DNA from: a phage
Direction: 5' to 3' (one strand)
NCBI GenBank assembly: GCA_021469345.1
Contig: GCA_021469345.1_3049.1
Length of the DNA: 64,000 bases
Part shown: positions 1 through 64,000 of the stretch, in pieces
Numbering within the stretch: the stretch's first letter is position 1
Layout of the letters: every line of letters starts with the position of its first letter
The notes under the pieces: generated by a model
The model's input: only the letters and a program-made list of their open reading frames with translations
Databases searched by the model: none
Told to the model about the DNA's origin: nothing
Translations under genes and position numbers: made by a program

Positions 1-84
1 TCCGGTTATGCAGTTCGCTTTAACTCTCTGACTCCGGAACAGCAGCGCGACGTTATCGCTCGTACCTTTACCGAGAGTTTGTAA
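1..84 (+). CDS. hypothetical protein, 3' end only (vs-region ORF)
   Basis: Open frame enters from window edge (...TPEQQRDVIARTFTESL); stop TAA 82-84 overlaps next ATG. Confidence 0.4.
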   Translation, partial: SGYAVRFNSLTPEQQRDVIARTFTESL

Positions 85-305
85 TGGCAAAGATAATTAT
101 TGAAGGTTCTGAAGATGTGCTAAATGCTTTCGCCGAATGGTTTAGTAATTCAGGCGAACAGCAATTTAACGAAGCATGGAACATGGGTGATATTAATGGA
201 ATTTATCCTACTACAGAAATTTCTGTTCAGGGATATGGCATTCATGAACCTATTCGTTTAGTTGAATACGATTTATGTACTGGTGAGGAAGTCAAATATG
301 ATTGA
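84..305 (+). CDS. hypothetical small protein (vs region)
   Basis: 73-aa ORF, start overlaps upstream stop (TAATG), same strand as neighbours. Confidence 0.5.
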   Translation: MAKIIIEGSEDVLNAFAEWFSNSGEQQFNEAWNMGDINGIYPTTEISVQGYGIHEPIRLVEYDLCTGEEVKYD

Positions 306-564
306 AGATATTAAAGGTTATAAGCCACATACCGACGAAAAAATCGGTAAAGTAAATGCTATTAAAGACGCTGAAGTTCGTTTAGGACTTATCTTTGATG
401 CTTTATACGATGAATTTTGGGAAGCATTTGATAGCTGTGAAGATGATGAACTCGCGAAGAATTACGCCGAAAGCCTCGATCAGTTAACTATTGCTAAAAC
501 GAAACTCAAAGAAGCCAGTATGTGGGCTTGCCGTGCAGTGTTTCAACCAGAGGAAAAATACTAA
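298..564 (+). CDS. hypothetical small protein at the vs.4 position; possible Acb2-like sponge (hypothesis)
   Basis: 88-aa ORF from ATG 298 (ATGA overlap with upstream stop); position relative to regB. Confidence 0.5.
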
Positions 565-842
565 TGGCTCAATTAAGCGCAGGGTTTGGTTATGAGTATT
601 ATACTGCCCCTCGTCGTGTATCTGTTGCTCCTAAGAAAATTCAAAGTCTTGATGACTTCCAGGAAGTAGTTCGTAACGCTTTCCAGGACTATGCACGTTA
701 TCTTAAAGAAGATTCACAGGACTGTCTCGAAGAAGATGAAATTGCTTACTATGAGCAGCGTCTTGAACAGCTCAAAAATCTACATGAGGTTCGTGCAGAA
801 GTTTCAAAGTCTATGAATAAATTGATTAGATTTAAAGAATAA
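564..842 (+). CDS. hypothetical small protein (vs.3 position)
   Basis: 92-aa ORF from ATG 564 with TAATG overlap; precedes regB promoter. Confidence 0.5.
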
Positions 843-843
843 C

Positions 844-873
844 TGTTTACTTTTCCTCTTGACTGTGGTATAA
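844..873 (+). promoter_or_regulatory. early sigma70-type promoter (GTTTAC-N18-TGGTATAAT)
   Basis: GTTTAC 844-849, extended -10 TGgTATAAT 868-873, upstream of regB RBS. Confidence 0.6.
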
Positions 874-901
874 TTTTTCTATCAGTTAAGAGGAGAATAA
901 C

Positions 902-1363
902 ATGACTATCAATACAGAAGTTTTTATCCGTCGAAATAAGCTTCGTCGTCACTTTGAGTCGGAGTTTCGTCAAATTAACAATGAGATTCGTGAGGCATCA
1001 AAAGCAGCAGGGGTCTCATCGTTTCATCTAAAATATTCTCAACATCTTCTTGATCGCGCAATTCAACGGGAGATTGATGAGACATACGTTTTTGAATTAT
1101 TCCATAAAATAAAAGACCATGTTTTAGAAGTTAATGAATTCCTGAGTATGCCTCCGCGTCCTGACATTGACGAGGATTTTATTGATGGGGTTGAATATCG
1201 TCCTGGACGTTTAGAAATCACAGATGGAAATCTTTGGCTTGGATTTACAGTTTGTAAGCCTAATGAGAAGTTCAAAAACCCGTCACTTCAATGCAGGATG
1301 GCAATTATCAATAGTCGTCGTTTACCAGGAAAGGCTTCTAAAGCAGTAATTAAAACTCAATGA
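902..1363 (+). CDS. regB: RegB site-specific endoribonuclease
   Basis: 153 aa, MTINTEVFIRRNKLRRHF..., length and sequence match remembered T4 RegB; RBS AGAGGAG. Confidence 0.9.
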   Translation: MTINTEVFIRRNKLRRHFESEFRQINNEIREASKAAGVSSFHLKYSQHLLDRAIQREIDETYVFELFHKIKDHVLEVNEFLSMPPRPDIDEDFIDGVEYRPGRLEITDGNLWLGFTVCKPNEKFKNPSLQCRMAIINSRRLPGKASKAVIKTQ

Positions 1364-1370
1364 GGTAAGC

Positions 1371-1916
1371 ATGAGAAAAGCACTACTCGCTGGTCTATTG
1401 GCCATTTCAATGATGGCACATAGCTCCGAGCATACTTTCAGTAATGTCCAACTCGATAACATGCGTTACGCATATCAATTCGGGGAACAATTTTCTAAGG
1501 ATGGAAAATATAAAACACATAAAAATATCCACAAGAGCGGATTAGGTCATATAATGGCTGCTATTTTATGGCAAGAAAGCTCTGGCGGAGTTAATTTAAA
1601 ATCTAAACCAAAGCATCACGCTTATGGAATGTTCCAAAATTATTTGCCTACTATGCGAGCAAGAGTTAAGGAACTTGGTTATAATATGACCGATGCTGAA
1701 ATAAAAAGAATGTTGAATAAACGATCCAATTCAGCTTCCTGGGCGTACATTGAACTTTCTTATTGGTTAAATATACATAAGGGCGATATAAGAAAAGCAA
1801 TATCCTCTTATAATTCGGGATGGAATGTTAAAGCTGGTTCTAAATATGCTTCTGAAGTCCTAGAAAAGGCTAATTACCTTAAAAATAATAAACTTTTGGA
1901 AATAGTAAATGACTAA
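1371..1916 (+). CDS. secreted protein Vs.1-like, possible transglycosylase-like fold
   Basis: 181 aa, N-terminal signal peptide MRKALLAGLLAISMMAHS, WQESSGG motif. Confidence 0.65.
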   Translation: MRKALLAGLLAISMMAHSSEHTFSNVQLDNMRYAYQFGEQFSKDGKYKTHKNIHKSGLGHIMAAILWQESSGGVNLKSKPKHHAYGMFQNYLPTMRARVKELGYNMTDAEIKRMLNKRSNSASWAYIELSYWLNIHKGDIRKAISSYNSGWNVKAGSKYASEVLEKANYLKNNKLLEIVND

Positions 1917-2256
1917 AATTTTGGTTTTATGTATAGGATTAATTTCATTTTCTGCTTCTGCGTCAGCAGATACATCATATACTGAAATTAGAGAATATGT
2001 AAACCGCACTGCGGCAGATTATTGTGGGAAAAATAAAGCATGCCAAGCTGAATTTGCACAGAAATTAATATATGCATATAAAGACGGAGAAAGAGATAAA
2101 TCAAGCAGATACAAAAACGATACATTATTAAAACGATATGCTAAAAAGTGGAATACCTTAGAATGTTCAGTTGCGGAGGAGAAAGATAAAGCCGCTTGTC
2201 ATTCAATGGTTGACCGTTTGGTAGATTCTTATAATCGAGGATTGAGTACTAGATGA
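1909..2256 (+). CDS. vs: Vs-like protein (valyl-tRNA synthetase modifier position), secreted
   Basis: 115 aa with signal peptide; position between vs.1 and tk.4 as in T4. Confidence 0.55.
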   Translation: MTKILVLCIGLISFSASASADTSYTEIREYVNRTAADYCGKNKACQAEFAQKLIYAYKDGERDKSSRYKNDTLLKRYAKKWNTLECSVAEEKDKAACHSMVDRLVDSYNRGLSTR

Positions 2257-2732
2257 TTGTAAAATATATCAAGGGCGATATTGTCGCCCTCTTTCTTGAA
2301 GGTAATATTATTGCGCACGGGTGCAATTGTTTTCATACAATGGGCAGTGGTGTAGCTGGTCAATTAGCAAGAGCCTATCCCAAAATTTTAGAAATAGATA
2401 AAACCACTACCGAGTACGGTTCTCGTGATAAATTAGGCGATATGTCTATTGTTTTTAAACATAAACCTAATGGTTTTGGCATATGTTATAACTTGTATAC
2501 GCAATACGAACCAGGTCCTAATCTTGATTATGGTGCTTTAGTAAACTGCATGATAGAATTAAATCTACAGGCAGAAACCCTTTTGTTTAAACCAGTAATT
2601 TACATTCCACGCATAGGTTGTGGTATTGCTGGCGGCGATTGGGATAAGGTTTCTAAATTAATCGACATGTTTACTCCTGATATTGATTTAATAGTGGTGG
2701 ATTATGAAAGTACATTACCCACATCCGTTTGA
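2253..2732 (+). CDS. macro-domain protein (ADP-ribose binding/processing), tk.4-like
   Basis: 159 aa; HGCNCF...MGSGVAGQ resembles macrodomain core. Confidence 0.65.
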   Translation: MIVKYIKGDIVALFLEGNIIAHGCNCFHTMGSGVAGQLARAYPKILEIDKTTTEYGSRDKLGDMSIVFKHKPNGFGICYNLYTQYEPGPNLDYGALVNCMIELNLQAETLLFKPVIYIPRIGCGIAGGDWDKVSKLIDMFTPDIDLIVVDYESTLPTSV

Positions 2733-2916
2733 TCCTAAAAACAAAGTGGAAATTATTCGTCAATGGGAACGCATTTGCCGTACTAAATGCCCAATTAATA
2801 GTCCACATGATGTAGATAAAGACTACATTGGAACATTCGTTGAATATACCTTTATTGATAAGAAAGGTCGTAAACAACATGTAGAAGAATATTGCTTAAA
2901 GGTTACATGGTTATGA
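2704..2916 (+). CDS. hypothetical small protein (tk.3 position)
   Basis: 70-aa ORF, overlaps neighbours at both ends. Confidence 0.45.
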   Translation: MKVHYPHPFDPKNKVEIIRQWERICRTKCPINSPHDVDKDYIGTFVEYTFIDKKGRKQHVEEYCLKVTWL

Positions 2917-3119
2917 GCCAAACTAGTATTCTTAAAAATGCCCATTGTGAAAAGTGTAAGTGGCCGGTTGTTTTTGCTTTATGCAACGATGAAATGGCTT
3001 GTGATTTCGATTATTGGTGCTATTGTTCTAATAAAGGATGTATCAATCATAAAGGTGAAGGATTTTATTCGGGATTTTATCCTTATCCAGATTTCGTTAA
3101 AGAAGGTAAACCAAAATGA
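2913..3119 (+). CDS. Cys-rich small protein (tk.2 position)
   Basis: ATG 2913 with ATGA overlap; CEKCK...CDFDYWCYC...C cysteine clusters. Confidence 0.5.
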   Translation: MSQTSILKNAHCEKCKWPVVFALCNDEMACDFDYWCYCSNKGCINHKGEGFYSGFYPYPDFVKEGKPK

Positions 3120-3289
3120 ATAGTTTTGAGTTACAATACGAAGTGTTACGTGAGCTTGATAATTTAATTGAACTCGCTGTTAATAAAGGTTTTGCCATTG
3201 GAATCGGTCAAAAAGATACTGGTCATTTAACTATGGAAATATTTAAGCAAAAGCGAATTATTTTAAAACTCCTGGAAATTAATATATGA
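3116..3289 (+). CDS. hypothetical small protein (57 aa)
   Basis: ATG 3116 overlaps upstream stop (ATGA), stop overlaps next start; below ORF-track cutoff. Confidence 0.4.
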   Translation: MNSFELQYEVLRELDNLIELAVNKGFAIGIGQKDTGHLTMEIFKQKRIILKLLEINI

Positions 3290-3471
3290 GTCTGAGTAAA
3301 GAACAAAAAGATAAATTGTTTGAGCTTATCCATGAACTTCTAGATGAGCATACAGAAGCAAACACCTTTTATGATGAATACGGCCCGTTATCTCCCGAAC
3401 AGCAGGAAGAATTTGCTGATCGGTTTGATAAGAAAGAAAATGAATTAATAACTTATGTGAATACGCTTTAA
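3286..3471 (+). CDS. hypothetical small acidic protein
   Basis: 61-aa ORF immediately upstream of tk. Confidence 0.5.
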   Translation: MSLSKEQKDKLFELIHELLDEHTEANTFYDEYGPLSPEQQEEFADRFDKKENELITYVNTL

Positions 3472-3480
3472 GAAGGTGAT

Positions 3481-4062
3481 ATGGCGAGTTTAATTTTTAC
3501 TTATGCAGCAATGAATGCTGGAAAATCTGCTTCTCTTTTGACTGCCGCACATAATTATAAAGAACGTGGAATGAGTGTATTAGTTCTTAAACCCGCTATT
3601 GATACTCGCGATTCTGTCTGTGAAGTCGTTTCTCGCATTGGAATTAAGCAGGAAGCGAATATTATTACAGATGATATGGATATTTTCGAGTTCTATAAAT
3701 GGGCTGAAGCACAAAAAGATATTCATTGTGTATTTGTAGATGAAGCTCAGTTTTTAAAAACTGAACAAGTGCATCAATTGAGCCGAATTGTTGATACATA
3801 TAATGTTCCTGTTATGGCTTATGGATTAAGGACTGATTTCGCTGGAAAATTATTTGAAGGTTCTAAAGAACTTTTGGCGATTGCAGATAAACTTATTGAA
3901 CTAAAGGCAGTTTGTCATTGCGGTAAAAAAGCGATTATGACAGCTCGATTAATGGAAGATGGAACACCAGTTAAAGAAGGTAATCAAATCTGTATTGGTG
4001 ATGAAATTTATGTTTCTTTGTGTAGAAAACATTGGAATGAATTAACTAAAAAGCTCGGTTAG
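3481..4062 (+). CDS. tk: thymidine kinase
   Basis: 193 aa; P-loop NAGKSASLL; C-terminal CxxC pairs; matches remembered T4 Tk. Confidence 0.95.
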   Translation: MASLIFTYAAMNAGKSASLLTAAHNYKERGMSVLVLKPAIDTRDSVCEVVSRIGIKQEANIITDDMDIFEFYKWAEAQKDIHCVFVDEAQFLKTEQVHQLSRIVDTYNVPVMAYGLRTDFAGKLFEGSKELLAIADKLIELKAVCHCGKKAIMTARLMEDGTPVKEGNQICIGDEIYVSLCRKHWNELTKKLG

Positions 4063-4071
4063 TGCAAAAGT

Positions 4072-4079
4072 TATAAATA
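4072..4079 (+). promoter_or_regulatory. late promoter core TATAAATA
   Basis: Exact TATAAATA 26 nt upstream of ATG 4105. Confidence 0.5.
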
Positions 4080-4104
4080 GGTTTATCTAACTAAAGGGGT
4101 ATAT

Positions 4105-4269
4105 ATGCTACAATTAACTGAAAAGCAACTTCGCAATCTTACTGTGCTTCAATTAGATGAAATTCGTAGGGAAGTTGGAAATATCATTTCAGCTTTGCGT
4201 CGAGAAGTATCACTCAACCAATCTCCGGCAGACTATACTAGATTGCGAAATTTTGAAAAATTACCTTGA
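4105..4269 (+). CDS. hypothetical small protein (rI.1 position)
   Basis: 54-aa ORF downstream of late-promoter motif. Confidence 0.45.
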
Positions 4270-4330
4270 TAAAGTTAAGGCCGTGCATCGGCATAAAGTA
4301 AATACAGGACAAAAATGATAGGAGGCCTTT

Positions 4331-4624
4331 ATGGCCTTAAAAGCAACGGCACTTTTTGCCATGCTAGGATTGTCATTTGTTTTATCTCCATCGATTGAAG
4401 CGAATGTCGATCCTCATTTTGATAAATTTATGGAATCTGGTATTAGACATGTTTATATGCTTTTTGAAAATAAAAGCGTAGAATCATCTGAACAGTTCTA
4501 TAGTTTTATGAGAACGACCTATAAAAATGACCCGTGCTCTTCTGATTTTGAATGTATAGAACGAGGCGCGGAGATGGCACAATCATACGCTAGAATTATG
4601 AACATTAAATTGGAGACTGAATGA
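4331..4624 (+). CDS. rI: lysis inhibition regulator RI (periplasmic antiholin)
   Basis: 97 aa with signal-anchor MALKATALFAMLGLSFVLSPS; position next to tk. Confidence 0.85.
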   Translation: MALKATALFAMLGLSFVLSPSIEANVDPHFDKFMESGIRHVYMLFENKSVESSEQFYSFMRTTYKNDPCSSDFECIERGAEMAQSYARIMNIKLETE

Positions 4625-5007
4625 AATTCAGCGACTTTTCACAAAGTGGAAAACCTTCAAAGGCAGATGAATACTTAGGTTTATTAATGGCTGCACAAGC
4701 TTATTTTCATTCTGCACATTTTGAAACTAAAAATTATGCTAGACACAAAGCATACGATTTTATTTTCTCCGAGTTGCCAGATTTGATTGATAAATTTGGT
4801 GAGCAATATTTGGGGTATTCTGGTAGAAAATACACACCTTCAATTCCAGATGCTAGTAAACTTCCTACCGACACAATTAAAATGATTGATCGCATACTAG
4901 ACCAATCTAACAGCATTTATAAAGAAATGCCTCCAGCCATCCAAAGCACGATAGATGATATTACTGGGATGTTTTACCAGAGTAAGTATCTTCTTTCCCT
5001 CGAATAA
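4621..5007 (+). CDS. hypothetical protein (rI.-1 position)
   Basis: 128-aa ORF, ATGA overlap with rI. Confidence 0.65.
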
Positions 5008-5011
5008 CATT

Positions 5012-5036
5012 AGTCTCCTTCGGGAGACTTTTTTCA
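5012..5036 (+). terminator. intrinsic terminator (UUCG tetraloop hairpin + T tract)
   Basis: AGTCTCC-TTCG-GGAGACT then TTTTTT. Confidence 0.65.
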
Positions 5037-5044
5037 TTTTACCG

Positions 5045-5074
5045 GTTTACTTTCCGTTTGAGCTGTGATACTAT
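5045..5074 (+). promoter_or_regulatory. early promoter (GTTTAC ... TGaTACTAT)
   Basis: GTTTAC 5045-5050, TACTAT near 5069-5074. Confidence 0.5.
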
Positions 5075-5102
5075 ACAACCATCGGATAAAGAGGAGAACA
5101 TC

Positions 5103-5291
5103 ATGAAAATTGAAGCACTTAATCAAGAAGGAAATATCTACGTCATCATTAATGGTGATTTTTTCGTCGACATGGATGAAGTTACTAGTGAAGAACTTGT
5201 AGAACTTCTTAAGAAACGTTATAATATGTGTGATGAAGTTGCAACTCATATGGCGTGTGCAATATTCTCTCTTTCATATGTGGTGGAATAA
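5103..5291 (+). CDS. hypothetical small protein
   Basis: 62 aa from ATG 5103 with RBS AGAGGAG. Confidence 0.5.
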
Positions 5292-5473
5292 TGATTAGTA
5301 TCGAACAAGCTGATAAAATTAAGGAATTGGTAGCTTTAATTCGTAAAGCAGACGAGGAGCGCATTAACTTTGCCTTATCAGGTATTGAAGAACTTGAAGC
5401 TAAAGTTGATAATGCTTTAGAAGCGTTAGATATGTTTCTTGATGAAATTATCGATCATAATACGAGAGTTTAA
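5291..5473 (+). CDS. small helical protein, member of tandem paralog set
   Basis: 60 aa; TAATG overlap; shares EQ..K..L...AK..L...IE pattern with next three ORFs. Confidence 0.5.
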   Translation: MISIEQADKIKELVALIRKADEERINFALSGIEELEAKVDNALEALDMFLDEIIDHNTRV

Positions 5474-5475
5474 TT

Positions 5476-5670
5476 ATGCTAACACGTGAACAGTTTGAAA
5501 AAATCATTAAATTAGCACGTGATATTGAAATAGATTCATACCAATTAGCAGTTGAGCATTGTGAAGGATATTCATACGATGGTATAGAATCAGCTAAAAA
5601 GGATTTGGATAAATCTAAAGCTAAGTTAGTTCAATATCTTGAAATGATTAGGTGGAACAATGAAAACTGA
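5476..5670 (+). CDS. small helical protein, paralog
   Basis: 64 aa; MLTREQFEKIIKLARD... Confidence 0.5.
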   Translation: MLTREQFEKIIKLARDIEIDSYQLAVEHCEGYSYDGIESAKKDLDKSKAKLVQYLEMIRWNNEN

Positions 5671-5833
5671 AAAGCAGATGTTTTTAATGAAGCTAATTGA
5701 AGAATATGCTAATGCAGTTTCTGACTATGAGTATTCTGCTCGGGAAAGAGGTATAGCTTTCGCCAAAGAAGAAATGAAAATCATGGTTGATGCTCACACA
5801 AAGCTTCAGAATTTTATTGAAAACGTCATTTAA
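5660..5833 (+). CDS. small helical protein, paralog
   Basis: 57 aa from ATG 5660; MKTEKQMFLMKLIEEYANAV... Confidence 0.4.
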   Translation: MKTEKQMFLMKLIEEYANAVSDYEYSARERGIAFAKEEMKIMVDAHTKLQNFIENVI

Positions 5834-5835
5834 CA

Positions 5836-5865
5836 GTTTACAAGTTGGCAAGGTTATGGTATAGT
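5836..5865 (+). promoter_or_regulatory. early promoter (GTTTAC-N18-TATAGT)
   Basis: GTTTAC 5836-5841, TGgTATAGT 5857-5865. Confidence 0.5.
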
Positions 5866-5997
5866 AATCTTGTCAACTGCCAAGGAGAAGAGAATGAAAG
5901 TTTTGTTTGTTGTGTATGTGATGATTCAATATAATTACCCAATGTTTACTTATAATCTGGTGAACAACATTATTGATATTATTCAAAGGAGTATGTA

Positions 5998-6183
5998 ATG
6001 ACAAGTGAGCAGGCTTTTAAATTAAGAGAATTAATTGAGACGTATAGTAAAGCTGTTCATACATCAACAATTATTGATGAATCAGCTTTCTCCGGACATG
6101 CTAACAAGATTAAATACAAAACTCTTATGGAAGAAGCTAAAGTAAATCTTGATTCTTATATTGAAACTTTAATTGGTGAATAA
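5998..6183 (+). CDS. small helical protein, paralog
   Basis: 61 aa; MTSEQAFKLRELIETYSKAV...; RBS AAGGAG. Confidence 0.5.
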   Translation: MTSEQAFKLRELIETYSKAVHTSTIIDESAFSGHANKIKYKTLMEEAKVNLDSYIETLIGE

Positions 6184-6184
6184 C

Positions 6185-6451
6185 ATGGGCTTTCCTAAAT
6201 TAGAAGTAGGTGATTTGGTCTTAACAAAATTATGGAATGGTGTTCAATCAGTAGAAATCTGCCAATATCGTGGAGCAACAGGTAATTTGATGTACACGAT
6301 TTATAATCCAGAAATTTTATTAGAGTGTCATTTGGAACGCTTTATAAAAGACACCGATAGTATGCCGTATAGTGTATCGATTGTACGTAAATCTGATACA
6401 AAGGAATATTCTAAAATTTTAGAACAAATTCGTGCCAATAAAAAGGATTAA
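6185..6451 (+). CDS. hypothetical protein
   Basis: 88 aa from ATG 6185 just after upstream stop. Confidence 0.5.
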   Translation: MGFPKLEVGDLVLTKLWNGVQSVEICQYRGATGNLMYTIYNPEILLECHLERFIKDTDSMPYSVSIVRKSDTKEYSKILEQIRANKKD

Positions 6452-6452
6452 T

Positions 6453-6971
6453 ATGAAACGATTAGTATTAGAAGTTAGTTCACTTTTTGGTGAATTGGCT
6501 ATAGAAAAAGTAAATAATATGTATCGTTTGACACAAGAAGACGATATGCTATATTTTACGCCTAGTGAAATCATTCATTTAACCCAAATTGAAAATCCTT
6601 ATACTGATAAAATTGTAAGCATTAATGATGAGCATAAAATTCATTTTTATTCTTCATGCCCAGGATTTAATATTGAAAGCGAGTCAATATGCTTATCAGT
6701 TATCCATTGGGATAGTTTTATAGATAAGATTAAATATTTTTATTATTCTAATGAAAGAAAACATAGTTTAAAATGGCTCAAAAATTGCAATGCTATTATT
6801 ACTAACGCTTGCAATCAGAATGATGAAACTATTTTAAATGTGTCAAAATGTTATGAAGAGGGAGATGTAGTATCTATTCGTCAAAACAATGGAGAAATTT
6901 CATTATCAAAATCAGAAGCTGAAGCTATGATTAAGTATTTAACAACCGTTACGCCTTCAATGAAAGGATAA
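6453..6971 (+). CDS. hypothetical protein
   Basis: 172 aa from ATG 6453, RBS AAGGAT. Confidence 0.5.
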   Translation: MKRLVLEVSSLFGELAIEKVNNMYRLTQEDDMLYFTPSEIIHLTQIENPYTDKIVSINDEHKIHFYSSCPGFNIESESICLSVIHWDSFIDKIKYFYYSNERKHSLKWLKNCNAIITNACNQNDETILNVSKCYEEGDVVSIRQNNGEISLSKSEAEAMIKYLTTVTPSMKG

Positions 6972-6973
6972 TT

Positions 6974-7435
6974 ATGATTATTAATGAAAACTCTTGGCAC
7001 TATAAATTATTCAAATTGTTTAACGATGAATGGCAACGACCTAAGACGCTGTGCGCATACTTTTGGTCTATTGTTATCCCTACATTTTTCGTTTCTTTTT
7101 TCGGATGTACTATACTCGTAGGTCTAACTATCATCTGCGCAGAAATCATGCAGAAATGGCTTATTTTTGGTAGTTTATGGACTCTTATTCCATCAGCATT
7201 TATACTTGCTATTTTGCTTGTTTTACTTATTATTGGTTCATTTGTTATTCCTGCACAACTGCATGAAAAATATAAAGATTATAAATGGAAAAAGGATTAT
7301 GCTTTACATGTAGAAAATATTGATAGGGCGTATAAAGGTTTACCTCCTATTCAACCCAAGAAATCTATTATCGTCGAATTTTTAAAAGCTCGTAAAGCTA
7401 AAGTATGTCCTGTTATTGAATATAAGGCTGAATGA
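6974..7435 (+). CDS. integral membrane protein (multi-TM)
   Basis: 153 aa; long hydrophobic stretches (FWSIVIPTFFVSFFGCTILVGL..., LILAILLVLLIIGSFVIPA). Confidence 0.6.
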   Translation: MIINENSWHYKLFKLFNDEWQRPKTLCAYFWSIVIPTFFVSFFGCTILVGLTIICAEIMQKWLIFGSLWTLIPSAFILAILLVLLIIGSFVIPAQLHEKYKDYKWKKDYALHVENIDRAYKGLPPIQPKKSIIVEFLKARKAKVCPVIEYKAE

Positions 7436-8445
7436 TGAAAACAGTAATGAAAAGCTATTTTGGTAGTTATCTTTATGGAACTTCTACCCCAGAATCTGAT
7501 GTAGATTTTAAAGAAATCTTTGTTCCTCCTGCTCGTGATATTCTTATTGGAAATGTTAAAGAGCACATGAGTAAAAACACTAACAACACATCATCTAAAA
7601 ACACTAAAGATGATATTGACCATGAACTATACAGTCTTAAATATTTCTTTAAATTAGCAGCAGATGGTGAAACTATAGCATTGGATATGCTTCACACTCC
7701 ACCTGAACTAGTGGTTAAATCTGATTTGCCTGATGTGTGGAAGTTTATTCAAGACAACCGTTCTCGTTTTTATACGACTAGCATGAAATCATATTTAGGA
7801 TATGTCCGCAAGCAGGCTTCTAAATACGGTGTCAAGGGTTCTCGTTTGGCTGCATTACGCGATGTATTGAAAGTAGTTAATCAAATCCCTGAGCAATGGG
7901 TTGATTACCAAGAAGACGGTTCCATTAAGCAGCGTCGTACTAAAGTTGAAGATATTAAGCATCGTCTTCCAGAAAACGAATTCTGTGAATGGGTGTTCCA
8001 TAATCATGAGAAAACAGGCCCGCAAACGTTCTACACTGTGTTGGGTCGTAAATATCAGACAACGCTTTCTCTTATTGAGCTTAAGCAGTCACTGAACAAA
8101 TTAGATGCTGAATATGGTGAACGTGCTCGTAAGGCCGAAGCCAATGAAGGCATTGACTGGAAAGCTCTGAGTCATGCTTGTCGTGGTGGACTTCAACTAT
8201 TGGAAATTTACAAAACTGGTGACTTGGTTTATCCACTTCAAGACGCTCCATTTATTCTCGACGTGAAGTTGGGTAAACATCCATTTAAAACGGTTCAAGA
8301 GTTTTTGGAAGATGTGGTTGATCAAGTAGAAGCAGCATCTACTGAAGCTTCTAAGAACGGTATGCAGCAAAAAGTAGACATGAGTTTCTGGGATGACTTC
8401 CTTGAGAAGGTGTATCTCGAAAACCATCGAAGTTATTATAAATGA
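7432..8445 (+). CDS. predicted nucleotidyltransferase (Pol-beta superfamily fold)
   Basis: 337 aa; N-terminal GS-x-YGTSTPESDVDF matches the [GS]-x9-13-D-x-[DE] NTase signature. Confidence 0.65.
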   Translation: MMKTVMKSYFGSYLYGTSTPESDVDFKEIFVPPARDILIGNVKEHMSKNTNNTSSKNTKDDIDHELYSLKYFFKLAADGETIALDMLHTPPELVVKSDLPDVWKFIQDNRSRFYTTSMKSYLGYVRKQASKYGVKGSRLAALRDVLKVVNQIPEQWVDYQEDGSIKQRRTKVEDIKHRLPENEFCEWVFHNHEKTGPQTFYTVLGRKYQTTLSLIELKQSLNKLDAEYGERARKAEANEGIDWKALSHACRGGLQLLEIYKTGDLVYPLQDAPFILDVKLGKHPFKTVQEFLEDVVDQVEAASTEASKNGMQQKVDMSFWDDFLEKVYLENHRSYYK

Positions 8446-8447
8446 TA

Positions 8448-8471
8448 GGGAGCCTTCGGGCTCCTTTTTTT
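8448..8471 (+). terminator. intrinsic terminator
   Basis: GGGAGCC-TTCG-GGCTCC hairpin then TTTTTTT. Confidence 0.65.
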
Positions 8472-8495
8472 ATTTCAAAAATTTTTCACAAAACT

Positions 8496-8525
8496 GTTTA
8501 CAAGCATAAAGCTTTATGGTACTAT
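8496..8525 (+). promoter_or_regulatory. early promoter (GTTTAC-N18-TGgTACTAT), member of repeated promoter family
   Basis: GTTTAC 8496-8501; TACTAT 8520-8525; conserved AAAATTTTTCACAAAACT upstream. Confidence 0.55.
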
Positions 8526-8561
8526 ACAACTATCAAAACAAACACTTAAACGGAAAACAAA

Positions 8562-8711
8562 ATGAAAATTACACCAATTGAAGTAAAAAAGTTGATTGAT
8601 ACAGAAGAAATTTCAGAGTGTTTTGAAAGTTTCTTAGAAGACGCAACTGAAGATAACGCGGTTTATCTTGCCCAGAAAATTATCGAAACTTATTTGGAGA
8701 AGAATCAATGA
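8562..8711 (+). CDS. hypothetical small acidic protein (49 aa)
   Basis: ATG 8562; stop overlaps next start (ATGA). Confidence 0.35.
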   Translation: MKITPIEVKKLIDTEEISECFESFLEDATEDNAVYLAQKIIETYLEKNQ

Positions 8712-8971
8712 CAGTTTACGTAGATGTTTTAATGAATCATGGATGGAAACTTCGCGGTCATCCAACTAAAAATTGTCATATGTTCACTGATGGAGATATT
8801 GAAGAGCTTCACGAAATGGCAGAAGCAATAGGAATGAAACGTTCTTGGTTTCAAGATAAACGCATTAAACATTATGACTTACACGCTCGGCGACGCCAAA
8901 AAGCTGTAGAACTTGGAGCTGTAGAAGTATCTCGTCGCGAAGCAGTAAAAATTTGGCAAACATTAAAATAA
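8708..8971 (+). CDS. hypothetical protein
   Basis: 87-aa ORF; MTVYVDVLMNHGWKLRGHPTKNCHMFTDGD... Confidence 0.55.
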   Translation: MTVYVDVLMNHGWKLRGHPTKNCHMFTDGDIEELHEMAEAIGMKRSWFQDKRIKHYDLHARRRQKAVELGAVEVSRREAVKIWQTLK

Positions 8972-8974
8972 ATT

Positions 8975-9004
8975 GTTTACAGCAGGGTAGTAGTGTGATA
9001 CTAT
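8975..9004 (+). promoter_or_regulatory. early promoter (GTTTAC-N18-TGaTACTAT)
   Basis: GTTTAC 8975-8980, TACTAT 8999-9004. Confidence 0.5.
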
Positions 9005-9040
9005 TACCCTATCAAAACAAATGTGAAATTGGAGAATAAA

Positions 9041-10009
9041 ATGAAAACTGTAACTATCAATAAGGGTATCTACTTCGGTAAAGAAATCTCTGGAACTTTT
9101 GAGCTCTTAGGTGAATGGTTCCCAGATAATGCTCCGGTAGATGCACAAGGAGATGGTAAAGTTTTTGTTGAAATTGACGGTAAACGTCGCGGTGTTTGGG
9201 TTTACAAATCAGACATTTCATATGATGGTGTAAAAGTTGAAGAAGTTAAAGAATCGTATGAAGATATGAAAACCCGCATTAATAAAAGATTTAATGTTAT
9301 GGGAATGATGACGAATGGTATTATTAATGGAAATATTCGTTCATTAATTATCTCTGGCGCAGCAGGTATTGGTAAAACGTATTCTTTAGATAAAGCTTTA
9401 AATAAAGCAAATGATAATGGATACATTGAATATAAAAGCATTAATGGTAAAATCTCTGGTATCGGTCTTTATGAACAGCTCTGGAATAATCGTGAAGAGA
9501 ATTCTGTCCTTTTGATTGATGATGTGGATGTTTTCTCTGATATGGACATTCTTAATCTTCTAAAAGCCGCTCTGGACACTGGAGAGACCCGTAAAGTCTG
9601 CTGGAGCACTGCATCTTCTTACTTAGAAGAAAAAGGCATTGACCGTGAGTTTGAATTTAAAGGAACGATTGTTTTTATCACAAACGTTGACATTGACCGC
9701 GAATTAGACCGCGGTACTAAACTTGCTCCACATTTACAAGCATTAGTGTCCCGCTCAGTTTATTTGGATTTGGGTGTTCACACCAATGAAGAAATTATGG
9801 TCAGGGTTGAAGATGTTATTCTTTCAACTGACATGATGCAAAAGCGCGGTCTTTCTGATGAAGAAACTTATAAAGCATTATCATGGATGAAAGTTAATGT
9901 TAATCGTTTACGCAATGTTTCACTGCGTACTGCTCTTTATCTTGCTGACTTTATTATGACCGACAAAAATCATTGGGAAGAAATTGCTGAAACGGTATTA
10001 TTAAAATGA
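9041..10009 (+). CDS. AAA+ family ATPase
   Basis: 322 aa from ATG 9041 (RBS GGAG); Walker A GAAGIGKT, Walker B LLIDDVD, sensor-1 like FITNVD. Confidence 0.7.
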   Translation: MKTVTINKGIYFGKEISGTFELLGEWFPDNAPVDAQGDGKVFVEIDGKRRGVWVYKSDISYDGVKVEEVKESYEDMKTRINKRFNVMGMMTNGIINGNIRSLIISGAAGIGKTYSLDKALNKANDNGYIEYKSINGKISGIGLYEQLWNNREENSVLLIDDVDVFSDMDILNLLKAALDTGETRKVCWSTASSYLEEKGIDREFEFKGTIVFITNVDIDRELDRGTKLAPHLQALVSRSVYLDLGVHTNEEIMVRVEDVILSTDMMQKRGLSDEETYKALSWMKVNVNRLRNVSLRTALYLADFIMTDKNHWEEIAETVLLK

Positions 10010-10725
10010 AAAAATATTTTACTATCTATAAAACTGAAATATTAAATTTAAAGACAGGTATTAAGAAATACTATTATGGTCGACATATAACTAATAACAT
10101 CAATGATTCGTATGTTGGTAGTGGAAATTATATAGAACGTGTAAAAGTGTCAAATGACCACATATTATCAAAAACGGTTTTAGAAGTTTTTGATAATTAT
10201 GATAAAATGGTACAAGCTGAAATATTATATATCATGGCAGGTAAATTGAAATATGGAAAAAACTGTGTTAACCTGTCATACGGGGGTGAAGGAGGAAAGG
10301 TTGCAGATGAAACTAGGATAAAATGCAAAAAGCATTCTATAAATTTATGGAAAAATCCTAATCATATACAGCATATGAAGAAAAAGATGAAAGAGGTCAC
10401 ATCCACGCCGGAAGCTAAATTAAACACTTCAATAAAAACTTCGCAACGATATAAGGACCCAGTTTTTGTTAGAAAAGTTAGTAATATTATTAAAAAGAAA
10501 CTAAGCAATCCTACAGTAAAAGAAAAGCATATTAATGGAATTAAAGCTGCAAAGCGTTCTCATTTAACTATATGGCAGTATGAAGATGAATTATTCGAGC
10601 TTTGGAAAGAAACTAAATATGGATGGAGAAAATTTACAAAGGAAGCTATAAAACACGGATATCCAAATGAACCGTATCGTAGTATGGTATCAACTTTTCA
10701 GAAAAGACATTTAGAAGAATCCTAA
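10006..10725 (+). CDS. GIY-YIG family homing endonuclease (Seg-like)
   Basis: 239 aa; N-terminal YFTIYKTEILNLKTGIKKYYYGRH...YVGSG matches GIY-x10-YIG module; basic C-terminal region. Confidence 0.75.
   Translation: MKKYFTIYKTEILNLKTGIKKYYYGRHITNNINDSYVGSGNYIERVKVSNDHILSKTVLEVFDNYDKMVQAEILYIMAGKLKYGKNCVNLSYGGEGGKVADETRIKCKKHSINLWKNPNHIQHMKKKMKEVTSTPEAKLNTSIKTSQRYKDPVFVRKVSNIIKKKLSNPTVKEKHINGIKAAKRSHLTIWQYEDELFELWKETKYGWRKFTKEAIKHGYPNEPYRSMVSTFQKRHLEES
10006..10725 (+). mobile_element. free-standing homing endonuclease gene (seg-type)
   Basis: GIY-YIG ORF embedded between accessory genes, ATGA-coupled to the upstream ATPase gene. Confidence 0.55.
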
Positions 10726-10807
10726 GACAAAAAGGCAGTTCAGAAATAGATTATATGGACTGCCATTAAAAAGATGACTAGAATTAAACTGGTAAACGGA
10801 GGTAGTG

Positions 10808-11110
10808 ATGTTATACTCAAAGGCTCGTGAAATTTACGAAACTAAAATTAAAGAAGCAGTATTTCAGTTCGCAACAACAATGCGATGGACAAATGACTGT
10901 GAGTATTCAAAAAATCATAAGAAGCCCATGGTGACAAGAAAGGCTCATATGTTAGTGTTAATAGACCGCGAGCAGATTAAAGCCCGAGAAGCCCTCCAGA
11001 ATCATAAAAAGGCTGCCTTTGAATGGTTTATGGATAACACTGCTCCTGAGACTAAGAAAGCAGTAAGCGCATGGTTCAGTGGAAAAAATTGCGAAAGAAG
11101 TTTCTTTTAG
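10808..11110 (+). CDS. hypothetical protein
   Basis: 100 aa from ATG 10808, RBS GGAGG. Confidence 0.5.
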   Translation: MLYSKAREIYETKIKEAVFQFATTMRWTNDCEYSKNHKKPMVTRKAHMLVLIDREQIKAREALQNHKKAAFEWFMDNTAPETKKAVSAWFSGKNCERSFF

Positions 11111-11112
11111 TG

Positions 11113-11142
11113 GTTTACAAGACTGTTCCTCTGTGGTACTAT
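11113..11142 (+). promoter_or_regulatory. early promoter (GTTTAC-N18-TGgTACTAT)
   Basis: GTTTAC 11113-11118; TACTAT 11137-11142; shares GGTACTATACAACTATCAAC with other copies. Confidence 0.55.
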
Positions 11143-11170
11143 ACAACTATCAACTACGGAGGAACACAAA

Positions 11171-11443
11171 ATGAACGCTAAAGATATTTTCAACCTGGTA
11201 AATTACAACGATGGTAAATTTAAATCTGAAGCACAAAGCAAGTTCTTTAATGACATCTCAATCGGAGGTGAAATCACTGTTGATGGAGGACAAATTTACA
11301 AATCCCGTTGGAATTGGATCGTTATTATCGATGAGATTGGTATTGTAGAAATTTATAAAAATACGAAAATCGTGCATTACACTGGTCTCGTGATACTAAC
11401 GAACAGTACAAAAAGGATAAAGCATCTAAATTATCTCGTGTAA
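11171..11443 (+). CDS. hypothetical protein
   Basis: 90-aa ORF, RBS GGAGGA. Confidence 0.5.
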   Translation: MNAKDIFNLVNYNDGKFKSEAQSKFFNDISIGGEITVDGGQIYKSRWNWIVIIDEIGIVEIYKNTKIVHYTGLVILTNSTKRIKHLNYLV

Positions 11444-11478
11444 CTCAAGAAGATATTGAGTTCATCAAGAAAGATATT

Positions 11479-11694
11479 TTGATGTATGATAACTTAATTG
11501 CTGAAGAGCAAGCTGTTATTGATAAATTTGATGAGATTAAAGCTTCTCGTGAAATTCCTGATTTTATGAAAGAATCAGTAAATGAACGATACACTCTCAT
11601 TTCAGAGCGTATTGAAACTTACAAAAAGCAAAGAGCTGAACGCCAAAATACTCTTCGGAAGTTTGAAGAACGGTTAAAGACGGTACTCGCATAA
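11479..11694 (+). CDS. hypothetical small protein
   Basis: 71-aa ORF. Confidence 0.45.
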   Translation: MMYDNLIAEEQAVIDKFDEIKASREIPDFMKESVNERYTLISERIETYKKQRAERQNTLRKFEERLKTVLA

Positions 11695-11749
11695 CCGCTT
11701 TATACCAAGGATGGTATAATGGTTCTAAGCCCTTTTAACTGAGATTATT

Positions 11750-11989
11750 ATGAAACAGTTGATAATTAAAAGATTGAATTTATTGATATGTTGTTTATGT
11801 ATAGTAATTGCATATGGTTATTACGCAATTAATGATTATATGCATTATAAAGATTATGATGTTACTGTAGTTAAACCCTTACAGGAACTCAAGGAAAGGG
11901 GTCTAGTTTATCGTTTATTGCTGTATATGAACTCAAAGACGGTTATAGATTTAGCGAATATATTTCGCCAGAGATGTATTCTTCAATAG
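11750..11989 (+). CDS. small membrane protein
   Basis: 79 aa, hydrophobic N-terminus LLICCLCIVIAYGYYAI. Confidence 0.4.
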   Translation: MKQLIIKRLNLLICCLCIVIAYGYYAINDYMHYKDYDVTVVKPLQELKERGLVYRLLLYMNSKTVIDLANIFRQRCILQ

Positions 11990-12156
11990 AAAAAGGTGAT
12001 AATATTACTGTAAGTTTACGTCCTTTCGACGTAAAACAGACATTGTTTGATAATATTGTTTGGTTCTTTGGAATGGTATTAGTTCAATCTATATGTGGTG
12101 CTTATATAGTCTGTTCCATCTTATTCTGTATATTTAGTAAAATTGAAATTGAGTGA
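11974..12156 (+). CDS. small membrane protein (possibly frameshifted continuation of previous ORF)
   Basis: 60 aa, TM segment VWFFGMVLVQSICGAYIVCSILFCIF; overlaps previous ORF in another frame. Confidence 0.35.
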   Translation: MYSSIEKGDNITVSLRPFDVKQTLFDNIVWFFGMVLVQSICGAYIVCSILFCIFSKIEIE

Positions 12157-12163
12157 GGAAAAT

Positions 12164-13051
12164 ATGTCAGTAGTAATTAATAATGTCAATGCAGTAATTA
12201 AATCTTTAGTTAATAAAAAATCAAATGAATGGACTGTACTTCAACACGACGAGTCAGATAAATTTTTTCATAAATTTAACCCAGTACTAAATTTAAATGT
12301 TATTGATAAAGATGTTCACGCCGAAATTTTAGATAAGTTTAAAGTTGATATTGGATTTGGATTAGAAAAACATTTACAACGAACAAACGGGTCTGGAATG
12401 CTTTTATCTAATCGCATTATGAAAGCCCTTAATAAAATTGGAGCATTGTCTCGTATTAACGCGAGTGAAATCCTTCGTAATTATAATAAAGGATATGACC
12501 TTTATGGTCGACTAATGCCGAAATTATCATTTGACCAAATGATCGCAGATTTGTGGGAAAATCAACGACGATTATTAGCATTAGGCGCTCGATTGGCTAA
12601 AGGTCTAGATAAACAAATGATTTTTAAAACTAATAATACAGAAGACCTTAAATGCTTTAAATTTAGCACTCGTGGAGATGATTATTACGTCAGAGCTCAC
12701 TCTACAGATTATGCTAATATGGGTCATCATCTCTGTTTAGCTTTTGAAGTTTTAAAAGAAGCCGGAACATTAGAATATGTGTCTGGTGCAAAATGCCCTA
12801 TTGGTTCAAGTTGTATTTTAATTTATCGCCCGGATGAATCCAGTTCAACTAAATTGCCTACAAAACCTGTACCAGTTCGCAGTAACGAAAAACATTCTGA
12901 ACAAATTGATTATTTTAATAAGCAAATTGAAGAGCTGAATATTTCTATTCAACAATATGACGATGAAATTTTCAGACTATCTGGACTGAGTAGTAAAGCT
13001 AAATCTGAGCGTGAAAAGTTAATTAAAATTGTTGATTTACTTAAATCTTAA
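12164..13051 (+). CDS. paralog 1 of four tandem proteins with C-terminal coiled coil
   Basis: 295 aa from ATG 12164 (RBS GAGGAA); C-terminal heptad-like EELNISIQQYDDEIFRL... Confidence 0.6.
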   Translation: MSVVINNVNAVIKSLVNKKSNEWTVLQHDESDKFFHKFNPVLNLNVIDKDVHAEILDKFKVDIGFGLEKHLQRTNGSGMLLSNRIMKALNKIGALSRINASEILRNYNKGYDLYGRLMPKLSFDQMIADLWENQRRLLALGARLAKGLDKQMIFKTNNTEDLKCFKFSTRGDDYYVRAHSTDYANMGHHLCLAFEVLKEAGTLEYVSGAKCPIGSSCILIYRPDESSSTKLPTKPVPVRSNEKHSEQIDYFNKQIEELNISIQQYDDEIFRLSGLSSKAKSEREKLIKIVDLLKS

Positions 13052-13059
13052 GGAACACT

Positions 13060-14088
13060 ATGAAAACTCGTTCTCAAATTGAAGATATGGTTCGTAATGC
13101 CAGTTATACTCGTGATGTTATGACATTTTTGTGTGAAAATAATTTAGACCCTGATAAAGTTAATCGTGTTATTCATCACTTTAAGTATACGAATAGCAGT
13201 GAATGGGTGCGTAATTTTAGTAAAGCAGGGTATATTACACAAATGACTGCTCGTGAACAGCTCACCGATTTCTGTAAAACTATTGATTATAAAAATCCTT
13301 TGATTGTTCAAGGCGTTGGTCAGAGTAAGGTTGATTTATCAACAGGATTTTTTAATCCAAATCATTATCGTCTTGAATGGAGATTTATTGCTCTATTCCG
13401 TAAACAATTAAAGCAAATTTTGTCTACTGCTAGTCGATTAAAAGGTTCTGATATTAACTTAAAGAATCTGAAATTTGATGGTTATACTCTTCAGATGGAA
13501 GTAAGACCGTTAAAAGAAAATAATAGAACTGCACGAATTAGCTTTAAGCCTAATACAAAAAATTCTCTTTCAATTTGTGAATGCCTTAAATCACAGTTGA
13601 CAGAAGCATTTAAGTATATGGATGTTGTTGCTGCTGTTCAATCTAAGATTTTACCTCGTTTTGAGCGAAATTGGGAACATACAACAACGTATGAACTTGA
13701 TATGATCGTTTCATTTAAATACGATTTTTTGAGAAAGGACGAAGTCACGCAAGAGAAAAAGCAGGAAGTACAAGATAACTTAAATTTAAATTTATCTAAT
13801 TACTTATCAAACGATCCTAAATTTTGGATGTATAGTTCAGGTAATAAAGATGCATGGAAATTCAATAAAGTGAATTTTCTTCCTATTGAAAATCCGAGTC
13901 TTAAACCTGTTGAAAAATGGCACGCGGATGCGATTGAGAAGTCCCTTAAGGCAGTAGATGATGAACTCGTTAAAGCGACCAATGAAGTGCTAAAAGCTGA
14001 AAAGGTGTTAGAACAAGCTCAGTCAAGGGTTCAAAATCTGACAAAGCAACGTTCTAAACTGAACAATGCACTAAATGCACTAAACTAG
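13060..14088 (+). CDS. paralog 2 of four tandem proteins with C-terminal coiled coil
   Basis: 342 aa; FRKQLKQILSTASRLKG resembles FRSFTKQILKSASKLCYG of the next gene. Confidence 0.6.
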   Translation: MKTRSQIEDMVRNASYTRDVMTFLCENNLDPDKVNRVIHHFKYTNSSEWVRNFSKAGYITQMTAREQLTDFCKTIDYKNPLIVQGVGQSKVDLSTGFFNPNHYRLEWRFIALFRKQLKQILSTASRLKGSDINLKNLKFDGYTLQMEVRPLKENNRTARISFKPNTKNSLSICECLKSQLTEAFKYMDVVAAVQSKILPRFERNWEHTTTYELDMIVSFKYDFLRKDEVTQEKKQEVQDNLNLNLSNYLSNDPKFWMYSSGNKDAWKFNKVNFLPIENPSLKPVEKWHADAIEKSLKAVDDELVKATNEVLKAEKVLEQAQSRVQNLTKQRSKLNNALNALN

Positions 14089-14117
14089 TTTACTTTGCCA
14101 CAAGGATGTGGTATAAT
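14088..14117 (+). promoter_or_regulatory. early promoter (GTTTAC-N18-TGGTATAAT)
   Basis: GTTTAC 14088-14093, TATAAT 14112-14117; near-identical to the promoter at 59522. Confidence 0.6.
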
Positions 14118-14145
14118 GTTCTTACTTTCTACTGAGGAGATTAAT

Positions 14146-15147
14146 ATGACTCGTAACGAATATATCAAATCATTCAATAGAGTTATTGATGATAAAGCTA
14201 TACCGATGTTTGGCCAAAATAGCGTTCTTTCTATTATCAATCAATGGCTCAATAGTGTTGATGCAGGTATTGTTTCTTCTACTAAATTTATTCATGAAAT
14301 TCGTAAAATTTCTAGCCGTGTAGATAAAGATCTTATCAAGAAAACCTTTAAAGAGTCTCGTCTTCTTTCATATTTGGTTAATCGGGATATTCTTGGTAAT
14401 TTTGGGAAAGAAATTAAACGAACCAAAGATGTAGTAGGATACAATTGGTTCGGTGATGTTAATACTTATCATCTTAATACTAAAGAAGACCCTGAGAATA
14501 TTTTTACTCGTCGTTGGGTTAGTGAATTTAGGAGTTTTACGAAGCAAATTCTAAAATCAGCTTCTAAATTATGTTATGGCGATTATCGTCAAATTCATCC
14601 TTTAGCTGATGATATGATTATAGCAGAAGAATATGAACTTGATAAAAACAAAGTAGCTATTTTTATTAATTACAGATTTTTTACACCAGAAACTAACCAA
14701 AAGAACATTAATAAATTTTTCTCAATTGCTAGCACTATAACTCGTCAATTAGAGACCGCATTACTTTGTATGGAAACAGTAGAAAATATTCATACTTATC
14801 CTTTTAAGAATATATGCGGTTGGGAAGGATATAAACTCGTAATTAGCCTTCGTGAAGTGAAATGTGCTTATTCACCTACTGATAAAGAAATTTACCAACA
14901 AAAATGCGAAGAAATTGTGAATACTCCTAAAGAAGAAACTACCCTTGAGGAACTAATGGAATGTCTTGATGATTCGCCTGAACCGGTAGAAATTCGTCCA
15001 GAAGTTATTGCATTAGAAAAAGCTTATAAAGAAGCTCTAGAAATTTCTAATAAAGCACAGAAAGAATATGAGAAGGCTAAAAGGATTTGGGAAGAATCTG
15101 TCAATCGCTTGGATCGTCTTGAACAAGCTTTACAATTAATTAAGTAA
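14146..15147 (+). CDS. paralog 3 of four tandem proteins with C-terminal coiled coil
   Basis: 333 aa from ATG 14146 (RBS GAGGAG). Confidence 0.6.
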   Translation: MTRNEYIKSFNRVIDDKAIPMFGQNSVLSIINQWLNSVDAGIVSSTKFIHEIRKISSRVDKDLIKKTFKESRLLSYLVNRDILGNFGKEIKRTKDVVGYNWFGDVNTYHLNTKEDPENIFTRRWVSEFRSFTKQILKSASKLCYGDYRQIHPLADDMIIAEEYELDKNKVAIFINYRFFTPETNQKNINKFFSIASTITRQLETALLCMETVENIHTYPFKNICGWEGYKLVISLREVKCAYSPTDKEIYQQKCEEIVNTPKEETTLEELMECLDDSPEPVEIRPEVIALEKAYKEALEISNKAQKEYEKAKRIWEESVNRLDRLEQALQLIK

Positions 15148-15199
15148 TTTAAAGCCAAGGATGGCTCGGAGTATAAACTATTAACCAAGTGAGAAGAAC

Positions 15200-16132
15200 A
15201 TGAAAACTCGTAAACATTATATTGATTATTTTGACAGTCTTATTACTAAACACCGTAATTATCAGATCGGGCACAGAGCAGTAATCAATAATATTCTTCG
15301 TGATTTCCTTCAATATGTTGGTCAGGAAAATCATATCTGTAAAGATACTCAAAACGCTTATTCTCATTCGTTAGGCAATTTGCTTGAATGGTTTAAACGT
15401 TCTCGTATGTTATCTTCTACTGTAGCTCGTGATAACATTAAAAACTTTATGAAACCGAGCTTTATTAAATCTGTGACATCTAAAACCGATTTGGTTGAAT
15501 TTACTATTATTAACGATGTTAAAAAGACTCATTTAGCTGATTGGTTATCTACCATTCCTGAAACTAAATTTGCTGATAAATTTGCTTGTGAATTCAATAA
15601 ACAAGTTAATATGCTTTTTAAACATTCATGTAAATTATTCACAGGCGGCGATGATCGTACAAATAAAGTTCATGTTAAAGATTGGGTTACTGCAGTGTTC
15701 AAACCAACTGGTAATGGTAACGCATCATTATCAATTGATATCCAGGTTCCTTATTACTACTCACGTAATCTCGGTACTATGAAAGCCGAAGAAATTAATA
15801 AGCGCAACAAAACCGTTCGTTCTCTGTCTTATAAACTTCGCATGATGTTACAGACTATGGATGTTGTTGAAATGTTCGACGAAACCGAAGATAACGGTTC
15901 AATGTTATATAGTTCTCGTACCCGAATTAAGTTGAAGAACCCTAACGAGTATAAACTTAAGACTATTAAAGAACCTAAAGTAGAAAAGGTTGATAACTTG
16001 AGCGAAGAACGTGAATATCTCAATTCTCGTTTGATTGAAGTTGAAGCCCAAATTGCAGAACACACCAAATTGTTAAAAGCTCTTAATGCAAAAGCAAATG
16101 GTTTACGTAATGCTATTGAGGTATTGAAATGA
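15200..16132 (+). CDS. paralog 4 of four tandem proteins with C-terminal coiled coil
   Basis: 310 aa; C-terminal [42 protein letters not shown]. Confidence 0.6.
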   Translation: MKTRKHYIDYFDSLITKHRNYQIGHRAVINNILRDFLQYVGQENHICKDTQNAYSHSLGNLLEWFKRSRMLSSTVARDNIKNFMKPSFIKSVTSKTDLVEFTIINDVKKTHLADWLSTIPETKFADKFACEFNKQVNMLFKHSCKLFTGGDDRTNKVHVKDWVTAVFKPTGNGNASLSIDIQVPYYYSRNLGTMKAEEINKRNKTVRSLSYKLRMMLQTMDVVEMFDETEDNGSMLYSSRTRIKLKNPNEYKLKTIKEPKVEKVDNLSEEREYLNSRLIEVEAQIAEHTKLLKALNAKANGLRNAIEVLK

Positions 16133-16443
16133 AAAAGCGTCTATTAGAAGACATTGCAGCTTCAAGTAATTCCAGTTTAATTAAAATTATTATGGCCGGT
16201 GAAGAAGACGATTTGGAAATGCGTGGAAAGATTCATGGTTGTGATGATTATAGCCCTCCTGTTAATTGGGATTCTGTAATGGTCATGGTTAAACGTCGCG
16301 AAAGGGCTTCTAAAAACGTTCCTAATTGTCCTGAATGCGGTACTGAACAGGTACAATTAGTTCATTGGCAGACTAGTAATCTTCGTTATAAATGTCGCCA
16401 TTGTAAACACCGATTTGACCGAGAAGAAAATGACCAAGCGTAA
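16129..16443 (+). CDS. zinc-ribbon protein
   Basis: 104 aa; CPECG...(x19)...CRHCKH four-Cys ribbon. Confidence 0.55.
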
Positions 16444-16672
16444 AGAATATATGGAGGCTGCTGAAAAGGCAGTCCGTGAATTAGCAATAGCTTATTATAA
16501 TGAACATGGTAAATTTCCTGATAGATATAGCGTGCTTAAATCTGCTTTAACTCGTTCATATAAAAATATGCTATCAGAAGTAAGTGATATTATATACAAA
16601 CATAAAGAACAAACGGGCCAAAGTCTTGATTACGACGAGACTTTTAAACAAGTACTAGGAATTAAGGAATAA
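16430..16672 (+). CDS. hypothetical small protein
   Basis: ORF in-frame from TTG 16415; first ATG 16430; start uncertain. Confidence 0.45.
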
Positions 16673-16673
16673 T

Positions 16674-16937
16674 ATGTTTAAAGTATATGGTTATGATAGC
16701 AACATCCACAAATGCGTGTATTGCGATAATGCAAAACGTCTCTTGACTGTGAAGAAACAGCCGTTTGAATTTATCAACATTATGCCGGAAAAAGGTGTTT
16801 TTGATGATGAGAAAATTGCTGAGCTTCTGACTAAACTAGGTCGTGATACTCAAATCGGCTTAACAATGCCTCAGGTATTTGCTCCTGATGGAAGTCATAT
16901 TGGTGGATTTGACCAATTGCGGGAATACTTTAAATGA
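16674..16937 (+). CDS. nrdC: thioredoxin/glutaredoxin NrdC
   Basis: 87 aa, MFKVYGYDSNIHKCVYCDNAKRLL..., CVYC active site; matches remembered T4 NrdC. Confidence 0.95.
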   Translation: MFKVYGYDSNIHKCVYCDNAKRLLTVKKQPFEFINIMPEKGVFDDEKIAELLTKLGRDTQIGLTMPQVFAPDGSHIGGFDQLREYFK

Positions 16938-17149
16938 TGCTCGAAGGAACTGATTATATCCATGATTATCGTGGAAGCGCGGTATATGTAGGTGATGAAG
17001 TTGCAGTTTACTATGGGTATGGAGCTTTGATGACAGCTAAGGTTATTCAAATTAAAAATAACCGTGCTAAACTTGAAGTTTATTATTCTAATGGCGAAAA
17101 GTCTATTTCTAAGTGGAAATATGGCGATTGTATGGTTAAACTGGGGTAA
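16934..17149 (+). CDS. hypothetical small protein
   Basis: 71-aa ORF with ATGA overlap to nrdC. Confidence 0.5.
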   Translation: MMLEGTDYIHDYRGSAVYVGDEVAVYYGYGALMTAKVIQIKNNRAKLEVYYSNGEKSISKWKYGDCMVKLG

Positions 17150-17151
17150 AT

Positions 17152-17322
17152 ATGATTTACGATATTAATGTAGCAAGAACTCCATTAATGGTTACTATTC
17201 CAGCTGAAGAATTAGATCGTCTTCAGAAAATTGAAGAACTTCTTTGGGAAATTGAATCTGATTTGCCATCAGGACTAGAATCCTGGATTGATTATGAAGA
17301 ACTTAATAAGCTTCGGGGTTAA
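17152..17322 (+). CDS. hypothetical small acidic protein (56 aa)
   Basis: ATG 17152 right after upstream stop. Confidence 0.4.
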   Translation: MIYDINVARTPLMVTIPAEELDRLQKIEELLWEIESDLPSGLESWIDYEELNKLRG

Positions 17323-17461
17323 ACCCTGGTGGGCGGTTAGATGGGAAACTGTAGAGCCAGAGCCGGAAGAACCGGTTTACACTGATGAAGAAACAGTATA
17401 TAATGAACCTACAATAAATGACTTAATTGATATGGAGATGGGACATGATTACAGTAGATAA
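17294..17461 (+). CDS. hypothetical small acidic/Pro-rich ORF
   Basis: ATG 17294 in third frame, overlaps both neighbours; weak RBS. Confidence 0.25.
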   Translation: MKNLISFGVKPWWAVRWETVEPEPEEPVYTDEETVYNEPTINDLIDMEMGHDYSR

Positions 17462-17930
17462 GTGGTTTAGAATTAATCGTGCTGATACAGGGCTGTGTAA
17501 TTACTGGCCGGAACTTAGTGCAGGTACTGTCTTTAAGGTTCGTGAACTTGCAAAAGAATGTGAAGATGATATAGAGCCTGATACTGGAATTATTGAAATT
17601 GAACTTTCCGACGGAAAGATTATTAACATCTATGATAAGCCAATTACGTATTGGTGCTTGTGGAATACTGAATCAGTCGCAACTGGCGAAATTGAAGAAG
17701 TCGTAGAACGAGTTGATCAAGCTATTCATAAACCTAAAGCCGATTTTCAAGGTGAACGTATTTCATACGCATTAGCTAAATTAGCTGCACAAGAAAATAA
17801 CGATGGCTATGAAGGTAACCTGATGCAAGCTGCCGCAGAGTACATTGAATGGCTTGAAACTCAAATTTCTTTTTCTGACCAAAAGATTCGGCAATATAAG
17901 CGATTGAATCAAATGTTTTACAATACTTGA
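17445..17930 (+). CDS. pin: Pin-like protein (host Lon protease inhibitor position)
   Basis: 161 aa from ATG 17445; length and position between nrdC and 49 as in T4. Confidence 0.6.
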   Translation: MITVDKWFRINRADTGLCNYWPELSAGTVFKVRELAKECEDDIEPDTGIIEIELSDGKIINIYDKPITYWCLWNTESVATGEIEEVVERVDQAIHKPKADFQGERISYALAKLAAQENNDGYEGNLMQAAAEYIEWLETQISFSDQKIRQYKRLNQMFYNT

Positions 17931-17941
17931 AAATAATAAAT

Positions 17942-17966
17942 ACCCTTATCTATTTAAGGTAAGGGT
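17942..17966 (+). promoter_or_regulatory. hairpin overlapping the gene 49 Shine-Dalgarno region (terminator and/or translational control)
   Basis: ACCCTTA...TAAGGGT inverted repeat; AAGG of the second arm is the only SD-like element before ATG 17972. Confidence 0.5.
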
Positions 17967-17971
17967 TTATT

Positions 17972-18445
17972 ATGTTATTGACTGGCAAATTATATAAAGA
18001 AGAAAAACAGAAATTTTATGATGCACAAAATGGTAAATGCTTAATTTGCCAACGAGAACTAAATCCTGACGTTCAAGCTAATCACCTCGACCATGACCAT
18101 GAATTAAATGGACCAAAAGCAGGAAAGGTGCGTGGATTGCTTTGTAATCTCTGCAATGCCGCAGAAGGTCAAATGAAGCATAAATTTAATCGTTCTGGCT
18201 TAAAGGGACAAGGTGTTGATTATCTTGAATGGTTAGAAAATTTACTTACTTATTTAAAATCCGATTACACCCAAAATAATATTCACCCTAACTTCGTTGG
18301 AGATAAATCAAAGGAATTTTCTCGTTTAGGAAAAGAGGAAATGATGGCTGAGATGCTTCAAAGAGGATTTGAATATAATGAATCTGACACCAAAACACAA
18401 TTAATAGCTTCATTTAAGAAGCAGCTTAGAAAGAGTTTAAAATGA
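17972..18445 (+). CDS. 49: endonuclease VII (Holliday junction resolvase)
   Basis: 157 aa; Cys cluster CLICQ...C...CNLCN; matches remembered T4 gp49. Confidence 0.95.
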   Translation: MLLTGKLYKEEKQKFYDAQNGKCLICQRELNPDVQANHLDHDHELNGPKAGKVRGLLCNLCNAAEGQMKHKFNRSGLKGQGVDYLEWLENLLTYLKSDYTQNNIHPNFVGDKSKEFSRLGKEEMMAEMLQRGFEYNESDTKTQLIASFKKQLRKSLK

Positions 18446-20259
18446 CAATTGAAAAAGAAATTGAAGGATTGATTCATAAAACTAATAAAGACCTTTTAAA
18501 CGAGAATGCTAATAAAGATTCTCGTGTTTTTCCAACTCAACGGGACCTTATGGCTGGTATTGTGTCTAAACACATTGCCAAAAATATGGTCCCGTCTTTT
18601 ATTATGAAAGCACATGAAAGCGGAATTATCCATTTCCACGATATTGATTATTCCCCTGCTCTTCCATTTACTAATTGTTGTTTAGTAGATTTAAAAGGAA
18701 TGCTTGAGAACGGGTTTAAGCTCGGTAATGCACAGATTGAAACTCCTAAATCAATTGGCGTTGCTACTGCAATTATGACACAAATTACTGCACAGGTTGC
18801 TTCCCATCAATACGGCGGAACGACTTTTGCTAATGTAGATAAAGTACTTTCTCCTTATGTTAAACGCACCTATGCAAAACATATTGAGGATGCAGAAAAA
18901 TGGCAAATCGCTGATGCGTTGAATTATGCTCAATCTAAAACAGAAAAAGACGTATACGATGCATTCCAAGCTTATGAATATGAAGTAAATACTCTCTTTA
19001 GTTCAAACGGACAAACGCCTTTTGTAACAATTACATTTGGTACGGGAACTGACTGGACTGAACGAATGATTCAGAAAGCAATTCTGAAAAATCGTATTAA
19101 AGGCCTTGGTCGCGATGGGATAACTCCTATTTTCCCTAAGCTTGTTATGTTCGTTGAAGAAGGTGTTAATCTTTATAAAGACGATCCAAACTATGATATT
19201 AAGCAGCTTGCTCTAGAGTGTGCAAGCAAAAGGATGTATCCTGATATTATTTCAGCTAAGAACAATAAAGCTATCACTGGTTCATCTATTCCTGTTTCTC
19301 CGATGGGATGCCGTAGTTTCTTGAGCGTATGGAAAGATTCGACTGGTAATGAAATTCTTGATGGACGTAATAATCTTGGTGTTGTAACATTGAATCTTCC
19401 TCGCATCGCGTTAGATTCTTATATTGGAACACAGTTCAATGAACAGAAATTTATCGAATTGTTTAATGAACGAATGGATTTATGTTTTGAAGCTTTGATG
19501 TGTAGAATTAGTTCCTTAAAAGGAGTTAAAGCGACTGTTGCTCCTATTCTTTACCAAGAAGGTGCATTCGGGGTTCGTCTTAAACCTGATGACGACATAA
19601 TTGAGTTATTTAAAAACGGTAGAAGTTCAGTGTCCCTAGGATACATTGGTATTCACGAATTGAATATTCTTGTCGGTCGTGATATTGGACGAGAAATTTT
19701 AACTAAAATGAATGCTCATCTTAAACAGTGGACTGAAAGAACTGGGTTTGCTTTTAGTTTGTATTCTACTCCTGCTGAAAACCTGTGCTATCGCTTCTGT
19801 AAACTTGATACCGAAAAATATGGAAGTGTAAAAGATGTTACCGATAAAGGCTGGTACACTAACAGTTTCCATGTTTCAGTAGAAGAAAATATCACTCCAT
19901 TTGAAAAGATTTCTCGCGAAGCACCGTATCATTTCATTGCAACAGGCGGTCACATTTCTTATGTTGAACTTCCTGATATGAAAAATAACCTAAAAGGTCT
20001 TGAGGCTGTATGGGATTATGCTGCACAACATTTAGATTATTTTGGTGTTAACATGCCGGTAGATAAGTGTTTTACGTGCGGAAGTACTCATGAAATGACT
20101 CCTACTGAAAATGGATTTGTTTGTTCTATCTGTGGAGAAACTGATCCTAAAAAGATGAACACAATAAGAAGAACATGTGGTTATTTGGGAAATCCGAACG
20201 AACGCGGATTTAATCTCGGCAAAAATAAAGAAATCATGCATAGGGTTAAACACCAATGA
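18442..20259 (+). CDS. nrdD: anaerobic ribonucleoside-triphosphate reductase, uninterrupted
   Basis: 605-aa continuous ORF; C-terminal Cys-rich tail and glycyl-radical region; no intron insertion. Confidence 0.95.
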   Translation: MTIEKEIEGLIHKTNKDLLNENANKDSRVFPTQRDLMAGIVSKHIAKNMVPSFIMKAHESGIIHFHDIDYSPALPFTNCCLVDLKGMLENGFKLGNAQIETPKSIGVATAIMTQITAQVASHQYGGTTFANVDKVLSPYVKRTYAKHIEDAEKWQIADALNYAQSKTEKDVYDAFQAYEYEVNTLFSSNGQTPFVTITFGTGTDWTERMIQKAILKNRIKGLGRDGITPIFPKLVMFVEEGVNLYKDDPNYDIKQLALECASKRMYPDIISAKNNKAITGSSIPVSPMGCRSFLSVWKDSTGNEILDGRNNLGVVTLNLPRIALDSYIGTQFNEQKFIELFNERMDLCFEALMCRISSLKGVKATVAPILYQEGAFGVRLKPDDDIIELFKNGRSSVSLGYIGIHELNILVGRDIGREILTKMNAHLKQWTERTGFAFSLYSTPAENLCYRFCKLDTEKYGSVKDVTDKGWYTNSFHVSVEENITPFEKISREAPYHFIATGGHISYVELPDMKNNLKGLEAVWDYAAQHLDYFGVNMPVDKCFTCGSTHEMTPTENGFVCSICGETDPKKMNTIRRTCGYLGNPNERGFNLGKNKEIMHRVKHQ

Positions 20260-20726
20260 ATTATGATAGATTTTATCCTTGCGATTTTGTGAATGGCCCT
20301 GGATGCAGGGTCGTTCTTTTCGTTACAGGTTGTTTGCATAAATGCGAAGGGTGTTATAATAAATCAACATGGAATGCTAGAAATGGCGTTCCATTCACTG
20401 GTGAAACACTGGAACAATTAATTGAATGTTTGAATAATGATTATATAGAAGGATTAACTATAACTGGAGGAGACCCTCTCTATCCTGATAACCGAGATGT
20501 TGTTCATTGCATTGTTCAAACAGTAAAAAATCTTTATCCCAATAAAAGCATTTGGTTGTGGACAGGATATAAATTTGAAGATATTAAACAACTAGAAATG
20601 CTTAAATATGTTGATGTTATTATTGATGGGAAGTATGAGAAAAATCTTCCGACTAAAAAGCTGTGGCGAGGATCAGATAATCAGCGACTTTGGTCAAATA
20701 CCGATGGGGTGTGGACACATGATTAA
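20256..20726 (+). CDS. nrdG: anaerobic RNR activating protein (radical SAM)
   Basis: 156 aa; CxxxCxxC-like cluster CLHKCEGCYN; ATGA overlap with nrdD. Confidence 0.9.
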   Translation: MNYDRFYPCDFVNGPGCRVVLFVTGCLHKCEGCYNKSTWNARNGVPFTGETLEQLIECLNNDYIEGLTITGGDPLYPDNRDVVHCIVQTVKNLYPNKSIWLWTGYKFEDIKQLEMLKYVDVIIDGKYEKNLPTKKLWRGSDNQRLWSNTDGVWTHD

Positions 20727-20841
20727 ATTGAATTACATTATGGATACTATAAATGATATGATTTTTCATTTTGGTCCAGAATTTTATTCCCAATATAGTT
20801 TAGTGCTTATCAATGCTTGGTTAATCAATTAAGGGTAAAAT

Positions 20842-21057
20842 ATGTATAAATTTCGTAAAGGTTTAGCTGATTTTCTTACAACTGTAACATTCTTTCTGTT
20901 TATGGCAGTTGGAGCTATTTTCCTTATTCCTTTTATTGCTATATTTTTCGTGATTAGCTTAATTTCTCCAGAAAAAGGCTTATCTTCTAGTGAGTTTAAT
21001 GAGCGTCTGGATAAAATTACTAACAAGCTGAATGCTGTTCTTGATAAAAAGGCTTAA
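20842..21057 (+). CDS. small membrane protein
   Basis: 71 aa; TM helix FFLFMAVGAIFLIPFIAIFFVISLI. Confidence 0.5.
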   Translation: MYKFRKGLADFLTTVTFFLFMAVGAIFLIPFIAIFFVISLISPEKGLSSSEFNERLDKITNKLNAVLDKKA

Positions 21058-21059
21058 TT

Positions 21060-21371
21060 ATGATTAGTTTTGAGCGGTATGTAGTAGAGAGTTGGAATGG
21101 TTTTGATATGTTCGGTAATGACTATTATTTCTATGAATGTAGTCTGAACCCAAGCTTCTGGGCTGGACGTGAACAAGACCTCGAAGAAATCAACGCTCGT
21201 GCCGATTTGTTAGGTGAACTGCCTACTACTTATTTCACCTTTGATGAATCCGGCTTCGTTATCCAGGTTTATTTTCCTGAAGAAAACTCTGGTGAGGATT
21301 CTGTTAACCCGCCATACTGGGCTTATCAAGGAATTATTTCTCGTGGAACAAAACTCGAACTTAAAGAATAA
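21060..21371 (+). CDS. hypothetical acidic protein
   Basis: 103-aa ORF. Confidence 0.5.
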   Translation: MISFERYVVESWNGFDMFGNDYYFYECSLNPSFWAGREQDLEEINARADLLGELPTTYFTFDESGFVIQVYFPEENSGEDSVNPPYWAYQGIISRGTKLELKE

Positions 21372-21372
21372 G

Positions 21373-21666
21373 ATTGAAATCTATGGCATCCCCGAAGAAG
21401 TAGGTCGTTGTCCTGGATGTCAATCAGTTACAAAACTTCTAAAGGAGCTCAATGCTCCTTTTACTTTCTATAAAGTTCTTACAAATAACGGTAAGATTGA
21501 GTATGATCGTCCACTGATTGTATCTCTTGCTAAACGCGCTGGATTCACATCTCTTAACATTCGTTATCCAGTCATTTTCATTAATGATTCCAGACAAAAG
21601 AACATTAAACACTTCAAAGAAACCCTCATTTCACTTGGATATGATAGAGATATCATAGAAGACTAA
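21373..21666 (+). CDS. glutaredoxin/NrdH-like redoxin with non-canonical or missing start codon
   Basis: KIEIYGIPEEVGRCPGCQ... with CPGC motif; no ATG/GTG/TTG between upstream stop and this N-terminus; tentative start at ATT 21373. Confidence 0.45.
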   Translation: MEIYGIPEEVGRCPGCQSVTKLLKELNAPFTFYKVLTNNGKIEYDRPLIVSLAKRAGFTSLNIRYPVIFINDSRQKNIKHFKETLISLGYDRDIIED

Positions 21667-21668
21667 GA

Positions 21669-21692
21669 TGGGCCCTCTGGGCCTTTCTTTCT
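21669..21692 (+). terminator. intrinsic terminator
   Basis: GGCCC-TCT-GGGCC hairpin then T-rich run. Confidence 0.5.
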
Positions 21693-21764
21693 TACATTCT
21701 GTATATTACCATTCTAAGCTATCGTTCCCTTCTTATCATTCCCTAAAATATTTTTCACAAAGTT

Positions 21765-21794
21765 GTTTACAACAAGTTCAAACCGTGGTATTAT
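21765..21794 (+). promoter_or_regulatory. early promoter (GTTTAC-N18-TGGTATTAT)
   Basis: GTTTAC 21765-21770; TATTAT 21789-21794. Confidence 0.5.
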
Positions 21795-21824
21795 TAACAT
21801 ATGAATTGCCTTTGAGGAATTGAT

Positions 21825-22001
21825 ATGGTTGATAAAGAGATTAAAAGGGATCAGTATTATCGTGTTAACGGACATATCGTTATTGTTACAGCAGTCGATG
21901 ATTTAGATGTTCATTATACTGTGATTAAATGGAACAAACGCATGATTTGTGATCGTGCTGTATTTAGTTCAGTTGCTAAGGAAATTAAACTCCATGGGTA
22001 A
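21825..22001 (+). CDS. hypothetical small protein (58 aa)
   Basis: ATG 21825 with RBS GAGGAA. Confidence 0.4.
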   Translation: MVDKEIKRDQYYRVNGHIVIVTAVDDLDVHYTVIKWNKRMICDRAVFSSVAKEIKLHG

Positions 22002-22287
22002 AACGTATCGTCGTAAAGACTTGAAAGTTCGTGATTATGACTATTTCGGAAAGCGTAAAGCTCCTGATGGGGTAAGTCATAAAGATATGGTTGAAAACAT
22101 TTTTCGCTCAGATAAATGGCGTAGAATGAAAGGTATTGATTCAGAAGTTAAAGATGAGCTAAATCGTCAATTACGCGGTGAAGTAAGAAAGTTGAAAAAA
22201 TCAGTTTACATTGACGATGATTTTGATTATAATACTTCTCAACGAGTTGCTAAACGTAAATCAAACGAGTGTTATCGTTATAGCTGA
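21994..22287 (+). CDS. hypothetical basic protein
   Basis: 97 aa from ATG 21994 overlapping upstream stop. Confidence 0.5.
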   Translation: MGKTYRRKDLKVRDYDYFGKRKAPDGVSHKDMVENIFRSDKWRRMKGIDSEVKDELNRQLRGEVRKLKKSVYIDDDFDYNTSQRVAKRKSNECYRYS

Positions 22288-22294
22288 GGAAAAT

Positions 22295-22426
22295 ATGAAT
22301 ATCAAACGAATGCTTTTTAAGCAGGGGTTATATACTTTAAATGTTACTCCAAAAGGCGATACAACTAAGTGGTCAGTAAATGACTGGATTAAATTTATTG
22401 ATGAAAATGGTAATTGGGAAATTTAA
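22295..22426 (+). CDS. hypothetical small protein (43 aa)
   Basis: ATG 22295 with RBS GAGGAAAA. Confidence 0.35.
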   Translation: MNIKRMLFKQGLYTLNVTPKGDTTKWSVNDWIKFIDENGNWEI

Positions 22427-22627
22427 ATGAATCCTGAATCTAAATTATCGCAGCGAATTGCTGAAGAACGCGCCAAATTTTTCCAGAACATGAAACACAA
22501 TGGTATTGAGGATGAAGTTTTTCTAAATTGGTTCTGGAATAATAAGTATGCAGCATGTGAAGGAGCTTTGTCATTGTCAGTCGCAATGATGTACGAAGGC
22601 TGGAAGGGTGCCAAAAAGTTTAGCTAA
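22427..22627 (+). CDS. hypothetical small protein
   Basis: 66-aa ORF followed by terminator. Confidence 0.45.
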   Translation: MNPESKLSQRIAEERAKFFQNMKHNGIEDEVFLNWFWNNKYAACEGALSLSVAMMYEGWKGAKKFS

Positions 22628-22646
22628 GGGCTTCGGCCCTTTTTTT
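22628..22646 (+). terminator. intrinsic terminator GGGCUUCGGCCC + U tract
   Basis: GGGCTTCGGCCC then TTTTTTT. Confidence 0.7.
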
Positions 22647-22681
22647 GGATAATAAAATTTTAACGTAATTGAGGATAATGT

Positions 22682-23008
22682 ATGACTATTCAAATTAAAA
22701 ACGTCATTAATTCTTACGCATATGATAAAGTAGTTTCTTTGCTAGAAAAAGGCGATATTGTAACTCCTCAAATTTTGGATAAATGGGAAAAAGAGCTTCA
22801 TCAGATGATGAAACAGAATGATCAGAAGATTGGACGCAATACTGTCCGTGAATTGTTGGTTCAATATATCTTGTCAGAATTTGATGTTAAAGCTTTTGGT
22901 GTAGAATCTAAAGCTTATCAAAAGCATGAAATTTCCGATAAAACTATTCGTCGCATGAAAAATCAACGCAAGAAAAAATTTGCAGACCTGAAAATTACTA
23001 AGGTATAA
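22682..23008 (+). CDS. hypothetical protein
   Basis: 108-aa ORF. Confidence 0.55.
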   Translation: MTIQIKNVINSYAYDKVVSLLEKGDIVTPQILDKWEKELHQMMKQNDQKIGRNTVRELLVQYILSEFDVKAFGVESKAYQKHEISDKTIRRMKNQRKKKFADLKITKV

Positions 23009-23010
23009 TT

Positions 23011-23226
23011 ATGAACGAAGCTCTTATTAACGATTTGCGTCTTGCTGGATATGAAGTAAATACAAATGGCATTGGTTTAACTCAAATTGAAGGAAATGGA
23101 TTCATCCTTGAGTATGAATTTAGCCAATGGTGGTTATATGCCAATTATGGCGAATTGATTGAATATGTTGACCAATTTGATTCACTAGATGCAGCTCTTG
23201 AAGCGGCTAAGTTGATGAATGTATGA
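23011..23226 (+). CDS. hypothetical small acidic protein
   Basis: 71-aa ORF. Confidence 0.5.
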   Translation: MNEALINDLRLAGYEVNTNGIGLTQIEGNGFILEYEFSQWWLYANYGELIEYVDQFDSLDAALEAAKLMNV

Positions 23227-23492
23227 AATTAATTAATATTTCTATTGCTATTGAAAATTTTGGTATTTTCTATGTTGACCAATACATGAAAATTTCATTT
23301 TTCCCAAATAAAACTGGTGTTGGATATTGGGAAAGCCATGTTTCTGAATTAACTGGAAGTAAATATTCTAATACCCATAAAAAGTTTTTAGACTTTTTAT
23401 ATCGCGCTGATATTAATGATCATTACATAGATATTCATGAATTTAAAAAGATGATGGAGAAAGTATTCCAAGCATACTGTTTACTTAGATAA
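23223..23492 (+). CDS. hypothetical protein
   Basis: 89-aa ORF. Confidence 0.5.
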   Translation: MKLINISIAIENFGIFYVDQYMKISFFPNKTGVGYWESHVSELTGSKYSNTHKKFLDFLYRADINDHYIDIHEFKKMMEKVFQAYCLLR

Positions 23493-23570
23493 CTGATATC
23501 CTCTATGCTTTAAGATAGATCTTCAAATATTATGATATAATAGATCTATGAATTGAGCTAAGAGGTGAAA

Positions 23571-24128
23571 ATGTCAGAAACTAAGCCTAAATATAATTAC
23601 GTAAACAATAAAGAGCTTTTACAAGCTATTATTGATTGGAAAACAGAATTAGCAAATAATAAAGACCCAAATAAAGTAGTTCGTCAGAATGATACTATCG
23701 GATTAGCCATTATGCTTATTGCAGAAGGCTTATCTAAACGTTTCAACTTTTCAGGATACACCCAGTCTTGGAAACAAGAAATGATTGCAGATGGTATAGA
23801 AGCTTCTATTAAGGGGCTTCATAATTTTGATGAAACGAAATATAAAAACCCACATGCGTATATAACTCAAGCTTGTTTTAATGCATTCGTCCAACGTATT
23901 AAAAAAGAACGTAAGGAAGTTGCAAAGAAATATAGTTACTTCGTTCACAATGTCTATGACAGCCGTGACGACGATATGGTTGCGTTAGTAGATGAAACTT
24001 TTATTCAAGACATCTACGATAAAATGACGCATTACGAAGAATCAACCTATAGAACACCGGGGGCTGAAAAGAAAAGTGTTGTAGACGATTCTCCTAGTTT
24101 GGATTTTTTATATGAGGCTAACGATTAA
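23571..24128 (+). CDS. 55: late-transcription sigma factor gp55
   Basis: 185 aa from ATG 23571 (RBS AGAGGTGA); [20 protein letters not shown]... matches remembered T4 gp55. Confidence 0.95.
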
Positions 24129-24330
24129 CCTCTCCGGATTCTTGGAAGAAATACCTGAAGTTGAAGCTATTCCCTATTTACTTAAAATGTATCTCAGGGA
24201 AGTTTTAGCTCTTGACATTGATATTGATCCAGAAAATCCGTATGATACCGCTTTTAAATCTAATGGTGTAGAATTAAACTATCGGTATCATTTAACAGAT
24301 GATGATTTTTATTTTATATTAGAGAAATAA
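24112..24330 (+). CDS. hypothetical small acidic protein
   Basis: 72-aa ORF overlapping the end of gene 55. Confidence 0.45.
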
Positions 24331-24331
24331 T

Positions 24332-24649
24332 ATGACTGATAAACCCGAAATTAATGATGAAGTGGAAAAGCTTATTTCTTCTATTGAAGAAAAGAACCGT
24401 CTTGAAGCAGAAAGAAAAGCAAATAAGTTATTGTCTAAAAACAAACGCGAACTGAACCGTCTTTATAAACACGCTCAGATTGCAGCTGAAAACAATAATT
24501 TTGCTCAATACGAATATGCTATCAAGAAAAGTCGGGATATTCTAAAACAGCCATATAATGATGAACTCATTAGTATTCTTTGGAAGACTACTAGATCACA
24601 GATTGAGGATATGATTGATGCTTACACACGTAAAATTCAAGCGTCTTAA
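24332..24649 (+). CDS. hypothetical protein
   Basis: 105-aa ORF. Confidence 0.5.
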   Translation: MTDKPEINDEVEKLISSIEEKNRLEAERKANKLLSKNKRELNRLYKHAQIAAENNNFAQYEYAIKKSRDILKQPYNDELISILWKTTRSQIEDMIDAYTRKIQAS

Positions 24650-24821
24650 AATTAATGCAGGATTTACTGAATCTTTGAATGGTCATCTTTGTGTGAAAAT
24701 TTCTGAAAAAGAATACCATGATAGTTCAATTAAAGAAGTTAATCCTCCTATTGTAAGAGCAGACCCTAATATGAAAGTGTGGGTTGATTCTTATCAAGTC
24801 AAAAAATGGTGGCAACTGTGA
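24618..24821 (+). CDS. hypothetical small protein
   Basis: 67 aa from ATG 24618; overlaps upstream ORF. Confidence 0.35.
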   Translation: MLTHVKFKRLKINAGFTESLNGHLCVKISEKEYHDSSIKEVNPPIVRADPNMKVWVDSYQVKKWWQL

Positions 24822-24997
24822 AAGATGAACACCAGACTTCTGAAATAGATTATAATAAAATTCGTTCCTCTAGAGAGGAAATGATGAGACGCTTTAAAGA
24901 GTCTCATGATAAAGCTAAAGCAGAAGGAACTATAACATATAAGCGCATAAAATTTAGAAGCTCTAATGAGCCTCTGTATGGTGTATTATGTGGATAG
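24806..24997 (+). CDS. hypothetical small protein
   Basis: 63-aa ORF. Confidence 0.4.
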   Translation: MVATVKDEHQTSEIDYNKIRSSREEMMRRFKESHDKAKAEGTITYKRIKFRSSNEPLYGVLCG

Positions 24998-25014
24998 GAG
25001 CTTCGGCTCCTATA
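24995..25014 (+). terminator. stem-loop (UUCG tetraloop), probable terminator
   Basis: ATAGGAGC-TTCG-GCTCCTAT. Confidence 0.45.
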
Positions 25015-25063
25015 TTGCTTTATAAATTTTTGGTAAAATAAACCAAAACAATGAGGATATTAA

Positions 25064-26266
25064 ATGAAAGTATGTATTTTTATGGCTCGAGGTCTTGAAG
25101 GTTGCGGTGTAACTAAATTTTCTCTTGAGCAGCGTGATTGGTTTATTAAAAATGGTCATGAAGTAACTTTGGTTTATGCTAAAGATAAATCATTTACCCG
25201 TAATTGCGCGCATGATTATAAATCATTTTCAATTCCGGTTTTATTGGCAAAAGAATACGATAAAACACTTAAGCTGGTAAATGATTGTGATATTCTAGTT
25301 ATCAATTCAGTTCCTGCTACTTCAGTTGAAGAAGACACTATTAATAACTATAAAAAAATTATTGATAACATTAAGCCTTCGGTTCGTGTTGTAGTTTATC
25401 AGCATGACCATTCTTCTCTTTCTTTGCGTCGAAATTTGGGATTAGAAGAAACTGTTCGTCGAGCTGATGTTATTTTTAGCCATTCTGATAATGGTGATTT
25501 TAATAAAGTTTTAATGAAAGAATGGTATCCGGAAACTGTTTCTTTGTTTGATGATATTGAAGAAGCACCGACCGTATATAACTTTCAGCCTCCTATGGAT
25601 ATTGCGAAGGTTCGATCAACCTACTGGAAAGATGTTTCTGAAATTAACATGAATATCAACCGTTGGATTGGTCGTACTACTACATGGAAAGGTTTTTATC
25701 AGATGTTTGATTTTCACGAAAAACATCTTAAACCCGCAGGACTAAGTACTATTATGGAAGGTCTGGAACGTTCTCCAGCGTTCATTCCTATTAAAGAAAA
25801 AGGAATTCCATACGAGTATTATCGTCTTCATCAAGTAGACCAAATTAAAATTGCTCCTAATTTGCCAACGCAAATTCTTGACCGTTATGTAAATAGCGAA
25901 ATGCTTGAACGCATGAGTAAATCCGGATTTGGTTATCAGTTGAGTAAGTTGGATAAAAAATATCTACAGCGCTCTTTAGAATATACTCATCTCGAGCTTG
26001 GTGCATGTGGAACAATTCCGGTATTTTGGAAATCTACTGGCGAAAATTTAAAATTCCGTGTTGATAATACTCCGTTAATTTCACATGATAGCGGTATCGT
26101 TTGGTTTGATGAAAATGACATGGAATCAACATTTGAACGTATTAAAGAACTGTCATCTGACCGAGCTCTTTATGACCGTGAACGTGAAAAAGCATATGAA
26201 TTTTTGTATCAGCATCAAGATTCAAGCTTCTGCTTTAAAGAACAGTTTGACATTATTACAAAATAA
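25064..26266 (+). CDS. a-gt: DNA alpha-glucosyltransferase
   Basis: 400 aa; MKVCIFMARGLEGCGVTKF...; matches remembered T4 alpha-gt along its length. Confidence 0.95.
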   Translation: MKVCIFMARGLEGCGVTKFSLEQRDWFIKNGHEVTLVYAKDKSFTRNCAHDYKSFSIPVLLAKEYDKTLKLVNDCDILVINSVPATSVEEDTINNYKKIIDNIKPSVRVVVYQHDHSSLSLRRNLGLEETVRRADVIFSHSDNGDFNKVLMKEWYPETVSLFDDIEEAPTVYNFQPPMDIAKVRSTYWKDVSEINMNINRWIGRTTTWKGFYQMFDFHEKHLKPAGLSTIMEGLERSPAFIPIKEKGIPYEYYRLHQVDQIKIAPNLPTQILDRYVNSEMLERMSKSGFGYQLSKLDKKYLQRSLEYTHLELGACGTIPVFWKSTGENLKFRVDNTPLISHDSGIVWFDENDMESTFERIKELSSDRALYDREREKAYEFLYQHQDSSFCFKEQFDIITK

Positions 26267-26267
26267 A

Positions 26268-26284
26268 GGGCTTCGGCCCTTTAG
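26268..26284 (+). terminator. intrinsic terminator GGGCUUCGGCCC
   Basis: GGGCTTCGGCCC then TTTAGCTTT. Confidence 0.6.
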
Positions 26285-26307
26285 CTTTATACGGAGTTTG
26301 ATATAAT
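26283..26307 (+). promoter_or_regulatory. putative middle promoter (MotA-box-like aGCTTTA + TATAAT)
   Basis: AGCTTTA 26283-26289, 12-nt spacer, TATAAT 26302-26307. Confidence 0.4.
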
Positions 26308-26446
26308 GATATTTCTTGGATATGTGATACTTTTTCTAGCGTTTTATTTGTTCACCAGAGCATGTTGGATTGGGTTCTTTAGCACTCCAGATGGATTTAT
26401 TTCAATAATTTTATTTTGCATTTCAATGACGGTTCTTGATATATGA
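26306..26446 (+). CDS. small hydrophobic protein (47.1 position)
   Basis: 46 aa, two hydrophobic segments; stop overlaps gene 47 start. Confidence 0.35.
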   Translation: MIFLGYVILFLAFYLFTRACWIGFFSTPDGFISIILFCISMTVLDI

Positions 26447-27462
26447 AAATTTTAAATTTAGGTGATTGGCATTTAGGCGTTAAAGCTGATGATGAGTGGA
26501 TTCGCGGTATTCAAATTGATGGAATTAAGCAAGCGATAGAATATTCTAAGAAAAATGGAATTACGGTATGGATTCAATATGGTGATATTTTTGATGTGCG
26601 AAAAGCAATCACACATAAAACTATGGAGTTTGCCCGTGAAATAGTTCAAATGCTTGATGACGCTGGAATCACATTACATACTATTGTAGGAAATCACGAT
26701 CTCCACTACAAAAATGTAATGCATCCAAATGCTTCTACTGAGCTTTTGGCTAAATATCCTAATGTTAAAGTATATGATAAGCCTACTACAGTAGATTTTG
26801 ACGGATGTTTAATTGATTTAATTCCGTGGATGTGCGAAGAAAATACTGGTGAAATTCTTGAACATATCAAAACTTCATCTGCTTCTTTTTGTGTTGGTCA
26901 CTGGGAACTGAATGGATTTTATTTTTATAAAGGAATGAAATCTCACGGTCTTGAACCTGATTTCCTTAAGACTTATAAAGAGGTGTGGTCTGGTCACTTC
27001 CATACTATCTCTGAGGCTGCTAACGTTAGATATATTGGGACACCATGGACACTAACTGCAGGTGACGAGAATGACCCTCGCGGGTTCTGGATGTTTGATA
27101 CAGAAACAGAACGAATGGAATTTATTCCAAACAATACTACCTGGCATCGTAGAATTCATTATCCATTTAAAGGAAAAATTGACTATAAAGATTTTACAAA
27201 TCTATCAGTACGTGTTATAGTAACTGAGGTAGACAAAAATCTGACGAAGTTCGAATCTGAACTAGAAAAAGTTGTGCATTCATTACGAGTTGTGTCAAAG
27301 ATTGATAACTCTGTCGAGTCAGATGACAGTGAAGAAGTTGAAGTTCAATCGCTTCAGACGTTGATGGAAGAATACATTAATGCAATTCCAGACATCACTG
27401 ATTCTGATCGCGAAGCACTTATTCAATATGCAAATCAGTTATATGTAGAGGCAACACAATGA
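26443..27462 (+). CDS. 47: recombination endonuclease subunit gp47 (Mre11-like)
   Basis: 339 aa; phosphoesterase motifs DWH, GDIFD, GNHD. Confidence 0.95.
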   Translation: MKILNLGDWHLGVKADDEWIRGIQIDGIKQAIEYSKKNGITVWIQYGDIFDVRKAITHKTMEFAREIVQMLDDAGITLHTIVGNHDLHYKNVMHPNASTELLAKYPNVKVYDKPTTVDFDGCLIDLIPWMCEENTGEILEHIKTSSASFCVGHWELNGFYFYKGMKSHGLEPDFLKTYKEVWSGHFHTISEAANVRYIGTPWTLTAGDENDPRGFWMFDTETERMEFIPNNTTWHRRIHYPFKGKIDYKDFTNLSVRVIVTEVDKNLTKFESELEKVVHSLRVVSKIDNSVESDDSEEVEVQSLQTLMEEYINAIPDITDSDREALIQYANQLYVEATQ

Positions 27463-27722
27463 CTTTTGATGAATTTAAAAATGTTATGATGAGTCAGCAT
27501 TTTGAATGCGAAGTAAAAGATGATATTGGACATAAAGAAATTATTGAATATTGGTTTGAACCACTAGAAGTTGAAGATAATTGTATTAAAAAGGTTACAG
27601 TCTGCACTGACTGGGCAGTATCTTTTAACTTCAACATTTTAGATAATGACACACCTAAATCATTGCGAGATATGGCCGTATCTTGTATTAAGGATGCATA
27701 CTGTGAAGTTTTCGACATTTGA
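27459..27722 (+). CDS. hypothetical protein
   Basis: 87-aa ORF between 47 and 46. Confidence 0.5.
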   Translation: MTFDEFKNVMMSQHFECEVKDDIGHKEIIEYWFEPLEVEDNCIKKVTVCTDWAVSFNFNILDNDTPKSLRDMAVSCIKDAYCEVFDI

Positions 27723-27909
27723 TATTAATGATGAATTCATAGCAAACATTGATTACACCGAAGAAGATTCTAGATATGTTGGAATAATTTATATTACATC
27801 AAAAACAGCACAAGGTGTTGTTTGCATGGCTGAATTTGATGAATACTTTTTAGATTATGATGATATGATAGAATGGTCTAAAAGATACATTAAAAGGAAT
27901 CTTTTGTGA
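27694..27909 (+). CDS. hypothetical small protein
   Basis: 71 aa from ATG 27694 (RBS AAGGA). Confidence 0.45.
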   Translation: MHTVKFSTFDINDEFIANIDYTEEDSRYVGIIYITSKTAQGVVCMAEFDEYFLDYDDMIEWSKRYIKRNLL

Positions 27910-29588
27910 AGAATTTTAAACTAAACCGAGTTAGGTATCAAAATATAATGTCAGTAGGTGGAAATCCTATTGACATTCAATTAGATAAGGTTCAAAAAAC
28001 TCTTATTACTGGACGAAATGGCGGTGGTAAGTCTACTATGTTAGAAGCCATCACATTTGGGCTTTTTGGTAAACCATTTCGTGACGTAAAGAAAGGCCAA
28101 TTAATAAACAGTACAAATAAGAAAGAACTTTTAGTTGAACTGTGGATGGAATATGATGAGAAAAAGTACTATATCAAAAGAGGACAAAAACCGAACGTTT
28201 TCGAAATCACCGTTAACGGTACACGTCTTAATGAATCTGCCAGCAGTAAAGATTTCCAAGCAGAATTTGAACAGCTTATCGGAATGTCATATGCCAGTTT
28301 CAAGCAGATTGTTGTCCTTGGTACAGCAGGGTATACCCCTTTCATGGGTTTGTCGACCCCTGCGCGAAGAAAGCTTGTGGAAGACCTGCTCGAGGTAGGA
28401 ACATTAGCTGAAATGGATAAGCTTAATAAAGCACTAATACGTGAATTAAATTCACAAAACCAAGTGCTTGATGTTAAAAAAGATAGTATTATCCAACAAA
28501 TTAAAATATATAATGATAATGTTGAACGCCAGAAAAAATTAACGGGTGACAACCTTACTCGTCTGCAAAATATGTATGATGATTTGGCAAAAGAAGCTAG
28601 AACGCTAAAATCGGAAATAGAAGAAGCTAATGAAAGATTAGTTAATATTGTTTTAGACGAAGACCCGACTGATGCATTTAATAAAATCGGTCAAGAAGCA
28701 GTTTTAATTAAATCAAAAATTGACTCGTATAATAAAGTCATTAATATGTATCACGAAGGTGGATTATGTCCAACCTGTTTGTCACAATTAAGTTCCGGTG
28801 ATAAAGTTGTTTCTAAAATTAAAGATAAAGTTTCTGAATGTACGCATTCATTTGAACAGCTTTCAACACACCGTGATAATTTAAAAGTTCTTGTTGATGA
28901 ATACCGAGATAATATTAAAACCCAGCAGTCGTTGGCAAATGATATTCGCAATAAAAAGCAATCTCTAATCACGACGGTAGATAAAGCTAAAAAAGTTAAA
29001 GCAGCTATAGAAAAAGCATCATCTGAGTTTATTGACCATGCTGATGAAATAGCACTGCTTCAAGAAGAACTTGATAAAATTGTTAAGACAAAAACTAATT
29101 TAGTAATGGAAAAATACCATAGAGGAATTTTGACTGATATGCTCAAAGATTCTGGTATTAAAGGCGCTATTATTAAAAAGTACATTCCATTATTTAATAA
29201 GCAGATTAACCATTATCTTAAAATAATGGAAGCGGATTATGTGTTTACATTAGATGAAGAATTTAATGAGACAATTAAATCCCGTGGTCGTGAAGATTTT
29301 AGTTATGCTTCATTTAGTGAAGGTGAAAAAGCACGAATTGATATTGCTCTTTTATTTACTTGGCGTGATATTGCTTCTATTGTATCTGGTGTTAGTATTA
29401 GTACATTAATACTCGATGAAGTGTTTGATGGGTCATTTGATGCCGAAGGTATTAAAGGTGTAGCTAATATTATAAATTCAATGAAAAACACTAATGTTTT
29501 TATAATTTCGCATAAAGACCATGACCCACAAGAGTATGGTCAGCATCTTCAAATGAAGAAAGTTGGTCGATTTACTGTAATGGTTTAA
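27906..29588 (+). CDS. 46: recombination endonuclease subunit gp46 (Rad50/SbcC-like ATPase)
   Basis: 560 aa; Walker A GRNGGGKST, central coiled coil with CPTC hook, C-terminal signature/Walker B LILDEVFD; GTG start. Confidence 0.95.
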   Translation: MKNFKLNRVRYQNIMSVGGNPIDIQLDKVQKTLITGRNGGGKSTMLEAITFGLFGKPFRDVKKGQLINSTNKKELLVELWMEYDEKKYYIKRGQKPNVFEITVNGTRLNESASSKDFQAEFEQLIGMSYASFKQIVVLGTAGYTPFMGLSTPARRKLVEDLLEVGTLAEMDKLNKALIRELNSQNQVLDVKKDSIIQQIKIYNDNVERQKKLTGDNLTRLQNMYDDLAKEARTLKSEIEEANERLVNIVLDEDPTDAFNKIGQEAVLIKSKIDSYNKVINMYHEGGLCPTCLSQLSSGDKVVSKIKDKVSECTHSFEQLSTHRDNLKVLVDEYRDNIKTQQSLANDIRNKKQSLITTVDKAKKVKAAIEKASSEFIDHADEIALLQEELDKIVKTKTNLVMEKYHRGILTDMLKDSGIKGAIIKKYIPLFNKQINHYLKIMEADYVFTLDEEFNETIKSRGREDFSYASFSEGEKARIDIALLFTWRDIASIVSGVSISTLILDEVFDGSFDAEGIKGVANIINSMKNTNVFIISHKDHDPQEYGQHLQMKKVGRFTVMV

Positions 29589-29643
29589 TTTATAAGAGAT
29601 TATGCTTTAATTTATTAGAGTATAATCTCTGTGGAGGAAAAAC

Positions 29644-29832
29644 ATGGAATATTCAACTGGACAACATCTATTAACTATTCCTGAAATAAAACGATATATT
29701 CTGAGAAATAATTTTTCTAATGAAGAGCATATAGTTACTGAATCTATGCTTAAGAATGCATTTAAATCAGAATATACGAAAATAATGTCCAACAGAAATG
29801 AAGCTTGGACTGTTACTGATTATTATGACTAA
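29644..29832 (+). CDS. hypothetical small protein
   Basis: 62 aa, RBS GGAGGAAAA. Confidence 0.5.
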   Translation: MEYSTGQHLLTIPEIKRYILRNNFSNEEHIVTESMLKNAFKSEYTKIMSNRNEAWTVTDYYD

Positions 29833-29841
29833 AGGTGTATT

Positions 29842-30231
29842 ATGACTAAAATTACTGTGAATTATACTGTTGATGTAAAAGATATTCAGCCAAAACACGT
29901 GCGTTCTGAATCAAATCCACAAAACCAAAATAAAATTCGTCGCGCATGGGTTTTGTCTCTTTCTGATAACGCAATGGAAGTTATTCAGAACAAAATTAAA
30001 TCTGCACCTGCTCGTCATGCGTATTATGAAGCTATCGATCGTGAAGTAAGTAATAAATGGATTGAACTAATGCGCAAACATACTACAGAATCCCTAAACG
30101 CCGGTGCTAAATTTATTATGACTTCATGCGGTGAACGTTTAGAAGATGAATATTGCGGTAATGCAGATGAACGTCTAATTGCTGCTGCTCAAATTGTTGC
30201 GAAAACAATTGCGGCTGATTTTAATCGTTAA
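29842..30231 (+). CDS. rpbA: RNA polymerase-binding protein RpbA
   Basis: 129 aa; position between 46 and 45. Confidence 0.8.
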
Positions 30232-30286
30232 TTGCTTTATTAAATTAGTTATAAAATTAAATCTCATTTGAATTGAAGGAAATTAC

Positions 30287-30973
30287 ATGAAACTGTCTAA
30301 AGATACTACTGCTCTGCTGAAAAATTTCGCTACTATTAACTCTGGCATTATGCTTAAATCCGGTCAATTTATTATGACTCGCGCGGTTAATGGTACAACT
30401 TATGCAGAAGCAAATATTTCTGACACTATTGATTTTGATGTAGCAATTTACGATTTGAACGGTTTTCTCGGTATTCTGTCTCTAGTTAATGATGATGCAG
30501 AAATTTCGCAATCAGAAGATGGAAATATCAAAATTGCAGATGCTCGCTCAACAATTTTTTGGCCAGCAGCCGATCCGAGTACAGTAGTTGCTCCTAATAA
30601 ACCAATTCCATTCCCGGTAGCATCTGTTGTTACTGAAATTAAAGCTGAAGACCTTCAACAGCTGTTGCGTGTATCTCGTGGTCTGCAAATTGATACAATT
30701 GCTATCACAGTAAAAGAAGGTAAAATCGTAATTAACGGTTTTAATAAAGTAGAAGATTCTGCTTTGACCCGTGTTAAATATTCTTTGACTCTTGGTGATT
30801 ATGATGGTGAAAATACATTTAATTTCATTATCAATATGGCAAATATGAAAATGCAACCAGGAAATTATAAACTTCTGCTCTGGGCAAAAGGTAAACAAGG
30901 TGCTGCTAAATTTGAAGGTGAACATGCGAATTATGTAGTAGCTCTTGAAGCTGATTCTACCCACGATTTTTAA
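30287..30973 (+). CDS. 45: sliding clamp gp45
   Basis: 228 aa; MKLSKDTTALLKNFATINSGIMLKSGQFIMTRA... Confidence 0.95.
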   Translation: MKLSKDTTALLKNFATINSGIMLKSGQFIMTRAVNGTTYAEANISDTIDFDVAIYDLNGFLGILSLVNDDAEISQSEDGNIKIADARSTIFWPAADPSTVVAPNKPIPFPVASVVTEIKAEDLQQLLRVSRGLQIDTIAITVKEGKIVINGFNKVEDSALTRVKYSLTLGDYDGENTFNFIINMANMKMQPGNYKLLLWAKGKQGAAKFEGEHANYVVALEADSTHDF

Positions 30974-30977
30974 TAGA

Positions 30978-30992
30978 GGGCTTCGGCCCTTT
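30978..30992 (+). terminator. intrinsic terminator GGGCUUCGGCCC
   Basis: GGGCTTCGGCCC then TTTATAATTT. Confidence 0.55.
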
Positions 30993-31024
30993 ATAATTTA
31001 CACTAAAACTTGAATGAGGAAATT

Positions 31025-31984
31025 ATGATTACTGTAAATGAAAAAGAACACATTCTTGAACAGAAATATCGTCCATCTACTATCGATGAATGTATTCTTC
31101 CCGCCTTTGATAAAGAAACCTTTAAATCTATTACAAGTAAAGGTAAGATTCCACATATTATTCTTCATTCTCCTTCTCCAGGAACAGGTAAAACAACTGT
31201 AGCGAAAGCATTGTGTCATGATGTAAATGCTGATATGATGTTTGTGAATGGGTCAGATTGTAAAATTGATTTCGTTCGTGGTCCTTTGACTAATTTTGCT
31301 AGTGCAGCTTCATTTGATGGTCGTCAAAAAGTAATCGTTATTGATGAATTTGACCGCTCAGGATTAGCAGAGTCTCAGCGACATCTTCGTTCCTTTATGG
31401 AAGCTTATAGTTCAAACTGTAGTATTATTATTACTGCTAACAATATTGATGGTATTATTAAACCACTTCAGTCACGTTGCCGAGTTATTACATTCGGTCA
31501 ACCAACTGATGAAGATAAAATTGAAATGATGAAGCAGATGATTCGTCGATTGACTGAAATCTGCAAGCATGAAGGAATTGCTATAGCTGATATGAAAGTT
31601 GTAGCAGCTTTGGTTAAAAAGAATTTTCCTGATTTTCGTAAAACTATTGGCGAGCTCGATAGTTATTCATCTAAAGGTGTTTTGGATGCTGGTATTTTAT
31701 CACTGGTTACTAACGATCGTGGTGCTATTGATGATGTTCTTGAGTCTCTCAAAAATAAAGATGTTAAACAACTCAGAGCTTTAGCACCAAAATATGCAGC
31801 CGATTATTCGTGGTTCGTGGGTAAACTTGCAGAAGAAATCTATTCACGTGTAACTCCACAGAGTATTATTCGTATGTACGAAATTGTCGGCGAAAATAAT
31901 CAGTATCATGGTATTGCAGCTAATACTGAATTGCATCTAGCTTATCTTTTCATTCAGTTAGCATGTGAAATGCAGTGGAAGTGA
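31025..31984 (+). CDS. 44: clamp loader large subunit gp44 (AAA+)
   Basis: 319 aa from ATG 31025; Walker A SPGTGKTT, Walker B IVIDEFD. Confidence 0.95.
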
Positions 31985-31985
31985 T

Positions 31986-32549
31986 ATGAGCTTATTTGAA
32001 GATGATATTCAATTAAACGAGCATCAAATTGCTTGGTATTCAAAAGATTGGACAGCTGTCCAATCCGCTGCTGATTCTTTTAAAGAAAAAGCTGAAAATG
32101 AGTTTTTTGAAATAATTGGAGCTATTAATAATAAAACTAAATGCTCTATTGCTCAAAAAGATTATTCAAAATTCATGGTTGAAAATGCATTATCACAATT
32201 TCCAGAGTGCATGCCAGCTGTATATGCTATGAATTTAATCGGTTCTGGATTAAGTGATGAAGCTCATTTTAATTATCTGATGGCTGCAGTTCCTCGTGGT
32301 AAAAGATATGGTAAATGGGCAAAACTGGTTGAAGATTCTACCGAAGTATTGATTATTAAGTTACTTGCTAAACGGTATCAAGTTAACATAAATGATGCAA
32401 TTAACTATAAATCAATTCTTACTAAAAATGGAAAACTACCTTTAGTATTAAAAGAACTAAAAGGTTTAGTCACGGATGATTTTTTGAAAGAAGTGACTAA
32501 GAACGTAAAAGAACAGAAACAACTCAAAAAACTAGCATTGGAATGGTAA
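31986..32549 (+). CDS. 62: clamp loader small subunit gp62
   Basis: 187 aa from ATG 31986 overlapping gene 44 stop. Confidence 0.9.
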
Positions 32550-32550
32550 A

Positions 32551-32919
32551 ATGATTGAAATTACTCTTAAAAAACCTGAAGATTTTCTGAAAGTAAAAGA
32601 AACTCTGACTCGTATGGGAATTGCTAATAATAAAGATAAAGTTCTGTATCAGTCCTGTCATATTCTCCAGAAAAAAGGACTATACTATATCGTTCATTTT
32701 AAAGAAATGCTTCGTATGGATGGTCGCCAGGTTGAAATGACAGAAGAAGATGAAGTTCGTCGTGATTCGATTGCATGGCTGTTAGAAGATTGGGGACTGA
32801 TTGAAATCGCTCCCGGTCAAAGAACTTTTATGAAAGATTTAACTAATAACTTCCGAGTTATTTCTTTTAAGCAAAAACATGAATGGAAACTCGTTCCTAA
32901 ATATACGATTGGTAATTAA
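32551..32919 (+). CDS. regA: translational repressor RegA
   Basis: 122 aa; MIEITLKKPEDFLKVKETLTRMGIANN... Confidence 0.9.
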   Translation: MIEITLKKPEDFLKVKETLTRMGIANNKDKVLYQSCHILQKKGLYYIVHFKEMLRMDGRQVEMTEEDEVRRDSIAWLLEDWGLIEIAPGQRTFMKDLTNNFRVISFKQKHEWKLVPKYTIGN

Positions 32920-32923
32920 GCAA

Positions 32924-32945
32924 GGGGCTTCGGCCCCTTATTTGG
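32924..32945 (+). terminator. intrinsic terminator GGGGCUUCGGCCCC
   Basis: GGGGCTTCGGCCCC then TTATTTGG. Confidence 0.6.
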
Positions 32946-32997
32946 AGTATAATATATCAAGAGCCTAATAACTCGGGCTATAAACTAAGGAATATCT

Positions 32998-35694
32998 ATG
33001 AAAGAATTTTATATCTCTATTGAAACAGTCGGAAATAACATTGTTGAACGTTATATTGATGAAAACGGAAAGGAACGTACTCGTGAAGTAGAATATCTTC
33101 CGACTATGTTTAGGCATTGTAAGGAAGAGTCAAAGTACAAAGACATCTATGGTAAAAACTGTGCTCCTCAAAAATTTCCATCAATGAAAGATGCTCGAGA
33201 TTGGATGAAGCGAATGGAAGACATCGGTCTCGAAGCTCTCGGTATGAACGATTTTAAACTCGCTTATATCAGTGATACATACGGTTCAGAAATTGTTTAT
33301 GACCGAAAATTTGTTCGTGTAGCTAACTGTGACATTGAGGTTACTGGTGATAAATTTCCTGACCCAATGAAAGCTGAATATGAAATTGATGCTATCACTC
33401 ATTACGATTCAATTGATGATCGTTTTTATGTTTTCGACCTTTTGAATTCAATGTACGGTTCAGTATCAAAATGGGATGCAAAGTTAGCTGCTAAGCTTGA
33501 CTGTGAAGGTGGTGATGAAGTTCCTCAAGAAATTCTTGACCGAGTAATTTATATGCCATTCGATAATGAGCGTGATATGCTCATGGAATATATTAATCTT
33601 TGGGAACAGAAACGACCTGCTATTTTTACTGGTTGGAATATTGAGGGATTTGACGTTCCGTATATCATGAATCGCGTTAAAATGGTTCTCGGTGAACGTA
33701 GTATGAAACGTTTCTCTCCAATCGGTCGAGTAAAATCTAAACTAATTCAAAATATGTACGGTAGCAAAGAAATTTATTCTATTGATGGCGTATCTATTCT
33801 TGATTATTTAGATTTGTACAAGAAATTCGCTTTTACTAATTTGCCGTCATTCTCTTTGGAATCAGTTGCTCAACATGAAACCAAAAAAGGTAAATTACCG
33901 TATGATGGTCCTATTAATAAACTTCGTGAGACTAATCATCAACGATACATTAGTTATAACATCATTGACGTAGAATCAGTTCAAGCAATTGATAAAATCC
34001 GCGGGTTTATCGATCTAGTTTTAAGTATGTCTTATTACGCTAAAATGCCTTTTTCTGGTGTAATGAGTCCTATTAAAACTTGGGATGCTATTATTTTTAA
34101 CTCATTGAAAGGTGAACATAAGGTTATTCCTCAACAAGGTTCGCACGTTAAACAAAGTTTTCCAGGTGCATTTGTGTTTGAACCTAAACCAATTGCTCGT
34201 CGATACATTATGAGTTTTGACTTAACGTCTCTGTATCCTAGCATTATTCGTCAGGTTAACATTAGTCCTGAGACTATTCGTGGTCAGTTTAAAGTTCATC
34301 CAATTCATGAATATATCGCAGGAACAGCTCCTAAACCGAGTGATGAATATTCTTGTTCTCCGAATGGATGGATGTATGATAAGCATCAAGAAGGTATCAT
34401 TCCAAAGGAAATCGCTAAAGTATTTTTCCAGCGTAAAGATTGGAAAAAGAAAATGTTCGCCGAAGAAATGAATGCCGAAGCTATTAAAAAGATTATTATG
34501 AAAGGTGCAGGGTCTTGCTCAACTAAACCAGAAGTTGAACGATATGTTAAGTTCAATGATGATTTCTTAAACGAATTATCAAATTACACCGAATCTGTTC
34601 TTAATAGTCTGATCGAAGAATGTGAAAAAGCAGCTACACTTGCTAACACAAATCAGCTAAACCGTAAAATTCTTATCAACAGTCTTTATGGTGCTCTTGG
34701 TAATATTCATTTCCGTTACTATGATTTGCGAAATGCTACTGCTATCACAATTTTTGGTCAAGTTGGTATTCAGTGGATTGCTCGTAAAATTAATGAATAT
34801 CTGAATAAAGTATGCGGAACTAATGGCGAAGATTTCATCGCAGCAGGTGATACTGATTCGGTATATGTTTGTGTAGATAAAGTTATTGAAAAAGTTGGTC
34901 TTGGCCGATTCAAAGAGCAGAACGATTTAGTTGAATTCATGAATCAGTTCGGTAAGAAAAAGATGGAACCTATGATTGATGTTGCATATCGTGAGTTATG
35001 TGATTATATGAATAACCGCGAGCATCTGATGCATATGGACCGTGAAGCTATTTCTTGTCCTCCGCTTGGTTCAAAGGGCGTTGGTGGATTTTGGAAAGCG
35101 AAAAAGCGTTATGCTCTAAACGTTTATGATATGGAAGATAAGCGATTTGCTGAACCACATCTAAAAATCATGGGTATGGAAACTCAGCAGAGTTCAACAC
35201 CAAAAGCAGTACAAGAAGCTCTCGAAGAAAGTATTCGTCGTATTCTTCAGGAAGGCGAAGAGTCTGTCCAAGAATACTATAAGAACTTTGAGAAAGAATA
35301 CCGTCAACTTGACTATAAAGTTATTGCTGAAGTAAAAACCGCGAACGATATAGCGAAATATGACGATAAAGGTTGGCCAGGGTTTAAATGCCCGTTCCAT
35401 ATTCGTGGGGTGCTAACTTATCGTCGAGCTGTTAGCGGTCTGGGTGTAGCTCCAATTTTGGATGGAAATAAGGTAATGGTTCTTCCGTTACGTGAGGGAA
35501 ATCCATTTGGTGACAAGTGCATTGCTTGGCCATCAGGTACGGAACTTCCAAAAGAAATTCGTTCTGACGTACTATCTTGGATTGACTACTCAACTTTGTT
35601 CCAAAAATCGTTTGTTAAACCGCTTGCGGGCATGTGTGAATCGGCAGGTATGGACTATGAGGAAAAAGCTTCGTTAGACTTCCTGTTTGGCTGA
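32998..35694 (+). CDS. 43: DNA polymerase gp43 (family B)
   Basis: 898 aa; exonuclease motifs, polymerase motifs LYPSII and GDTDS. Confidence 0.97.
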   Translation: MKEFYISIETVGNNIVERYIDENGKERTREVEYLPTMFRHCKEESKYKDIYGKNCAPQKFPSMKDARDWMKRMEDIGLEALGMNDFKLAYISDTYGSEIVYDRKFVRVANCDIEVTGDKFPDPMKAEYEIDAITHYDSIDDRFYVFDLLNSMYGSVSKWDAKLAAKLDCEGGDEVPQEILDRVIYMPFDNERDMLMEYINLWEQKRPAIFTGWNIEGFDVPYIMNRVKMVLGERSMKRFSPIGRVKSKLIQNMYGSKEIYSIDGVSILDYLDLYKKFAFTNLPSFSLESVAQHETKKGKLPYDGPINKLRETNHQRYISYNIIDVESVQAIDKIRGFIDLVLSMSYYAKMPFSGVMSPIKTWDAIIFNSLKGEHKVIPQQGSHVKQSFPGAFVFEPKPIARRYIMSFDLTSLYPSIIRQVNISPETIRGQFKVHPIHEYIAGTAPKPSDEYSCSPNGWMYDKHQEGIIPKEIAKVFFQRKDWKKKMFAEEMNAEAIKKIIMKGAGSCSTKPEVERYVKFNDDFLNELSNYTESVLNSLIEECEKAATLANTNQLNRKILINSLYGALGNIHFRYYDLRNATAITIFGQVGIQWIARKINEYLNKVCGTNGEDFIAAGDTDSVYVCVDKVIEKVGLGRFKEQNDLVEFMNQFGKKKMEPMIDVAYRELCDYMNNREHLMHMDREAISCPPLGSKGVGGFWKAKKRYALNVYDMEDKRFAEPHLKIMGMETQQSSTPKAVQEALEESIRRILQEGEESVQEYYKNFEKEYRQLDYKVIAEVKTANDIAKYDDKGWPGFKCPFHIRGVLTYRRAVSGLGVAPILDGNKVMVLPLREGNPFGDKCIAWPSGTELPKEIRSDVLSWIDYSTLFQKSFVKPLAGMCESAGMDYEEKASLDFLFG

Positions 35695-35707
35695 TAGAAT
35701 AAATCTA

Positions 35708-35728
35708 GGGACCTCCGGGTCCCTTTTT
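35708..35728 (+). terminator. intrinsic terminator
   Basis: GGGACC-TCCG-GGTCCC then TTTTT. Confidence 0.7.
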
Positions 35729-35810
35729 CATACAAGTAATATAAATCTATACTTAGGAAAAATAGATGATTCTAGGTCCTGTAAATTCATTAAAATTTTT
35801 TCACAAAACT

Positions 35811-35840
35811 GTTTACATCCCCGTTCTTCCATGGTACTAT
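35811..35840 (+). promoter_or_regulatory. early promoter (GTTTAC-N18-TGgTACTAT), master copy of repeated promoter
   Basis: GTTTAC 35811-35816; TACTAT 35835-35840; upstream AAAATTTTTTCACAAAACT. Confidence 0.6.
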
Positions 35841-35874
35841 ACAACTATCAACTGATACGGATTTGGAGAATGAA

Positions 35875-36255
35875 ATGAAAATCGCTATTTTGGTTATTGC
35901 ATTAGGTCTTACTGGTTGTGTAGCTCAAGGACCAGTAGTAAATCAGTCTGATGTAGGAAAAATTGTAAACTGTTCAAGCAAATTTTATAATCCTAATGTC
36001 AAGTGTTATAAAGAAGCTCCAAAGCAAACAGTAGAACAAATGCAGGCGAATTTTGACGAAGCTATTCGTCCAGATGAATCTGCTCAAGCATATCGTAATT
36101 CTGATGTAATTACACGCAAAGAAAAAATTGAAAACTACTGCGCCGAAATTTGGGCTAATTGGGCTAATAATTATCAATGGCGTACTGGTAAAAATGCTCC
36201 GATGGAGTATGTAGTGAATTCTTATAATTCATGCGTAAAAAATTTGACTAAGTGA
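35875..36255 (+). CDS. lipoprotein (imm.1 position)
   Basis: 126 aa from ATG 35875; signal peptide with lipobox LTGC. Confidence 0.6.
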   Translation: MKIAILVIALGLTGCVAQGPVVNQSDVGKIVNCSSKFYNPNVKCYKEAPKQTVEQMQANFDEAIRPDESAQAYRNSDVITRKEKIENYCAEIWANWANNYQWRTGKNAPMEYVVNSYNSCVKNLTK

Positions 36256-36262
36256 GGAAAAC

Positions 36263-36514
36263 ATGGAAACTTTAGTAGCAGGTTCAATTTTTATGGTTTT
36301 AGTTTCAGGTGTGTTGGCTATTATTATATACATGCTTCCATGGTTTATCGCCTTGATGCGTGGGTCAAAATCGACAGTAGGAATCTTTTTCACATCTTTA
36401 CTGTTTAACTGGTCAATTATTGGTTGGTTTATTACATTTATTTGGTCAATTGCAGGTGAAACTAAAAAGTCTGCACAACCAAATCAAGTAATTATCATCA
36501 GAGAGAAGGAATGA
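36263..36514 (+). CDS. imm: superinfection immunity membrane protein Imm
   Basis: 83 aa, two TM helices; size and position between 43 and 42. Confidence 0.8.
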   Translation: METLVAGSIFMVLVSGVLAIIIYMLPWFIALMRGSKSTVGIFFTSLLFNWSIIGWFITFIWSIAGETKKSAQPNQVIIIREKE

Positions 36515-36660
36515 AAAGCAAAATTATAACAGTGTTGCTTTTAATCTTGATGATTATAATAAGTATATACTATAGTGTAACGGTTCCTCTTATGATTCCA
36601 ACTATTATTTTAGGTTGGGGTTTATTACTGTTACAAGTTAAATATGAATGTATCAATTGA
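36511..36660 (+). CDS. small membrane protein (49 aa)
   Basis: ATG 36511 overlaps imm stop; strongly hydrophobic. Confidence 0.4.
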   Translation: MKSKIITVLLLILMIIISIYYSVTVPLMIPTIILGWGLLLLQVKYECIN

Positions 36661-36667
36661 GGTTTAA

Positions 36668-37408
36668 ATGATTAGTGACTCTATGACAGTTGAAGAAATC
36701 CGTCTTCGTTTGGGGCTTGCATTAAAAGAAAAAGATTTCGTAGTTGATAAAACCGGTGTTAAAACTATTGAAATTATTGGCGCATCATTTGTAGCAGATG
36801 AACCGTTTATTTTTGGCGCTCTTAATGATGAATACATTCAGCGTGAACTTGAATGGTACAAGTCTCAAAGTCTGTTTGTTAAAGATATTCCAGGTGAAAC
36901 ACCAAAGATTTGGCAGCAGGTAGCATCTTCTAAAGGCGAAATTAACTCGAATTATGGCTGGGCTATTTGGTCAGAAGATAACTATGCCCAGTATGATATG
37001 TGTTTAGCTGAACTTGGTCAAAATCCTGATTCTCGACGTGGTATCATGATTTATACTCGTCCATCCATGCAATTTGACTACAATAAAGATGGTATGTCAG
37101 ATTTCATGTGTACTAATACAGTACAGTACCTGATTCGTGATAAAAAAGTCAATGCAGTAGTAAGCATGCGCTCAAATGACGTGGTCTTCGGATTCCGTAA
37201 TGATTATGCATGGCAAAAATACGTATTAGATAAATTAGTATCTGATTTGAATGCCGGCGATTCAACTCGTCAGTATAAAGCAGGTTCTATTATATGGAAT
37301 GTTGGAAGTCTTCATGTATATTCTCGTCATTTTTACTTGGTTGATCATTGGTGGAATACTGGCGAAACTCATATTGTGAAAAAAGATTATAACGGTGAGT
37401 GGAAATGA
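36668..37408 (+). CDS. 42: dCMP hydroxymethylase gp42
   Basis: 246 aa; thymidylate-synthase-like fold; matches remembered T4 gp42. Confidence 0.95.
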   Translation: MISDSMTVEEIRLRLGLALKEKDFVVDKTGVKTIEIIGASFVADEPFIFGALNDEYIQRELEWYKSQSLFVKDIPGETPKIWQQVASSKGEINSNYGWAIWSEDNYAQYDMCLAELGQNPDSRRGIMIYTRPSMQFDYNKDGMSDFMCTNTVQYLIRDKKVNAVVSMRSNDVVFGFRNDYAWQKYVLDKLVSDLNAGDSTRQYKAGSIIWNVGSLHVYSRHFYLVDHWWNTGETHIVKKDYNGEWK

Positions 37409-38247
37409 TTCAATTCGTAATTCCAAGCTATCAGCGTGTTGGGGCAGTTTCTGCCCTTGATATGTTTCCAACTGATTATGAACCTCATATTGTAGTGCGT
37501 GAACACGAAGAAAAAGCTTATTATGATGCCTATGGGTCTAAAGCTAAAATTGTAACTATTCCTGATGATGTAAACGGAATTGCCGGTACTCGTAAAGCAA
37601 TTACTGATATGTATGCAGGTCAACGAATCTGGATGATTGACGATGATACTACTATTCGTATGAGTTCAATGCGAAAAAGAGATGATCGTCGTTGCGTAGA
37701 TAAAGTCAATCAATTAACCCGTGAACAATTCTACGAATTGATTCAATACGTTGAAGATGCTATGGATTGCGGGTATTATCATGGTCATGCTCGTCTACCT
37801 ATTTTTAAAATTACTTCATCTTGGGGTAATTATCGTGAAAATTCATATGGATTCACGAATACATGGTATGACCTTGGAAAACTTACGACAGAACAAATTG
37901 GGTATGGAAAAATTGATTTGTGCGAAGATATGTATGCATTTCTCAATTTAATTAATCAAGGTTATCCGCATTTGGCTTTGTTCAAATATCTGGTTGTATC
38001 TGGAAAAGCACAAGCTCCTGGCGGGTGTAGTTCAATTCGTAGTAATTCTAAACATAATAGAGCGCTTGAGCAAATCAATAGAGAGTTTCCAGAGCAAGCT
38101 CGTTGGAAAACATCGAATATTGAAAAACGAAAATCGTTGGGTGAAGAAGACGAGCCATTAAAGGTTCTTCGCATGTGTGTTTCGCGTAAAGAAAAATCAG
38201 AAGCATTTCATAAGTTTAATGCTATTCATCCAATAGCAGTTGATTAA
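37399..38247 (+). CDS. glycosyltransferase (GT-A like, DxD) at the beta-gt locus; possibly a beta-alpha glucosyltransferase as in T2/T6
   Basis: 282 aa; IWMIDDDTT acidic motif; not alignable by eye to T4 beta-gt (351 aa, MKIAIINMGNN...); locus is about 0.2 kb shorter. Confidence 0.65.
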   Translation: MEMIQFVIPSYQRVGAVSALDMFPTDYEPHIVVREHEEKAYYDAYGSKAKIVTIPDDVNGIAGTRKAITDMYAGQRIWMIDDDTTIRMSSMRKRDDRRCVDKVNQLTREQFYELIQYVEDAMDCGYYHGHARLPIFKITSSWGNYRENSYGFTNTWYDLGKLTTEQIGYGKIDLCEDMYAFLNLINQGYPHLALFKYLVVSGKAQAPGGCSSIRSNSKHNRALEQINREFPEQARWKTSNIEKRKSLGEEDEPLKVLRMCVSRKEKSEAFHKFNAIHPIAVD

Positions 38248-38302
38248 TGCCTAAATTTATTGTGTTATAATTACTCTATCTTTAACCAGTGAGGAAAATA
38301 TA

Positions 38303-38359
38303 ATGATGCCTATGGAAAAAATGAATGTCTATTGCAGATTTAAAATCCCGTTTGATTAA
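38303..38359 (+). other. 18-codon upstream ORF overlapping the uvsX start
   Basis: Strong SD GAGGAAAATATA + ATG 38303, out of frame with uvsX, ends TAA 38357-38359. Confidence 0.3.
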
Positions 38360-39506
38360 AGCTTCCACTTCTAAAATGACTGCTGAACTGACTACATCTA
38401 AATTCTTTAATGAAAAGGATGTAATCCGTACAAAAATTCCAATGCTCAATATCGCTATTTCAGGTGCGATTGACGGTGGTATGCAGTCTGGTTTAACTAT
38501 TTTCGCAGGGCCTTCTAAACACTTTAAATCAAATATGTCTTTGACTATGGTTGCGGCATATTTGAACAAATATCCTGACGCGGTTTGTCTATTCTATGAT
38601 AGTGAATTTGGTATTACTCCAGCTTATTTGCGATCCATGGGAGTTGACCCGGAACGAGTAATTCATACGCCAATTCAGTCAGTTGAACAGCTGAAAATTG
38701 ATATGGTGAACCAGCTTGAAGCTATTGAGCGCGGTGAAAAAGTCATTGTATTCATCGACTCAATCGGTAATATGGCTTCTAAGAAAGAAACTGAAGATGC
38801 CTTGAATGAAAAATCTGTGGCAGATATGACTCGTGCTAAATCACTGAAGTCATTATTCCGTATTGTTACTCCTTATTTTAGTATTAAAAACATTCCATGT
38901 GTTGCGGTTAACCACACAATTGAAACAATTGAAATGTTTAGTAAAACCGTGATGACAGGTGGTACAGGCGTAATGTATTCGGCTGATACCGTATTCATTA
39001 TCGGTAAGCGTCAGATTAAAGATGGTTCTGATCTTCAGGGGTATCAATTTGTTCTAAATGTAGAAAAATCTCGTACCGTTAAAGAAAAAAGTAAATTCTT
39101 TATTGATGTTAAATTTGATGGTGGTATCGATCCTTATTCTGGATTGTTAGATATGGCTCTAGAATTAGGATTTGTAGTAAAACCTAAAAATGGCTGGTAT
39201 GCTCGTGAATTTCTTGATGAAGAAACCGGCGAGATGATTCGCGAAGAAAAATCTTGGCGTGCAAAAGATACCAATTGCACTACATTCTGGGGTCCTTTAT
39301 TTAAGCATCAACCATTCCGAGATGCTATTAAACGTGCTTATCAGTTAGGTGCTATTGATAGTAATGAAATTGTTGAAGCTGAAGTTGATGAATTGATTAA
39401 CTCAAAAGTTGAAAAATTTAAATCTCCAGAAAGTAAAAGTAAATCAGCAGCTGATTTAGAAACTGACCTCGAGCAGTTAAGTGATATGGAAGAATTTAAT
39501 GAATAA
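38325..39506 (+). CDS. uvsX: recombinase UvsX (RecA-like)
   Basis: 393 aa; Walker A GPSKHFKS; N-terminus MSIADLKSRLIK vs remembered T4 MSDLKSRLIK. Confidence 0.95.
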   Translation: MSIADLKSRLIKASTSKMTAELTTSKFFNEKDVIRTKIPMLNIAISGAIDGGMQSGLTIFAGPSKHFKSNMSLTMVAAYLNKYPDAVCLFYDSEFGITPAYLRSMGVDPERVIHTPIQSVEQLKIDMVNQLEAIERGEKVIVFIDSIGNMASKKETEDALNEKSVADMTRAKSLKSLFRIVTPYFSIKNIPCVAVNHTIETIEMFSKTVMTGGTGVMYSADTVFIIGKRQIKDGSDLQGYQFVLNVEKSRTVKEKSKFFIDVKFDGGIDPYSGLLDMALELGFVVKPKNGWYAREFLDEETGEMIREEKSWRAKDTNCTTFWGPLFKHQPFRDAIKRAYQLGAIDSNEIVEAEVDELINSKVEKFKSPESKSKSAADLETDLEQLSDMEEFNE

Positions 39507-39843
39507 AGATGATTTAGACTTAGATCTAGAAATTATCGATGAATCCCCCTCTTCGGAGGGGGAAGAAGAAAGAAAAGAACGTCTTTTTAATGAGTCTCTT
39601 AAGATAATTAAATCTGCCATGGAAAATGTTATCCAGGAGATTGTCATTAAACTAGAAGATGGTTCTACACACATTGTGTATGTGACAAAATTAGATTGGG
39701 TTGATGGAAAAGTCGTAATGGACTTTGTTGTTCTTGACCAAGAAAGAAAAGCTGAGTTAGCTCCTCATGTAGAAAAATGTATTACAATGCAACTACAAGA
39801 TGCATTTAATAAAAGGTCAAAGAAAAAGTTTAAATTCTTTTAA
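39499..39843 (+). CDS. 40: head vertex assembly protein gp40
   Basis: 114 aa from ATG 39499 (RBS GGAAG); position between uvsX and 41. Confidence 0.7.
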   Translation: MNKDDLDLDLEIIDESPSSEGEEERKERLFNESLKIIKSAMENVIQEIVIKLEDGSTHIVYVTKLDWVDGKVVMDFVVLDQERKAELAPHVEKCITMQLQDAFNKRSKKKFKFF

Positions 39844-39852
39844 GGAGTAAGT

Positions 39853-41280
39853 GTGGTAGAAATTATTCTTTCTCATCTTATATTTGATCAAGCTTATTTT
39901 TCAAAAGTTTGGCCATATATGGATTCAGAATATTTTGAAAGTGGTCCAGCTAAAAATACGTTCAAATTAATTAAATCTCATGTTAATGAGTATCATAGCG
40001 TTCCATCTATTAATGCGTTAAATGTTGCATTAGAAAATAGTTCATTTACTGAAACAGAATATTCTGGTGTAAAAACACTTATTTCAAAACTAGCTGATTC
40101 TCCGGAAGACCACAGCTGGTTAGTAAAAGAAACAGAAAAATATGTTCAGCAAAGGGCGATGTTTAATGCTACGTCTAAAATAATCGAAATTCAAACTAAT
40201 GCTGAGCTTCCTCCGGAAAAACGAAATAAGAAAATGCCGGATGTTGGTGCTATTCCTGACATTATGCGTCAAGCATTATCAATTTCATTTGATAGCTACG
40301 TTGGTCATGATTGGATGGATGACTACGAAGCACGTTGGCTATCTTATATGAATAAAGCTCGTAAGGTTCCATTTAAACTCAGAATTCTAAACAAAATTAC
40401 TAAAGGCGGAGCTGAGACTGGAACGCTGAACGTTTTAATGGCTGGCGTTAACGTTGGTAAATCATTAGGACTTTGTTCATTAGCAGCAGATTATTTGCAG
40501 CTTGGTCATAACGTTCTTTATATCTCCATGGAAATGGCAGAAGAAGTCTGTGCTAAGCGTATTGACGCTAATATGCTTGATGTTTCTCTTGATGACATTG
40601 ATGATGGACATATTTCTTACGCTGAGTATAAAGGAAAAATGGAAAAATGGCGTGAGAAATCTACTCTCGGTCGTTTAATTGTTAAACAGTATCCTACTGG
40701 TGGAGCAGATGCTAATACATTTCGATCACTTTTAAACGAATTGAAGCTCAAAAAGAATTTTGTTCCAACAATCATTATTGTCGACTATCTAGGTATTTGT
40801 AAATCTTGCCGCATTAGAGTTTATTCAGAAAATAGTTACACAACTGTTAAAGCTATTGCAGAGGAATTGCGGGCTCTGGCTGTTGAAACCGAAACTGTTC
40901 TTTGGACTGCAGCGCAGGTTGGTAAACAAGCTTGGGATTCTTCCGATGTTAACATGAGCGATATTGCAGAATCTGCCGGTCTTCCAGCGACAGCCGATTT
41001 TATGCTTGCGGTCATTGAAACCGAGGAGCTAGCAGCTGCTGAACAACAACTCATTAAGCAAATCAAATCACGATATGGTGATAAGAACAAATGGAATAAG
41101 TTTTTGATGGGTGTTCAAAAAGGAAATCAGAAATGGGTAGAAATTGAACAAGATTCTACTCCAACTGGAGTGAGTGAAGTAGCAGGTTCACAACAGATTC
41201 AGGCTGAGCAGAATCGCTATCAAAGAAACGAATCGACTCGAGCTCAGTTAGATGCTTTGGCAAATGAATTAAAATTTTAG
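39853..41280 (+). CDS. 41: replicative DNA helicase gp41 (DnaB-like)
   Basis: 475 aa, GTG start after RBS TAAGGAG; Walker A GVNVGKS. Confidence 0.95.
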   Translation: MVEIILSHLIFDQAYFSKVWPYMDSEYFESGPAKNTFKLIKSHVNEYHSVPSINALNVALENSSFTETEYSGVKTLISKLADSPEDHSWLVKETEKYVQQRAMFNATSKIIEIQTNAELPPEKRNKKMPDVGAIPDIMRQALSISFDSYVGHDWMDDYEARWLSYMNKARKVPFKLRILNKITKGGAETGTLNVLMAGVNVGKSLGLCSLAADYLQLGHNVLYISMEMAEEVCAKRIDANMLDVSLDDIDDGHISYAEYKGKMEKWREKSTLGRLIVKQYPTGGADANTFRSLLNELKLKKNFVPTIIIVDYLGICKSCRIRVYSENSYTTVKAIAEELRALAVETETVLWTAAQVGKQAWDSSDVNMSDIAESAGLPATADFMLAVIETEELAAAEQQLIKQIKSRYGDKNKWNKFLMGVQKGNQKWVEIEQDSTPTGVSEVAGSQQIQAEQNRYQRNESTRAQLDALANELKF

Positions 41281-41309
41281 TTTACAAGCTGACGAGACTA
41301 TGGTATAGT
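41280..41309 (+). promoter_or_regulatory. early promoter (GTTTAC-N18-TGGTATAGT)
   Basis: GTTTAC 41280-41285 overlapping gene 41 stop; TATAGT 41304-41309. Confidence 0.55.
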
Positions 41310-41338
41310 AGTCTTGTTGGTTAAATGAGGAGATTTTT

Positions 41339-41521
41339 ATGGAATTGGTAAAGGTAGTTTTTATGGGGTGGTTTAAGAATGAAAGCATGTTTACTAAAGA
41401 AATCACAATGATGAAAGATGACGTTCAATGGGCTACTACTCAATATGCTGAAGTTAATAAAGCATTAGTTAAAGCTTTCATTGATGACAAGAAAGTATGT
41501 GAAGTGGATTGCCGAGGATAA
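41339..41521 (+). CDS. dmd: Dmd antitoxin (inhibitor of RnlA/LsoA RNase toxins)
   Basis: 60 aa; size and position immediately after gene 41. Confidence 0.8.
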   Translation: MELVKVVFMGWFKNESMFTKEITMMKDDVQWATTQYAEVNKALVKAFIDDKKVCEVDCRG

Positions 41522-41522
41522 T

Positions 41523-41780
41523 ATGCATATTGTTTTATTTAAACCTACACCGTATAACATCAGGAAAAATACTCAATTCAAAGCACTTATTGCAGATACG
41601 TGGGAATTGGTGTTAGATATTCCACCAGAAGAAAGTCCTCCATCTGGTCGAGTGGAATTTATTAAGTTTGCTGTACGTCCTACGAAACGACAGATTCGTC
41701 AGTGTAAAAGGTATTTTCGTAAGATCGTTAAGCTAGAGAAACAGTTTGTAACATGTGATTACGCAAAAGTTTTAAAATAA
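41523..41780 (+). CDS. small basic protein at the 61.4 position (TifA-like, putative RNA-binding toxin-antitoxin inhibitor)
   Basis: 85 aa from ATG 41523; Lys/Arg-rich; adjacent to dmd. Confidence 0.55.
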   Translation: MHIVLFKPTPYNIRKNTQFKALIADTWELVLDIPPEESPPSGRVEFIKFAVRPTKRQIRQCKRYFRKIVKLEKQFVTCDYAKVLK

Positions 41781-41782
41781 CT

Positions 41783-41812
41783 GTTTACTTTTATTGGAAA
41801 TTGAGATACTAT
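41783..41812 (+). promoter_or_regulatory. early promoter (GTTTAC-N18-TACTAT)
   Basis: GTTTAC 41783-41788, TACTAT 41807-41812. Confidence 0.5.
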
Positions 41813-41841
41813 ATAAACATAAACTACTGAGGAGATTAATC

Positions 41842-42135
41842 ATGAAAAAATTTATCTTTGCTACAATTTTTGCTTTGGCTTCTTGTGCTGCTCAGCCTGC
41901 TATGGCAGGTTATGATAAAGATTTGTGCGAATGGTCTATGACTGCGGATCAGACTGAGGTTGAAACTCAAATTGAAGCAGATATTATGAATATCGTTGAG
42001 CGCGATCGTCCTGAAATGAAAGCTGAAGTGCAAAAACAACTTAAGTCTGGTGGTGTAATGCAGTATAATTATGTTCTGTATTGCGATAAAAACTTTAATA
42101 ACAAAAATATCGTAACCGAAATCACAGGTGAATAA
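41842..42135 (+). CDS. sp: Spackle periplasmic protein (superinfection exclusion)
   Basis: 97 aa from ATG 41842 (RBS GAGGAG); signal peptide MKKFIFATIFALASCAAQPAMA. Confidence 0.8.
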   Translation: MKKFIFATIFALASCAAQPAMAGYDKDLCEWSMTADQTEVETQIEADIMNIVERDRPEMKAEVQKQLKSGGVMQYNYVLYCDKNFNNKNIVTEITGE

Positions 42136-42136
42136 T

Positions 42137-42769
42137 ATGATTTATTATATGCACAAAAATCCACCGTTTAAATACGGTAAATTTCCTGATGCACAATGTT
42201 ATAATATAACGCCTGATGAAAATAACCGTGGATATCTTATTGGCACAATTTTTGTAATTGTTAAAGATAACGAAATCGTTGCCTGGGCAGATTTTAAAGG
42301 TACAACACATGATGTTAATCCGGTGCCTTTCACATATTACAATATAATGGATTTGGCATATGATTATAATTGGTTTAATCATGACAATTTAGTTCATATT
42401 GAAGGCGTAGGATTTGACATCTCTTATTCTAGTTATTCGTTGTGCCCTATGAGCCGAGCTTATAAAGAGCCTGAATATTTTTCATTTCGTCGGCGTGTAG
42501 ACTTTAAACGCAGTACAGAGTATGTCGGTGGAATCTTTGTTAAAGATAATCGAATTACTCGCATTATTTATCCTTTGGGCTTTGGTCAAAAAGATATTGA
42601 TGTTGATTTAGACTTTACTGAAAACAGCATTAATCATATTGCTTCTGTGTATTTTGATATTGATCACAAAATTGTAATATGTGGATATGAATTACCATCC
42701 GAAAAACAGTCTAAAGTAAATGTTTCTATTGATGACCAAATTTTTAATGCTTTTATGAATAGAGGTTAA
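42137..42769 (+). CDS. hypothetical protein at the 61.2 position (AdfA-like, reported anti-DarTG factor)
   Basis: 210 aa from ATG 42137; positional correspondence only. Confidence 0.55.
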   Translation: MIYYMHKNPPFKYGKFPDAQCYNITPDENNRGYLIGTIFVIVKDNEIVAWADFKGTTHDVNPVPFTYYNIMDLAYDYNWFNHDNLVHIEGVGFDISYSSYSLCPMSRAYKEPEYFSFRRRVDFKRSTEYVGGIFVKDNRITRIIYPLGFGQKDIDVDLDFTENSINHIASVYFDIDHKIVICGYELPSEKQSKVNVSIDDQIFNAFMNRG

Positions 42770-42770
42770 T

Positions 42771-42935
42771 ATGAAAACATTTAAAGAATTTATCAAAGAA
42801 GATATGGTCGCTGGAGATTCAGGTGGTAATCCTGAAAATATCTCTACTGGAACAACATCAGGTGCTGTAGTAAATAAAGGTCCTGAACAGATTCCTAAAA
42901 AGAAAAAAGAGGAATCTAAAGAAAAAGAAGAGTAA
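42771..42935 (+). CDS. hypothetical small Lys/Glu-rich protein (61.1 position)
   Basis: 54 aa from ATG 42771. Confidence 0.4.
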   Translation: MKTFKEFIKEDMVAGDSGGNPENISTGTTSGAVVNKGPEQIPKKKKEESKEKEE

Positions 42936-42937
42936 AA

Positions 42938-43966
42938 ATGTCATCAATACCTTGGATTGATAATGAGTTTGCATACCGTGCATTAGCTCATTTACCTAAA
43001 TTCACACAAGTAAATAATAGTTCAACTTTTAAATTGCGGTTTAGATGCCCAGTGTGTGGAGATTCAAAAACCGACCAAAATAAAGCCCGTGGATGGTATT
43101 ATGGTGATAATAATGAAGGAAATATTCATTGTTATAACTGTAACTATCATGCACCAATCGGAATATATTTAAAGGAGTTTGAACCTGATTTATATCGTGA
43201 GTATATCTTTGAAATAAGAAAAGAAAAAGGTAAAAGTCGTCCAGTAGAAAAACCTAAAGAACTTCCTAAACAACCTGAGAAGAAAATAATTAAATCTCTT
43301 CCGTCATGTGTTCGATTAGATAAACTGGCGGAAGACCATGCAATTATAAAATATATAAAAGCTCGTTGTATTCCAAAGGATAAATGGAAATATCTTTGGT
43401 TTACAACTGAATGGCCTAAATTAGTTAATAGCATAGCACCGGGAACATATAAAAAGGAAATACCTGAGCCTCGTCTTGTTATTCCAATTTATAATGCTAA
43501 TGGAAAAGCTGAGTCTTTTCAAGGACGTGCATTAAAGAAAGATGCTCCTCAAAAATATATCACCATCAAAGCTTATCCTGAGGCAACAAAAATCTATGGA
43601 GTCGAACGAGTTAAAGATGGTGATGTATATGTTCTAGAAGGACCTATAGATTCACTTTTTATTGAAAATGGTATAGCTATTACGGGCGGTCAATTAGACC
43701 TAGAAGTTGTTCCATTTAAAGATAGACGTGTGTGGGTTTTAGATAATGAACCTCGTCATCCTGACACTATTAAGCGAATGACTAAATTAGTTGATGCAGG
43801 AGAAAGGGTTATGTTTTGGGATAAATCTCCCTGGAAATCAAAAGATGTTAATGATATGATTAGAAAGGAAGGTGCAACCCCTGAACAAATTATGGAATAT
43901 ATGAAAAATAATATTGCCCAGGGGTTAATGGCTAAAATGCGGTTATCTAAATATGCTAAGATTTAA
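42938..43966 (+). CDS. 61: DNA primase gp61
   Basis: 342 aa; N-terminal zinc ribbon CPVCGDS...CYNC; TOPRIM-like core. Confidence 0.95.
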   Translation: MSSIPWIDNEFAYRALAHLPKFTQVNNSSTFKLRFRCPVCGDSKTDQNKARGWYYGDNNEGNIHCYNCNYHAPIGIYLKEFEPDLYREYIFEIRKEKGKSRPVEKPKELPKQPEKKIIKSLPSCVRLDKLAEDHAIIKYIKARCIPKDKWKYLWFTTEWPKLVNSIAPGTYKKEIPEPRLVIPIYNANGKAESFQGRALKKDAPQKYITIKAYPEATKIYGVERVKDGDVYVLEGPIDSLFIENGIAITGGQLDLEVVPFKDRRVWVLDNEPRHPDTIKRMTKLVDAGERVMFWDKSPWKSKDVNDMIRKEGATPEQIMEYMKNNIAQGLMAKMRLSKYAKI

Positions 43967-44163
43967 ATTAACCCAACTAAAGCAAATGCTAAATCTACAA
44001 ATGTATCAAGAGTAACTACTGGAATACTAACGCCATGAGCAATAGCAACTGGCGATAAAACAAAATTCCAAAGTAAAATTCCTACCATAGCAGAAATAGT
44101 AAAAGCTATACGCTTTTTATTACCTTTGATGGCATTAACAAGTGCCATTAATTTTTGTACCAT
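43963..44163 (-). CDS. small membrane protein, only minus-strand gene in the window
   Basis: 66 aa; minus-strand RBS AAAGGAGG 4 nt before ATG; two hydrophobic segments; stop overlaps gene 61 stop convergently. Confidence 0.5.
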   Translation of the reverse strand: MVQKLMALVNAIKGNKKRIAFTISAMVGILLWNFVLSPVAIAHGVSIPVVTLDTFVDLAFALVGLI

Positions 44164-44265
44164 ATGTCCTCCTTTAAATTAATATTTATCGCAAAACGTG
44201 TTAGTATTACTATCAAATACATATGATGAAGAATTGTATAATTCGTTTTTTGCTGCAATAAATGA

Positions 44266-45054
<789 letters not shown>

Positions 45055-45114
45055 TTGCTTACATACTCAAATGATATAATTATTTAACTTATTAATGAAT
45101 TGAAAGGAAAACTA

Positions 45115-45633
45115 ATGGCTCACTTTAATGAATGTGCTCATTTGATCAAAGGTGTTGATAAAGCAAATCGTGCATATGCTGAGAATATTATGCACAATAT
45201 TGACCCACTGCAGGTTATGCTTGATATGCAGCGGCATTTACAGATTCGTTTGGCTAATGATAAACCAGAAACAAATCGTCATCCCGATTCACTTGAAACT
45301 GCAGGAGAAGTTCTTGCTTGGCTGCGAAACCAAGACGATTATATCGCAGACGAAACTCGCGAGTTATATACTTCTCTTGGCGGTATGAGTAATGGCGAAA
45401 AAGAAGCTTCTGCTGTATGGAAACCTTGGAAGAAACGTTATTCTGAAATGCAATCCAAGAAAATTCAAGATTTATCTCCTGAAGATCAGCTTGAAATTAA
45501 ATTTGAACTGATTGACCAATTTCACTTTTTCATGAATAAATTTATTGCTCTTGGAATGTCAGCTGAAGAAATCTTTAAACTTTATTATCTGAAAAATGCC
45601 GAGAACTTTGCTCGTCAGGACCGAGGTTATTAA
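45115..45633 (+). CDS. 56: dCTP pyrophosphatase gp56
   Basis: 172 aa from ATG 45115 (RBS AAAGGA); MAHFNECAHLIKG... Confidence 0.85.
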   Translation: MAHFNECAHLIKGVDKANRAYAENIMHNIDPLQVMLDMQRHLQIRLANDKPETNRHPDSLETAGEVLAWLRNQDDYIADETRELYTSLGGMSNGEKEASAVWKPWKKRYSEMQSKKIQDLSPEDQLEIKFELIDQFHFFMNKFIALGMSAEEIFKLYYLKNAENFARQDRGY

Positions 45634-45833
45634 TGGCTCGTTTAAATAAACGCCAGCTCAAGAAAGCCCATAAGAAACGTATTGACCAGCTATTTAAAGA
45701 TTATAACAAGGAGCTCGTATGTGAGCTCTTATCTAATCAGCTTCGTATGGTTGATTGGATTGTAGAAAAAGGTCCTGACGAAATTTTTGTCAGTGAAGAA
45801 GCCTTAAAATTAATTATAGAGCATTCAAAATGA
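45633..45833 (+). CDS. hypothetical small basic protein
   Basis: 66-aa ORF, TAATG overlap with gene 56. Confidence 0.5.
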   Translation: MARLNKRQLKKAHKKRIDQLFKDYNKELVCELLSNQLRMVDWIVEKGPDEIFVSEEALKLIIEHSK

Positions 45834-46003
45834 AAATATCCAAAGAAGAATTTATTAGACGTCAAAAAGCTTTAATTAATTTACATGAGTGGTATGCTTA
45901 TCAACTTAAAGTAGATAGCTCTAACATAAATGCTGTAATGGCTTTATATAAACAAATTCAAGATGAGCATGAATTCCTGGCACAAGTTTTCATTGAAGAT
46001 TGA
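45830..46003 (+). CDS. hypothetical small protein (57 aa)
   Basis: ATG 45830 with ATGA overlap. Confidence 0.4.
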   Translation: MKISKEEFIRRQKALINLHEWYAYQLKVDSSNINAVMALYKQIQDEHEFLAQVFIED

Positions 46004-46011
46004 TATAAATA
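46004..46011 (+). promoter_or_regulatory. late promoter core TATAAATA upstream of soc
   Basis: Exact TATAAATA about 30 nt upstream of soc ATG. Confidence 0.55.
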
Positions 46012-46042
46012 CACCTGTAATTAAACAATAAAGGAGTTTATT

Positions 46043-46279
46043 ATGGGTGGTTTCGTTAATATAAAGACCTTTACTCATCCAGCAGGTGAAGGCAAAGAAG
46101 TTAAAGGTATGGAAGTTTCTGTTCCGTTTGAAATCTATTCTAACGAGCATCGTATTGCAGATTCTCATTATCAGACCTTTCCTTCTGAAAAGGCAGCATA
46201 TTCTACTGTAGTTTCTGATGCAGCTGACTGGAAAACTAAGAATGCTGCAATGTTTACGCCTACAGCAATAGGTGGTTAA
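46043..46279 (+). CDS. soc: small outer capsid protein Soc
   Basis: 78 aa; YQTFPSEKAAYSTV shared with remembered T4 Soc; RBS AAGGAG; late promoter upstream. Confidence 0.75.
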   Translation: MGGFVNIKTFTHPAGEGKEVKGMEVSVPFEIYSNEHRIADSHYQTFPSEKAAYSTVVSDAADWKTKNAAMFTPTAIGG

Positions 46280-46287
46280 TAATTCAA

Positions 46288-46311
46288 GGACTCCTTCGGG
46301 AGTCCTTTTTT
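46288..46311 (+). terminator. intrinsic terminator
   Basis: GGACTCC-TTCG-GGAGTCC then TTTTTT. Confidence 0.7.
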
Positions 46312-46320
46312 CATTTTATG

Positions 46321-46350
46321 GTTTACATATCAAAATGAGTATGGTATAAT
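46321..46350 (+). promoter_or_regulatory. early promoter (GTTTAC-N18-TGGTATAAT)
   Basis: GTTTAC 46321-46326; TATAAT 46345-46350. Confidence 0.6.
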
Positions 46351-46376
46351 AGAATTATCTTATAGAGGAGAGCACT

Positions 46377-46583
46377 ATGTTAAATCGTTGGATTAAACCG
46401 AATGAAGATTTAGATATTATCATTTCACGACATGTAATGAAGAAATATGAACTACAACCATGGTCTACAGAAGTTGTTGTGCATTCATTTATGATGTACG
46501 CAGATGGTTCTGTCGAATTTAATGCAGAGATTCGATATGATTATGGTGAAAAGCAAGTCGAATTCAAAAGAGGCTTTTTGTGA
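46377..46583 (+). CDS. hypothetical small protein
   Basis: 68 aa, RBS AGAGGAGAG. Confidence 0.5.
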   Translation: MLNRWIKPNEDLDIIISRHVMKKYELQPWSTEVVVHSFMMYADGSVEFNAEIRYDYGEKQVEFKRGFL

Positions 46584-46921
46584 TGTTTATCTTTAATTGG
46601 TTTAAAAGTTTCTTTACGGATTTTTTCTCTACAGTTCCTGGGGAAGGTGTAGTTCCTATTTCAAATGACTACCTTCCTTTAACTGTAGTTGAGTATGTTT
46701 ATATGGGAGATGGAACAGTAGAAGCAGTTACTATGACTTATGAAGAAGCCCAGGAATATTATAAAAATCCTTGGCGCTGGTCAACACCTACATCATCTAA
46801 TACGCAGAATACACAGTCTAGTTCTGATTCATATGATACTAATGTTCCTGTTCATGTATGGACTGGCGATTCATGTGGAAGTTCTTGTGATTCTAGTTGT
46901 TCATCTACATCTTGTGATTGA
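46580..46921 (+). CDS. hypothetical protein with Ser/Cys-rich C-terminal tail
   Basis: 113 aa; C-terminus [18 protein letters not shown]. Confidence 0.5.
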
Positions 46922-46929
46922 GGAAAATT

Positions 46930-47415
46930 ATGGAAGCGATTTTGTTTGAAATGTATATTAGCAGTAATAGTTTGTCGTTTGCTAAAGACGTTCCAATTAC
47001 CGTAGCAGTAATGATTGATAAGGGTTATTGTGACCCAATGTATCTCGTAGAAAATTTTGTTTCAATGCCAGTTCCAGAAGATGCTGAAATAAAACTTAAA
47101 AAGATTGGTATTATTGAAACTGTACCAAATATTCCGTTTAGAGCAATTGAAGCATTTACTAAATCCGAATACATTAATGTTAGCGCAGAACAATATAATG
47201 ATAAACCTTTATCTTTTTATTCGTACGATTCAGTATATAGTTGGAAAATAGATAAAGGAAATAAATTTATAATTGTGGACGAAGATGCTTTATCATACTT
47301 TATTTCTTCTGTATGGAATAGTTTACATCCAAATTTGCTAAAAATTCATGAATTTGATGATGCTCCTACTGTTGTTTTAGGTAAAACAAATGAAAGTTCT
47401 GAAGAAAATGCTTGA
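46930..47415 (+). CDS. hypothetical protein
   Basis: 161 aa from ATG 46930 (RBS GAGGAAAA). Confidence 0.5.
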
Positions 47416-47593
47416 ATGGTTCAATAGACCAAACTCAATGTATATTGATGACGGTTGGGTTGAACAGGCAAATAAAGAAATGCAGAACGAATCAGAAGAA
47501 TGGATGAAATCAATGATTAGTGCTGAGAAAGAAAAGAAATTAGAGCGCTCAGCGCTTAGATTGATGAGAGACATCTATGGAGATAAATCATGA
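47390..47593 (+). CDS. hypothetical small protein
   Basis: 67-aa ORF. Confidence 0.4.
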
Positions 47594-47754
47594 ACAGATA
47601 TATGACGCTAGAAGAGGCTAAAGCTAAAGCAAATGAAGCAATGGATTTGCTTCTTAAAATTGGCAGTAAAATGATGGAAGAAAATGAGAAATATATCCAG
47701 GAAAACAAAATTCCTGACGGTCCATTAGTAGGCAAAAGGAAATCACATGATTGA
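47590..47754 (+). CDS. hypothetical small protein (54 aa)
   Basis: ATG 47590 with ATGA overlap at both ends. Confidence 0.35.
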
Positions 47755-48217
47755 AGTAGCAAAACACTATTCAATAGAATTTATGTCTAAAGAAGGTAAA
47801 TCAGTAAATACACTTGATAAAAAGTGCTCATTAATTATTCCTTTAGCAGAAAATCCGGATCTTTTAATTAAAGATATAAAAGAAAGAAAATATCCAGAAA
47901 ATATTATTCTAATTATAAAGCATACTGAAGATATTTTGCAGAATACTGATTCACCGTTTTCTTCTTCTGAAGCTTTAACTATTAAAGGCTATAAAAGAGC
48001 CCATGAATATGGTCTTTTTGACATGTTTGAAGACGATAAAGTTAAATTAGCGAGTCAACCTTCTAAAAGTAAAACATTCATTATTGAAGATATTAAAGAT
48101 ATAAATGCATTTGTTAGGATGGTCTGGGCTCATTTTGATGTTGGACTACGCTGGAGAATGTCCGAAGAAGAAAGAAAGATCATTGAAACTAATCGTAAAT
48201 TTGGTTTTTATCGCTAG
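47747..48217 (+). CDS. hypothetical protein (mrh position)
   Basis: 156-aa ORF upstream of modB. Confidence 0.5.
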
Positions 48218-48225
48218 GAATTAAT

Positions 48226-48408
48226 ATGGATTTATTTGAGATGTTAGAAGATAATCATTCTACGAATAACCAGAATGATTCTAGTGATTATAAGAAAGAA
48301 TACCGTATAGTATTACAGAATTATGGAATTGAAGCCCCAGATGCTCTTCTAGAAGAACTAGCTTCATACCATCTTGACCCTCCGCCCTGGGCTCCCTGGG
48401 CAAAATAA
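48226..48408 (+). CDS. hypothetical small acidic protein
   Basis: 60-aa ORF. Confidence 0.45.
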   Translation: MDLFEMLEDNHSTNNQNDSSDYKKEYRIVLQNYGIEAPDALLEELASYHLDPPPWAPWAK

Positions 48409-48418
48409 TTCAAAAAGT

Positions 48419-48449
48419 TGTTTACTTTCCTTTCTAACGATGATATGAT
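48419..48449 (+). promoter_or_regulatory. early promoter (GTTTAC ... TATGAT)
   Basis: GTTTAC 48419-48424; -10 like element 48443-48449. Confidence 0.45.
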
Positions 48450-48475
48450 AGCTTCTGAAGTATACGGAGGCTATC

Positions 48476-49099
48476 ATGATTATTAATCTTGCAGATGTTG
48501 AACAGTTATCTATAAAAGCTGAAAGCGTTGATTTTCAATATGATATGTATAAAAAAGTCTGTGAAAAATTTACTGACTTTGAGCAATCTGTTCTTTGGCA
48601 ATGTATGGAAGCCAAAAAGAATGAAGCTCTTCATCGGCAATTGAATAAAATCATTAAAAAGCATTTAACTAAATCGCCTTATCAGTTATATCGTGGTATA
48701 TCAAAATCAACAGAAGAACTTATTAAAGATTTACAAGTTGGAGAAGTGTTTTCAACGAACAGAGTAGATTCATTTACTACTAGTTTGCACACAGCATGTG
48801 GTTTTTCTTATGTTGAATATTCCACTGAAATAATATTTCGCTTAAAAACTGATAAAGCTTTTAATTATTCTGACCATATCAGCGATATTATACTTTCTTC
48901 TCCTAATACTGAGTTCAAGTACACGTATGAAGATACTGATGGGCTAGATTCAGAGCGTACTGATAACTTAATGATGATTGTGCGTGAACAAGAATGGATG
49001 ATTCCAATTGGAAAGTATAAAATAACTTCTATTTCAAAAGAAAAATTACACGATTCATTTGGAACATTTAAAGTTTATGATATTGAGGTAGTTGAATGA
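48476..49099 (+). CDS. modB: ADP-ribosyltransferase ModB
   Basis: 207 aa; R (YRG), S-x-S and E (QEWMIP) catalytic triad pattern. Confidence 0.8.
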   Translation: MIINLADVEQLSIKAESVDFQYDMYKKVCEKFTDFEQSVLWQCMEAKKNEALHRQLNKIIKKHLTKSPYQLYRGISKSTEELIKDLQVGEVFSTNRVDSFTTSLHTACGFSYVEYSTEIIFRLKTDKAFNYSDHISDIILSSPNTEFKYTYEDTDGLDSERTDNLMMIVREQEWMIPIGKYKITSISKEKLHDSFGTFKVYDIEVVE

Positions 49100-49698
49100 A
49101 ATACTCAGTAATGCAACTAAAAGATTTTAAAATAAAATCAATGGATGCATCGGTGCGTGCTTCTATTCGTGAAGAATTACTTTCTGAAGGGTTTAATTTA
49201 TCTGAAATTGAACTTTTAATTCATTGTATTACTAATAAGCCAGATGACCATACTTGGTTAAATGAAATAATCAAATCTCGTTTGGTTCCAAACGATAAAC
49301 CTCTTTGGAGAGGTGTTCCAGCTGAGACTAAGCAGGTGTTAAATCAAGGAATTGATATTATTACATTTGATAAAGTCGTATCAGCTTCATATGATAAAAA
49401 TATAGCTCTACATTTTGCTTCCGGTTTAGAGTATAACACACAAGTTATTTTTGAATTCAAAGCTCCCATGGTATTCAATTTCCAGGAGTATGCTATAAAA
49501 GCTCTACGCTGTAAAGAATACAATCCAAACTTTAAGTTTCCGGATAGCCATCGTTATCGTAATATGGAATTAGTTTCAGATGAACAAGAAGTAATGATAC
49601 CAGCTGGAAGTGTATTTAGAATTGCAGATAGATATGAGTACAAAAAGTATTCAACATATACTATCTATACTCTTGATTTTGAAGGATTTAATCTATAA
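49096..49698 (+). CDS. modA: ADP-ribosyltransferase ModA
   Basis: 200 aa; LWRG, SAS, EQEVMIP motifs; paralog of modB. Confidence 0.8.
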   Translation: MKYSVMQLKDFKIKSMDASVRASIREELLSEGFNLSEIELLIHCITNKPDDHTWLNEIIKSRLVPNDKPLWRGVPAETKQVLNQGIDIITFDKVVSASYDKNIALHFASGLEYNTQVIFEFKAPMVFNFQEYAIKALRCKEYNPNFKFPDSHRYRNMELVSDEQEVMIPAGSVFRIADRYEYKKYSTYTIYTLDFEGFNL

Positions 49699-49755
49699 TG
49701 GAAGGACTTAGATTCATTATACCATGAAATTTTTAAAGCATTTTTACATAAAGTT

Positions 49756-49785
49756 GTTTACAATCTGAAGTAAAAATGTTATAGT
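49756..49785 (+). promoter_or_regulatory. early promoter (GTTTAC-N18-TATAGT)
   Basis: GTTTAC 49756-49761; TATAGT 49780-49785. Confidence 0.5.
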
Positions 49786-49821
49786 ATAAGTAGTTAACCG
49801 TCCGTAAGATGTGAGAAAAAT

Positions 49822-50571
49822 ATGAAACTGTCTAATAATCAAATTCGTAAAATTAAACGTCGTTTAGAGCATACTCAGGCATCTGCCAAAAGACGTTCTA
49901 AAGATTTTAACTTAGACTTCAATTACATTAAGAACATTTTAGATCAGAAAGTTTGCGCTTACTCGGGTGAATCTTTCAATAACTCTGTTGAAGGTGAGAA
50001 ATTATCCTTAGAACGTTTTAATAACGATATCGGCTACATTAAAGGTAATGTTATCCCAGTTAAGAAAAAATATAACACGGCTCGTTCTGATTTAACATTA
50101 GAAGAACTTATTGAGAAACGTGATGCCATTGCAAGACGTATCGCTAATCCTTCTGCCCGTAAAGTAGAGAAACTTAATCTCGACGAGAAGAAGTGGGCCC
50201 AAATTAAAAAGGTTTATGGCACTATTTTAAAAATCCGAGCAAAACGTGAAAATCGTGTTAAGCATATGGCGAACATGATGAAAAATCAACCTTTATCTAA
50301 CGAATCTAAACTTAAAATTGTTGCTTTGAAAGCACGCATTAATGGCTCACATCAAGCAGAAGGTCATGAACTTACTAAACTCAACGTTCTTCTTAAAGGC
50401 TCTGACTGGAAAACTAAAACTAAATTAACTAACGCTGAATCGCTTTTCGAAACATATGATAAAGTTATCCAAGGTCTGCAACGTTTTGAAAAGATTGGTT
50501 TCATTGGTAAATTAAAATTGAAACGTGGCTTACCACTTAGCGCATCATTATTCCAACTGATTAAAGGTTAA
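49822..50571 (+). CDS. srd: Srd-like protein (sigma-related)
   Basis: 249 aa; position between modA and dda. Confidence 0.65.
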   Translation: MKLSNNQIRKIKRRLEHTQASAKRRSKDFNLDFNYIKNILDQKVCAYSGESFNNSVEGEKLSLERFNNDIGYIKGNVIPVKKKYNTARSDLTLEELIEKRDAIARRIANPSARKVEKLNLDEKKWAQIKKVYGTILKIRAKRENRVKHMANMMKNQPLSNESKLKIVALKARINGSHQAEGHELTKLNVLLKGSDWKTKTKLTNAESLFETYDKVIQGLQRFEKIGFIGKLKLKRGLPLSASLFQLIKG

Positions 50572-50573
50572 TT

Positions 50574-50885
50574 ATGGTTTATGTATATGCAATAGTTTAT
50601 CGAGATATGGAAGGATTTACTGTCCCGGTTCCACTTGATGAGCATCGTCCTGCAGTATTTTTTAGAAAGGATATTGCAGATAAAGTTTTCGATACTTTGA
50701 AAACGCAGTATAAAACAGATTTAAAAATGGGAGTTCTAAGAATGGTCGAAACTCCGCGTAAGTTCTGGTTTAATAAGCTTGAAATGAAACACGTTAAACT
50801 AGATGCGGAGACACAAAGATTATATCAGCGAATTTTAGATACTGGGCGTATTGTTAGTATTCCAATTGCAGGGACTTTCCGATGA
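50574..50885 (+). CDS. hypothetical protein (dda.1 position)
   Basis: 103-aa ORF. Confidence 0.55.
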   Translation: MVYVYAIVYRDMEGFTVPVPLDEHRPAVFFRKDIADKVFDTLKTQYKTDLKMGVLRMVETPRKFWFNKLEMKHVKLDAETQRLYQRILDTGRIVSIPIAGTFR

Positions 50886-52201
50886 CATTTGATGATTTGA
50901 CAGAAGGCCAGAAAAATGCCTTTAACATTGTTATGAAGGCTATTAAAGAAAAGAAACATCATGTAACTATTAATGGACCTGCCGGTACCGGTAAGACTAC
51001 TCTTACTAAGTTCATCATTGAAGCTTTAATATCTACGGGTGAAACTGGTATTATTTTAGCAGCTCCTACGCATGCGGCTAAAAAGATTCTTTCAAAACTA
51101 TCAGGGAAAGAAGCGAGTACTATTCACAGTATTCTTAAAATTAACCCAGTTACGTATGAAGAAAACGTTCTTTTTGAACAGAAGGAAGTGCCAGATTTAG
51201 CTAAATGTAGGGTATTAATCTGCGACGAAGTGTCAATGTATGATAGAAAGCTATTTAAAATTCTGCTTTCAACTATCCCGCCGTGGTGTACTATAATTGG
51301 AATAGGTGATAATAAGCAAATTAGACCTGTTGATCCAGGAGAAAACACTGCTTATATTAGTCCATTCTTTACACATAAAGATTTTTATCAGTGTGAACTC
51401 ACTGAAGTTAAACGCAGTAATGCTCCTATTATTGATGTAGCTACTGACGTTCGTAACGGTAAGTGGATTTATGATAAAATTGTTGACGGGCATGGAGTAC
51501 GTGGATTTACTGGTGATACCGCTTTACGTGATTTTATGGTAAATTATTTTTCAATCGTCAAATCTCTAGATGATTTGTTTGAAAATCGCGTAATGGCATT
51601 TACGAATAAATCTGTTGATAAGTTAAATAGCATTATTCGTAAAAAGATTTTTGAAACTGATAAAGATTTTATTGTCGGTGAAATTATTGTAATGCAGGAA
51701 CCATTAATTAAAACATATAAAATTGATGGAAAGCCTGTGTCAGAAATTATTTTTAATAACGGACAGTTAGTTCGTATTATAGAAGCAGAGTATACATCAA
51801 CCTTTGTTAAAGCTCGTGGTGTTCCTGGAGAATATCTAATTCGTCATTGGGATTTAACAGTAGAAACTTACGGCGATGATGAATATTATCGTGAAAAGAT
51901 TAAAATAATTTCATCTGATGAAGAACTGTATAAGTTTAACCTATTTTTAGGTAAAACGGCAGAAACTTATAAAAATTGGAACAAAGGCGGAAAAGCTCCG
52001 TGGAGTGATTTTTGGGATGCTAAATCACAGTTTAGTAAAGTGAAAGCACTTCCTGCATCAACATTCCATAAAGCTCAGGGCATGTCTGTAGACCGTGCTT
52101 TCATTTATACGCCTTGTATTCATTATGCAGATGCTGAATTGGCCCAACAACTTCTTTATGTTGGTGTTACCCGTGGTCGTTATGATGTATTTTATGTATG
52201 A
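50882..52201 (+). CDS. dda: DNA helicase Dda (SF1B)
   Basis: 439 aa; Walker A GPAGTGKTT, Walker B LICDEVSM. Confidence 0.95.
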   Translation: MTFDDLTEGQKNAFNIVMKAIKEKKHHVTINGPAGTGKTTLTKFIIEALISTGETGIILAAPTHAAKKILSKLSGKEASTIHSILKINPVTYEENVLFEQKEVPDLAKCRVLICDEVSMYDRKLFKILLSTIPPWCTIIGIGDNKQIRPVDPGENTAYISPFFTHKDFYQCELTEVKRSNAPIIDVATDVRNGKWIYDKIVDGHGVRGFTGDTALRDFMVNYFSIVKSLDDLFENRVMAFTNKSVDKLNSIIRKKIFETDKDFIVGEIIVMQEPLIKTYKIDGKPVSEIIFNNGQLVRIIEAEYTSTFVKARGVPGEYLIRHWDLTVETYGDDEYYREKIKIISSDEELYKFNLFLGKTAETYKNWNKGGKAPWSDFWDAKSQFSKVKALPASTFHKAQGMSVDRAFIYTPCIHYADAELAQQLLYVGVTRGRYDVFYV

Positions 52202-52222
52202 TTAAATTTGAGGAAGCTATTC

Positions 52223-52468
52223 ATGGAAATAACTAAAGATCAGTTTTATCTTCTTCAGGATAAAGTAAGCGAAATTTATGAAATTGCTTATAGCAAAAAT
52301 CGTGAAACTGTAAAAATAGAATCTAGTAAGTTGAGGCTTCAATTAGAAGAAATTGAACGAGATTTAATTGCGTTAGAATTCTTTTGTGGTGAAGTGAAAA
52401 CTGTTACAATTAATGATTATGTTTTAGGCGAAATTAGCTATCTTTATGAGGCGATTATTAATGATTGA
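52223..52468 (+). CDS. small helical protein (dexA.2 position)
   Basis: 81 aa from ATG 52223 (RBS GAGGAAG); paralog of next ORF. Confidence 0.5.
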   Translation: MEITKDQFYLLQDKVSEIYEIAYSKNRETVKIESSKLRLQLEEIERDLIALEFFCGEVKTVTINDYVLGEISYLYEAIIND

Positions 52469-52703
52469 GTTGAGTTGGTACCAGTTTAAATCTCTTATGA
52501 CAAATGTTAAAGCTGTCATTGAAGAAAATCCAGGTCCTGAAAATATTACTATTCGCGAAAAAGCTTTAAAGATAGTATACAGTCTTGAAGAGATACAAAA
52601 AGATATTGAATCTATGGCAAAATTTATTGACGAGCCTATTAATAAAGTTTATATCCAAGACTATACTGTAGGTCAAATTCGCGATTTAGCAAGGAAAATT
52701 TAA
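52461..52703 (+). CDS. small helical protein (dexA.1 position)
   Basis: 80 aa from ATG 52461. Confidence 0.5.
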   Translation: MIELSWYQFKSLMTNVKAVIEENPGPENITIREKALKIVYSLEEIQKDIESMAKFIDEPINKVYIQDYTVGQIRDLARKI

Positions 52704-53386
52704 TGTTTGATTTTATTATAGATTTTGAAACAATGGGAAGCGGTGAAAAGGCAGCTGTTATTGATTTGGCTGTTATTGCCTTTGACCCTAATCCAGAAGT
52801 AGTTGAAACATTCGATGAACTAGTTTCACGTGGCATTAAAATCAAATTTGATTTAAAAAGCCAAAAAGGACATCGTCTTTTTACTAAAAGCACTATCGAA
52901 TGGTGGAAGAATCAATCCCCTGAAGCTCGAAAAAATATTGCACCATCAGATGAAGATGTAAGCATCATTGATGGTATTGCAAAATTTAATGATTACATCA
53001 ATGCACATAATATCGATCCTTGGAAATCTCAGGGTTGGTGTCGTGGAATGTCGTTTGATTTTCCAATTTTAGTCGATCTCATTCGCGATATTCAACGTCT
53101 TAATGGCGTTTCTGAGAATGAGCTTGATACATTTAAGTTAGAACCGTGTAAATTTTGGAATCAGCGTGATATTCGTACCAGAATTGAAGCACTTCTGCTT
53201 GTTCGTGATATGACCACGTGTCCTCTTCCAAAAGGAACCTTAGATGGATTTGTTGCGCATAATTCTATTCATGACTGTGCGAAAGACATCCTGATGATGA
53301 AGTATGCTTTGCGATACGCTATGGGTCTTGAAGATGCTCCATCAGAGGAAGAGTGCGATCCTCTATCTCTTCCAACAAAACGATAA
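52703..53386 (+). CDS. dexA: exonuclease A (DEDD family)
   Basis: 227 aa; N-terminal DFETMG acidic exonuclease motif. Confidence 0.9.
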   Translation: MFDFIIDFETMGSGEKAAVIDLAVIAFDPNPEVVETFDELVSRGIKIKFDLKSQKGHRLFTKSTIEWWKNQSPEARKNIAPSDEDVSIIDGIAKFNDYINAHNIDPWKSQGWCRGMSFDFPILVDLIRDIQRLNGVSENELDTFKLEPCKFWNQRDIRTRIEALLLVRDMTTCPLPKGTLDGFVAHNSIHDCAKDILMMKYALRYAMGLEDAPSEEECDPLSLPTKR

Positions 53387-53392
53387 AAAGTT

Positions 53393-53422
53393 GTTTACTT
53401 CCTCAGTTAGTTGTGGTATTAT
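53393..53422 (+). promoter_or_regulatory. early promoter (GTTTAC-N18-TGGTATTAT)
   Basis: GTTTAC 53393-53398; TATTAT 53417-53422. Confidence 0.5.
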
Positions 53423-53449
53423 AACACCATAGCTACTGAGGATAATAAA

Positions 53450-53950
53450 ATGAAAATTTATCGTGTTGAATCATCGTTTAGTATTCTTAATTATGAAGAT
53501 GCTATAACAATACGTCGAAATCTTTGTGTTCAAATAACGCCGTACAGGAGTATAATAGATTCATGGAGCGAAGAGTGGCTATTACACGTAGGTTATGACA
53601 GACCTAATTTTATGCATCATAGCGATAATAATAAAAGAATTCCTTTACCACACGAAGATAAACTATTAGTTAAAAACGCTAATAAAGTAATTAATACTAA
53701 GTTCAAGAAAGATTATGTTGGAGTAGAATATCATATTCCAGGATGGTTTATAGGTCTTTATCATTTTGCTTTCGCTAGCGAATATGATATGATGAGATGG
53801 TTCACGCGAGAAGAGCGGGAAGAATTATCTTCTAAAGGATTTTATCTCGCTGTATACGAAGTTCCTGAAGATGAAGTTATCATTGGTGGGCACCAAGTAA
53901 TGTTCCGCAAATCGCATGCTGAATTAAAAGGCTTTATTACTTTAGATTAA
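53450..53950 (+). CDS. hypothetical protein (motB-region)
   Basis: 166 aa from ATG 53450 (RBS GAGGATAA). Confidence 0.55.
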   Translation: MKIYRVESSFSILNYEDAITIRRNLCVQITPYRSIIDSWSEEWLLHVGYDRPNFMHHSDNNKRIPLPHEDKLLVKNANKVINTKFKKDYVGVEYHIPGWFIGLYHFAFASEYDMMRWFTREEREELSSKGFYLAVYEVPEDEVIIGGHQVMFRKSHAELKGFITLD

Positions 53951-53960
53951 AGAGAAAATC

Positions 53961-54398
53961 ATGATTAAAAATAATGCTGTTTATCAATTGAAAAAATTTG
54001 ATGAAATTAAGAATTTTTCGGTACTGTCTAATACAGCTCATAATAAGTTTTGTGAACTTCTTGGTTTAACTGGCGGATATCCTTTTACTGTTATTAGTGT
54101 TAATAGCGGAATTCTTATCGATATGATGTATATTGAAATTAGAAACTATTATGGAATGGTATCACCGCTTATTATTTATGAAAAAGATTTTAGTCTATTG
54201 ACAGAAATTGAAAAACCTGAAGATCCAACTGATCTACTGTGTAAGGCAGTTTATATTCGTCGTCCATTCGCGAATCCTGTGGGTGGATGGGTGACTGATC
54301 AGTGGATTGAAGATGGTGTTGAACTTCTGAACGTAGTTCATGCTGGAGAGTACTCTGTAGTTCCTCGCAGCGCAGTGATTAATGTTCGTGTAAGCTAG
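53961..54398 (+). CDS. hypothetical protein, paralog of the following gene
   Basis: 145 aa; C-terminal DQWIEDGVELLNVVHAGEYSVVP. Confidence 0.55.
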   Translation: MIKNNAVYQLKKFDEIKNFSVLSNTAHNKFCELLGLTGGYPFTVISVNSGILIDMMYIEIRNYYGMVSPLIIYEKDFSLLTEIEKPEDPTDLLCKAVYIRRPFANPVGGWVTDQWIEDGVELLNVVHAGEYSVVPRSAVINVRVS

Positions 54399-54427
54399 TT
54401 TACAAACTCTTGGGACCAGAGTATAAT
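54398..54427 (+). promoter_or_regulatory. early promoter (GTTTAC-N18-TATAAT)
   Basis: GTTTAC 54398-54403; TATAAT 54422-54427. Confidence 0.55.
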
Positions 54428-54471
54428 GGTCCCGTGGAGTATAAAATCTTTTTAACAAGTGAGAGATAACT

Positions 54472-54969
54472 ATGATTATTAATATTGGTGAATTAGCTCG
54501 TGTATCTGATAAATCCCGTTCTAAAGCAGCAGGAAAATTGGTCGAAATTGTAAGCATTCAGCTTAAACACGGCGTTAAAGATGAAGATTCTGAAGTAAAA
54601 GTGCGTATCATTCCTAAAGATGGAAAGTCTAAACCTCAGTTTGGTTATGTTCGCGCGAAATTTCTTGAATCTGCGTTTTTGAAAGCTGTTCCCGCTAAAG
54701 GAATTGAAACGATTGATACTTCGCATGTAGGTGTAGACTTTAAGTGGAAACTCGGTCAGGCTATTAAGTTCATTGCTCCTTATGAATTCGAATTTACCGA
54801 AGATGAGGAAGGGGTTGTTCAAAAACATCGTACTCGTGCTATGTGTGCATACATTACCGATCAATGGGTAGAAGATGGCGTTAAGTTGTACAACGCGGTA
54901 TTTTTAGGAACATACAAAGTCATTCCTGAAAGTTGGATTAAACACTATAGCAAAGCTCGCTGTGCATAA
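54472..54969 (+). CDS. hypothetical protein (MotB-like position), paralog of previous gene
   Basis: 165 aa; C-terminal DQWVEDGVKLYNAVFLGTYKVIP. Confidence 0.55.
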   Translation: MIINIGELARVSDKSRSKAAGKLVEIVSIQLKHGVKDEDSEVKVRIIPKDGKSKPQFGYVRAKFLESAFLKAVPAKGIETIDTSHVGVDFKWKLGQAIKFIAPYEFEFTEDEEGVVQKHRTRAMCAYITDQWVEDGVKLYNAVFLGTYKVIPESWIKHYSKARCA

Positions 54970-54974
54970 AGTTT

Positions 54975-55095
54975 AAAATTTTTTCATAAAACTATATACA
55001 TCAGTAGTTGATTATGGTACTATATCAATATCAACTACTGATACAGAAAACAACTTGGAGAATAAAATGGAAATTCGCCAAAGGTGCTGATACTC
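54975..55095 (+). repeat. degenerate copy of the early promoter plus 5' gene segment found at 35792-35895
   Basis: Shared AAAATTTTTTCA, TATGGTACTATA, ATCAACT, TTGGAGAATaAAATGgAAATtCGC; -35 hexamer mutated; residual ORF is 7 codons. Confidence 0.5.
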
Positions 55096-55140
55096 TTCTG
55101 AAACGCATCGCTCCAATGTTTAATTAATGAGGAAATTGTA

Positions 55141-55356
55141 ATGAAACGTAAAATTGTTCAGAACTGCACTAATGATGAATTTGAAGATGTATTATTTGAT
55201 CCAAATTTGGTAGTAGTTCAAAAGGAACATACTAGCAAGTTTACTCACTTGACTTCGGTTTATGTGTATGAGAAAGTCGGTGATAAACAGCCAATTTACG
55301 GTGTATTTCGTGAAATTACTGAAGATGGCACAACTTACTGGAAGGAAATTTATTAA
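55141..55356 (+). CDS. cef: Cef-like protein (modifier of suppressor tRNAs position)
   Basis: 71 aa; size and position. Confidence 0.55.
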
Positions 55357-55775
55357 TGGCTATTAAATTTGAAGTTAATAAATGGTATCAATTTAAAAAT
55401 AAACAAGCTCAAGAAAATTTTATTAAAGACCATACTGATAACGGAATCTATGCACGACGTTTAGGTATGGAGCCTTTTAAAATTTTAGATGCTGATTATC
55501 TTGGGCGTCCTACTAAAATTATGACATCCATAGGTGTGCTCAAACGTTGTGCCGGTGGTGATATCCTTGACGAAAACTTTATCTGGCTCTCTACTAACGA
55601 AGCTGGGTTCTTTGATGAAGTTGAAAATCCATATCAGGCTGCTGAAGAACAAGAGCAGGAAGAGCAAGAACAAATAGAAGATTTCACAGAATTCCCGGTA
55701 ATGAAAGTTACTATTGAAAATAATGAACAAGCATGGTCCTTGTATCAAATGTTGAAAGCCCACTTTAAGGAATAA
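55356..55775 (+). CDS. goF: GoF/ComC-alpha-like protein
   Basis: 139 aa; acidic [10 protein letters not shown] tract; position before 39. Confidence 0.55.
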
Positions 55776-55777
55776 TT

Positions 55778-55954
55778 ATGCCTCTTTATGATTATAAATG
55801 TCAATCCAAAGACTGCGCAAAAGAATACGAAAAAATCAAGAAAATTTCTGAAATGGATACTGATGTATGTCCTGATTGTCATCGGATTGCTATTCGGTTA
55901 GTTTCCGCTCCTAAGCATGTGAATGGTGGTTTTTACGACTTACTTAAAGGGTAA
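55778..55954 (+). CDS. FmdB-type zinc-ribbon small protein
   Basis: 58 aa; MPLYDYKCQSKDC...CPDCH. Confidence 0.45.
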   Translation: MPLYDYKCQSKDCAKEYEKIKKISEMDTDVCPDCHRIAIRLVSAPKHVNGGFYDLLKG

Positions 55955-55956
55955 TT

Positions 55957-56328
55957 ATGTTTAAAATCGGTAAGAAATATCGTATTCGCGAAGGCGAAGA
56001 AAAGAAATATCTAATGTCTGCTATTTATAGGAATGGTTCTATTAATGCTGTAATATCTACAAGCGAATTTATCGTTGAAGATATGAAAGGTAATAATGTT
56101 ACAATGATTAGTACAGCATCTGGAAATGATGGAAAAATTCTTCACAGTTTTCAGAGTAATGTTCTAATTTATGATGAAGAATTTGACCTATTCGAAGAAG
56201 TTACAGAAGATTTTGATTTTGAATGCACCATCACTATGAAATCTGGCGACCCTCTTTCTTTTACAGTTAAAGATGAAAGAAGCCGTTTGAGAATTATTAG
56301 TCTTCTTCAAGCCATTAAATTTAAGTGA
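55957..56328 (+). CDS. hypothetical protein
   Basis: 123-aa ORF. Confidence 0.5.
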   Translation: MFKIGKKYRIREGEEKKYLMSAIYRNGSINAVISTSEFIVEDMKGNNVTMISTASGNDGKILHSFQSNVLIYDEEFDLFEEVTEDFDFECTITMKSGDPLSFTVKDERSRLRIISLLQAIKFK

Positions 56329-56594
56329 AAATTATGAAATATGTTAATCGTTCTATCGCGGCATTAGTATTAACAGTATCTTTAGTAGGATGTACTGATG
56401 CTGATAATGCAACCAAAGTTTTGTCTTCAAGCGGTTTTACTAATATTGAAATCACTGGATATAATTGGTTCGGTTGCTCTGAAAATGATTTCCAACATAC
56501 TGGATTTCGTGCTATTGGACCTACCGGGCAGAAAGTAGAAGGAACAGTATGTTCTGGGCTGTTCTTTAAGGATTCAACTATCCGTTTTAAATAA
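56325..56594 (+). CDS. putative lipoprotein
   Basis: 89 aa; signal peptide with lipobox LVGC. Confidence 0.5.
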   Translation: MKIMKYVNRSIAALVLTVSLVGCTDADNATKVLSSSGFTNIEITGYNWFGCSENDFQHTGFRAIGPTGQKVEGTVCSGLFFKDSTIRFK

Positions 56595-56595
56595 A

Positions 56596-56610
56596 GGCCT
56601 TCGGGCCTTT
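56596..56610 (+). terminator. intrinsic terminator GGCCUUCGGGCC
   Basis: GGCCTTCGGGCC then TTTAGCTTT. Confidence 0.55.
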
Positions 56611-56635
56611 AGCTTTATGATTATTGGAGTATAAT
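56611..56635 (+). promoter_or_regulatory. putative middle promoter (MotA-box-like aGCTTTA + TATAAT)
   Basis: AGCTTTA 56611-56617, 12-nt spacer, TATAAT 56630-56635. Confidence 0.4.
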
Positions 56636-56662
56636 ATTCCCGAAACCAAACGAGGATAAGTG

Positions 56663-58213
56663 ATGATTAAGAATGAAATTAAAATTCTGAGCGATATTGA
56701 ACATATCAAAAAGCGTAGCGGCATGTATATTGGCTCTTCTGCTAATGAAATGCATGAGCGCTTTCTGTTTGGTAAATGGGAAAGTGTTCAGTATGTACCT
56801 GGTCTTGTTAAGCTTATTGATGAAATTATCGATAACTCAGTAGATGAAGGTATTCGTACTAAGTTTAAATTCGCAAATAAAATTAATGTTACTATTAAAA
56901 ACAATCAAGTAACAGTTGAAGATAACGGTCGTGGTATTCCACAAGCGATGGTTAAAACACCTACTGGTGAAGAAATTCCTGGCCCTGTTGCTGCATGGAC
57001 TATTCCAAAAGCAGGTGGTAACTTCGGTGATGATAAAGAGCGCGTCACTGGCGGTATGAACGGTGTTGGTTCTAGTTTAACTAATATTTTTTCTGTGATG
57101 TTTGTCGGTGAAACTGGCGACGGTCAAAATAATATTGTAGTTCGTTGTTCAAACGGCATGGAAAATAAATCGTGGGAAGATATTCCTGGAAAATGGAAAG
57201 GAACTCGTGTTACTTTCATTCCTGATTTTATGTCATTTGAAACTAATGAGCTGTCCCAAGTTTATCTTGACATTACACTAGATCGTCTCCAGACACTTGC
57301 TGTTGTTTATCCTGATATTCAATTTACCTTTAATGGTAAAAAGGTTCAGGGCAATTTTAAGAAATATGCACGACAGTATGATGAACATGCTATCGTTCAA
57401 GAACAAGAAAATTGTTCTATTGCGGTTGGTCGTTCACCGGATGGTTTTCGTCAGTTGACGTACGTCAATAACATTCATACTAAGAATGGTGGCCATCACA
57501 TTGACTGTGTTATGGATGATATTTGTGAAGACCTTATTCCACAAATCAAACGCAAGTTCAAAATTGATGTAACTAAAGCGCGTGTTAAAGAATGTTTGAC
57601 TATCGTTATGTTTGTTCGTGATATGAAAAACATGCGATTTGATTCTCAAACTAAAGAGCGTTTGACTTCTCCATTTGGTGAAATCCGTAGTCATATTCAA
57701 CTTGATGCTAAAAAGATTTCACGTGCTATTCTAAATAATGAAGCGATTTTGATGCCGATTATTGAAGCTGCACTAGCTCGTAAATTGGCGGCAGAAAAAG
57801 CAGCAGAAACTAAAGCAGCTAAAAAGGCTTCTAAAGCTAAGGTTCATAAACATATTAAAGCGAATCTTTGCGGTAAAGATGCTGACACTACTCTTTTCTT
57901 GACTGAGGGTGATTCTGCTATCGGATATCTTATTGATGTTCGTGATAAAGAACTTCATGGTGGTTATCCATTACGTGGTAAAGTTCTTAACAGCTGGGGT
58001 ATGTCATATGCTGATATGCTTAAAAACAAAGAACTGTTTGATATTTGCGCAATCACTGGATTAGTTCTCGGTGAAAAGGCGTTTGAAGAAAAAGAAGATG
58101 GCGAGTGGTTTACTTTCGAACTAAATGGCGATACAATTATCGTAAATGAAAATGATGAAGTACAGATTAATGGTAAATGGATAACAGTAGGTGAATTACG
58201 AAAAAATCTATAA
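56663..58213 (+). CDS. 39: DNA topoisomerase II large subunit gp39 (GyrB-like ATPase)
   Basis: 516 aa from ATG 56663; GHKL ATPase motifs; ends where the mobA insertion begins. Confidence 0.95.
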   Translation: MIKNEIKILSDIEHIKKRSGMYIGSSANEMHERFLFGKWESVQYVPGLVKLIDEIIDNSVDEGIRTKFKFANKINVTIKNNQVTVEDNGRGIPQAMVKTPTGEEIPGPVAAWTIPKAGGNFGDDKERVTGGMNGVGSSLTNIFSVMFVGETGDGQNNIVVRCSNGMENKSWEDIPGKWKGTRVTFIPDFMSFETNELSQVYLDITLDRLQTLAVVYPDIQFTFNGKKVQGNFKKYARQYDEHAIVQEQENCSIAVGRSPDGFRQLTYVNNIHTKNGGHHIDCVMDDICEDLIPQIKRKFKIDVTKARVKECLTIVMFVRDMKNMRFDSQTKERLTSPFGEIRSHIQLDAKKISRAILNNEAILMPIIEAALARKLAAEKAAETKAAKKASKAKVHKHIKANLCGKDADTTLFLTEGDSAIGYLIDVRDKELHGGYPLRGKVLNSWGMSYADMLKNKELFDICAITGLVLGEKAFEEKEDGEWFTFELNGDTIIVNENDEVQINGKWITVGELRKNL

Positions 58214-59009
58214 TGACTTAATAGTGCGGGGTAAAACCCGCGTTTCTAAATTTAAGGGTGAAATTCATCATATCCTTCCAAGATCAATGGGAGGTTCTGA
58301 TGATAAAGAAAATTTGGTGAAACTGACTTTTCGTGAACACTTTTTAGCACATTTTCTACTATATAAAATTCATCGTAATCGTGAAATGGCATATGCGATG
58401 AATAGAATGTTAAACACTGAAAAATATTTACGTTCTAGTAAATTATATGAAATTGCTAGAATTTACCATCAAAGAGCAGTATCTGAATGGTCAAAAAACT
58501 TTATGAAAGATAAAGTTTTAATGAGAAGTATTAAATCGGGTAAATGCGCCTTATTAATTAAAGGATCATTTAACTCAAAGGAATGGTGCGGTGTTAATAA
58601 AGGTGTTAAGCTTCCTGGAATTAAAGGCATGACATGCTTTAAAAATGAAAAAGGCGAAGTTTTTCGTCTTCATGTTAATGATCCACGCATTAAAGCTGAA
58701 AAATTAGTTGGTATTGGAAATACTGTTGCTGCTACTGCAAAAGCAGCTGAACTTGAAAAAGCGAAACCATGGTATAATAAATCAGCGACAAATCCAGAGG
58801 CTGTAAAATTAATACCAAATTTATATGAATGGTACGTCACGAAATATGACCCCGATCATTATAAACGAACGGGAGTTGCTAAATGGAAATCAGTTAATAA
58901 TATAACTGTGAATTCAAAATTATTCGGCCGAGCATTTAATGAATTTAAACGCGGTTGGATTCCTGATGAAAAGTTCTATGAGGTGTATAATGAAATTTGT
59001 AAAAATTGA
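58191..59009 (+). CDS. mobA: HNH homing endonuclease MobA
   Basis: 272 aa; GEIHHILPRSMGGSDDKENLVKLTFREHFLAH HNH motif; GTG start overlapping gene 39 end. Confidence 0.8.
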   Translation: MNYEKIYNDLIVRGKTRVSKFKGEIHHILPRSMGGSDDKENLVKLTFREHFLAHFLLYKIHRNREMAYAMNRMLNTEKYLRSSKLYEIARIYHQRAVSEWSKNFMKDKVLMRSIKSGKCALLIKGSFNSKEWCGVNKGVKLPGIKGMTCFKNEKGEVFRLHVNDPRIKAEKLVGIGNTVAATAKAAELEKAKPWYNKSATNPEAVKLIPNLYEWYVTKYDPDHYKRTGVAKWKSVNNITVNSKLFGRAFNEFKRGWIPDEKFYEVYNEICKN

Positions 59010-59522
59010 TTCTTCTAGCGTTGATATGAAAAAATATAAATTGCAGAACAATGTTCGTCGTTCTATTAAATCCTCTTCAATGAACTATGCTAATGTCGCT
59101 ATTATGACAGACGCAGATCACGATGGATAGCCTTCGGGCTATCTATAGAAATACCTCATAATTAAGAGATTATTGGATTAGGTTCTATTTATCCTTCTCT
59201 GCTCGGATTTTTTAGTAATTGGCCAGAATTGTTTGAGCAAGGACGAATTCGCTTTGTCAAAACTCCTGTAATCATCGCTCAGGTCGGTAAAAAACAAGAA
59301 TGGTTTTATACAGTCGCTGAATATGAGAGTGCCAAAGATGCTCTACCTAAACATAGCATCCGTTATATTAAAGGACTTGGCTCTTTGGAAAAATCTGAAT
59401 ATCGTGAGATGATTCAAAATCCAGTATATGATGTTGTTAAACTTCCTGAGAACTGGAAAGAGCTTTTTGAAATGCTCATGGGAGATAACGCTGACCTTCG
59501 TAAAGAATGGATGAGCCAGTAG
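58990..59522 (+). CDS. 60: DNA topoisomerase II subunit gp60, translated with a 50-nt ribosomal bypass (coding gap 59128-59177)
   Basis: MKFVKIDSSS...DADHDG, take-off GGA 59125-59127, UAG, hairpin; landing GGA 59175-59177, then LGSIYPSLLGFF... in frame to stop 59520-59522. Confidence 0.85.
59128..59177 (+). other. translational bypass (hop) element, 50-nt untranslated coding gap
   Basis: GAT GGA TAG CCTTCGGGCTATCTATAG...ATTATT GGA TTA; matching GGA codons 50 nt apart; stem-loop at the take-off site. Confidence 0.85.
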
Positions 59523-59551
59523 TTTACTTTACCACAAGGATGTGGTATAAT
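59522..59551 (+). promoter_or_regulatory. early promoter (GTTTAC-N18-TGGTATAAT)
   Basis: GTTTAC 59522-59527; TATAAT 59546-59551. Confidence 0.6.
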
Positions 59552-59576
59552 TAATTGGGCAAATGAGGATATTGAA

Positions 59577-59780
59577 ATGAAATCATATAAAGTAAATTTA
59601 GAACTTTTTGATAAAGCAGTTCATCGAGAATATAGAATCATTCAACGCTTTTTCGATATGGGAGAAGCCGAAGAATTTAAAAACCGCTTTAAGGATATTA
59701 GAGATAAAATTCAATCCGACACCGCAACTAAAGATGAACTACTAGAAGTTGCTGAAGTTATTAAGCGTAATATGAATTAA
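59577..59780 (+). CDS. hypothetical small protein (rIIA.1 position)
   Basis: 67 aa, RBS GAGGATATTGAA. Confidence 0.5.
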
Positions 59781-59790
59781 TGAGGAAATT

Positions 59791-61968
59791 ATGATTATCA
59801 CCACTGAAAAAGAAACAATTCTTGGTAATGGTTCTAAATCAAAAGCATTTAGCATCACAGCATCTCCTAAAGTATTTAAAATTCTGTCATCTGATTTGTA
59901 TACAAACAAAATTCGCGCAGTAGTCCGTGAATTGATTACTAACATGATTGATGCCCATGCACTCAATGGAAATCCTGAAAAATTTATCATACAAGTTCCT
60001 GGACGTTTAGATCCACGATTTGTTTGTCGAGATTTTGGTCCGGGTATGAGTGATTTTGATATTCAGGGTGATGATAATTCTCCTGGTCTGTATAATTCAT
60101 ACTTCAGTTCATCTAAGGCTGAATCTAATGATTTCATTGGCGGATTTGGTTTAGGTTCTAAATCTCCATTTAGTTATACTGATACATTTAGTATTACTTC
60201 GTATCATAAAGGTGAAATTCGTGGTTATGTAGCTTACATGGATGGCGATGGCCCACAGATTAAACCTACATTCGTAAAAGAAATGGGTCCAGATGATAAA
60301 ACTGGTATTGAAATCGTAGTTCCAGTTGAAGAAAAAGACTTTAGAAACTTTGCTTATGAAGTTTCTTATATCATGCGACCATTCAAAGATTTGGCTATCA
60401 TTAATGGCCTTGACCGCGAAATTGATTATTTTCCGGATTTTGATGACTATTACGGTGTAAATCCAGAAAGATACTGGCCTGATCGTGGTGGATTATATGC
60501 TATCTACGGCGGTATTGTTTATCCTATCGATGGTGTTATTAGAGACCGTAACTGGTTAAGCATTCGCAATGAAGTGAATTACATTAAGTTTCCAATGGGT
60601 TCACTGGATATTGCTCCATCTCGCGAGGCTCTTTCACTGGATGATCGTACTCGTAAAAATATCATTGAACGAGTTAAAGAACTCAGTGAGAAAGCATTTA
60701 ATGAAGATGTAAAACGATTTAAAGAATCTACATCTCCTCGTCACACATATCGTGAATTGATGAAGATGAGGTATTCTGCTCGAGATTATATGATTAGTAA
60801 TTCAGTCAAATTCACGACTAAAAATCTGTCATATAAGAAGATGCAGAGCATGTTTGAACCTGACAGTAAGTTATGCAATGCAGGAGTTGTGTATGAAGTA
60901 AATCTTGACCCTCGGCTGAAACGTATTAAGCAAAGCCATGAAACTTCAGCCGTTGCATCAAGCTATCGTCTGTTTGGTATTAATACAACAAAAATTAATA
61001 TCGTTATTGATGATATTAAAAATCGTGTTAATATTGTCCGTGGATTAGCACGTGCGTTAGATGATAGTGAATTTAATAATACTTTAAATATTCATCACAA
61101 TGAGCGTCTTCTGTTTATTAACCCAGAAGTAGAATCGCAGATTGATTTGCTTCCTGATATTATGGCAATGTTTGAAAGTGATGAAGTTAACATTCATTAT
61201 TTGTCAGAAATCGAAGCTTTAGTTAAAAGCTATATTCCAAAGGTAGTTAAAAGTAAAGCTCCTCGTCCTAAAGCTGCTACAGCATTTAAATTTGAAATTA
61301 AAGATGGGCGATGGGAAAAAGAGGAACTATTTACACTTACGTCAGAAGCAGATGAAATTACTGGTTATGTAGCGTATATGCATCGTTCTGATATTTTCTC
61401 TATGGATGGTACTACATCTCTTTGTCATCCATCTATGAATATTTTGATTCGTATGGCTAATCTTATTGGCATTAATGAATTTTATGTTATTCGTCCGCTT
61501 TTACAGAAAAAGGTAAAAGAGCTTGGTCAGTGCCAATGTATTTTTGAAGCTTTGCGTGATTTATATGTAGATGCTTTTGATGATGTAGATTATGATAAGT
61601 ATGTAGGTTATTCAAGTTCAGCTAAACGATATATTGATAAAATTATCAAGTATCCTGAGTTAGATTTTATGATGAAGTACTTCAGTGTAGATGAAGTTTC
61701 TGAAGAATATATACGACTCGCTAATATGGTTAGTTCATTACAGGGTGTATATTTTAATGGTGGAAGAGATACCATCGGTCATGACATCTGGACAGTAACT
61801 AATCTTTTTGATGTATTATCAAATAATGCTTCAAAAAACAGTGATAAAATGGTTGCTGAGTTTACCAAGAAATTCCGTATTGTTTCCGACTTCATCGGTT
61901 ATCGCAGCTCTTTAAGTGATGATGAAGTTTCCCAAATCGCTAAAACTATGAAGGCCCTTGCGGCCTAA
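59791..61968 (+). CDS. rIIA: rIIA protein (membrane-associated, GHKL ATPase-like N-terminus)
   Basis: 725 aa; size, N-terminal ATPase-like motifs and position match T4 rIIA. Confidence 0.95.
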
Positions 61969-61979
61969 TAAGGAAAATT

Positions 61980-62918
61980 ATGTACAATATTAAATGCCTG
62001 ACCAAAAACGAACAAGCTGAAATTGTTAAGCTGTATTCAAGTGGTAATTACACCCAACAGGAATTGGCTGATTGGCAAGGTGTATCAGTTGACACAATCC
62101 GTCGTGTTTTGAAAAATGCTGAAGAAGCTAAACGCCCTAAAGTTACTATTAGCGGTGATATTACAGTTAAAGTTAATAGCGATGCAGTTATTGCTCCAGT
62201 TGCTAAATCTGACATTATTTGGAATGCATCTAAAAAATTCATTTCAATTACTGTTGACGGTGTAACTTATAACGCAACTCCTAATACTCATTCAAACTTC
62301 CAGGAAATTCTTAATCTGCTTGTAGCGGATAAGCTGGAAGAAGCTGCGCAAAAAATTAATGTTCGTCGCGCTGTTGAAAAATATATTTCCGGCGATGTTC
62401 GAATTGAAGGTGGAAGCTTGTTCTATCAAAATATCGAATTGCGGTCCGGTTTGGTTGATCGTATTCTCGATTCGATGGAAAAAGGTGAAAACTTTGAATT
62501 TTATTTTCCGTTCTTGGAAAATCTGTTGGAAAACCCAAGCCAAAAAGCGGTATCTCGACTCTTTGATTTCTTGGTAGCAAACGATATTGAAATTACAGAA
62601 GATGGTTACTTCTATGCTTGGAAAGTAGTTCGTGACAACTACTTTGACTGTCACTCAAACACCTTTGATAACAGTCCTGGTAAAGTAGTTAAAATGCCGC
62701 GTACTCGTGTGAATGACGATGATACACAAACTTGTTCTCGTGGTCTGCATGTGTGTTCTAAATCTTATATTCGTCACTTTGGCAGTTCAACCAGCCGAGT
62801 TGTAAAAGTTAAAGTACATCCGCGTGATGTAGTATCAATTCCGATTGATTACAACGATGCTAAAATGCGTACCTGCCAATACGAAGTAGTTGAAGACGTT
62901 ACTGAACAATTTAAATAA
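61980..62918 (+). CDS. rIIB: rIIB protein
   Basis: 312 aa immediately downstream of rIIA. Confidence 0.95.
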   Translation: MYNIKCLTKNEQAEIVKLYSSGNYTQQELADWQGVSVDTIRRVLKNAEEAKRPKVTISGDITVKVNSDAVIAPVAKSDIIWNASKKFISITVDGVTYNATPNTHSNFQEILNLLVADKLEEAAQKINVRRAVEKYISGDVRIEGGSLFYQNIELRSGLVDRILDSMEKGENFEFYFPFLENLLENPSQKAVSRLFDFLVANDIEITEDGYFYAWKVVRDNYFDCHSNTFDNSPGKVVKMPRTRVNDDDTQTCSRGLHVCSKSYIRHFGSSTSRVVKVKVHPRDVVSIPIDYNDAKMRTCQYEVVEDVTEQFK

Positions 62919-62933
62919 GGGCTTCGGCCCTTA
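62919..62933 (+). terminator. stem-loop GGGCUUCGGCCC, probable terminator
   Basis: GGGCTTCGGCCC then TTATCATATT. Confidence 0.5.
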
Positions 62934-62950
62934 TCATATTAAGGAAAATT

Positions 62951-63145
62951 ATGTTAGGTTATCAAGCACGAGTAAAAGAAGAATACGATCAATTAATGCT
63001 CAAAATTAATGCACTGAGCAAATTTTTAGAAAGCACAAAGTTTCTAACAGTTAATGCAGTTGAGCAAGAACTTCTACTTTCACAGTTCATCTCAATGAAA
63101 TCTTATGCTGAGTGTCTAGAGAAAAGAATTGCACAATTCAAATAA
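62951..63145 (+). CDS. hypothetical small protein
   Basis: 64 aa, RBS AAGGAAAA. Confidence 0.5.
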   Translation: MLGYQARVKEEYDQLMLKINALSKFLESTKFLTVNAVEQELLLSQFISMKSYAECLEKRIAQFK

Positions 63146-63150
63146 AATAA

Positions 63151-63170
63151 GGGCTTCGGCCCTTTTGTTT
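63151..63170 (+). terminator. intrinsic terminator GGGCUUCGGCCC + U tract
   Basis: GGGCTTCGGCCC then TTTTGTTTT. Confidence 0.65.
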
Positions 63171-63182
63171 TAAGGAAAAATT

Positions 63183-63512
63183 ATGATTTATTGTATGAAT
63201 ATCGGTGATTCCGACATAAAAGAGATTAAACTGCACGGAAATCATCACGCTAATATTGTGTACTGTAATAAATTTGAGTTTGGTCACGAAAAACTTGGGT
63301 TTCTTTACTGTAATGATGTTATAGTCATGGATAAAAAGGAGCTCGATGAACTTGACCGTGAGTCTTTAGATGAAAATGACCGAATTTATTACGGCACTCT
63401 TAAAGTATATAACGCTTATCTCAGCGGCAAAAAGGAAAGTCTAAATGCAGAAAACGAATCCGGGTTTACAGAGACTATTTCAGATTCCGACATTTACCCT
63501 ATCGAACAGTGA
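63183..63512 (+). CDS. hypothetical acidic protein
   Basis: 109-aa ORF. Confidence 0.5.
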   Translation: MIYCMNIGDSDIKEIKLHGNHHANIVYCNKFEFGHEKLGFLYCNDVIVMDKKELDELDRESLDENDRIYYGTLKVYNAYLSGKKESLNAENESGFTETISDSDIYPIEQ

Positions 63513-63525
63513 CTTGACTAGTGAA

Positions 63526-64000
63526 ATGAAGGTCAAAATTGCTGATACAGCAAGATACTCTTTAAAACAAAACCCGAACCAGGATAAAGCAGAAGTTATC
63601 GAAAGATGTCGTATCGCTGTGTACGCAGAATTTTTTGTAGCAGATTGGCTAAGCGGGTATGTTAACAAAGGCCAAGAGGACGTTAATGACCCGTATACAT
63701 ACGCATGGGATGTATTGGCGCATCCAAGATACTGCGGGCTTCGTGTAGAAGTTAAGACACATCAAACTGACTCACGTTGGATTTCTGTAACAACAGGATG
63801 CAGCGGAGAGTATCCATATGGTTCTGGAATAAATCTAGGGCCCATTCTGAATCATCAGATCGCTGACTGTATAATTATATTCAACACTAAAGAAATTCAC
63901 CCAGGTGTCATCCAGTACACTCCGAAGTTCATCGGTGATAGAGAAGACCTTCGTAAGGTTGTAAGAAAAAGCAACTACAACGGATGGTATCTTTCCATTT
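63526..64000 (+). CDS. hypothetical protein, 5' part only; DenB (endonuclease IV)-like by position
   Basis: Open frame from ATG 63526 runs to window end (MKVKIADTARYSLKQNP...); lies downstream of rIIB. Confidence 0.4.
   Translation, partial: MKVKIADTARYSLKQNPNQDKAEVIERCRIAVYAEFFVADWLSGYVNKGQEDVNDPYTYAWDVLAHPRYCGLRVEVKTHQTDSRWISVTTGCSGEYPYGSGINLGPILNHQIADCIIIFNTKEIHPGVIQYTPKFIGDREDLRKVVRKSNYNGWYLSI

Follow-up and report, generated by a model that had tools for sequence, protein, structure and literature searches.

Why is the large subunit of a phage type II topoisomerase encoded in two pieces, with an endonuclease-like ORF lodged at the break? The question is raised by positions 56663-59522 of the window, the whole 64,000-nt stretch of phage DNA that we analyzed. 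This span corresponds to gene 39, mobA, and gene 60 of a T4-like phage (Tequatrovirus), begins exactly at the ATG of gene 39 and ends exactly at the stop of gene 60, and is 97.9% identical in nucleotide sequence to T4 and 98.4% identical to phage BF15. We conclude with high confidence that the region is a T4-type MobA mobile cassette inside the topoisomerase II large-subunit gene of a T4-like phage. This reading is already known, and it matches the interpretations of Bonocora et al. 2011 (PNAS), as represented in bioRxiv 10.1101/2022.08.31.505936 and PMC2988022, and of Manning & Atkins 2022.

The large-subunit gene is interrupted within its Toprim domain

Read in order, the two topoisomerase genes encode the GHKL ATPase, transducer, and Toprim regions of a type IIA GyrB-like subunit (Pfam, NCBIfam). 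The gene 39 product holds the ATPase, the transducer, and, including the TEGDSA glutamate, the first half of Toprim; its residues 4-475 match gyrB/parE (NCBIfam). The reading frame ends at a TAA codon (58211-58213). Gene 60 consists of two segments (58990-59127 and 59178-59522), and once these are joined by bypass, the C-terminal end of uninterrupted gp39 can be aligned to gp60 with no gap. The original prediction placed a 272-aa HNH ORF exactly where the subunit divides into gp39 and gp60, and we see it there, inside the Toprim domain. The split falls between the Toprim glutamate and the DxD motif; in the uninterrupted protein of phage teqhad, where the Toprim match spans residues 410-492 and is weak (E=0.0047), the insertion would come after residue 473.

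T2 and T6 had been said to carry an uninterrupted gene 39 at this locus, and each indeed has a single 1818-nt gene, as do RB27 and teqhad. Comparison with such genes had been proposed as a way to define the insertion, and it places the inserted element at 58081-59186, in place of 64 nt (Table 1). In ungapped comparison, identity to the unsplit genes is 96.0-97.3% up to 58080 and then drops abruptly, and at the protein level gp39 aligns with its unsplit counterpart only as far as residue 473. On the other side, the first 9 nt of gene 60 after the gap (59178-59186) are element derived, while the remainder is native gene 39 3' sequence, with 98.8-99.4% identity to the final 336 nt of the unsplit genes. 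Each of the four genes gives the same boundaries, and both the element length and the 64-nt deletion agree with Manning & Atkins (bioRxiv 10.1101/2022.08.31.505936). The element also differs from its surroundings in G+C content (32.7% versus 37-38% in the flanks).

Within these boundaries lie a new tail for gp39 (named CTE in Manning & Atkins, bioRxiv 10.1101/2022.08.31.505936), mobA, a new gp60 N-terminus that includes a recoded version of the deleted segment, and a 50-nt bypass gap. The recoded version, homR, has only partial DNA identity to the deleted 64 nt; its equivalent in T2 contains the reported MobA nick site (Bonocora 2011, as relayed in bioRxiv 10.1101/2022.08.31.505936). The suggestion that the endonuclease and the bypass form a self-contained cassette is borne out, in that both lie within a single 1106-nt foreign block with sharp boundaries. 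Published work shows that gp39, gp60, and gp52 together make an active enzyme from which the inserted tails protrude outside the Toprim domain (PMC11461880).

Table 1. Features of the gene 39-mobA-gene 60 locus (positions in the window)
Feature	Position	Strand	Basis
Gene 39, N-terminal part of the topoisomerase II large subunit, 516 aa	56663..58213	+	ORF list; Pfam HATPase_c, DNA_gyraseB; T4T annotation
Gene 39 stretch collinear with unsplit T2, T6, RB27, and teqhad genes, residues 1-473	56663..58080	+	Ungapped comparison
MobA element, 1106 nt, in place of 64 nt of the unsplit gene	58081..59186	+	Comparison with four uninterrupted genes
Element-encoded gp39 C-terminal extension, 43 aa (FEEKEDGEWF...GELRKNL), and stop codon	58082..58213	+	Alignment to unsplit gp39
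mobA, HNH homing endonuclease, 272 aa, GTG start	58191..59009	+	ORF list; PHROG 655; T4T annotation; invariant HNH residues
GAGG Shine-Dalgarno of gene 60	58980-58983	+	Sequence
Gene 60 codons 1-46: 30-aa novel N-terminus, then recoded homologous region	58990..59127	+	Sequence; translation; T4T two-part CDS annotation
homR, the deleted Toprim segment in a recoded version (MNYANVAIMTDADHDG) carried by the element, with DxD metal-binding motif	59080..59127	+	DNA and protein alignments to the deleted 64 nt of teqhad
5' stem-loop upstream of take-off site	59088..59115	+	Predicted; minimum-energy and centroid folds
Take-off stem-loop, 10 bp, UUCG tetraloop; GGA and UAG in 5' arm	59123..59146	+	Predicted; minimum-energy and centroid folds
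Untranslated coding gap, 50 nt	59128..59177	+	Sequence; annotated as bypass region in T4T
Gene 60 codons 47-160 and stop	59178..59522	+	Pfam TOPRIM_C; identity to unsplit genes

The mobA product has the residues of an HNH nuclease

At 34% G+C, a frame would stay open for 272 codons by chance with a probability of about 2e-10, so a chance origin of mobA is excluded. As predicted, its GTG start overlaps the end of gene 39, lying 23 nt before the end of the gene 39 stop codon; mobA thus shares 23 nt with gene 39, in a different frame, and a further 20 nt with gene 60. T4T is annotated with the identical start. Further support for it comes from the N-terminal pattern (M/V)NY..IY..LI, which is kept in another five phage clades; in two of these the start is likewise GTG. 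Our scan for promoters and terminators returned nothing convincing for mobA, and promoter-like sites were fewer than in shuffled sequence.

The HNH motif region comprises MobA residues 23-54 (GEIHHILPRSMGGSDDKENLVKLTFREHFLAH). A lack of HNH catalytic residues would have spoken against an endonuclease, and on alignment H26, H27, N41, H50, and H54 are all present and do not vary among MobA proteins from six clades and the fPS-90 paralogue. Their spacing is that of an HNH nuclease, with a catalytic His in an HH dipeptide, a structural Asn about 14 residues on, and a metal-binding His about 9 further. MobA matches PHROG 655 ("homing endonuclease") at E=3.4e-57. It falls short of the threshold of the very short Pfam HNH profile (PF01844; 20.1 bits versus a gathering value of 21.4, E=7e-4), which matches four of seven MobA homologues at E<0.01 (best, 7.7e-5), and its only NCBIfam match, to IscB HNH, is also subthreshold. 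Searched against solved structures, both MobA by itself and a seven-sequence profile gave only a marginal match (E about 0.008) to 6me0, a group II intron maturase whose HNH domain (EIHHILP...DNLV...H) aligns with the HNH residues of MobA. Since the Pfam score is subthreshold and the structural matches are marginal, we assign the family from the motif, the PHROG match, and biochemistry in the literature.

The remaining C-terminal target-recognition domain of about 160 aa had no Pfam or PDB matches and may be an undescribed DNA-binding fold. Residues 60-112 showed a subthreshold similarity to domain III of baseplate gp6, which we judged to be due to chance. A tblastn search of the window (E<1e-3) found no MobA paralogues beyond mobA.

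The gene 60 gap has the parts of a programmed bypass

The reading frame of gene 60 is restored only by a hop between matched codons that flank a stop-initiated gap, as in gene 60-type bypassing. The take-off GGA (59125-59127) is followed directly by UAG (59128-59130), the landing GGA lies at 59175-59177, and decoding resumes at UUA (59178). A GAG mini-Shine-Dalgarno (59166-59168) sits 6 nt before the landing codon, and the nascent-peptide signal KYKLQNNVRRSIKSSS is present in the novel N-terminus of gp60. Of the two predicted hairpins, the 5' stem-loop has also been described for gene 60 in the literature (bioRxiv 10.1101/2022.08.31.505936), and the take-off hairpin core, UAGCC-UUCG-GGCUA, is found again in the S16, Proteus, and Acinetobacter clades; in the Shewanella clade the loop is UUAG.

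From 59092 on, the bypass region shows no differences from that of T4T. Ribosomes hop the T4 gap, whose sequence is identical to the one in the window, at about 50% efficiency (bioRxiv 10.1101/2022.08.31.505936).

A near-identical element lies in a divergent host gene

The locus and its gene order are shared with the T4 mobA/gene 60 cassette (Huang et al. 1988 Science; Bonocora, Zeng, Abel & Shub 2011 PNAS 108:16351), which forms clade 1 of Manning & Atkins 2022 (bioRxiv 10.1101/2022.08.31.505936), with the same 1106-nt element and the same 64-nt replacement. All of the bypass parts of the T4 cassette are found in the window: the 50-nt gap, the GGA/UAG take-off site, the UUCG hairpin, the GAG mini-Shine-Dalgarno, and the GGA landing site. 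The host genome is nevertheless not T4 itself, given that the 5' part of its gene 39 is 96.3% identical to that of T4T and that it has an extra 123-aa ORF between 39.2 and 39.1, which T4T lacks. As a hint of mosaicism, we note that a gene 39 flank with 96-97% identity to T4 occurs here with a T6-like extra ORF upstream.

We compared the element with its flanks among carriers. The element is 99.55-99.73% identical to those of T4T and BF15 (T4T alone, 99.55%), whereas the left flank, in gene 39, is only 96.3-97.3% identical to those same phages, and the divergence between carriers in this flank equals that of carriers versus noncarriers. Against T4T, the element has five nucleotide differences, none of them inside the 50-nt gap; the one at 59091, in the 5' stem-loop and homR, is at a third codon position and leaves gp60 unaltered. 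On sequence comparison, the history of the element is thus decoupled from that of its flanks, which is a sign of horizontal spread, and recent spread would give such a pattern of an element far more uniform than its surroundings. Whether this phage is a mosaic Tequatrovirus into which recent natural homing brought a MobA cassette that is near-identical (99.6%) and remains active is, in our judgment, an evenly balanced question.

Alternatively, the element could be a frozen relic, with mobA inactive or unexpressed and the split and bypass now inherited only vertically. In favor of this reading, mobA is annotated in the T4 reference record as a defective pseudogene together with ORF 60.1, and Manning & Atkins list laboratory T4, KARL-1, and Aes012 as pseudogenized (bioRxiv 10.1101/2022.08.31.505936). 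In addition, mobA starts with GUG, has a weak ribosome-binding site, and lacks a promoter of its own. In the window, however, mobA is intact across its 272 codons and keeps all of the conserved catalytic residues. Its product is 98.9-99.3% identical to the MobA of T4 and pSe_SNUABM_01 (98.9% for T4, KJ477684), and MobA or its C-terminal domain is 98.9-99.6% identical to that of the intact ORFs in HY01, BF15, T4T, and more than 30 other records. Moreover, the pseudogene form in AF158101 differs by 11 scattered single-base insertions that are absent from the other 13 T4 records listed. Together with the uniformity of the element relative to its flanks, these results make a relic unlikely.

The element is present or absent at one precise site among close relatives

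Among 540 matching records, 42 carry the element and about 500 have the unsplit 1818-nt gene (95-99% identity), so that close relatives differ by its presence or absence at a single precise site. The C-terminal domain specific to MobA occurs in 72 phage records, once per record. For 60 of these as listed, the annotated neighbor is a topoisomerase II subunit gene in all 52 cases in which the annotation names it, and the domain was found at no other locus. We inspected six loci, which come from five non-Tequatrovirus clades (one locus each) and from a second Gelderlandvirus. All are split and have the same ORF order, and the Tequatrovirus carriers T4T and BF15 share this architecture. The original prediction had held that homologous phages with the same ORF and an undivided gene would count against it; the 52 of 52 topoisomerase neighbors and the six of six split loci contain no such case.

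It could also be argued that the HNH protein serves the phage, through competitor exclusion or DNA processing, rather than homing, and that its linkage to the split and bypass is incidental. T-even homing endonucleases do cause marker exclusion of relatives (PMC2988022), and selfish and "useful" roles therefore overlap. We nevertheless regard this explanation as very improbable, because in the records listed the target-specific C-terminal domain is found only beside topoisomerase genes, in six clades, because the endonuclease gene and the bypass have one common pair of insertion boundaries, and because the cassette itself was transferred in published crosses, as summarized in bioRxiv 10.1101/2022.08.31.505936.

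We give still less credence to a split gene as the ancestral form, with the ORF an old resident and the undivided gene 39 found in T2, T6, and others produced by precise deletion and fusion: fusion events do occur, since one has been proposed after endonuclease loss in one Aeromonas clade (bioRxiv 10.1101/2022.08.31.505936), but the unsplit gene is the majority form and is collinear with cellular GyrB/ParE, the split breaks Toprim between its glutamate and DxD motif, the unsplit 64 nt have partial DNA identity to the recoded copy in carriers and could not be regenerated by precise deletion, the identity of the element is discordant with that of its flanks, and six distant clades each have insertion-free close relatives (bioRxiv 10.1101/2022.08.31.505936).

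A model for insertion, expression, and homing of the cassette

Under the mobile-cassette reading, gene 39 would originally have been a continuous 1818-nt gene, in which the element replaced 64 nt within Toprim. The cassette supplies the upstream fragment, gp39, with its 43-aa tail and stop codon, and gives gp60 a ribosome-binding site, a start codon, and its 30-aa novel N-terminus, and it provides the synonymously recoded copy of the deleted Toprim segment. Ribosomes would hop over the gap, taking off at GGA (codon 46) and landing on the matching GGA that lies 50 nt, or one gap length, downstream. Given that mobA has no obvious promoter and probably starts at the GUG before the gene 39 stop, low-level translation from the gene 39 message is likely.

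Published work indicates that MobA makes a single-strand nick in its target and passes to progeny at high frequency when infections are mixed (PMC2988022), and that the cassette moves into T2 and its bypass insert shields it from nicking (Bonocora 2011, as reported in bioRxiv 10.1101/2022.08.31.505936). Following this literature, in a mixed infection MobA would nick the unoccupied gene 39 of a co-infecting relative in the segment equivalent to homR; in T2- or T6-type genes the predicted nick region lies around the segment coding NYHNIAIMTDADHDG. Repair by recombination, with the MobA-carrying genome as template, would then copy in the whole cassette. The literature model explains the immunity of the occupied allele by the 50-nt gap, which lies some 20 nt away from the nick site and breaks the MobA recognition site, and the window sequence fits such resistance: the target segment is both recoded and broken by the gap. 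The same model holds that the insertion is tolerated because bypass and the assembly of gp39, gp60, and gp52 keep the topoisomerase functional.

Related systems and significance

Several known elements share parts of this design. MobE of Aeromonas phage Aeh1, a Mob-type HNH endonuclease that is likewise free-standing, lies within an essential enzyme gene, nrdA; the two halves of nrdA acquire new tails and come back together as an active enzyme (bioRxiv 10.1101/2022.08.31.505936; PMC2988022). The N-terminal HNH domain of MobA is homologous to mobE matches (44-46% identity over about 115 aa), although MobE has another C-terminal DNA-binding domain and another target gene and lacks a translational bypass element. 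I-HmuI and I-HmuII of Bacillus phages are HNH enzymes that, like MobA, nick one strand and still promote homing (PMC2988022). They are intron encoded, so that their host gene is mended by RNA splicing, whereas the MobA target is mended by a protein split and a ribosome hop, and neither enzyme gave a significant sequence match to MobA in our solved-structure searches. Finally, the "byp" elements of Magnusiomyces capitatus mitochondria are short mobile inserts in coding sequence that ribosomes skip (bioRxiv 10.1101/2022.08.31.505936); unlike the MobA cassette, they occur in many copies per genome, have no associated endonuclease, and are unrelated in sequence.

The MobA cassette explains why the T4 topoisomerase has three subunits. 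It also explains the most extreme programmed bypass known, in which a 50-nt gap guards a selfish element from its own nuclease. This account dates from a 2011 publication and was broadened to many phages in 2022, and the window provides one more natural carrier with an intact mobA.

The locus is a split topoisomerase gene carrying mobA

Searching phage genomes with the 2860-nt span that runs from the gene 39 ATG to the gene 60 stop (megablast) returned 540 records. Over the whole span, identity is 98.4% with Escherichia phage BF15 and 97.9% with several records of T4, T4T among them. The T4T annotation names gene 39, mobA (homing endonuclease, H-N-H family), gene 60 as a joined CDS and a "non-coding translational bypass region," and its coordinates agree exactly with those that we read from the window, mobA GTG start included. 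Pfam and NCBIfam assign gp39 to the GyrB/ParE family and find TOPRIM_C in gp60. The original prediction had described a 272-aa ORF with a GTG start and a specific sequence motif, overlapping the gene 39 stop, and the ORF list and raw sequence bear this out: the ORF shares 23 nt with the upstream gene and 20 nt with the downstream gene, each time in another frame. Given the window's base composition, the chance probability of an open frame of 272 codons is ~2e-10, which together with these features confirms the observation as it was first stated.

Features of the mobA locus and its surroundings (window coordinates)
Feature	Position	Strand	Basis or remark
Additional 123-aa ORF	55957-56328	+	between homologues of 39.2 (55778-55954) and 39.1 (56325/56334-56594)
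Terminator-like hairpin TAAAGGCCTTCGGGCCTTTA, CUUCGG loop	56592-56611	+	just past 39.1, ~50 nt ahead of gene 39
Gene 39, 516 codons	56663-58213	+	ORF list and raw sequence
mobA, 272 codons, GTG start, contains GEIHHILPRSMGGSDDKENLVKLTFREHFLAH	58191-59009	+	ORF list and raw sequence
Gene 60, two parts	58990-59127 and 59178-59522	+	ORF list and raw sequence
Predicted 5' stem-loop	59088-59115		minimum-energy and centroid structures
Predicted take-off hairpin, 10 bp, UUCG loop	59123-59146		GGA and UAG in 5' arm; MFE and centroid RNA folds
50-nt gap between gene 60 parts	59128-59177	+	UAG straight after GGA codon; second GGA at end
Promoter-like site TTTACT-17-TATAAT, TG extension	59523-59551	+	directly 3' of gene 60 stop
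rIIA.1, 67 aa	59577-59780	+	downstream of gene 60, as in T4
rIIA, 725 aa	59791-61968	+	downstream of gene 60, as in T4

MobA is an HNH protein tied to the topoisomerase split

MobA matched PHROG 655, "homing endonuclease" (E=3.4e-57), its Pfam HNH match fell just under the curated threshold (20.1 vs 21.4 bits), and its HNH motif could be aligned to the one in a group II intron maturase of solved structure. When full-length MobA was used as a tblastn query, residues 1 to 70-118 proved common to many Mob-type endonucleases at other loci (mobE, mobC, mobD-like), and the C-terminal 162 residues, which presumably form the target-recognition domain, were found in only 72 records, at one place each. 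Among the 60 records listed, a topoisomerase II gene was the neighbor in all 52 that name a neighboring gene; the other 8 are unannotated or name only endonuclease or hypothetical proteins.

We looked at six more loci. Five of them represent one other clade each (Salmonella S16, Proteus Pm5461, Acinetobacter fHyAci03, Shewanella Thanatos-1 and Aeromonas AS-gz), and the sixth is from a second Gelderlandvirus, UoN_LG358_1. All six have the same order: topoisomerase N-part, endonuclease, a ~45-aa ORF ending in ...IAIMTDAD(V/H/P)D(G), TAG, gap and topoisomerase C-part. Fifteen positions are invariant in the protein alignment (M1, N2, Y3, E24, H26, H27, G34, G35, N41, L42, V43, R48, E49, H50 and H54), and the conserved N-terminus confirms the GTG start; other clades use GTG in two cases and ATG in two. 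It had been set beforehand that missing HNH catalytic residues, or the same ORF beside an unsplit gene in homologous phages, would count against the interpretation. Since the residues are present and invariant, and the ORF accompanies the split at every inspected locus and topoisomerase II at every named one, neither point refutes it.

A similarity of MobA residues 60-112 (window 58368-58526) to the C-terminal domain III of baseplate gp6 was sub-threshold (PF21871: E=7e-4, 20 bits vs a 27-bit cut-off; PDB 9f4a: E=0.18) and is probably due to chance.

In Yersinia phage fPS-90 (L005, 1001-3615), gene 39 is uninterrupted, and its stop at 2818 is shared with the start of a different HNH homing endonuclease of 265 aa, which follows directly. 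Over its first 71 aa this protein has 61% identity to MobA; its C-terminal part is unrelated. NUMOD3 was matched in one of the seven sequences of our alignment of MobA homologues and this protein. The fPS-90 gene 39 is strongly diverged over its last ~330 nt, and most of the changes fall on every third base. Judged from sequence, a second Mob-type element seems to make use of the gene 39 3' end here, with its flank recoded or co-converted.

A single 1106-nt block stands in place of 64 nt of the undivided gene

Query coverage reaches 80% or more in only 42 of the 540 records. About 500 match with 61% coverage, in two pieces that span exactly 1818 nt and carry the annotation of one topoisomerase or gyrase B gene. 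We mapped the boundaries base by base against four uninterrupted genes, those of teqhad, RB27, T2 and T6; T2 and T6 do carry an undivided gene 39, as the original prediction had noted. Identity to these genes is 96.0-97.3% as far as 58080 and breaks down at 58081. Read leftward from the 3' end, it stays at 98.8-99.4% to 59187 and breaks down at 59186, which places the foreign block at 58081-59186. It replaces 64 nt (TGAAAACTTGAATTATCATAATATTGCTATTATGACTGATGCTGACCATGATGGTCTAGGAAGC), a net gain of 1042 nt (2860 minus 1818).

In order, the block supplies a 43-aa tail for gp39, mobA and a 30-aa novel N-terminus of gp60. It includes a recoded copy of the deleted segment, homR, which encodes NYANVAIMTDADHDG|LGS where the unsplit gene has NYHNIAIMTDADHDGLGS. 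The DNA of the two differs at many synonymous positions, and the 50-nt gap lies between the G and L codons of this copy. The split divides the Toprim domain, leaving the TEGDSA glutamate with gp39 and placing the DxD motif in gp60. The predicted placement of the ORF at the split point thus holds, with mobA and the bypass gap in one block.

Bypass signals

Window and T4T agree at every base between 59092 and 59186. Beyond the two predicted stem-loops, the window has a GAG 6 nt ahead of the landing GGA and encodes the nascent-peptide signal KYKLQNNVRRSIKSSS. With an overall folding z-score of -1.3, the 131-nt stretch is unremarkable and would not have been picked out on folding alone. The take-off hairpin shares its UUCG tetraloop with the terminator-like hairpin ahead of gene 39.

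In Aeromonas phage AS-gz (L011, 3090-3160), the sequence past the TAG is much shorter and has no CCUUCGGG hairpin. It reads GAC TAG CGGGGTTAATCGAC GGT CAA GGT TCA..., by eye a putative gap of only ~17 nt with a matched GAC codon on either side, which would be a markedly different bypass variant.

Mobility and expression of the element

MobA nicks one target strand and, in mixed infections, shows a high frequency of inheritance (PMC2988022). Bonocora et al. 2011, as cited in bioRxiv 10.1101/2022.08.31.505936, describe transfer to T2 of a cassette comprising the split and the 50-nt insert, a nick site within the segment corresponding to the recoded copy, and nicking that is blocked by the 50-nt insert ~20 nt away and not by recoding alone. 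The promoter-less mobA cassette, with its predicted GUG start and 23-bp overlap (PMC2988022), suggests low-level, re-initiation-type translation. By cryo-EM, the inserted tails hang outside the Toprim domain and activity is little affected (PMC11461880).

The "MobA pseudogene" and "gp60.1" of the AF158101 T4 reference derive from 11 single-base insertions, most of them G, that are scattered within mobA (window-equivalent 58323-58530). None occurs in T4T or the window, and 12 other T4 records among the matches listed agree with the intact form in length (2860 nt). Manning & Atkins call laboratory T4 mobA pseudogenised (bioRxiv 10.1101/2022.08.31.505936); judged by its sequence, the AF158101 pattern resembles old sequencing errors more than genuine decay.

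Across the element, the window differs from T4T at 5 of 1106 positions (99.55% identity) and from BF15 at 3 (99.73%). In the 1418 nt of gene 39 next to it there are 52 (96.3%) and 39 differences (97.3%), respectively, as many as against cassette-free phages. G+C is lower in the element (32.7% vs 37-38%). The T4 cassette of clade 1 (Manning & Atkins, bioRxiv 10.1101/2022.08.31.505936) has the same 1106 nt, 64 deleted nt, 43-aa C-terminal extension and 9 nt of element past the gap. The finding is real, its original interpretation correct, and both already known; at most, the locus is a new example of a natural carrier for an element already published. The additional 123-aa ORF is absent from T4T and BF15 and is a 372-nt gene in T6, RB27 and teqhad, so the same element sits in different genomic backgrounds, and the window phage is a mosaic Tequatrovirus, not T4 itself.

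Follow-up and report, generated by a model that had tools for sequence, protein, structure and literature searches.

Can two open reading frames that lie apart from each other, and in different frames, encode a single protein? In the window analysed here (a stretch of 64,000 nt of phage DNA, contig GCA_021469345.1_3049.1), a reading frame whose product ends in DADHDG runs into a UAG stop codon, and topoisomerase-like coding sequence resumes a short distance downstream. A mechanical list of open reading frames divides the region into 58939-59130 and 59229-59522, and the question is whether these are separate genes, the remains of a broken gene or one gene read across a gap. Sequence comparison indicates that the site is almost certainly the programmed translational bypass of phage T4 gene 60, borne on a MobA element in a Tequatrovirus. 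The anatomy of the site, its identity with T4, the collinearity of its product with uninterrupted homologs and the covariation of its RNA are presented below; for the ribosomal mechanism, its efficiency of about 50% and the protection from MobA we rely on experiments published for T4, whose sequence is identical here. The bypass of gene 60 is a classic exception to the collinearity of mRNA and protein, studied in detail by genetics, kinetics and cryo-EM.

The reading of the site starts from the following features.

58980..58983, plus strand: Shine-Dalgarno sequence of gene 60, GAGG, 6 nt before ATG 58990 (read from the sequence).
58990..59127, plus strand: gene 60 segment 1, codons 1-46, MKFVKIDSSSVDMKKYKLQNNVRRSIKSSSMNYANVAIMTDADHDG (identical to 5np6_C; the CDS join of the T4T record starts here).
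59125..59127, plus strand: take-off codon GGA, Gly46 (direct reading and script check).
59128..59130, plus strand: UAG stop directly after the take-off codon (direct reading and script check).
59128..59177, plus strand: untranslated coding gap of 50 nt (the T4T misc_feature maps exactly; the 50 nt are absent in T2).
59175..59177, plus strand: landing codon GGA, matched to the take-off codon (direct reading and script check).
59178..59522, plus strand: gene 60 segment 2, from UUA (Leu47) through codon 160 to the stop codon TAG (continuous with segment 1 in T2 gp39, 8yo3 and 8ylu; Pfam TOPRIM_C).

The original prediction had placed a GGA-UAG at 59125-59130 and a second GGA, 50 nt downstream, at 59175-59177, and both positions are correct to the base. 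The two codons can be served by one tRNA and lie 50 nt apart, inside the range of about 20-52 nt expected of a non-coding gap in a bypass site. Counted between the codons the spacing is 47 nt, and the coding gap as conventionally defined is 50 nt, 59128-59177. Stop codons close the gap in all three frames (TAG 59128 together with TAG 59146; TAA 59159; TAA 59163), TAA 59163 being in the frame of segment 2. The reading frame from 59178 is +2 relative to the upstream ORF, begins LGSIYPSLLGFF and ends with TAG at 59520-59522; the translation of 59178-59522 is LGSIYPSLLGFFSNWPELFEQGR...EWMSQ*. The claim that the two ORFs make up one gene stands, codons 1-46 joined to 59178-59519 yielding a product of 160 aa. 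The ORF boundaries attached to that claim do not. ATG 58939 is merely a mechanical ORF start, the true start of gene 60 being ATG 58990, which gives 46 codons; similarly, the start at 59229 is a mechanical TTG, and decoding resumes at UUA 59178.

Next, we compared the locus with 50,697 phage records by megablast. About 500 T4-like (Tequatrovirus) records match the 3' part of gene 60; only about 42 of these also have the left part of the locus (mobA, the gap and the 5' end of the gene). Identity is highest with vB_EcoM_112 (99.8%), followed by many T4 records (99.5%); the 50-nt gap and whole gene 60 match T4 records at no less than 99.5%, which is far beyond chance. In the T4T record HM137666, gene 60 is annotated as a two-piece CDS accompanied by a misc_feature, "non-coding translational bypass region in mRNA". 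An alignment with T4 gene 60 had been proposed as a check, and it works out exactly: when 56349 is added to the T4T locus positions, the CDS join falls on 58990-59522 and the misc_feature on 59128-59177. Within the gap there is not a single difference from T4T or from vB_EcoM_112 (100% identity). Recognition of the site as the known T4 gene 60 hop was therefore right, since the gap is base for base the annotated T4 bypass region and the product is T4 gp60. In T4, T4T, RB55, RB59 and vB_EcoM_112, all with the clade 1 MobA element, the gap, the matched codons, the UAG, the hairpin, the mini Shine-Dalgarno sequence, the nascent peptide and the 160-aa product are identical to those of the window. 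The finding is confirmed as real and correctly read; it is also already known and adds no new biology.

Identity extends to experimentally determined structures. Residues 1-160 of the joined product are 100% identical to the gp60 part of PDB entry 8yo3, the structure of a phage T4 topoisomerase II gp39-gp60 fusion (PMC11461880). Residues 1-46 agree completely (100%) with chain 5np6_C, the nascent peptide of a ribosome caught by cryo-EM while stalled at the gene 60 take-off site (PMC5462505). PHROG 7229 (DNA topoisomerase II) covers residues 1-160 of the joined product, and Pfam TOPRIM_C covers its C-terminal part.

Phages T2 and T6 possess the same protein without mobA, without the split and without the 50-nt gap, and allow us to follow the protein sequence across the junction. 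Residues 27-160 of the joined gp60 align to residues 472-605 of the uninterrupted T2 gp39 (605 aa) with 96% identity and gaplessly at the junction (...AIMTDADHDG followed directly by LGSIYPSLLGFF...). The uninterrupted 611-aa chain 8ylu_C, attributed to T6 by its paper (PMC11461880), aligns with the joined product in the same gapless way. Taken together, gp39 residues 1-473 and gp60 residues 27-160 correspond to T2 gp39 1-605 with 96-99% identity. In the DNA of the junction, T2 has GAT GGT CTA GGA where the window has GAT GGA, the 50 nt and then TTA GGT, a clean 50-nt indel. The sequence following the landing GGA in frame had been taken for the C-terminal part of the topoisomerase subunit, and 59178-59522 indeed matches both T4 gp60 and T2 gp39.

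Bypassing in T4 depends on signals in the RNA and in the nascent peptide, and their counterparts in the window are located as follows.

59029..59079, plus strand: nascent-peptide bypass signal, codons 14-30, KKYKLQNNVRRSIKSSS (identical to T4).
59088..59115, plus strand: 5' stem-loop, ending 9 nt before the take-off codon (predicted fold; position according to Wills et al. 2024).
59123..59146, plus strand: take-off stem-loop with a 10-bp helix and a UUCG tetraloop, the 5' arm containing GGA and UAG (folding and covariation).
59166..59168, plus strand: mini Shine-Dalgarno sequence GAG, followed by AUUAUU (6 nt) and the landing GGA (read from the sequence).
59192..59243, plus strand: 3' stem-loop, starting 14 nt after the landing codon (predicted fold; position according to Wills et al. 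2024).

A hairpin at the stop codon had been noticed from the sequence, and it is real: its folding energy is -13.6 kcal/mol (z = -5.4), and none of 200 shuffled sequences was equally stable. It does not simply lie 3' of the stop, as had been described, because its 5' arm holds both the take-off GGA and the UAG; its tip is CC-UUCG-GG. We examined covariation of the hairpin in six distinct sequences, namely the window, S16, KARL-1, Pm5461, Thanatos-1 and the HY01 variant, the divergent carriers having been collected by blastn. Standard pairs occupy all 60 cells of the comparison, and four of the ten pairs have undergone compensatory double changes. In the control, where the 3' arm was slid by 1-3 columns, pairing falls to 18-43%. 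The third base of the take-off codon takes part in this covariation, forming A-U in the window and HY01, U-A in S16, Thanatos-1 and KARL-1, and G-C in Pm5461.

In the nascent peptide, all 46 of 46 residues agree with 5np6_C, including KKYK, Y16, R24, S28, Y33, M39, T40 and H44; roles of KKYK, Y16, R24 and S28 in the signal have been described (PMC5462505, PMC11194080). Upstream of the landing codon, a GAG, GGG, GGA or AGG is expected at a distance of 5-7 nt and in AU-rich surroundings; the window has the GAG at 59166-59168. The 3' stem-loop, a candidate barrier to forward slippage, has a predicted energy of -13.9 kcal/mol, with a z of only -1.9, and the stretch 59178-59260 shows no difference from T4T. 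Every bypass signal published for T4 appears at its expected place, the 5' stem-loop being weakened in prediction.

Comparable cassettes occur in other phages. The clade 1 cassettes of HY01 type (HY01, PEC04, pSe_SNUABM_01) represent the same element, with the same 50-nt gap, GGA/GGA codons and UAG as in the window. HY01 differs in having C at 59144 and T at 59147, by which a G-U pair becomes G-C, the hairpin is extended and the second in-frame UAG is lost; its nascent peptide carries V11I and L18S relative to the window. Cassettes of other clades, found in Salmonella phage S16, Proteus phage Pm5461, Shewanella phage Thanatos-1 and Acinetobacter phage KARL-1, occupy the same site after the Toprim DxDxDG motif; their DNA is only 70-80% identical to the window. 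They share the UAG after the take-off codon, the CC-UUCG-GG (or UUAG) tip and the conserved Y16, R/K24 and T40. Their inferred gaps and take-off/landing codons are 48 nt and GGU/GGC in S16, 51 nt and GGG/GGA in Pm5461, 52 nt and GGU/GGU in Thanatos-1, and 43 nt and GAU/GAC in KARL-1, each of the four codon pairs being readable by one tRNA. This comparison of gap lengths and codons reproduces the survey of Manning & Atkins 2022.

Outside phages, programmed bypassing is known from the mitochondrial 'byp' elements of Magnusiomyces capitatus, inserts of 27-55 nt that interrupt essential genes; their take-off and landing codons match, and the codon next to take-off is decoded poorly. A single genome holds many of them (81 inserts), they act in mitochondrial translation, and neither a homing endonuclease nor a nascent-peptide signal has been described for them. 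They are unrelated in sequence to the gap of the window, and the likeness rests on their published description.

IMG/VR was searched as well. The flank-anchored pattern GCAGATCACGATGGA N35-65 TTAGGTTCTATTTATCC gave no match there. The 19-nt hairpin core GGATAGCCTTCGGGCTATC was present in four IMG/VR contigs, which have only the hairpin in common and unrelated flanks; we consider them unrelated UUCG hairpins, not bypass cassettes.

Following the published work on T4, translation of the locus would proceed in these steps. Ribosomes would initiate at AUG 58990 and translate 46 codons, while the nascent chain with its KKYK...SSS motif, lying in the exit tunnel, would slow translation and lock the peptidyl-transferase centre. 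The ribosome would then stall with peptidyl-tRNA-Gly on GGA 59125-59127 and UAG in the A site, where the top of the hairpin (CC-UUCG-GG) would fold and keep release factor 1 off the stop codon. The anticodon would leave GGA, the nascent peptide would hold the peptidyl-tRNA on the ribosome, and an EF-G-driven pseudo-translocation would begin a slide of 50 nt without decoding. Direction would be given by refolding of the mRNA behind the ribosome, involving the 5' stem-loop and an extended take-off hairpin. At the end of the gap, pairing of the GAG with the anti-Shine-Dalgarno sequence, together with the 3' stem-loop, would help the tRNA to re-pair at the landing GGA. Decoding would resume at UUA 59178, producing one gp60 of 160 aa, which supplies the missing part of the Toprim domain in the split topoisomerase II.

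According to published kinetics, ribosomes slide at about 1.2 nt/s, and about 1% of them drop off per nt. Efficiency of bypassing is about 50% (PMC5462505, PMC11194080, two bioRxiv preprints), and about half of the ribosomes fail to complete it, so that a 46-residue product or peptidyl-tRNA drop-off is to be expected too. A lack of ribosome footprints within the gap had been suggested as a test. Since ribosomes spend about 40 s sliding over the gap (PMC11194080), we would not regard absence of gap footprints as a clean prediction for ribosome profiling.

The alternative that survives best, though still very improbable, is that two separate polypeptides are made. Translation would stop at UAG 59128 and start independently downstream, for example at TTG 59229, giving gp39, a 46-aa peptide and a fragment of about 97 aa. 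Automatic annotation of many relatives (vB_EcoM_112, GRNsp7, S16, Pm5461) does list two CDSs, and according to the literature about half of the ribosomes never reach ORF2. Against this, there is no ATG, GTG or TTG between TAA 59163 and TTG 59229, and a start at 59229 would discard 17 conserved Toprim residues (LGSIYPSLLGFFSNWPE), which directly follow DADHDG in the enzymes of T2 and T6. Separate translation also gives no account of why the GGA codons match, why the hairpin covaries or why the nascent peptide is conserved. Mass spectrometry and in vitro translation published for T4, whose sequence is identical, have demonstrated a single polypeptide, the bypass product, spanning the gap. Annotation pipelines split the gene into two unrelated ORFs, and the correct product is the single 160-aa gp60; the locus should be annotated as one gene 60 CDS, join(58990..59127, 59178..59522).

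It is extremely improbable that the 50 nt are removed from the RNA before translation, as a small intron or by processing and ligation. Such removal comes to mind because this group of phages is known for self-splicing introns with homing endonucleases, and the insert travels with a homing endonuclease. Group I and group II introns are, however, much longer than 50 nt, and no Rfam family, intron models included, reaches its gathering score anywhere in the 64-kb window. Purified in vitro translation bypasses on unspliced gene 60 mRNA, and cryo-EM shows the gap hairpin in the A site. In T4, the 50 nt were reportedly found in 1988 to be retained in the translated mRNA.

Equally slight is the chance that the gap is an artefact of sequencing or assembly, or that gene 60 is a decaying, non-functional pseudogene. 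Taken alone, an in-frame stop combined with a change of frame does resemble a broken gene, and a sequencing error had been named from the outset as a possible refutation. It is excluded by occurrence of the same 50-nt gap in about 42 independently sequenced and deposited phage genomes and in a Logan assembly contig (SRR17583572) that matches 3,819 nt of the window with 100% identity. Decay is contradicted by surroundings of the gap that are more conserved than the flanks, by the compensatory changes that keep the hairpin in distant lineages and by the intactness of both coding segments, whose product matches functional T4 gp60 exactly. A conventional programmed ribosomal frameshift (+2 or -1) joining the ORFs, to which the different frames of the segments and their distance (50 mod 3 = 2) might point, has a negligible chance of being correct, for the ORFs do not overlap, the stops in all three gap frames mean that no simple frameshift joins the segments, and the natural gaps of 51 nt (GRNsp7, Pm5461) and 48 nt (S16) are multiples of 3 and still require bypassing.

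Translational bypass being the preferred reading, against which the sequence offers no evidence, we turn to the genomic context in which it resides.

56663..58213, plus strand: gene 39, large subunit of the split topoisomerase II (ORF1: ATPase and N-terminal part of Toprim) (T2 alignment, Pfam).
58081..59186, plus strand: MobA mobile element, 1106 nt (homology to T2 DNA stops at 58080 and resumes at 59187, T2 locus positions 2436 and 2501).
58191..59009, plus strand: mobA, an intact HNH-family homing endonuclease of 272 aa (PHROG 655 'homing endonuclease', E = 3e-57).

The element supplies gp39 with its C-terminal extension and gp60 with its N-terminal extension; it also holds mobA, the 50-nt gap and another 9 nt. 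It has replaced 64 nt of the uninterrupted topoisomerase gene, in agreement with the element size of 1097-1106 nt and the 64-nt deletion given by Manning & Atkins 2022. Nine nt past the landing codon are typical of clade 1. The insertion lies after the DxDxDG motif of Toprim, in the order gene 39 with its tail, mobA and gene 60 with its N-terminal extension. Boundaries of the clade 1 element in T4 and the 272-aa length of its MobA are the same as in the window.

The last 43 or so codons of gene 39 (from 58081) are the C-terminal extension encoded by the element. Residues 2-474 of its mechanical ORF are identical to T2 gp39 1-473 at 472 of 473 positions, and Pfam matches are HATPase_c and DNA_gyraseB. 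The T4T annotation starts gene 39 at the ATG equivalent to 56663, the mechanical ORF at GTG 56660. In other frames, mobA shares sequence with the end of gene 39 and with the first 20 nt of gene 60. Its Pfam HNH match is weak (E = 7e-4, below the cut-off) and PHROGs was used instead. T4T annotates a CDS of the same length as MobA; in the T4 reference record AF158101, mobA is annotated as a pseudogene, whereas it is intact in the window.

The element far exceeds its surroundings in conservation. For the region 44000-64000 of the window the best database match is only about 94% identical, whereas the element agrees with T4 at more than 99.5% of its positions. Compared with T4T, mismatches make up about 3.6% of gene 39, 2-5% of rIIA and about 0.45% of the element. 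The host is a T4-like phage of the genus Tequatrovirus, not T4 itself. Conservation of the element above its surroundings would fit either a recent horizontal acquisition or a recent recombination tract, and for specialists it supports recent spread of the MobA element into a non-T4 genome. According to later papers citing Bonocora et al. 2011, the entire cassette is carried into T2 by MobA homing, and the 50-nt insert shields its carrier from nicking by MobA.

Only one detail of the locus is new: at 59091, a synonymous G-to-T change makes the predicted 5' stem-loop less stable. The window has T at this position, where all five of the clade 1 carriers checked base by base have G, and none of the database records matches the window at 100% across 58990-59186. 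The change turns GCG into GCU (Ala34). It removes the G59091-C59112 pair of the 5' stem-loop, whose predicted fold reaches -6.9 kcal/mol (z = -1.55) in the window versus -10.1 kcal/mol (z = -3.2) in T4. The T at 59091 is included in the identity with the Logan contig, so the variant is no one-off read error; the contig may come from the same isolate as the window.

Efficiency of bypassing could differ somewhat from T4 as a result of this change. The effect is speculative, since clades other than clade 1 do not conserve the 5' stem-loop, which may be dispensable (Manning & Atkins 2022). We regard it as rather unlikely that the window represents a non-T4 Tequatrovirus with a recently gained T4-type MobA element, in which a private change at 59091, within a stretch reported as invariant among clade 1 carriers, alters bypass efficiency measurably, probably downward. 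If this were true, and the 5' stem-loop helps forward sliding, the phage would be a natural in vivo test of the role of this structure. To the specialist, the locus offers a natural single-base variant of the 5' stem-loop whose effect on bypass efficiency is testable.

Comparison with phage T4T (HM137666) revealed uneven divergence along this part of the window. The MobA element (58081-59186), which carries mobA and the coding gap of gene 60, differs from T4T by approximately 0.45%, whereas its flanks (56660-58080 and 59600-61360) differ by approximately 3.6% in gene 39 and by 2-5% in rIIA. For 44000-64000, the closest match reaches only about 94%. Judged from these sequence comparisons, the element looks like a recent transfer into a non-T4 genome. 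One reading frame within it is listed here.

58191-59009, mobA, intact ORF of 272 aa

The frame is likewise intact in T4T, HY01 and vB_EcoM_112. In contrast, the T4 reference (AF158101) lists a pseudogene for MobA and, alongside it, ORF 60.1, and its length over 58191-59009 differs by 11 nt. Upstream, GTG 56660 opens the mechanical ORF of gene 39 and is also the start given in the vB_EcoM_112 annotation; in T4T and T2 the start is one codon later, at ATG 56663 (MIKNEIK...). Nearly all ORFs of at least 120 aa in the window lie on the + strand. No tRNA genes were found across the 64 kb, and no Rfam family reached the gathering threshold between 1 and 64000; the window is therefore without a recognisable group I intron.

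In many deposited carrier genomes, gene 60 is not given as one joined CDS; it is broken into small CDSs, two or three in number and unrelated to each other, labelled 'hypothetical protein' or 'DNA topoisomerase II'. Such splitting, noted in the carrier records L003, L008-L013 and L015, is a systematic annotation error for the gene 60 recoding site.

The cassette itself varies among carriers. In Salmonella phage GRNsp7 (ON720975.1), a clade 1 carrier, the gap comprises 51 nt (L013 539-589): the GAG mini-SD is separated from the landing GGA by a 7-nt spacer, which has one additional T. The extra nucleotide may reflect natural variation in gap length, which a frame-independent bypass would tolerate; the alternative is a sequencing error in a homopolymer. 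HY01 and pSe_SNUABM_01 share two substitutions in the take-off hairpin, both in its 3' arm: U to C at the equivalent of window 59144 and A to U at that of 59147. These convert a G-U pair to G-C and lengthen the helix, and the second in-frame UAG is lost. Their cassette nascent peptide carries V11I and L18S.

The 19-nt core of the take-off hairpin, GGATAGCCTTCGGGCTATC, was found unchanged in four related IMG/VR viral contigs (L004-L007; e.g. L004 13150-13185). There it forms part of a longer hairpin, ACAGGGATAGCC-TTCG-GGCTATCTCCTGT, with an A/T-rich tract behind it, and the surrounding sequence is unrelated. These are probably not bypass cassettes; a terminator or stability hairpin is the probable identity.

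In the gene 60 mRNA, position 59091 belongs to the 5' stem-loop; the window carries a synonymous T there, where all clade 1 carriers checked have G. The G59091-C59112 pair is thereby lost, and the stem-loop is predicted to be less stable, at -6.9 instead of -10.1 kcal/mol. Logan contig SRR17583572_323 matches the window across 3.8 kb, including the base at 59091.
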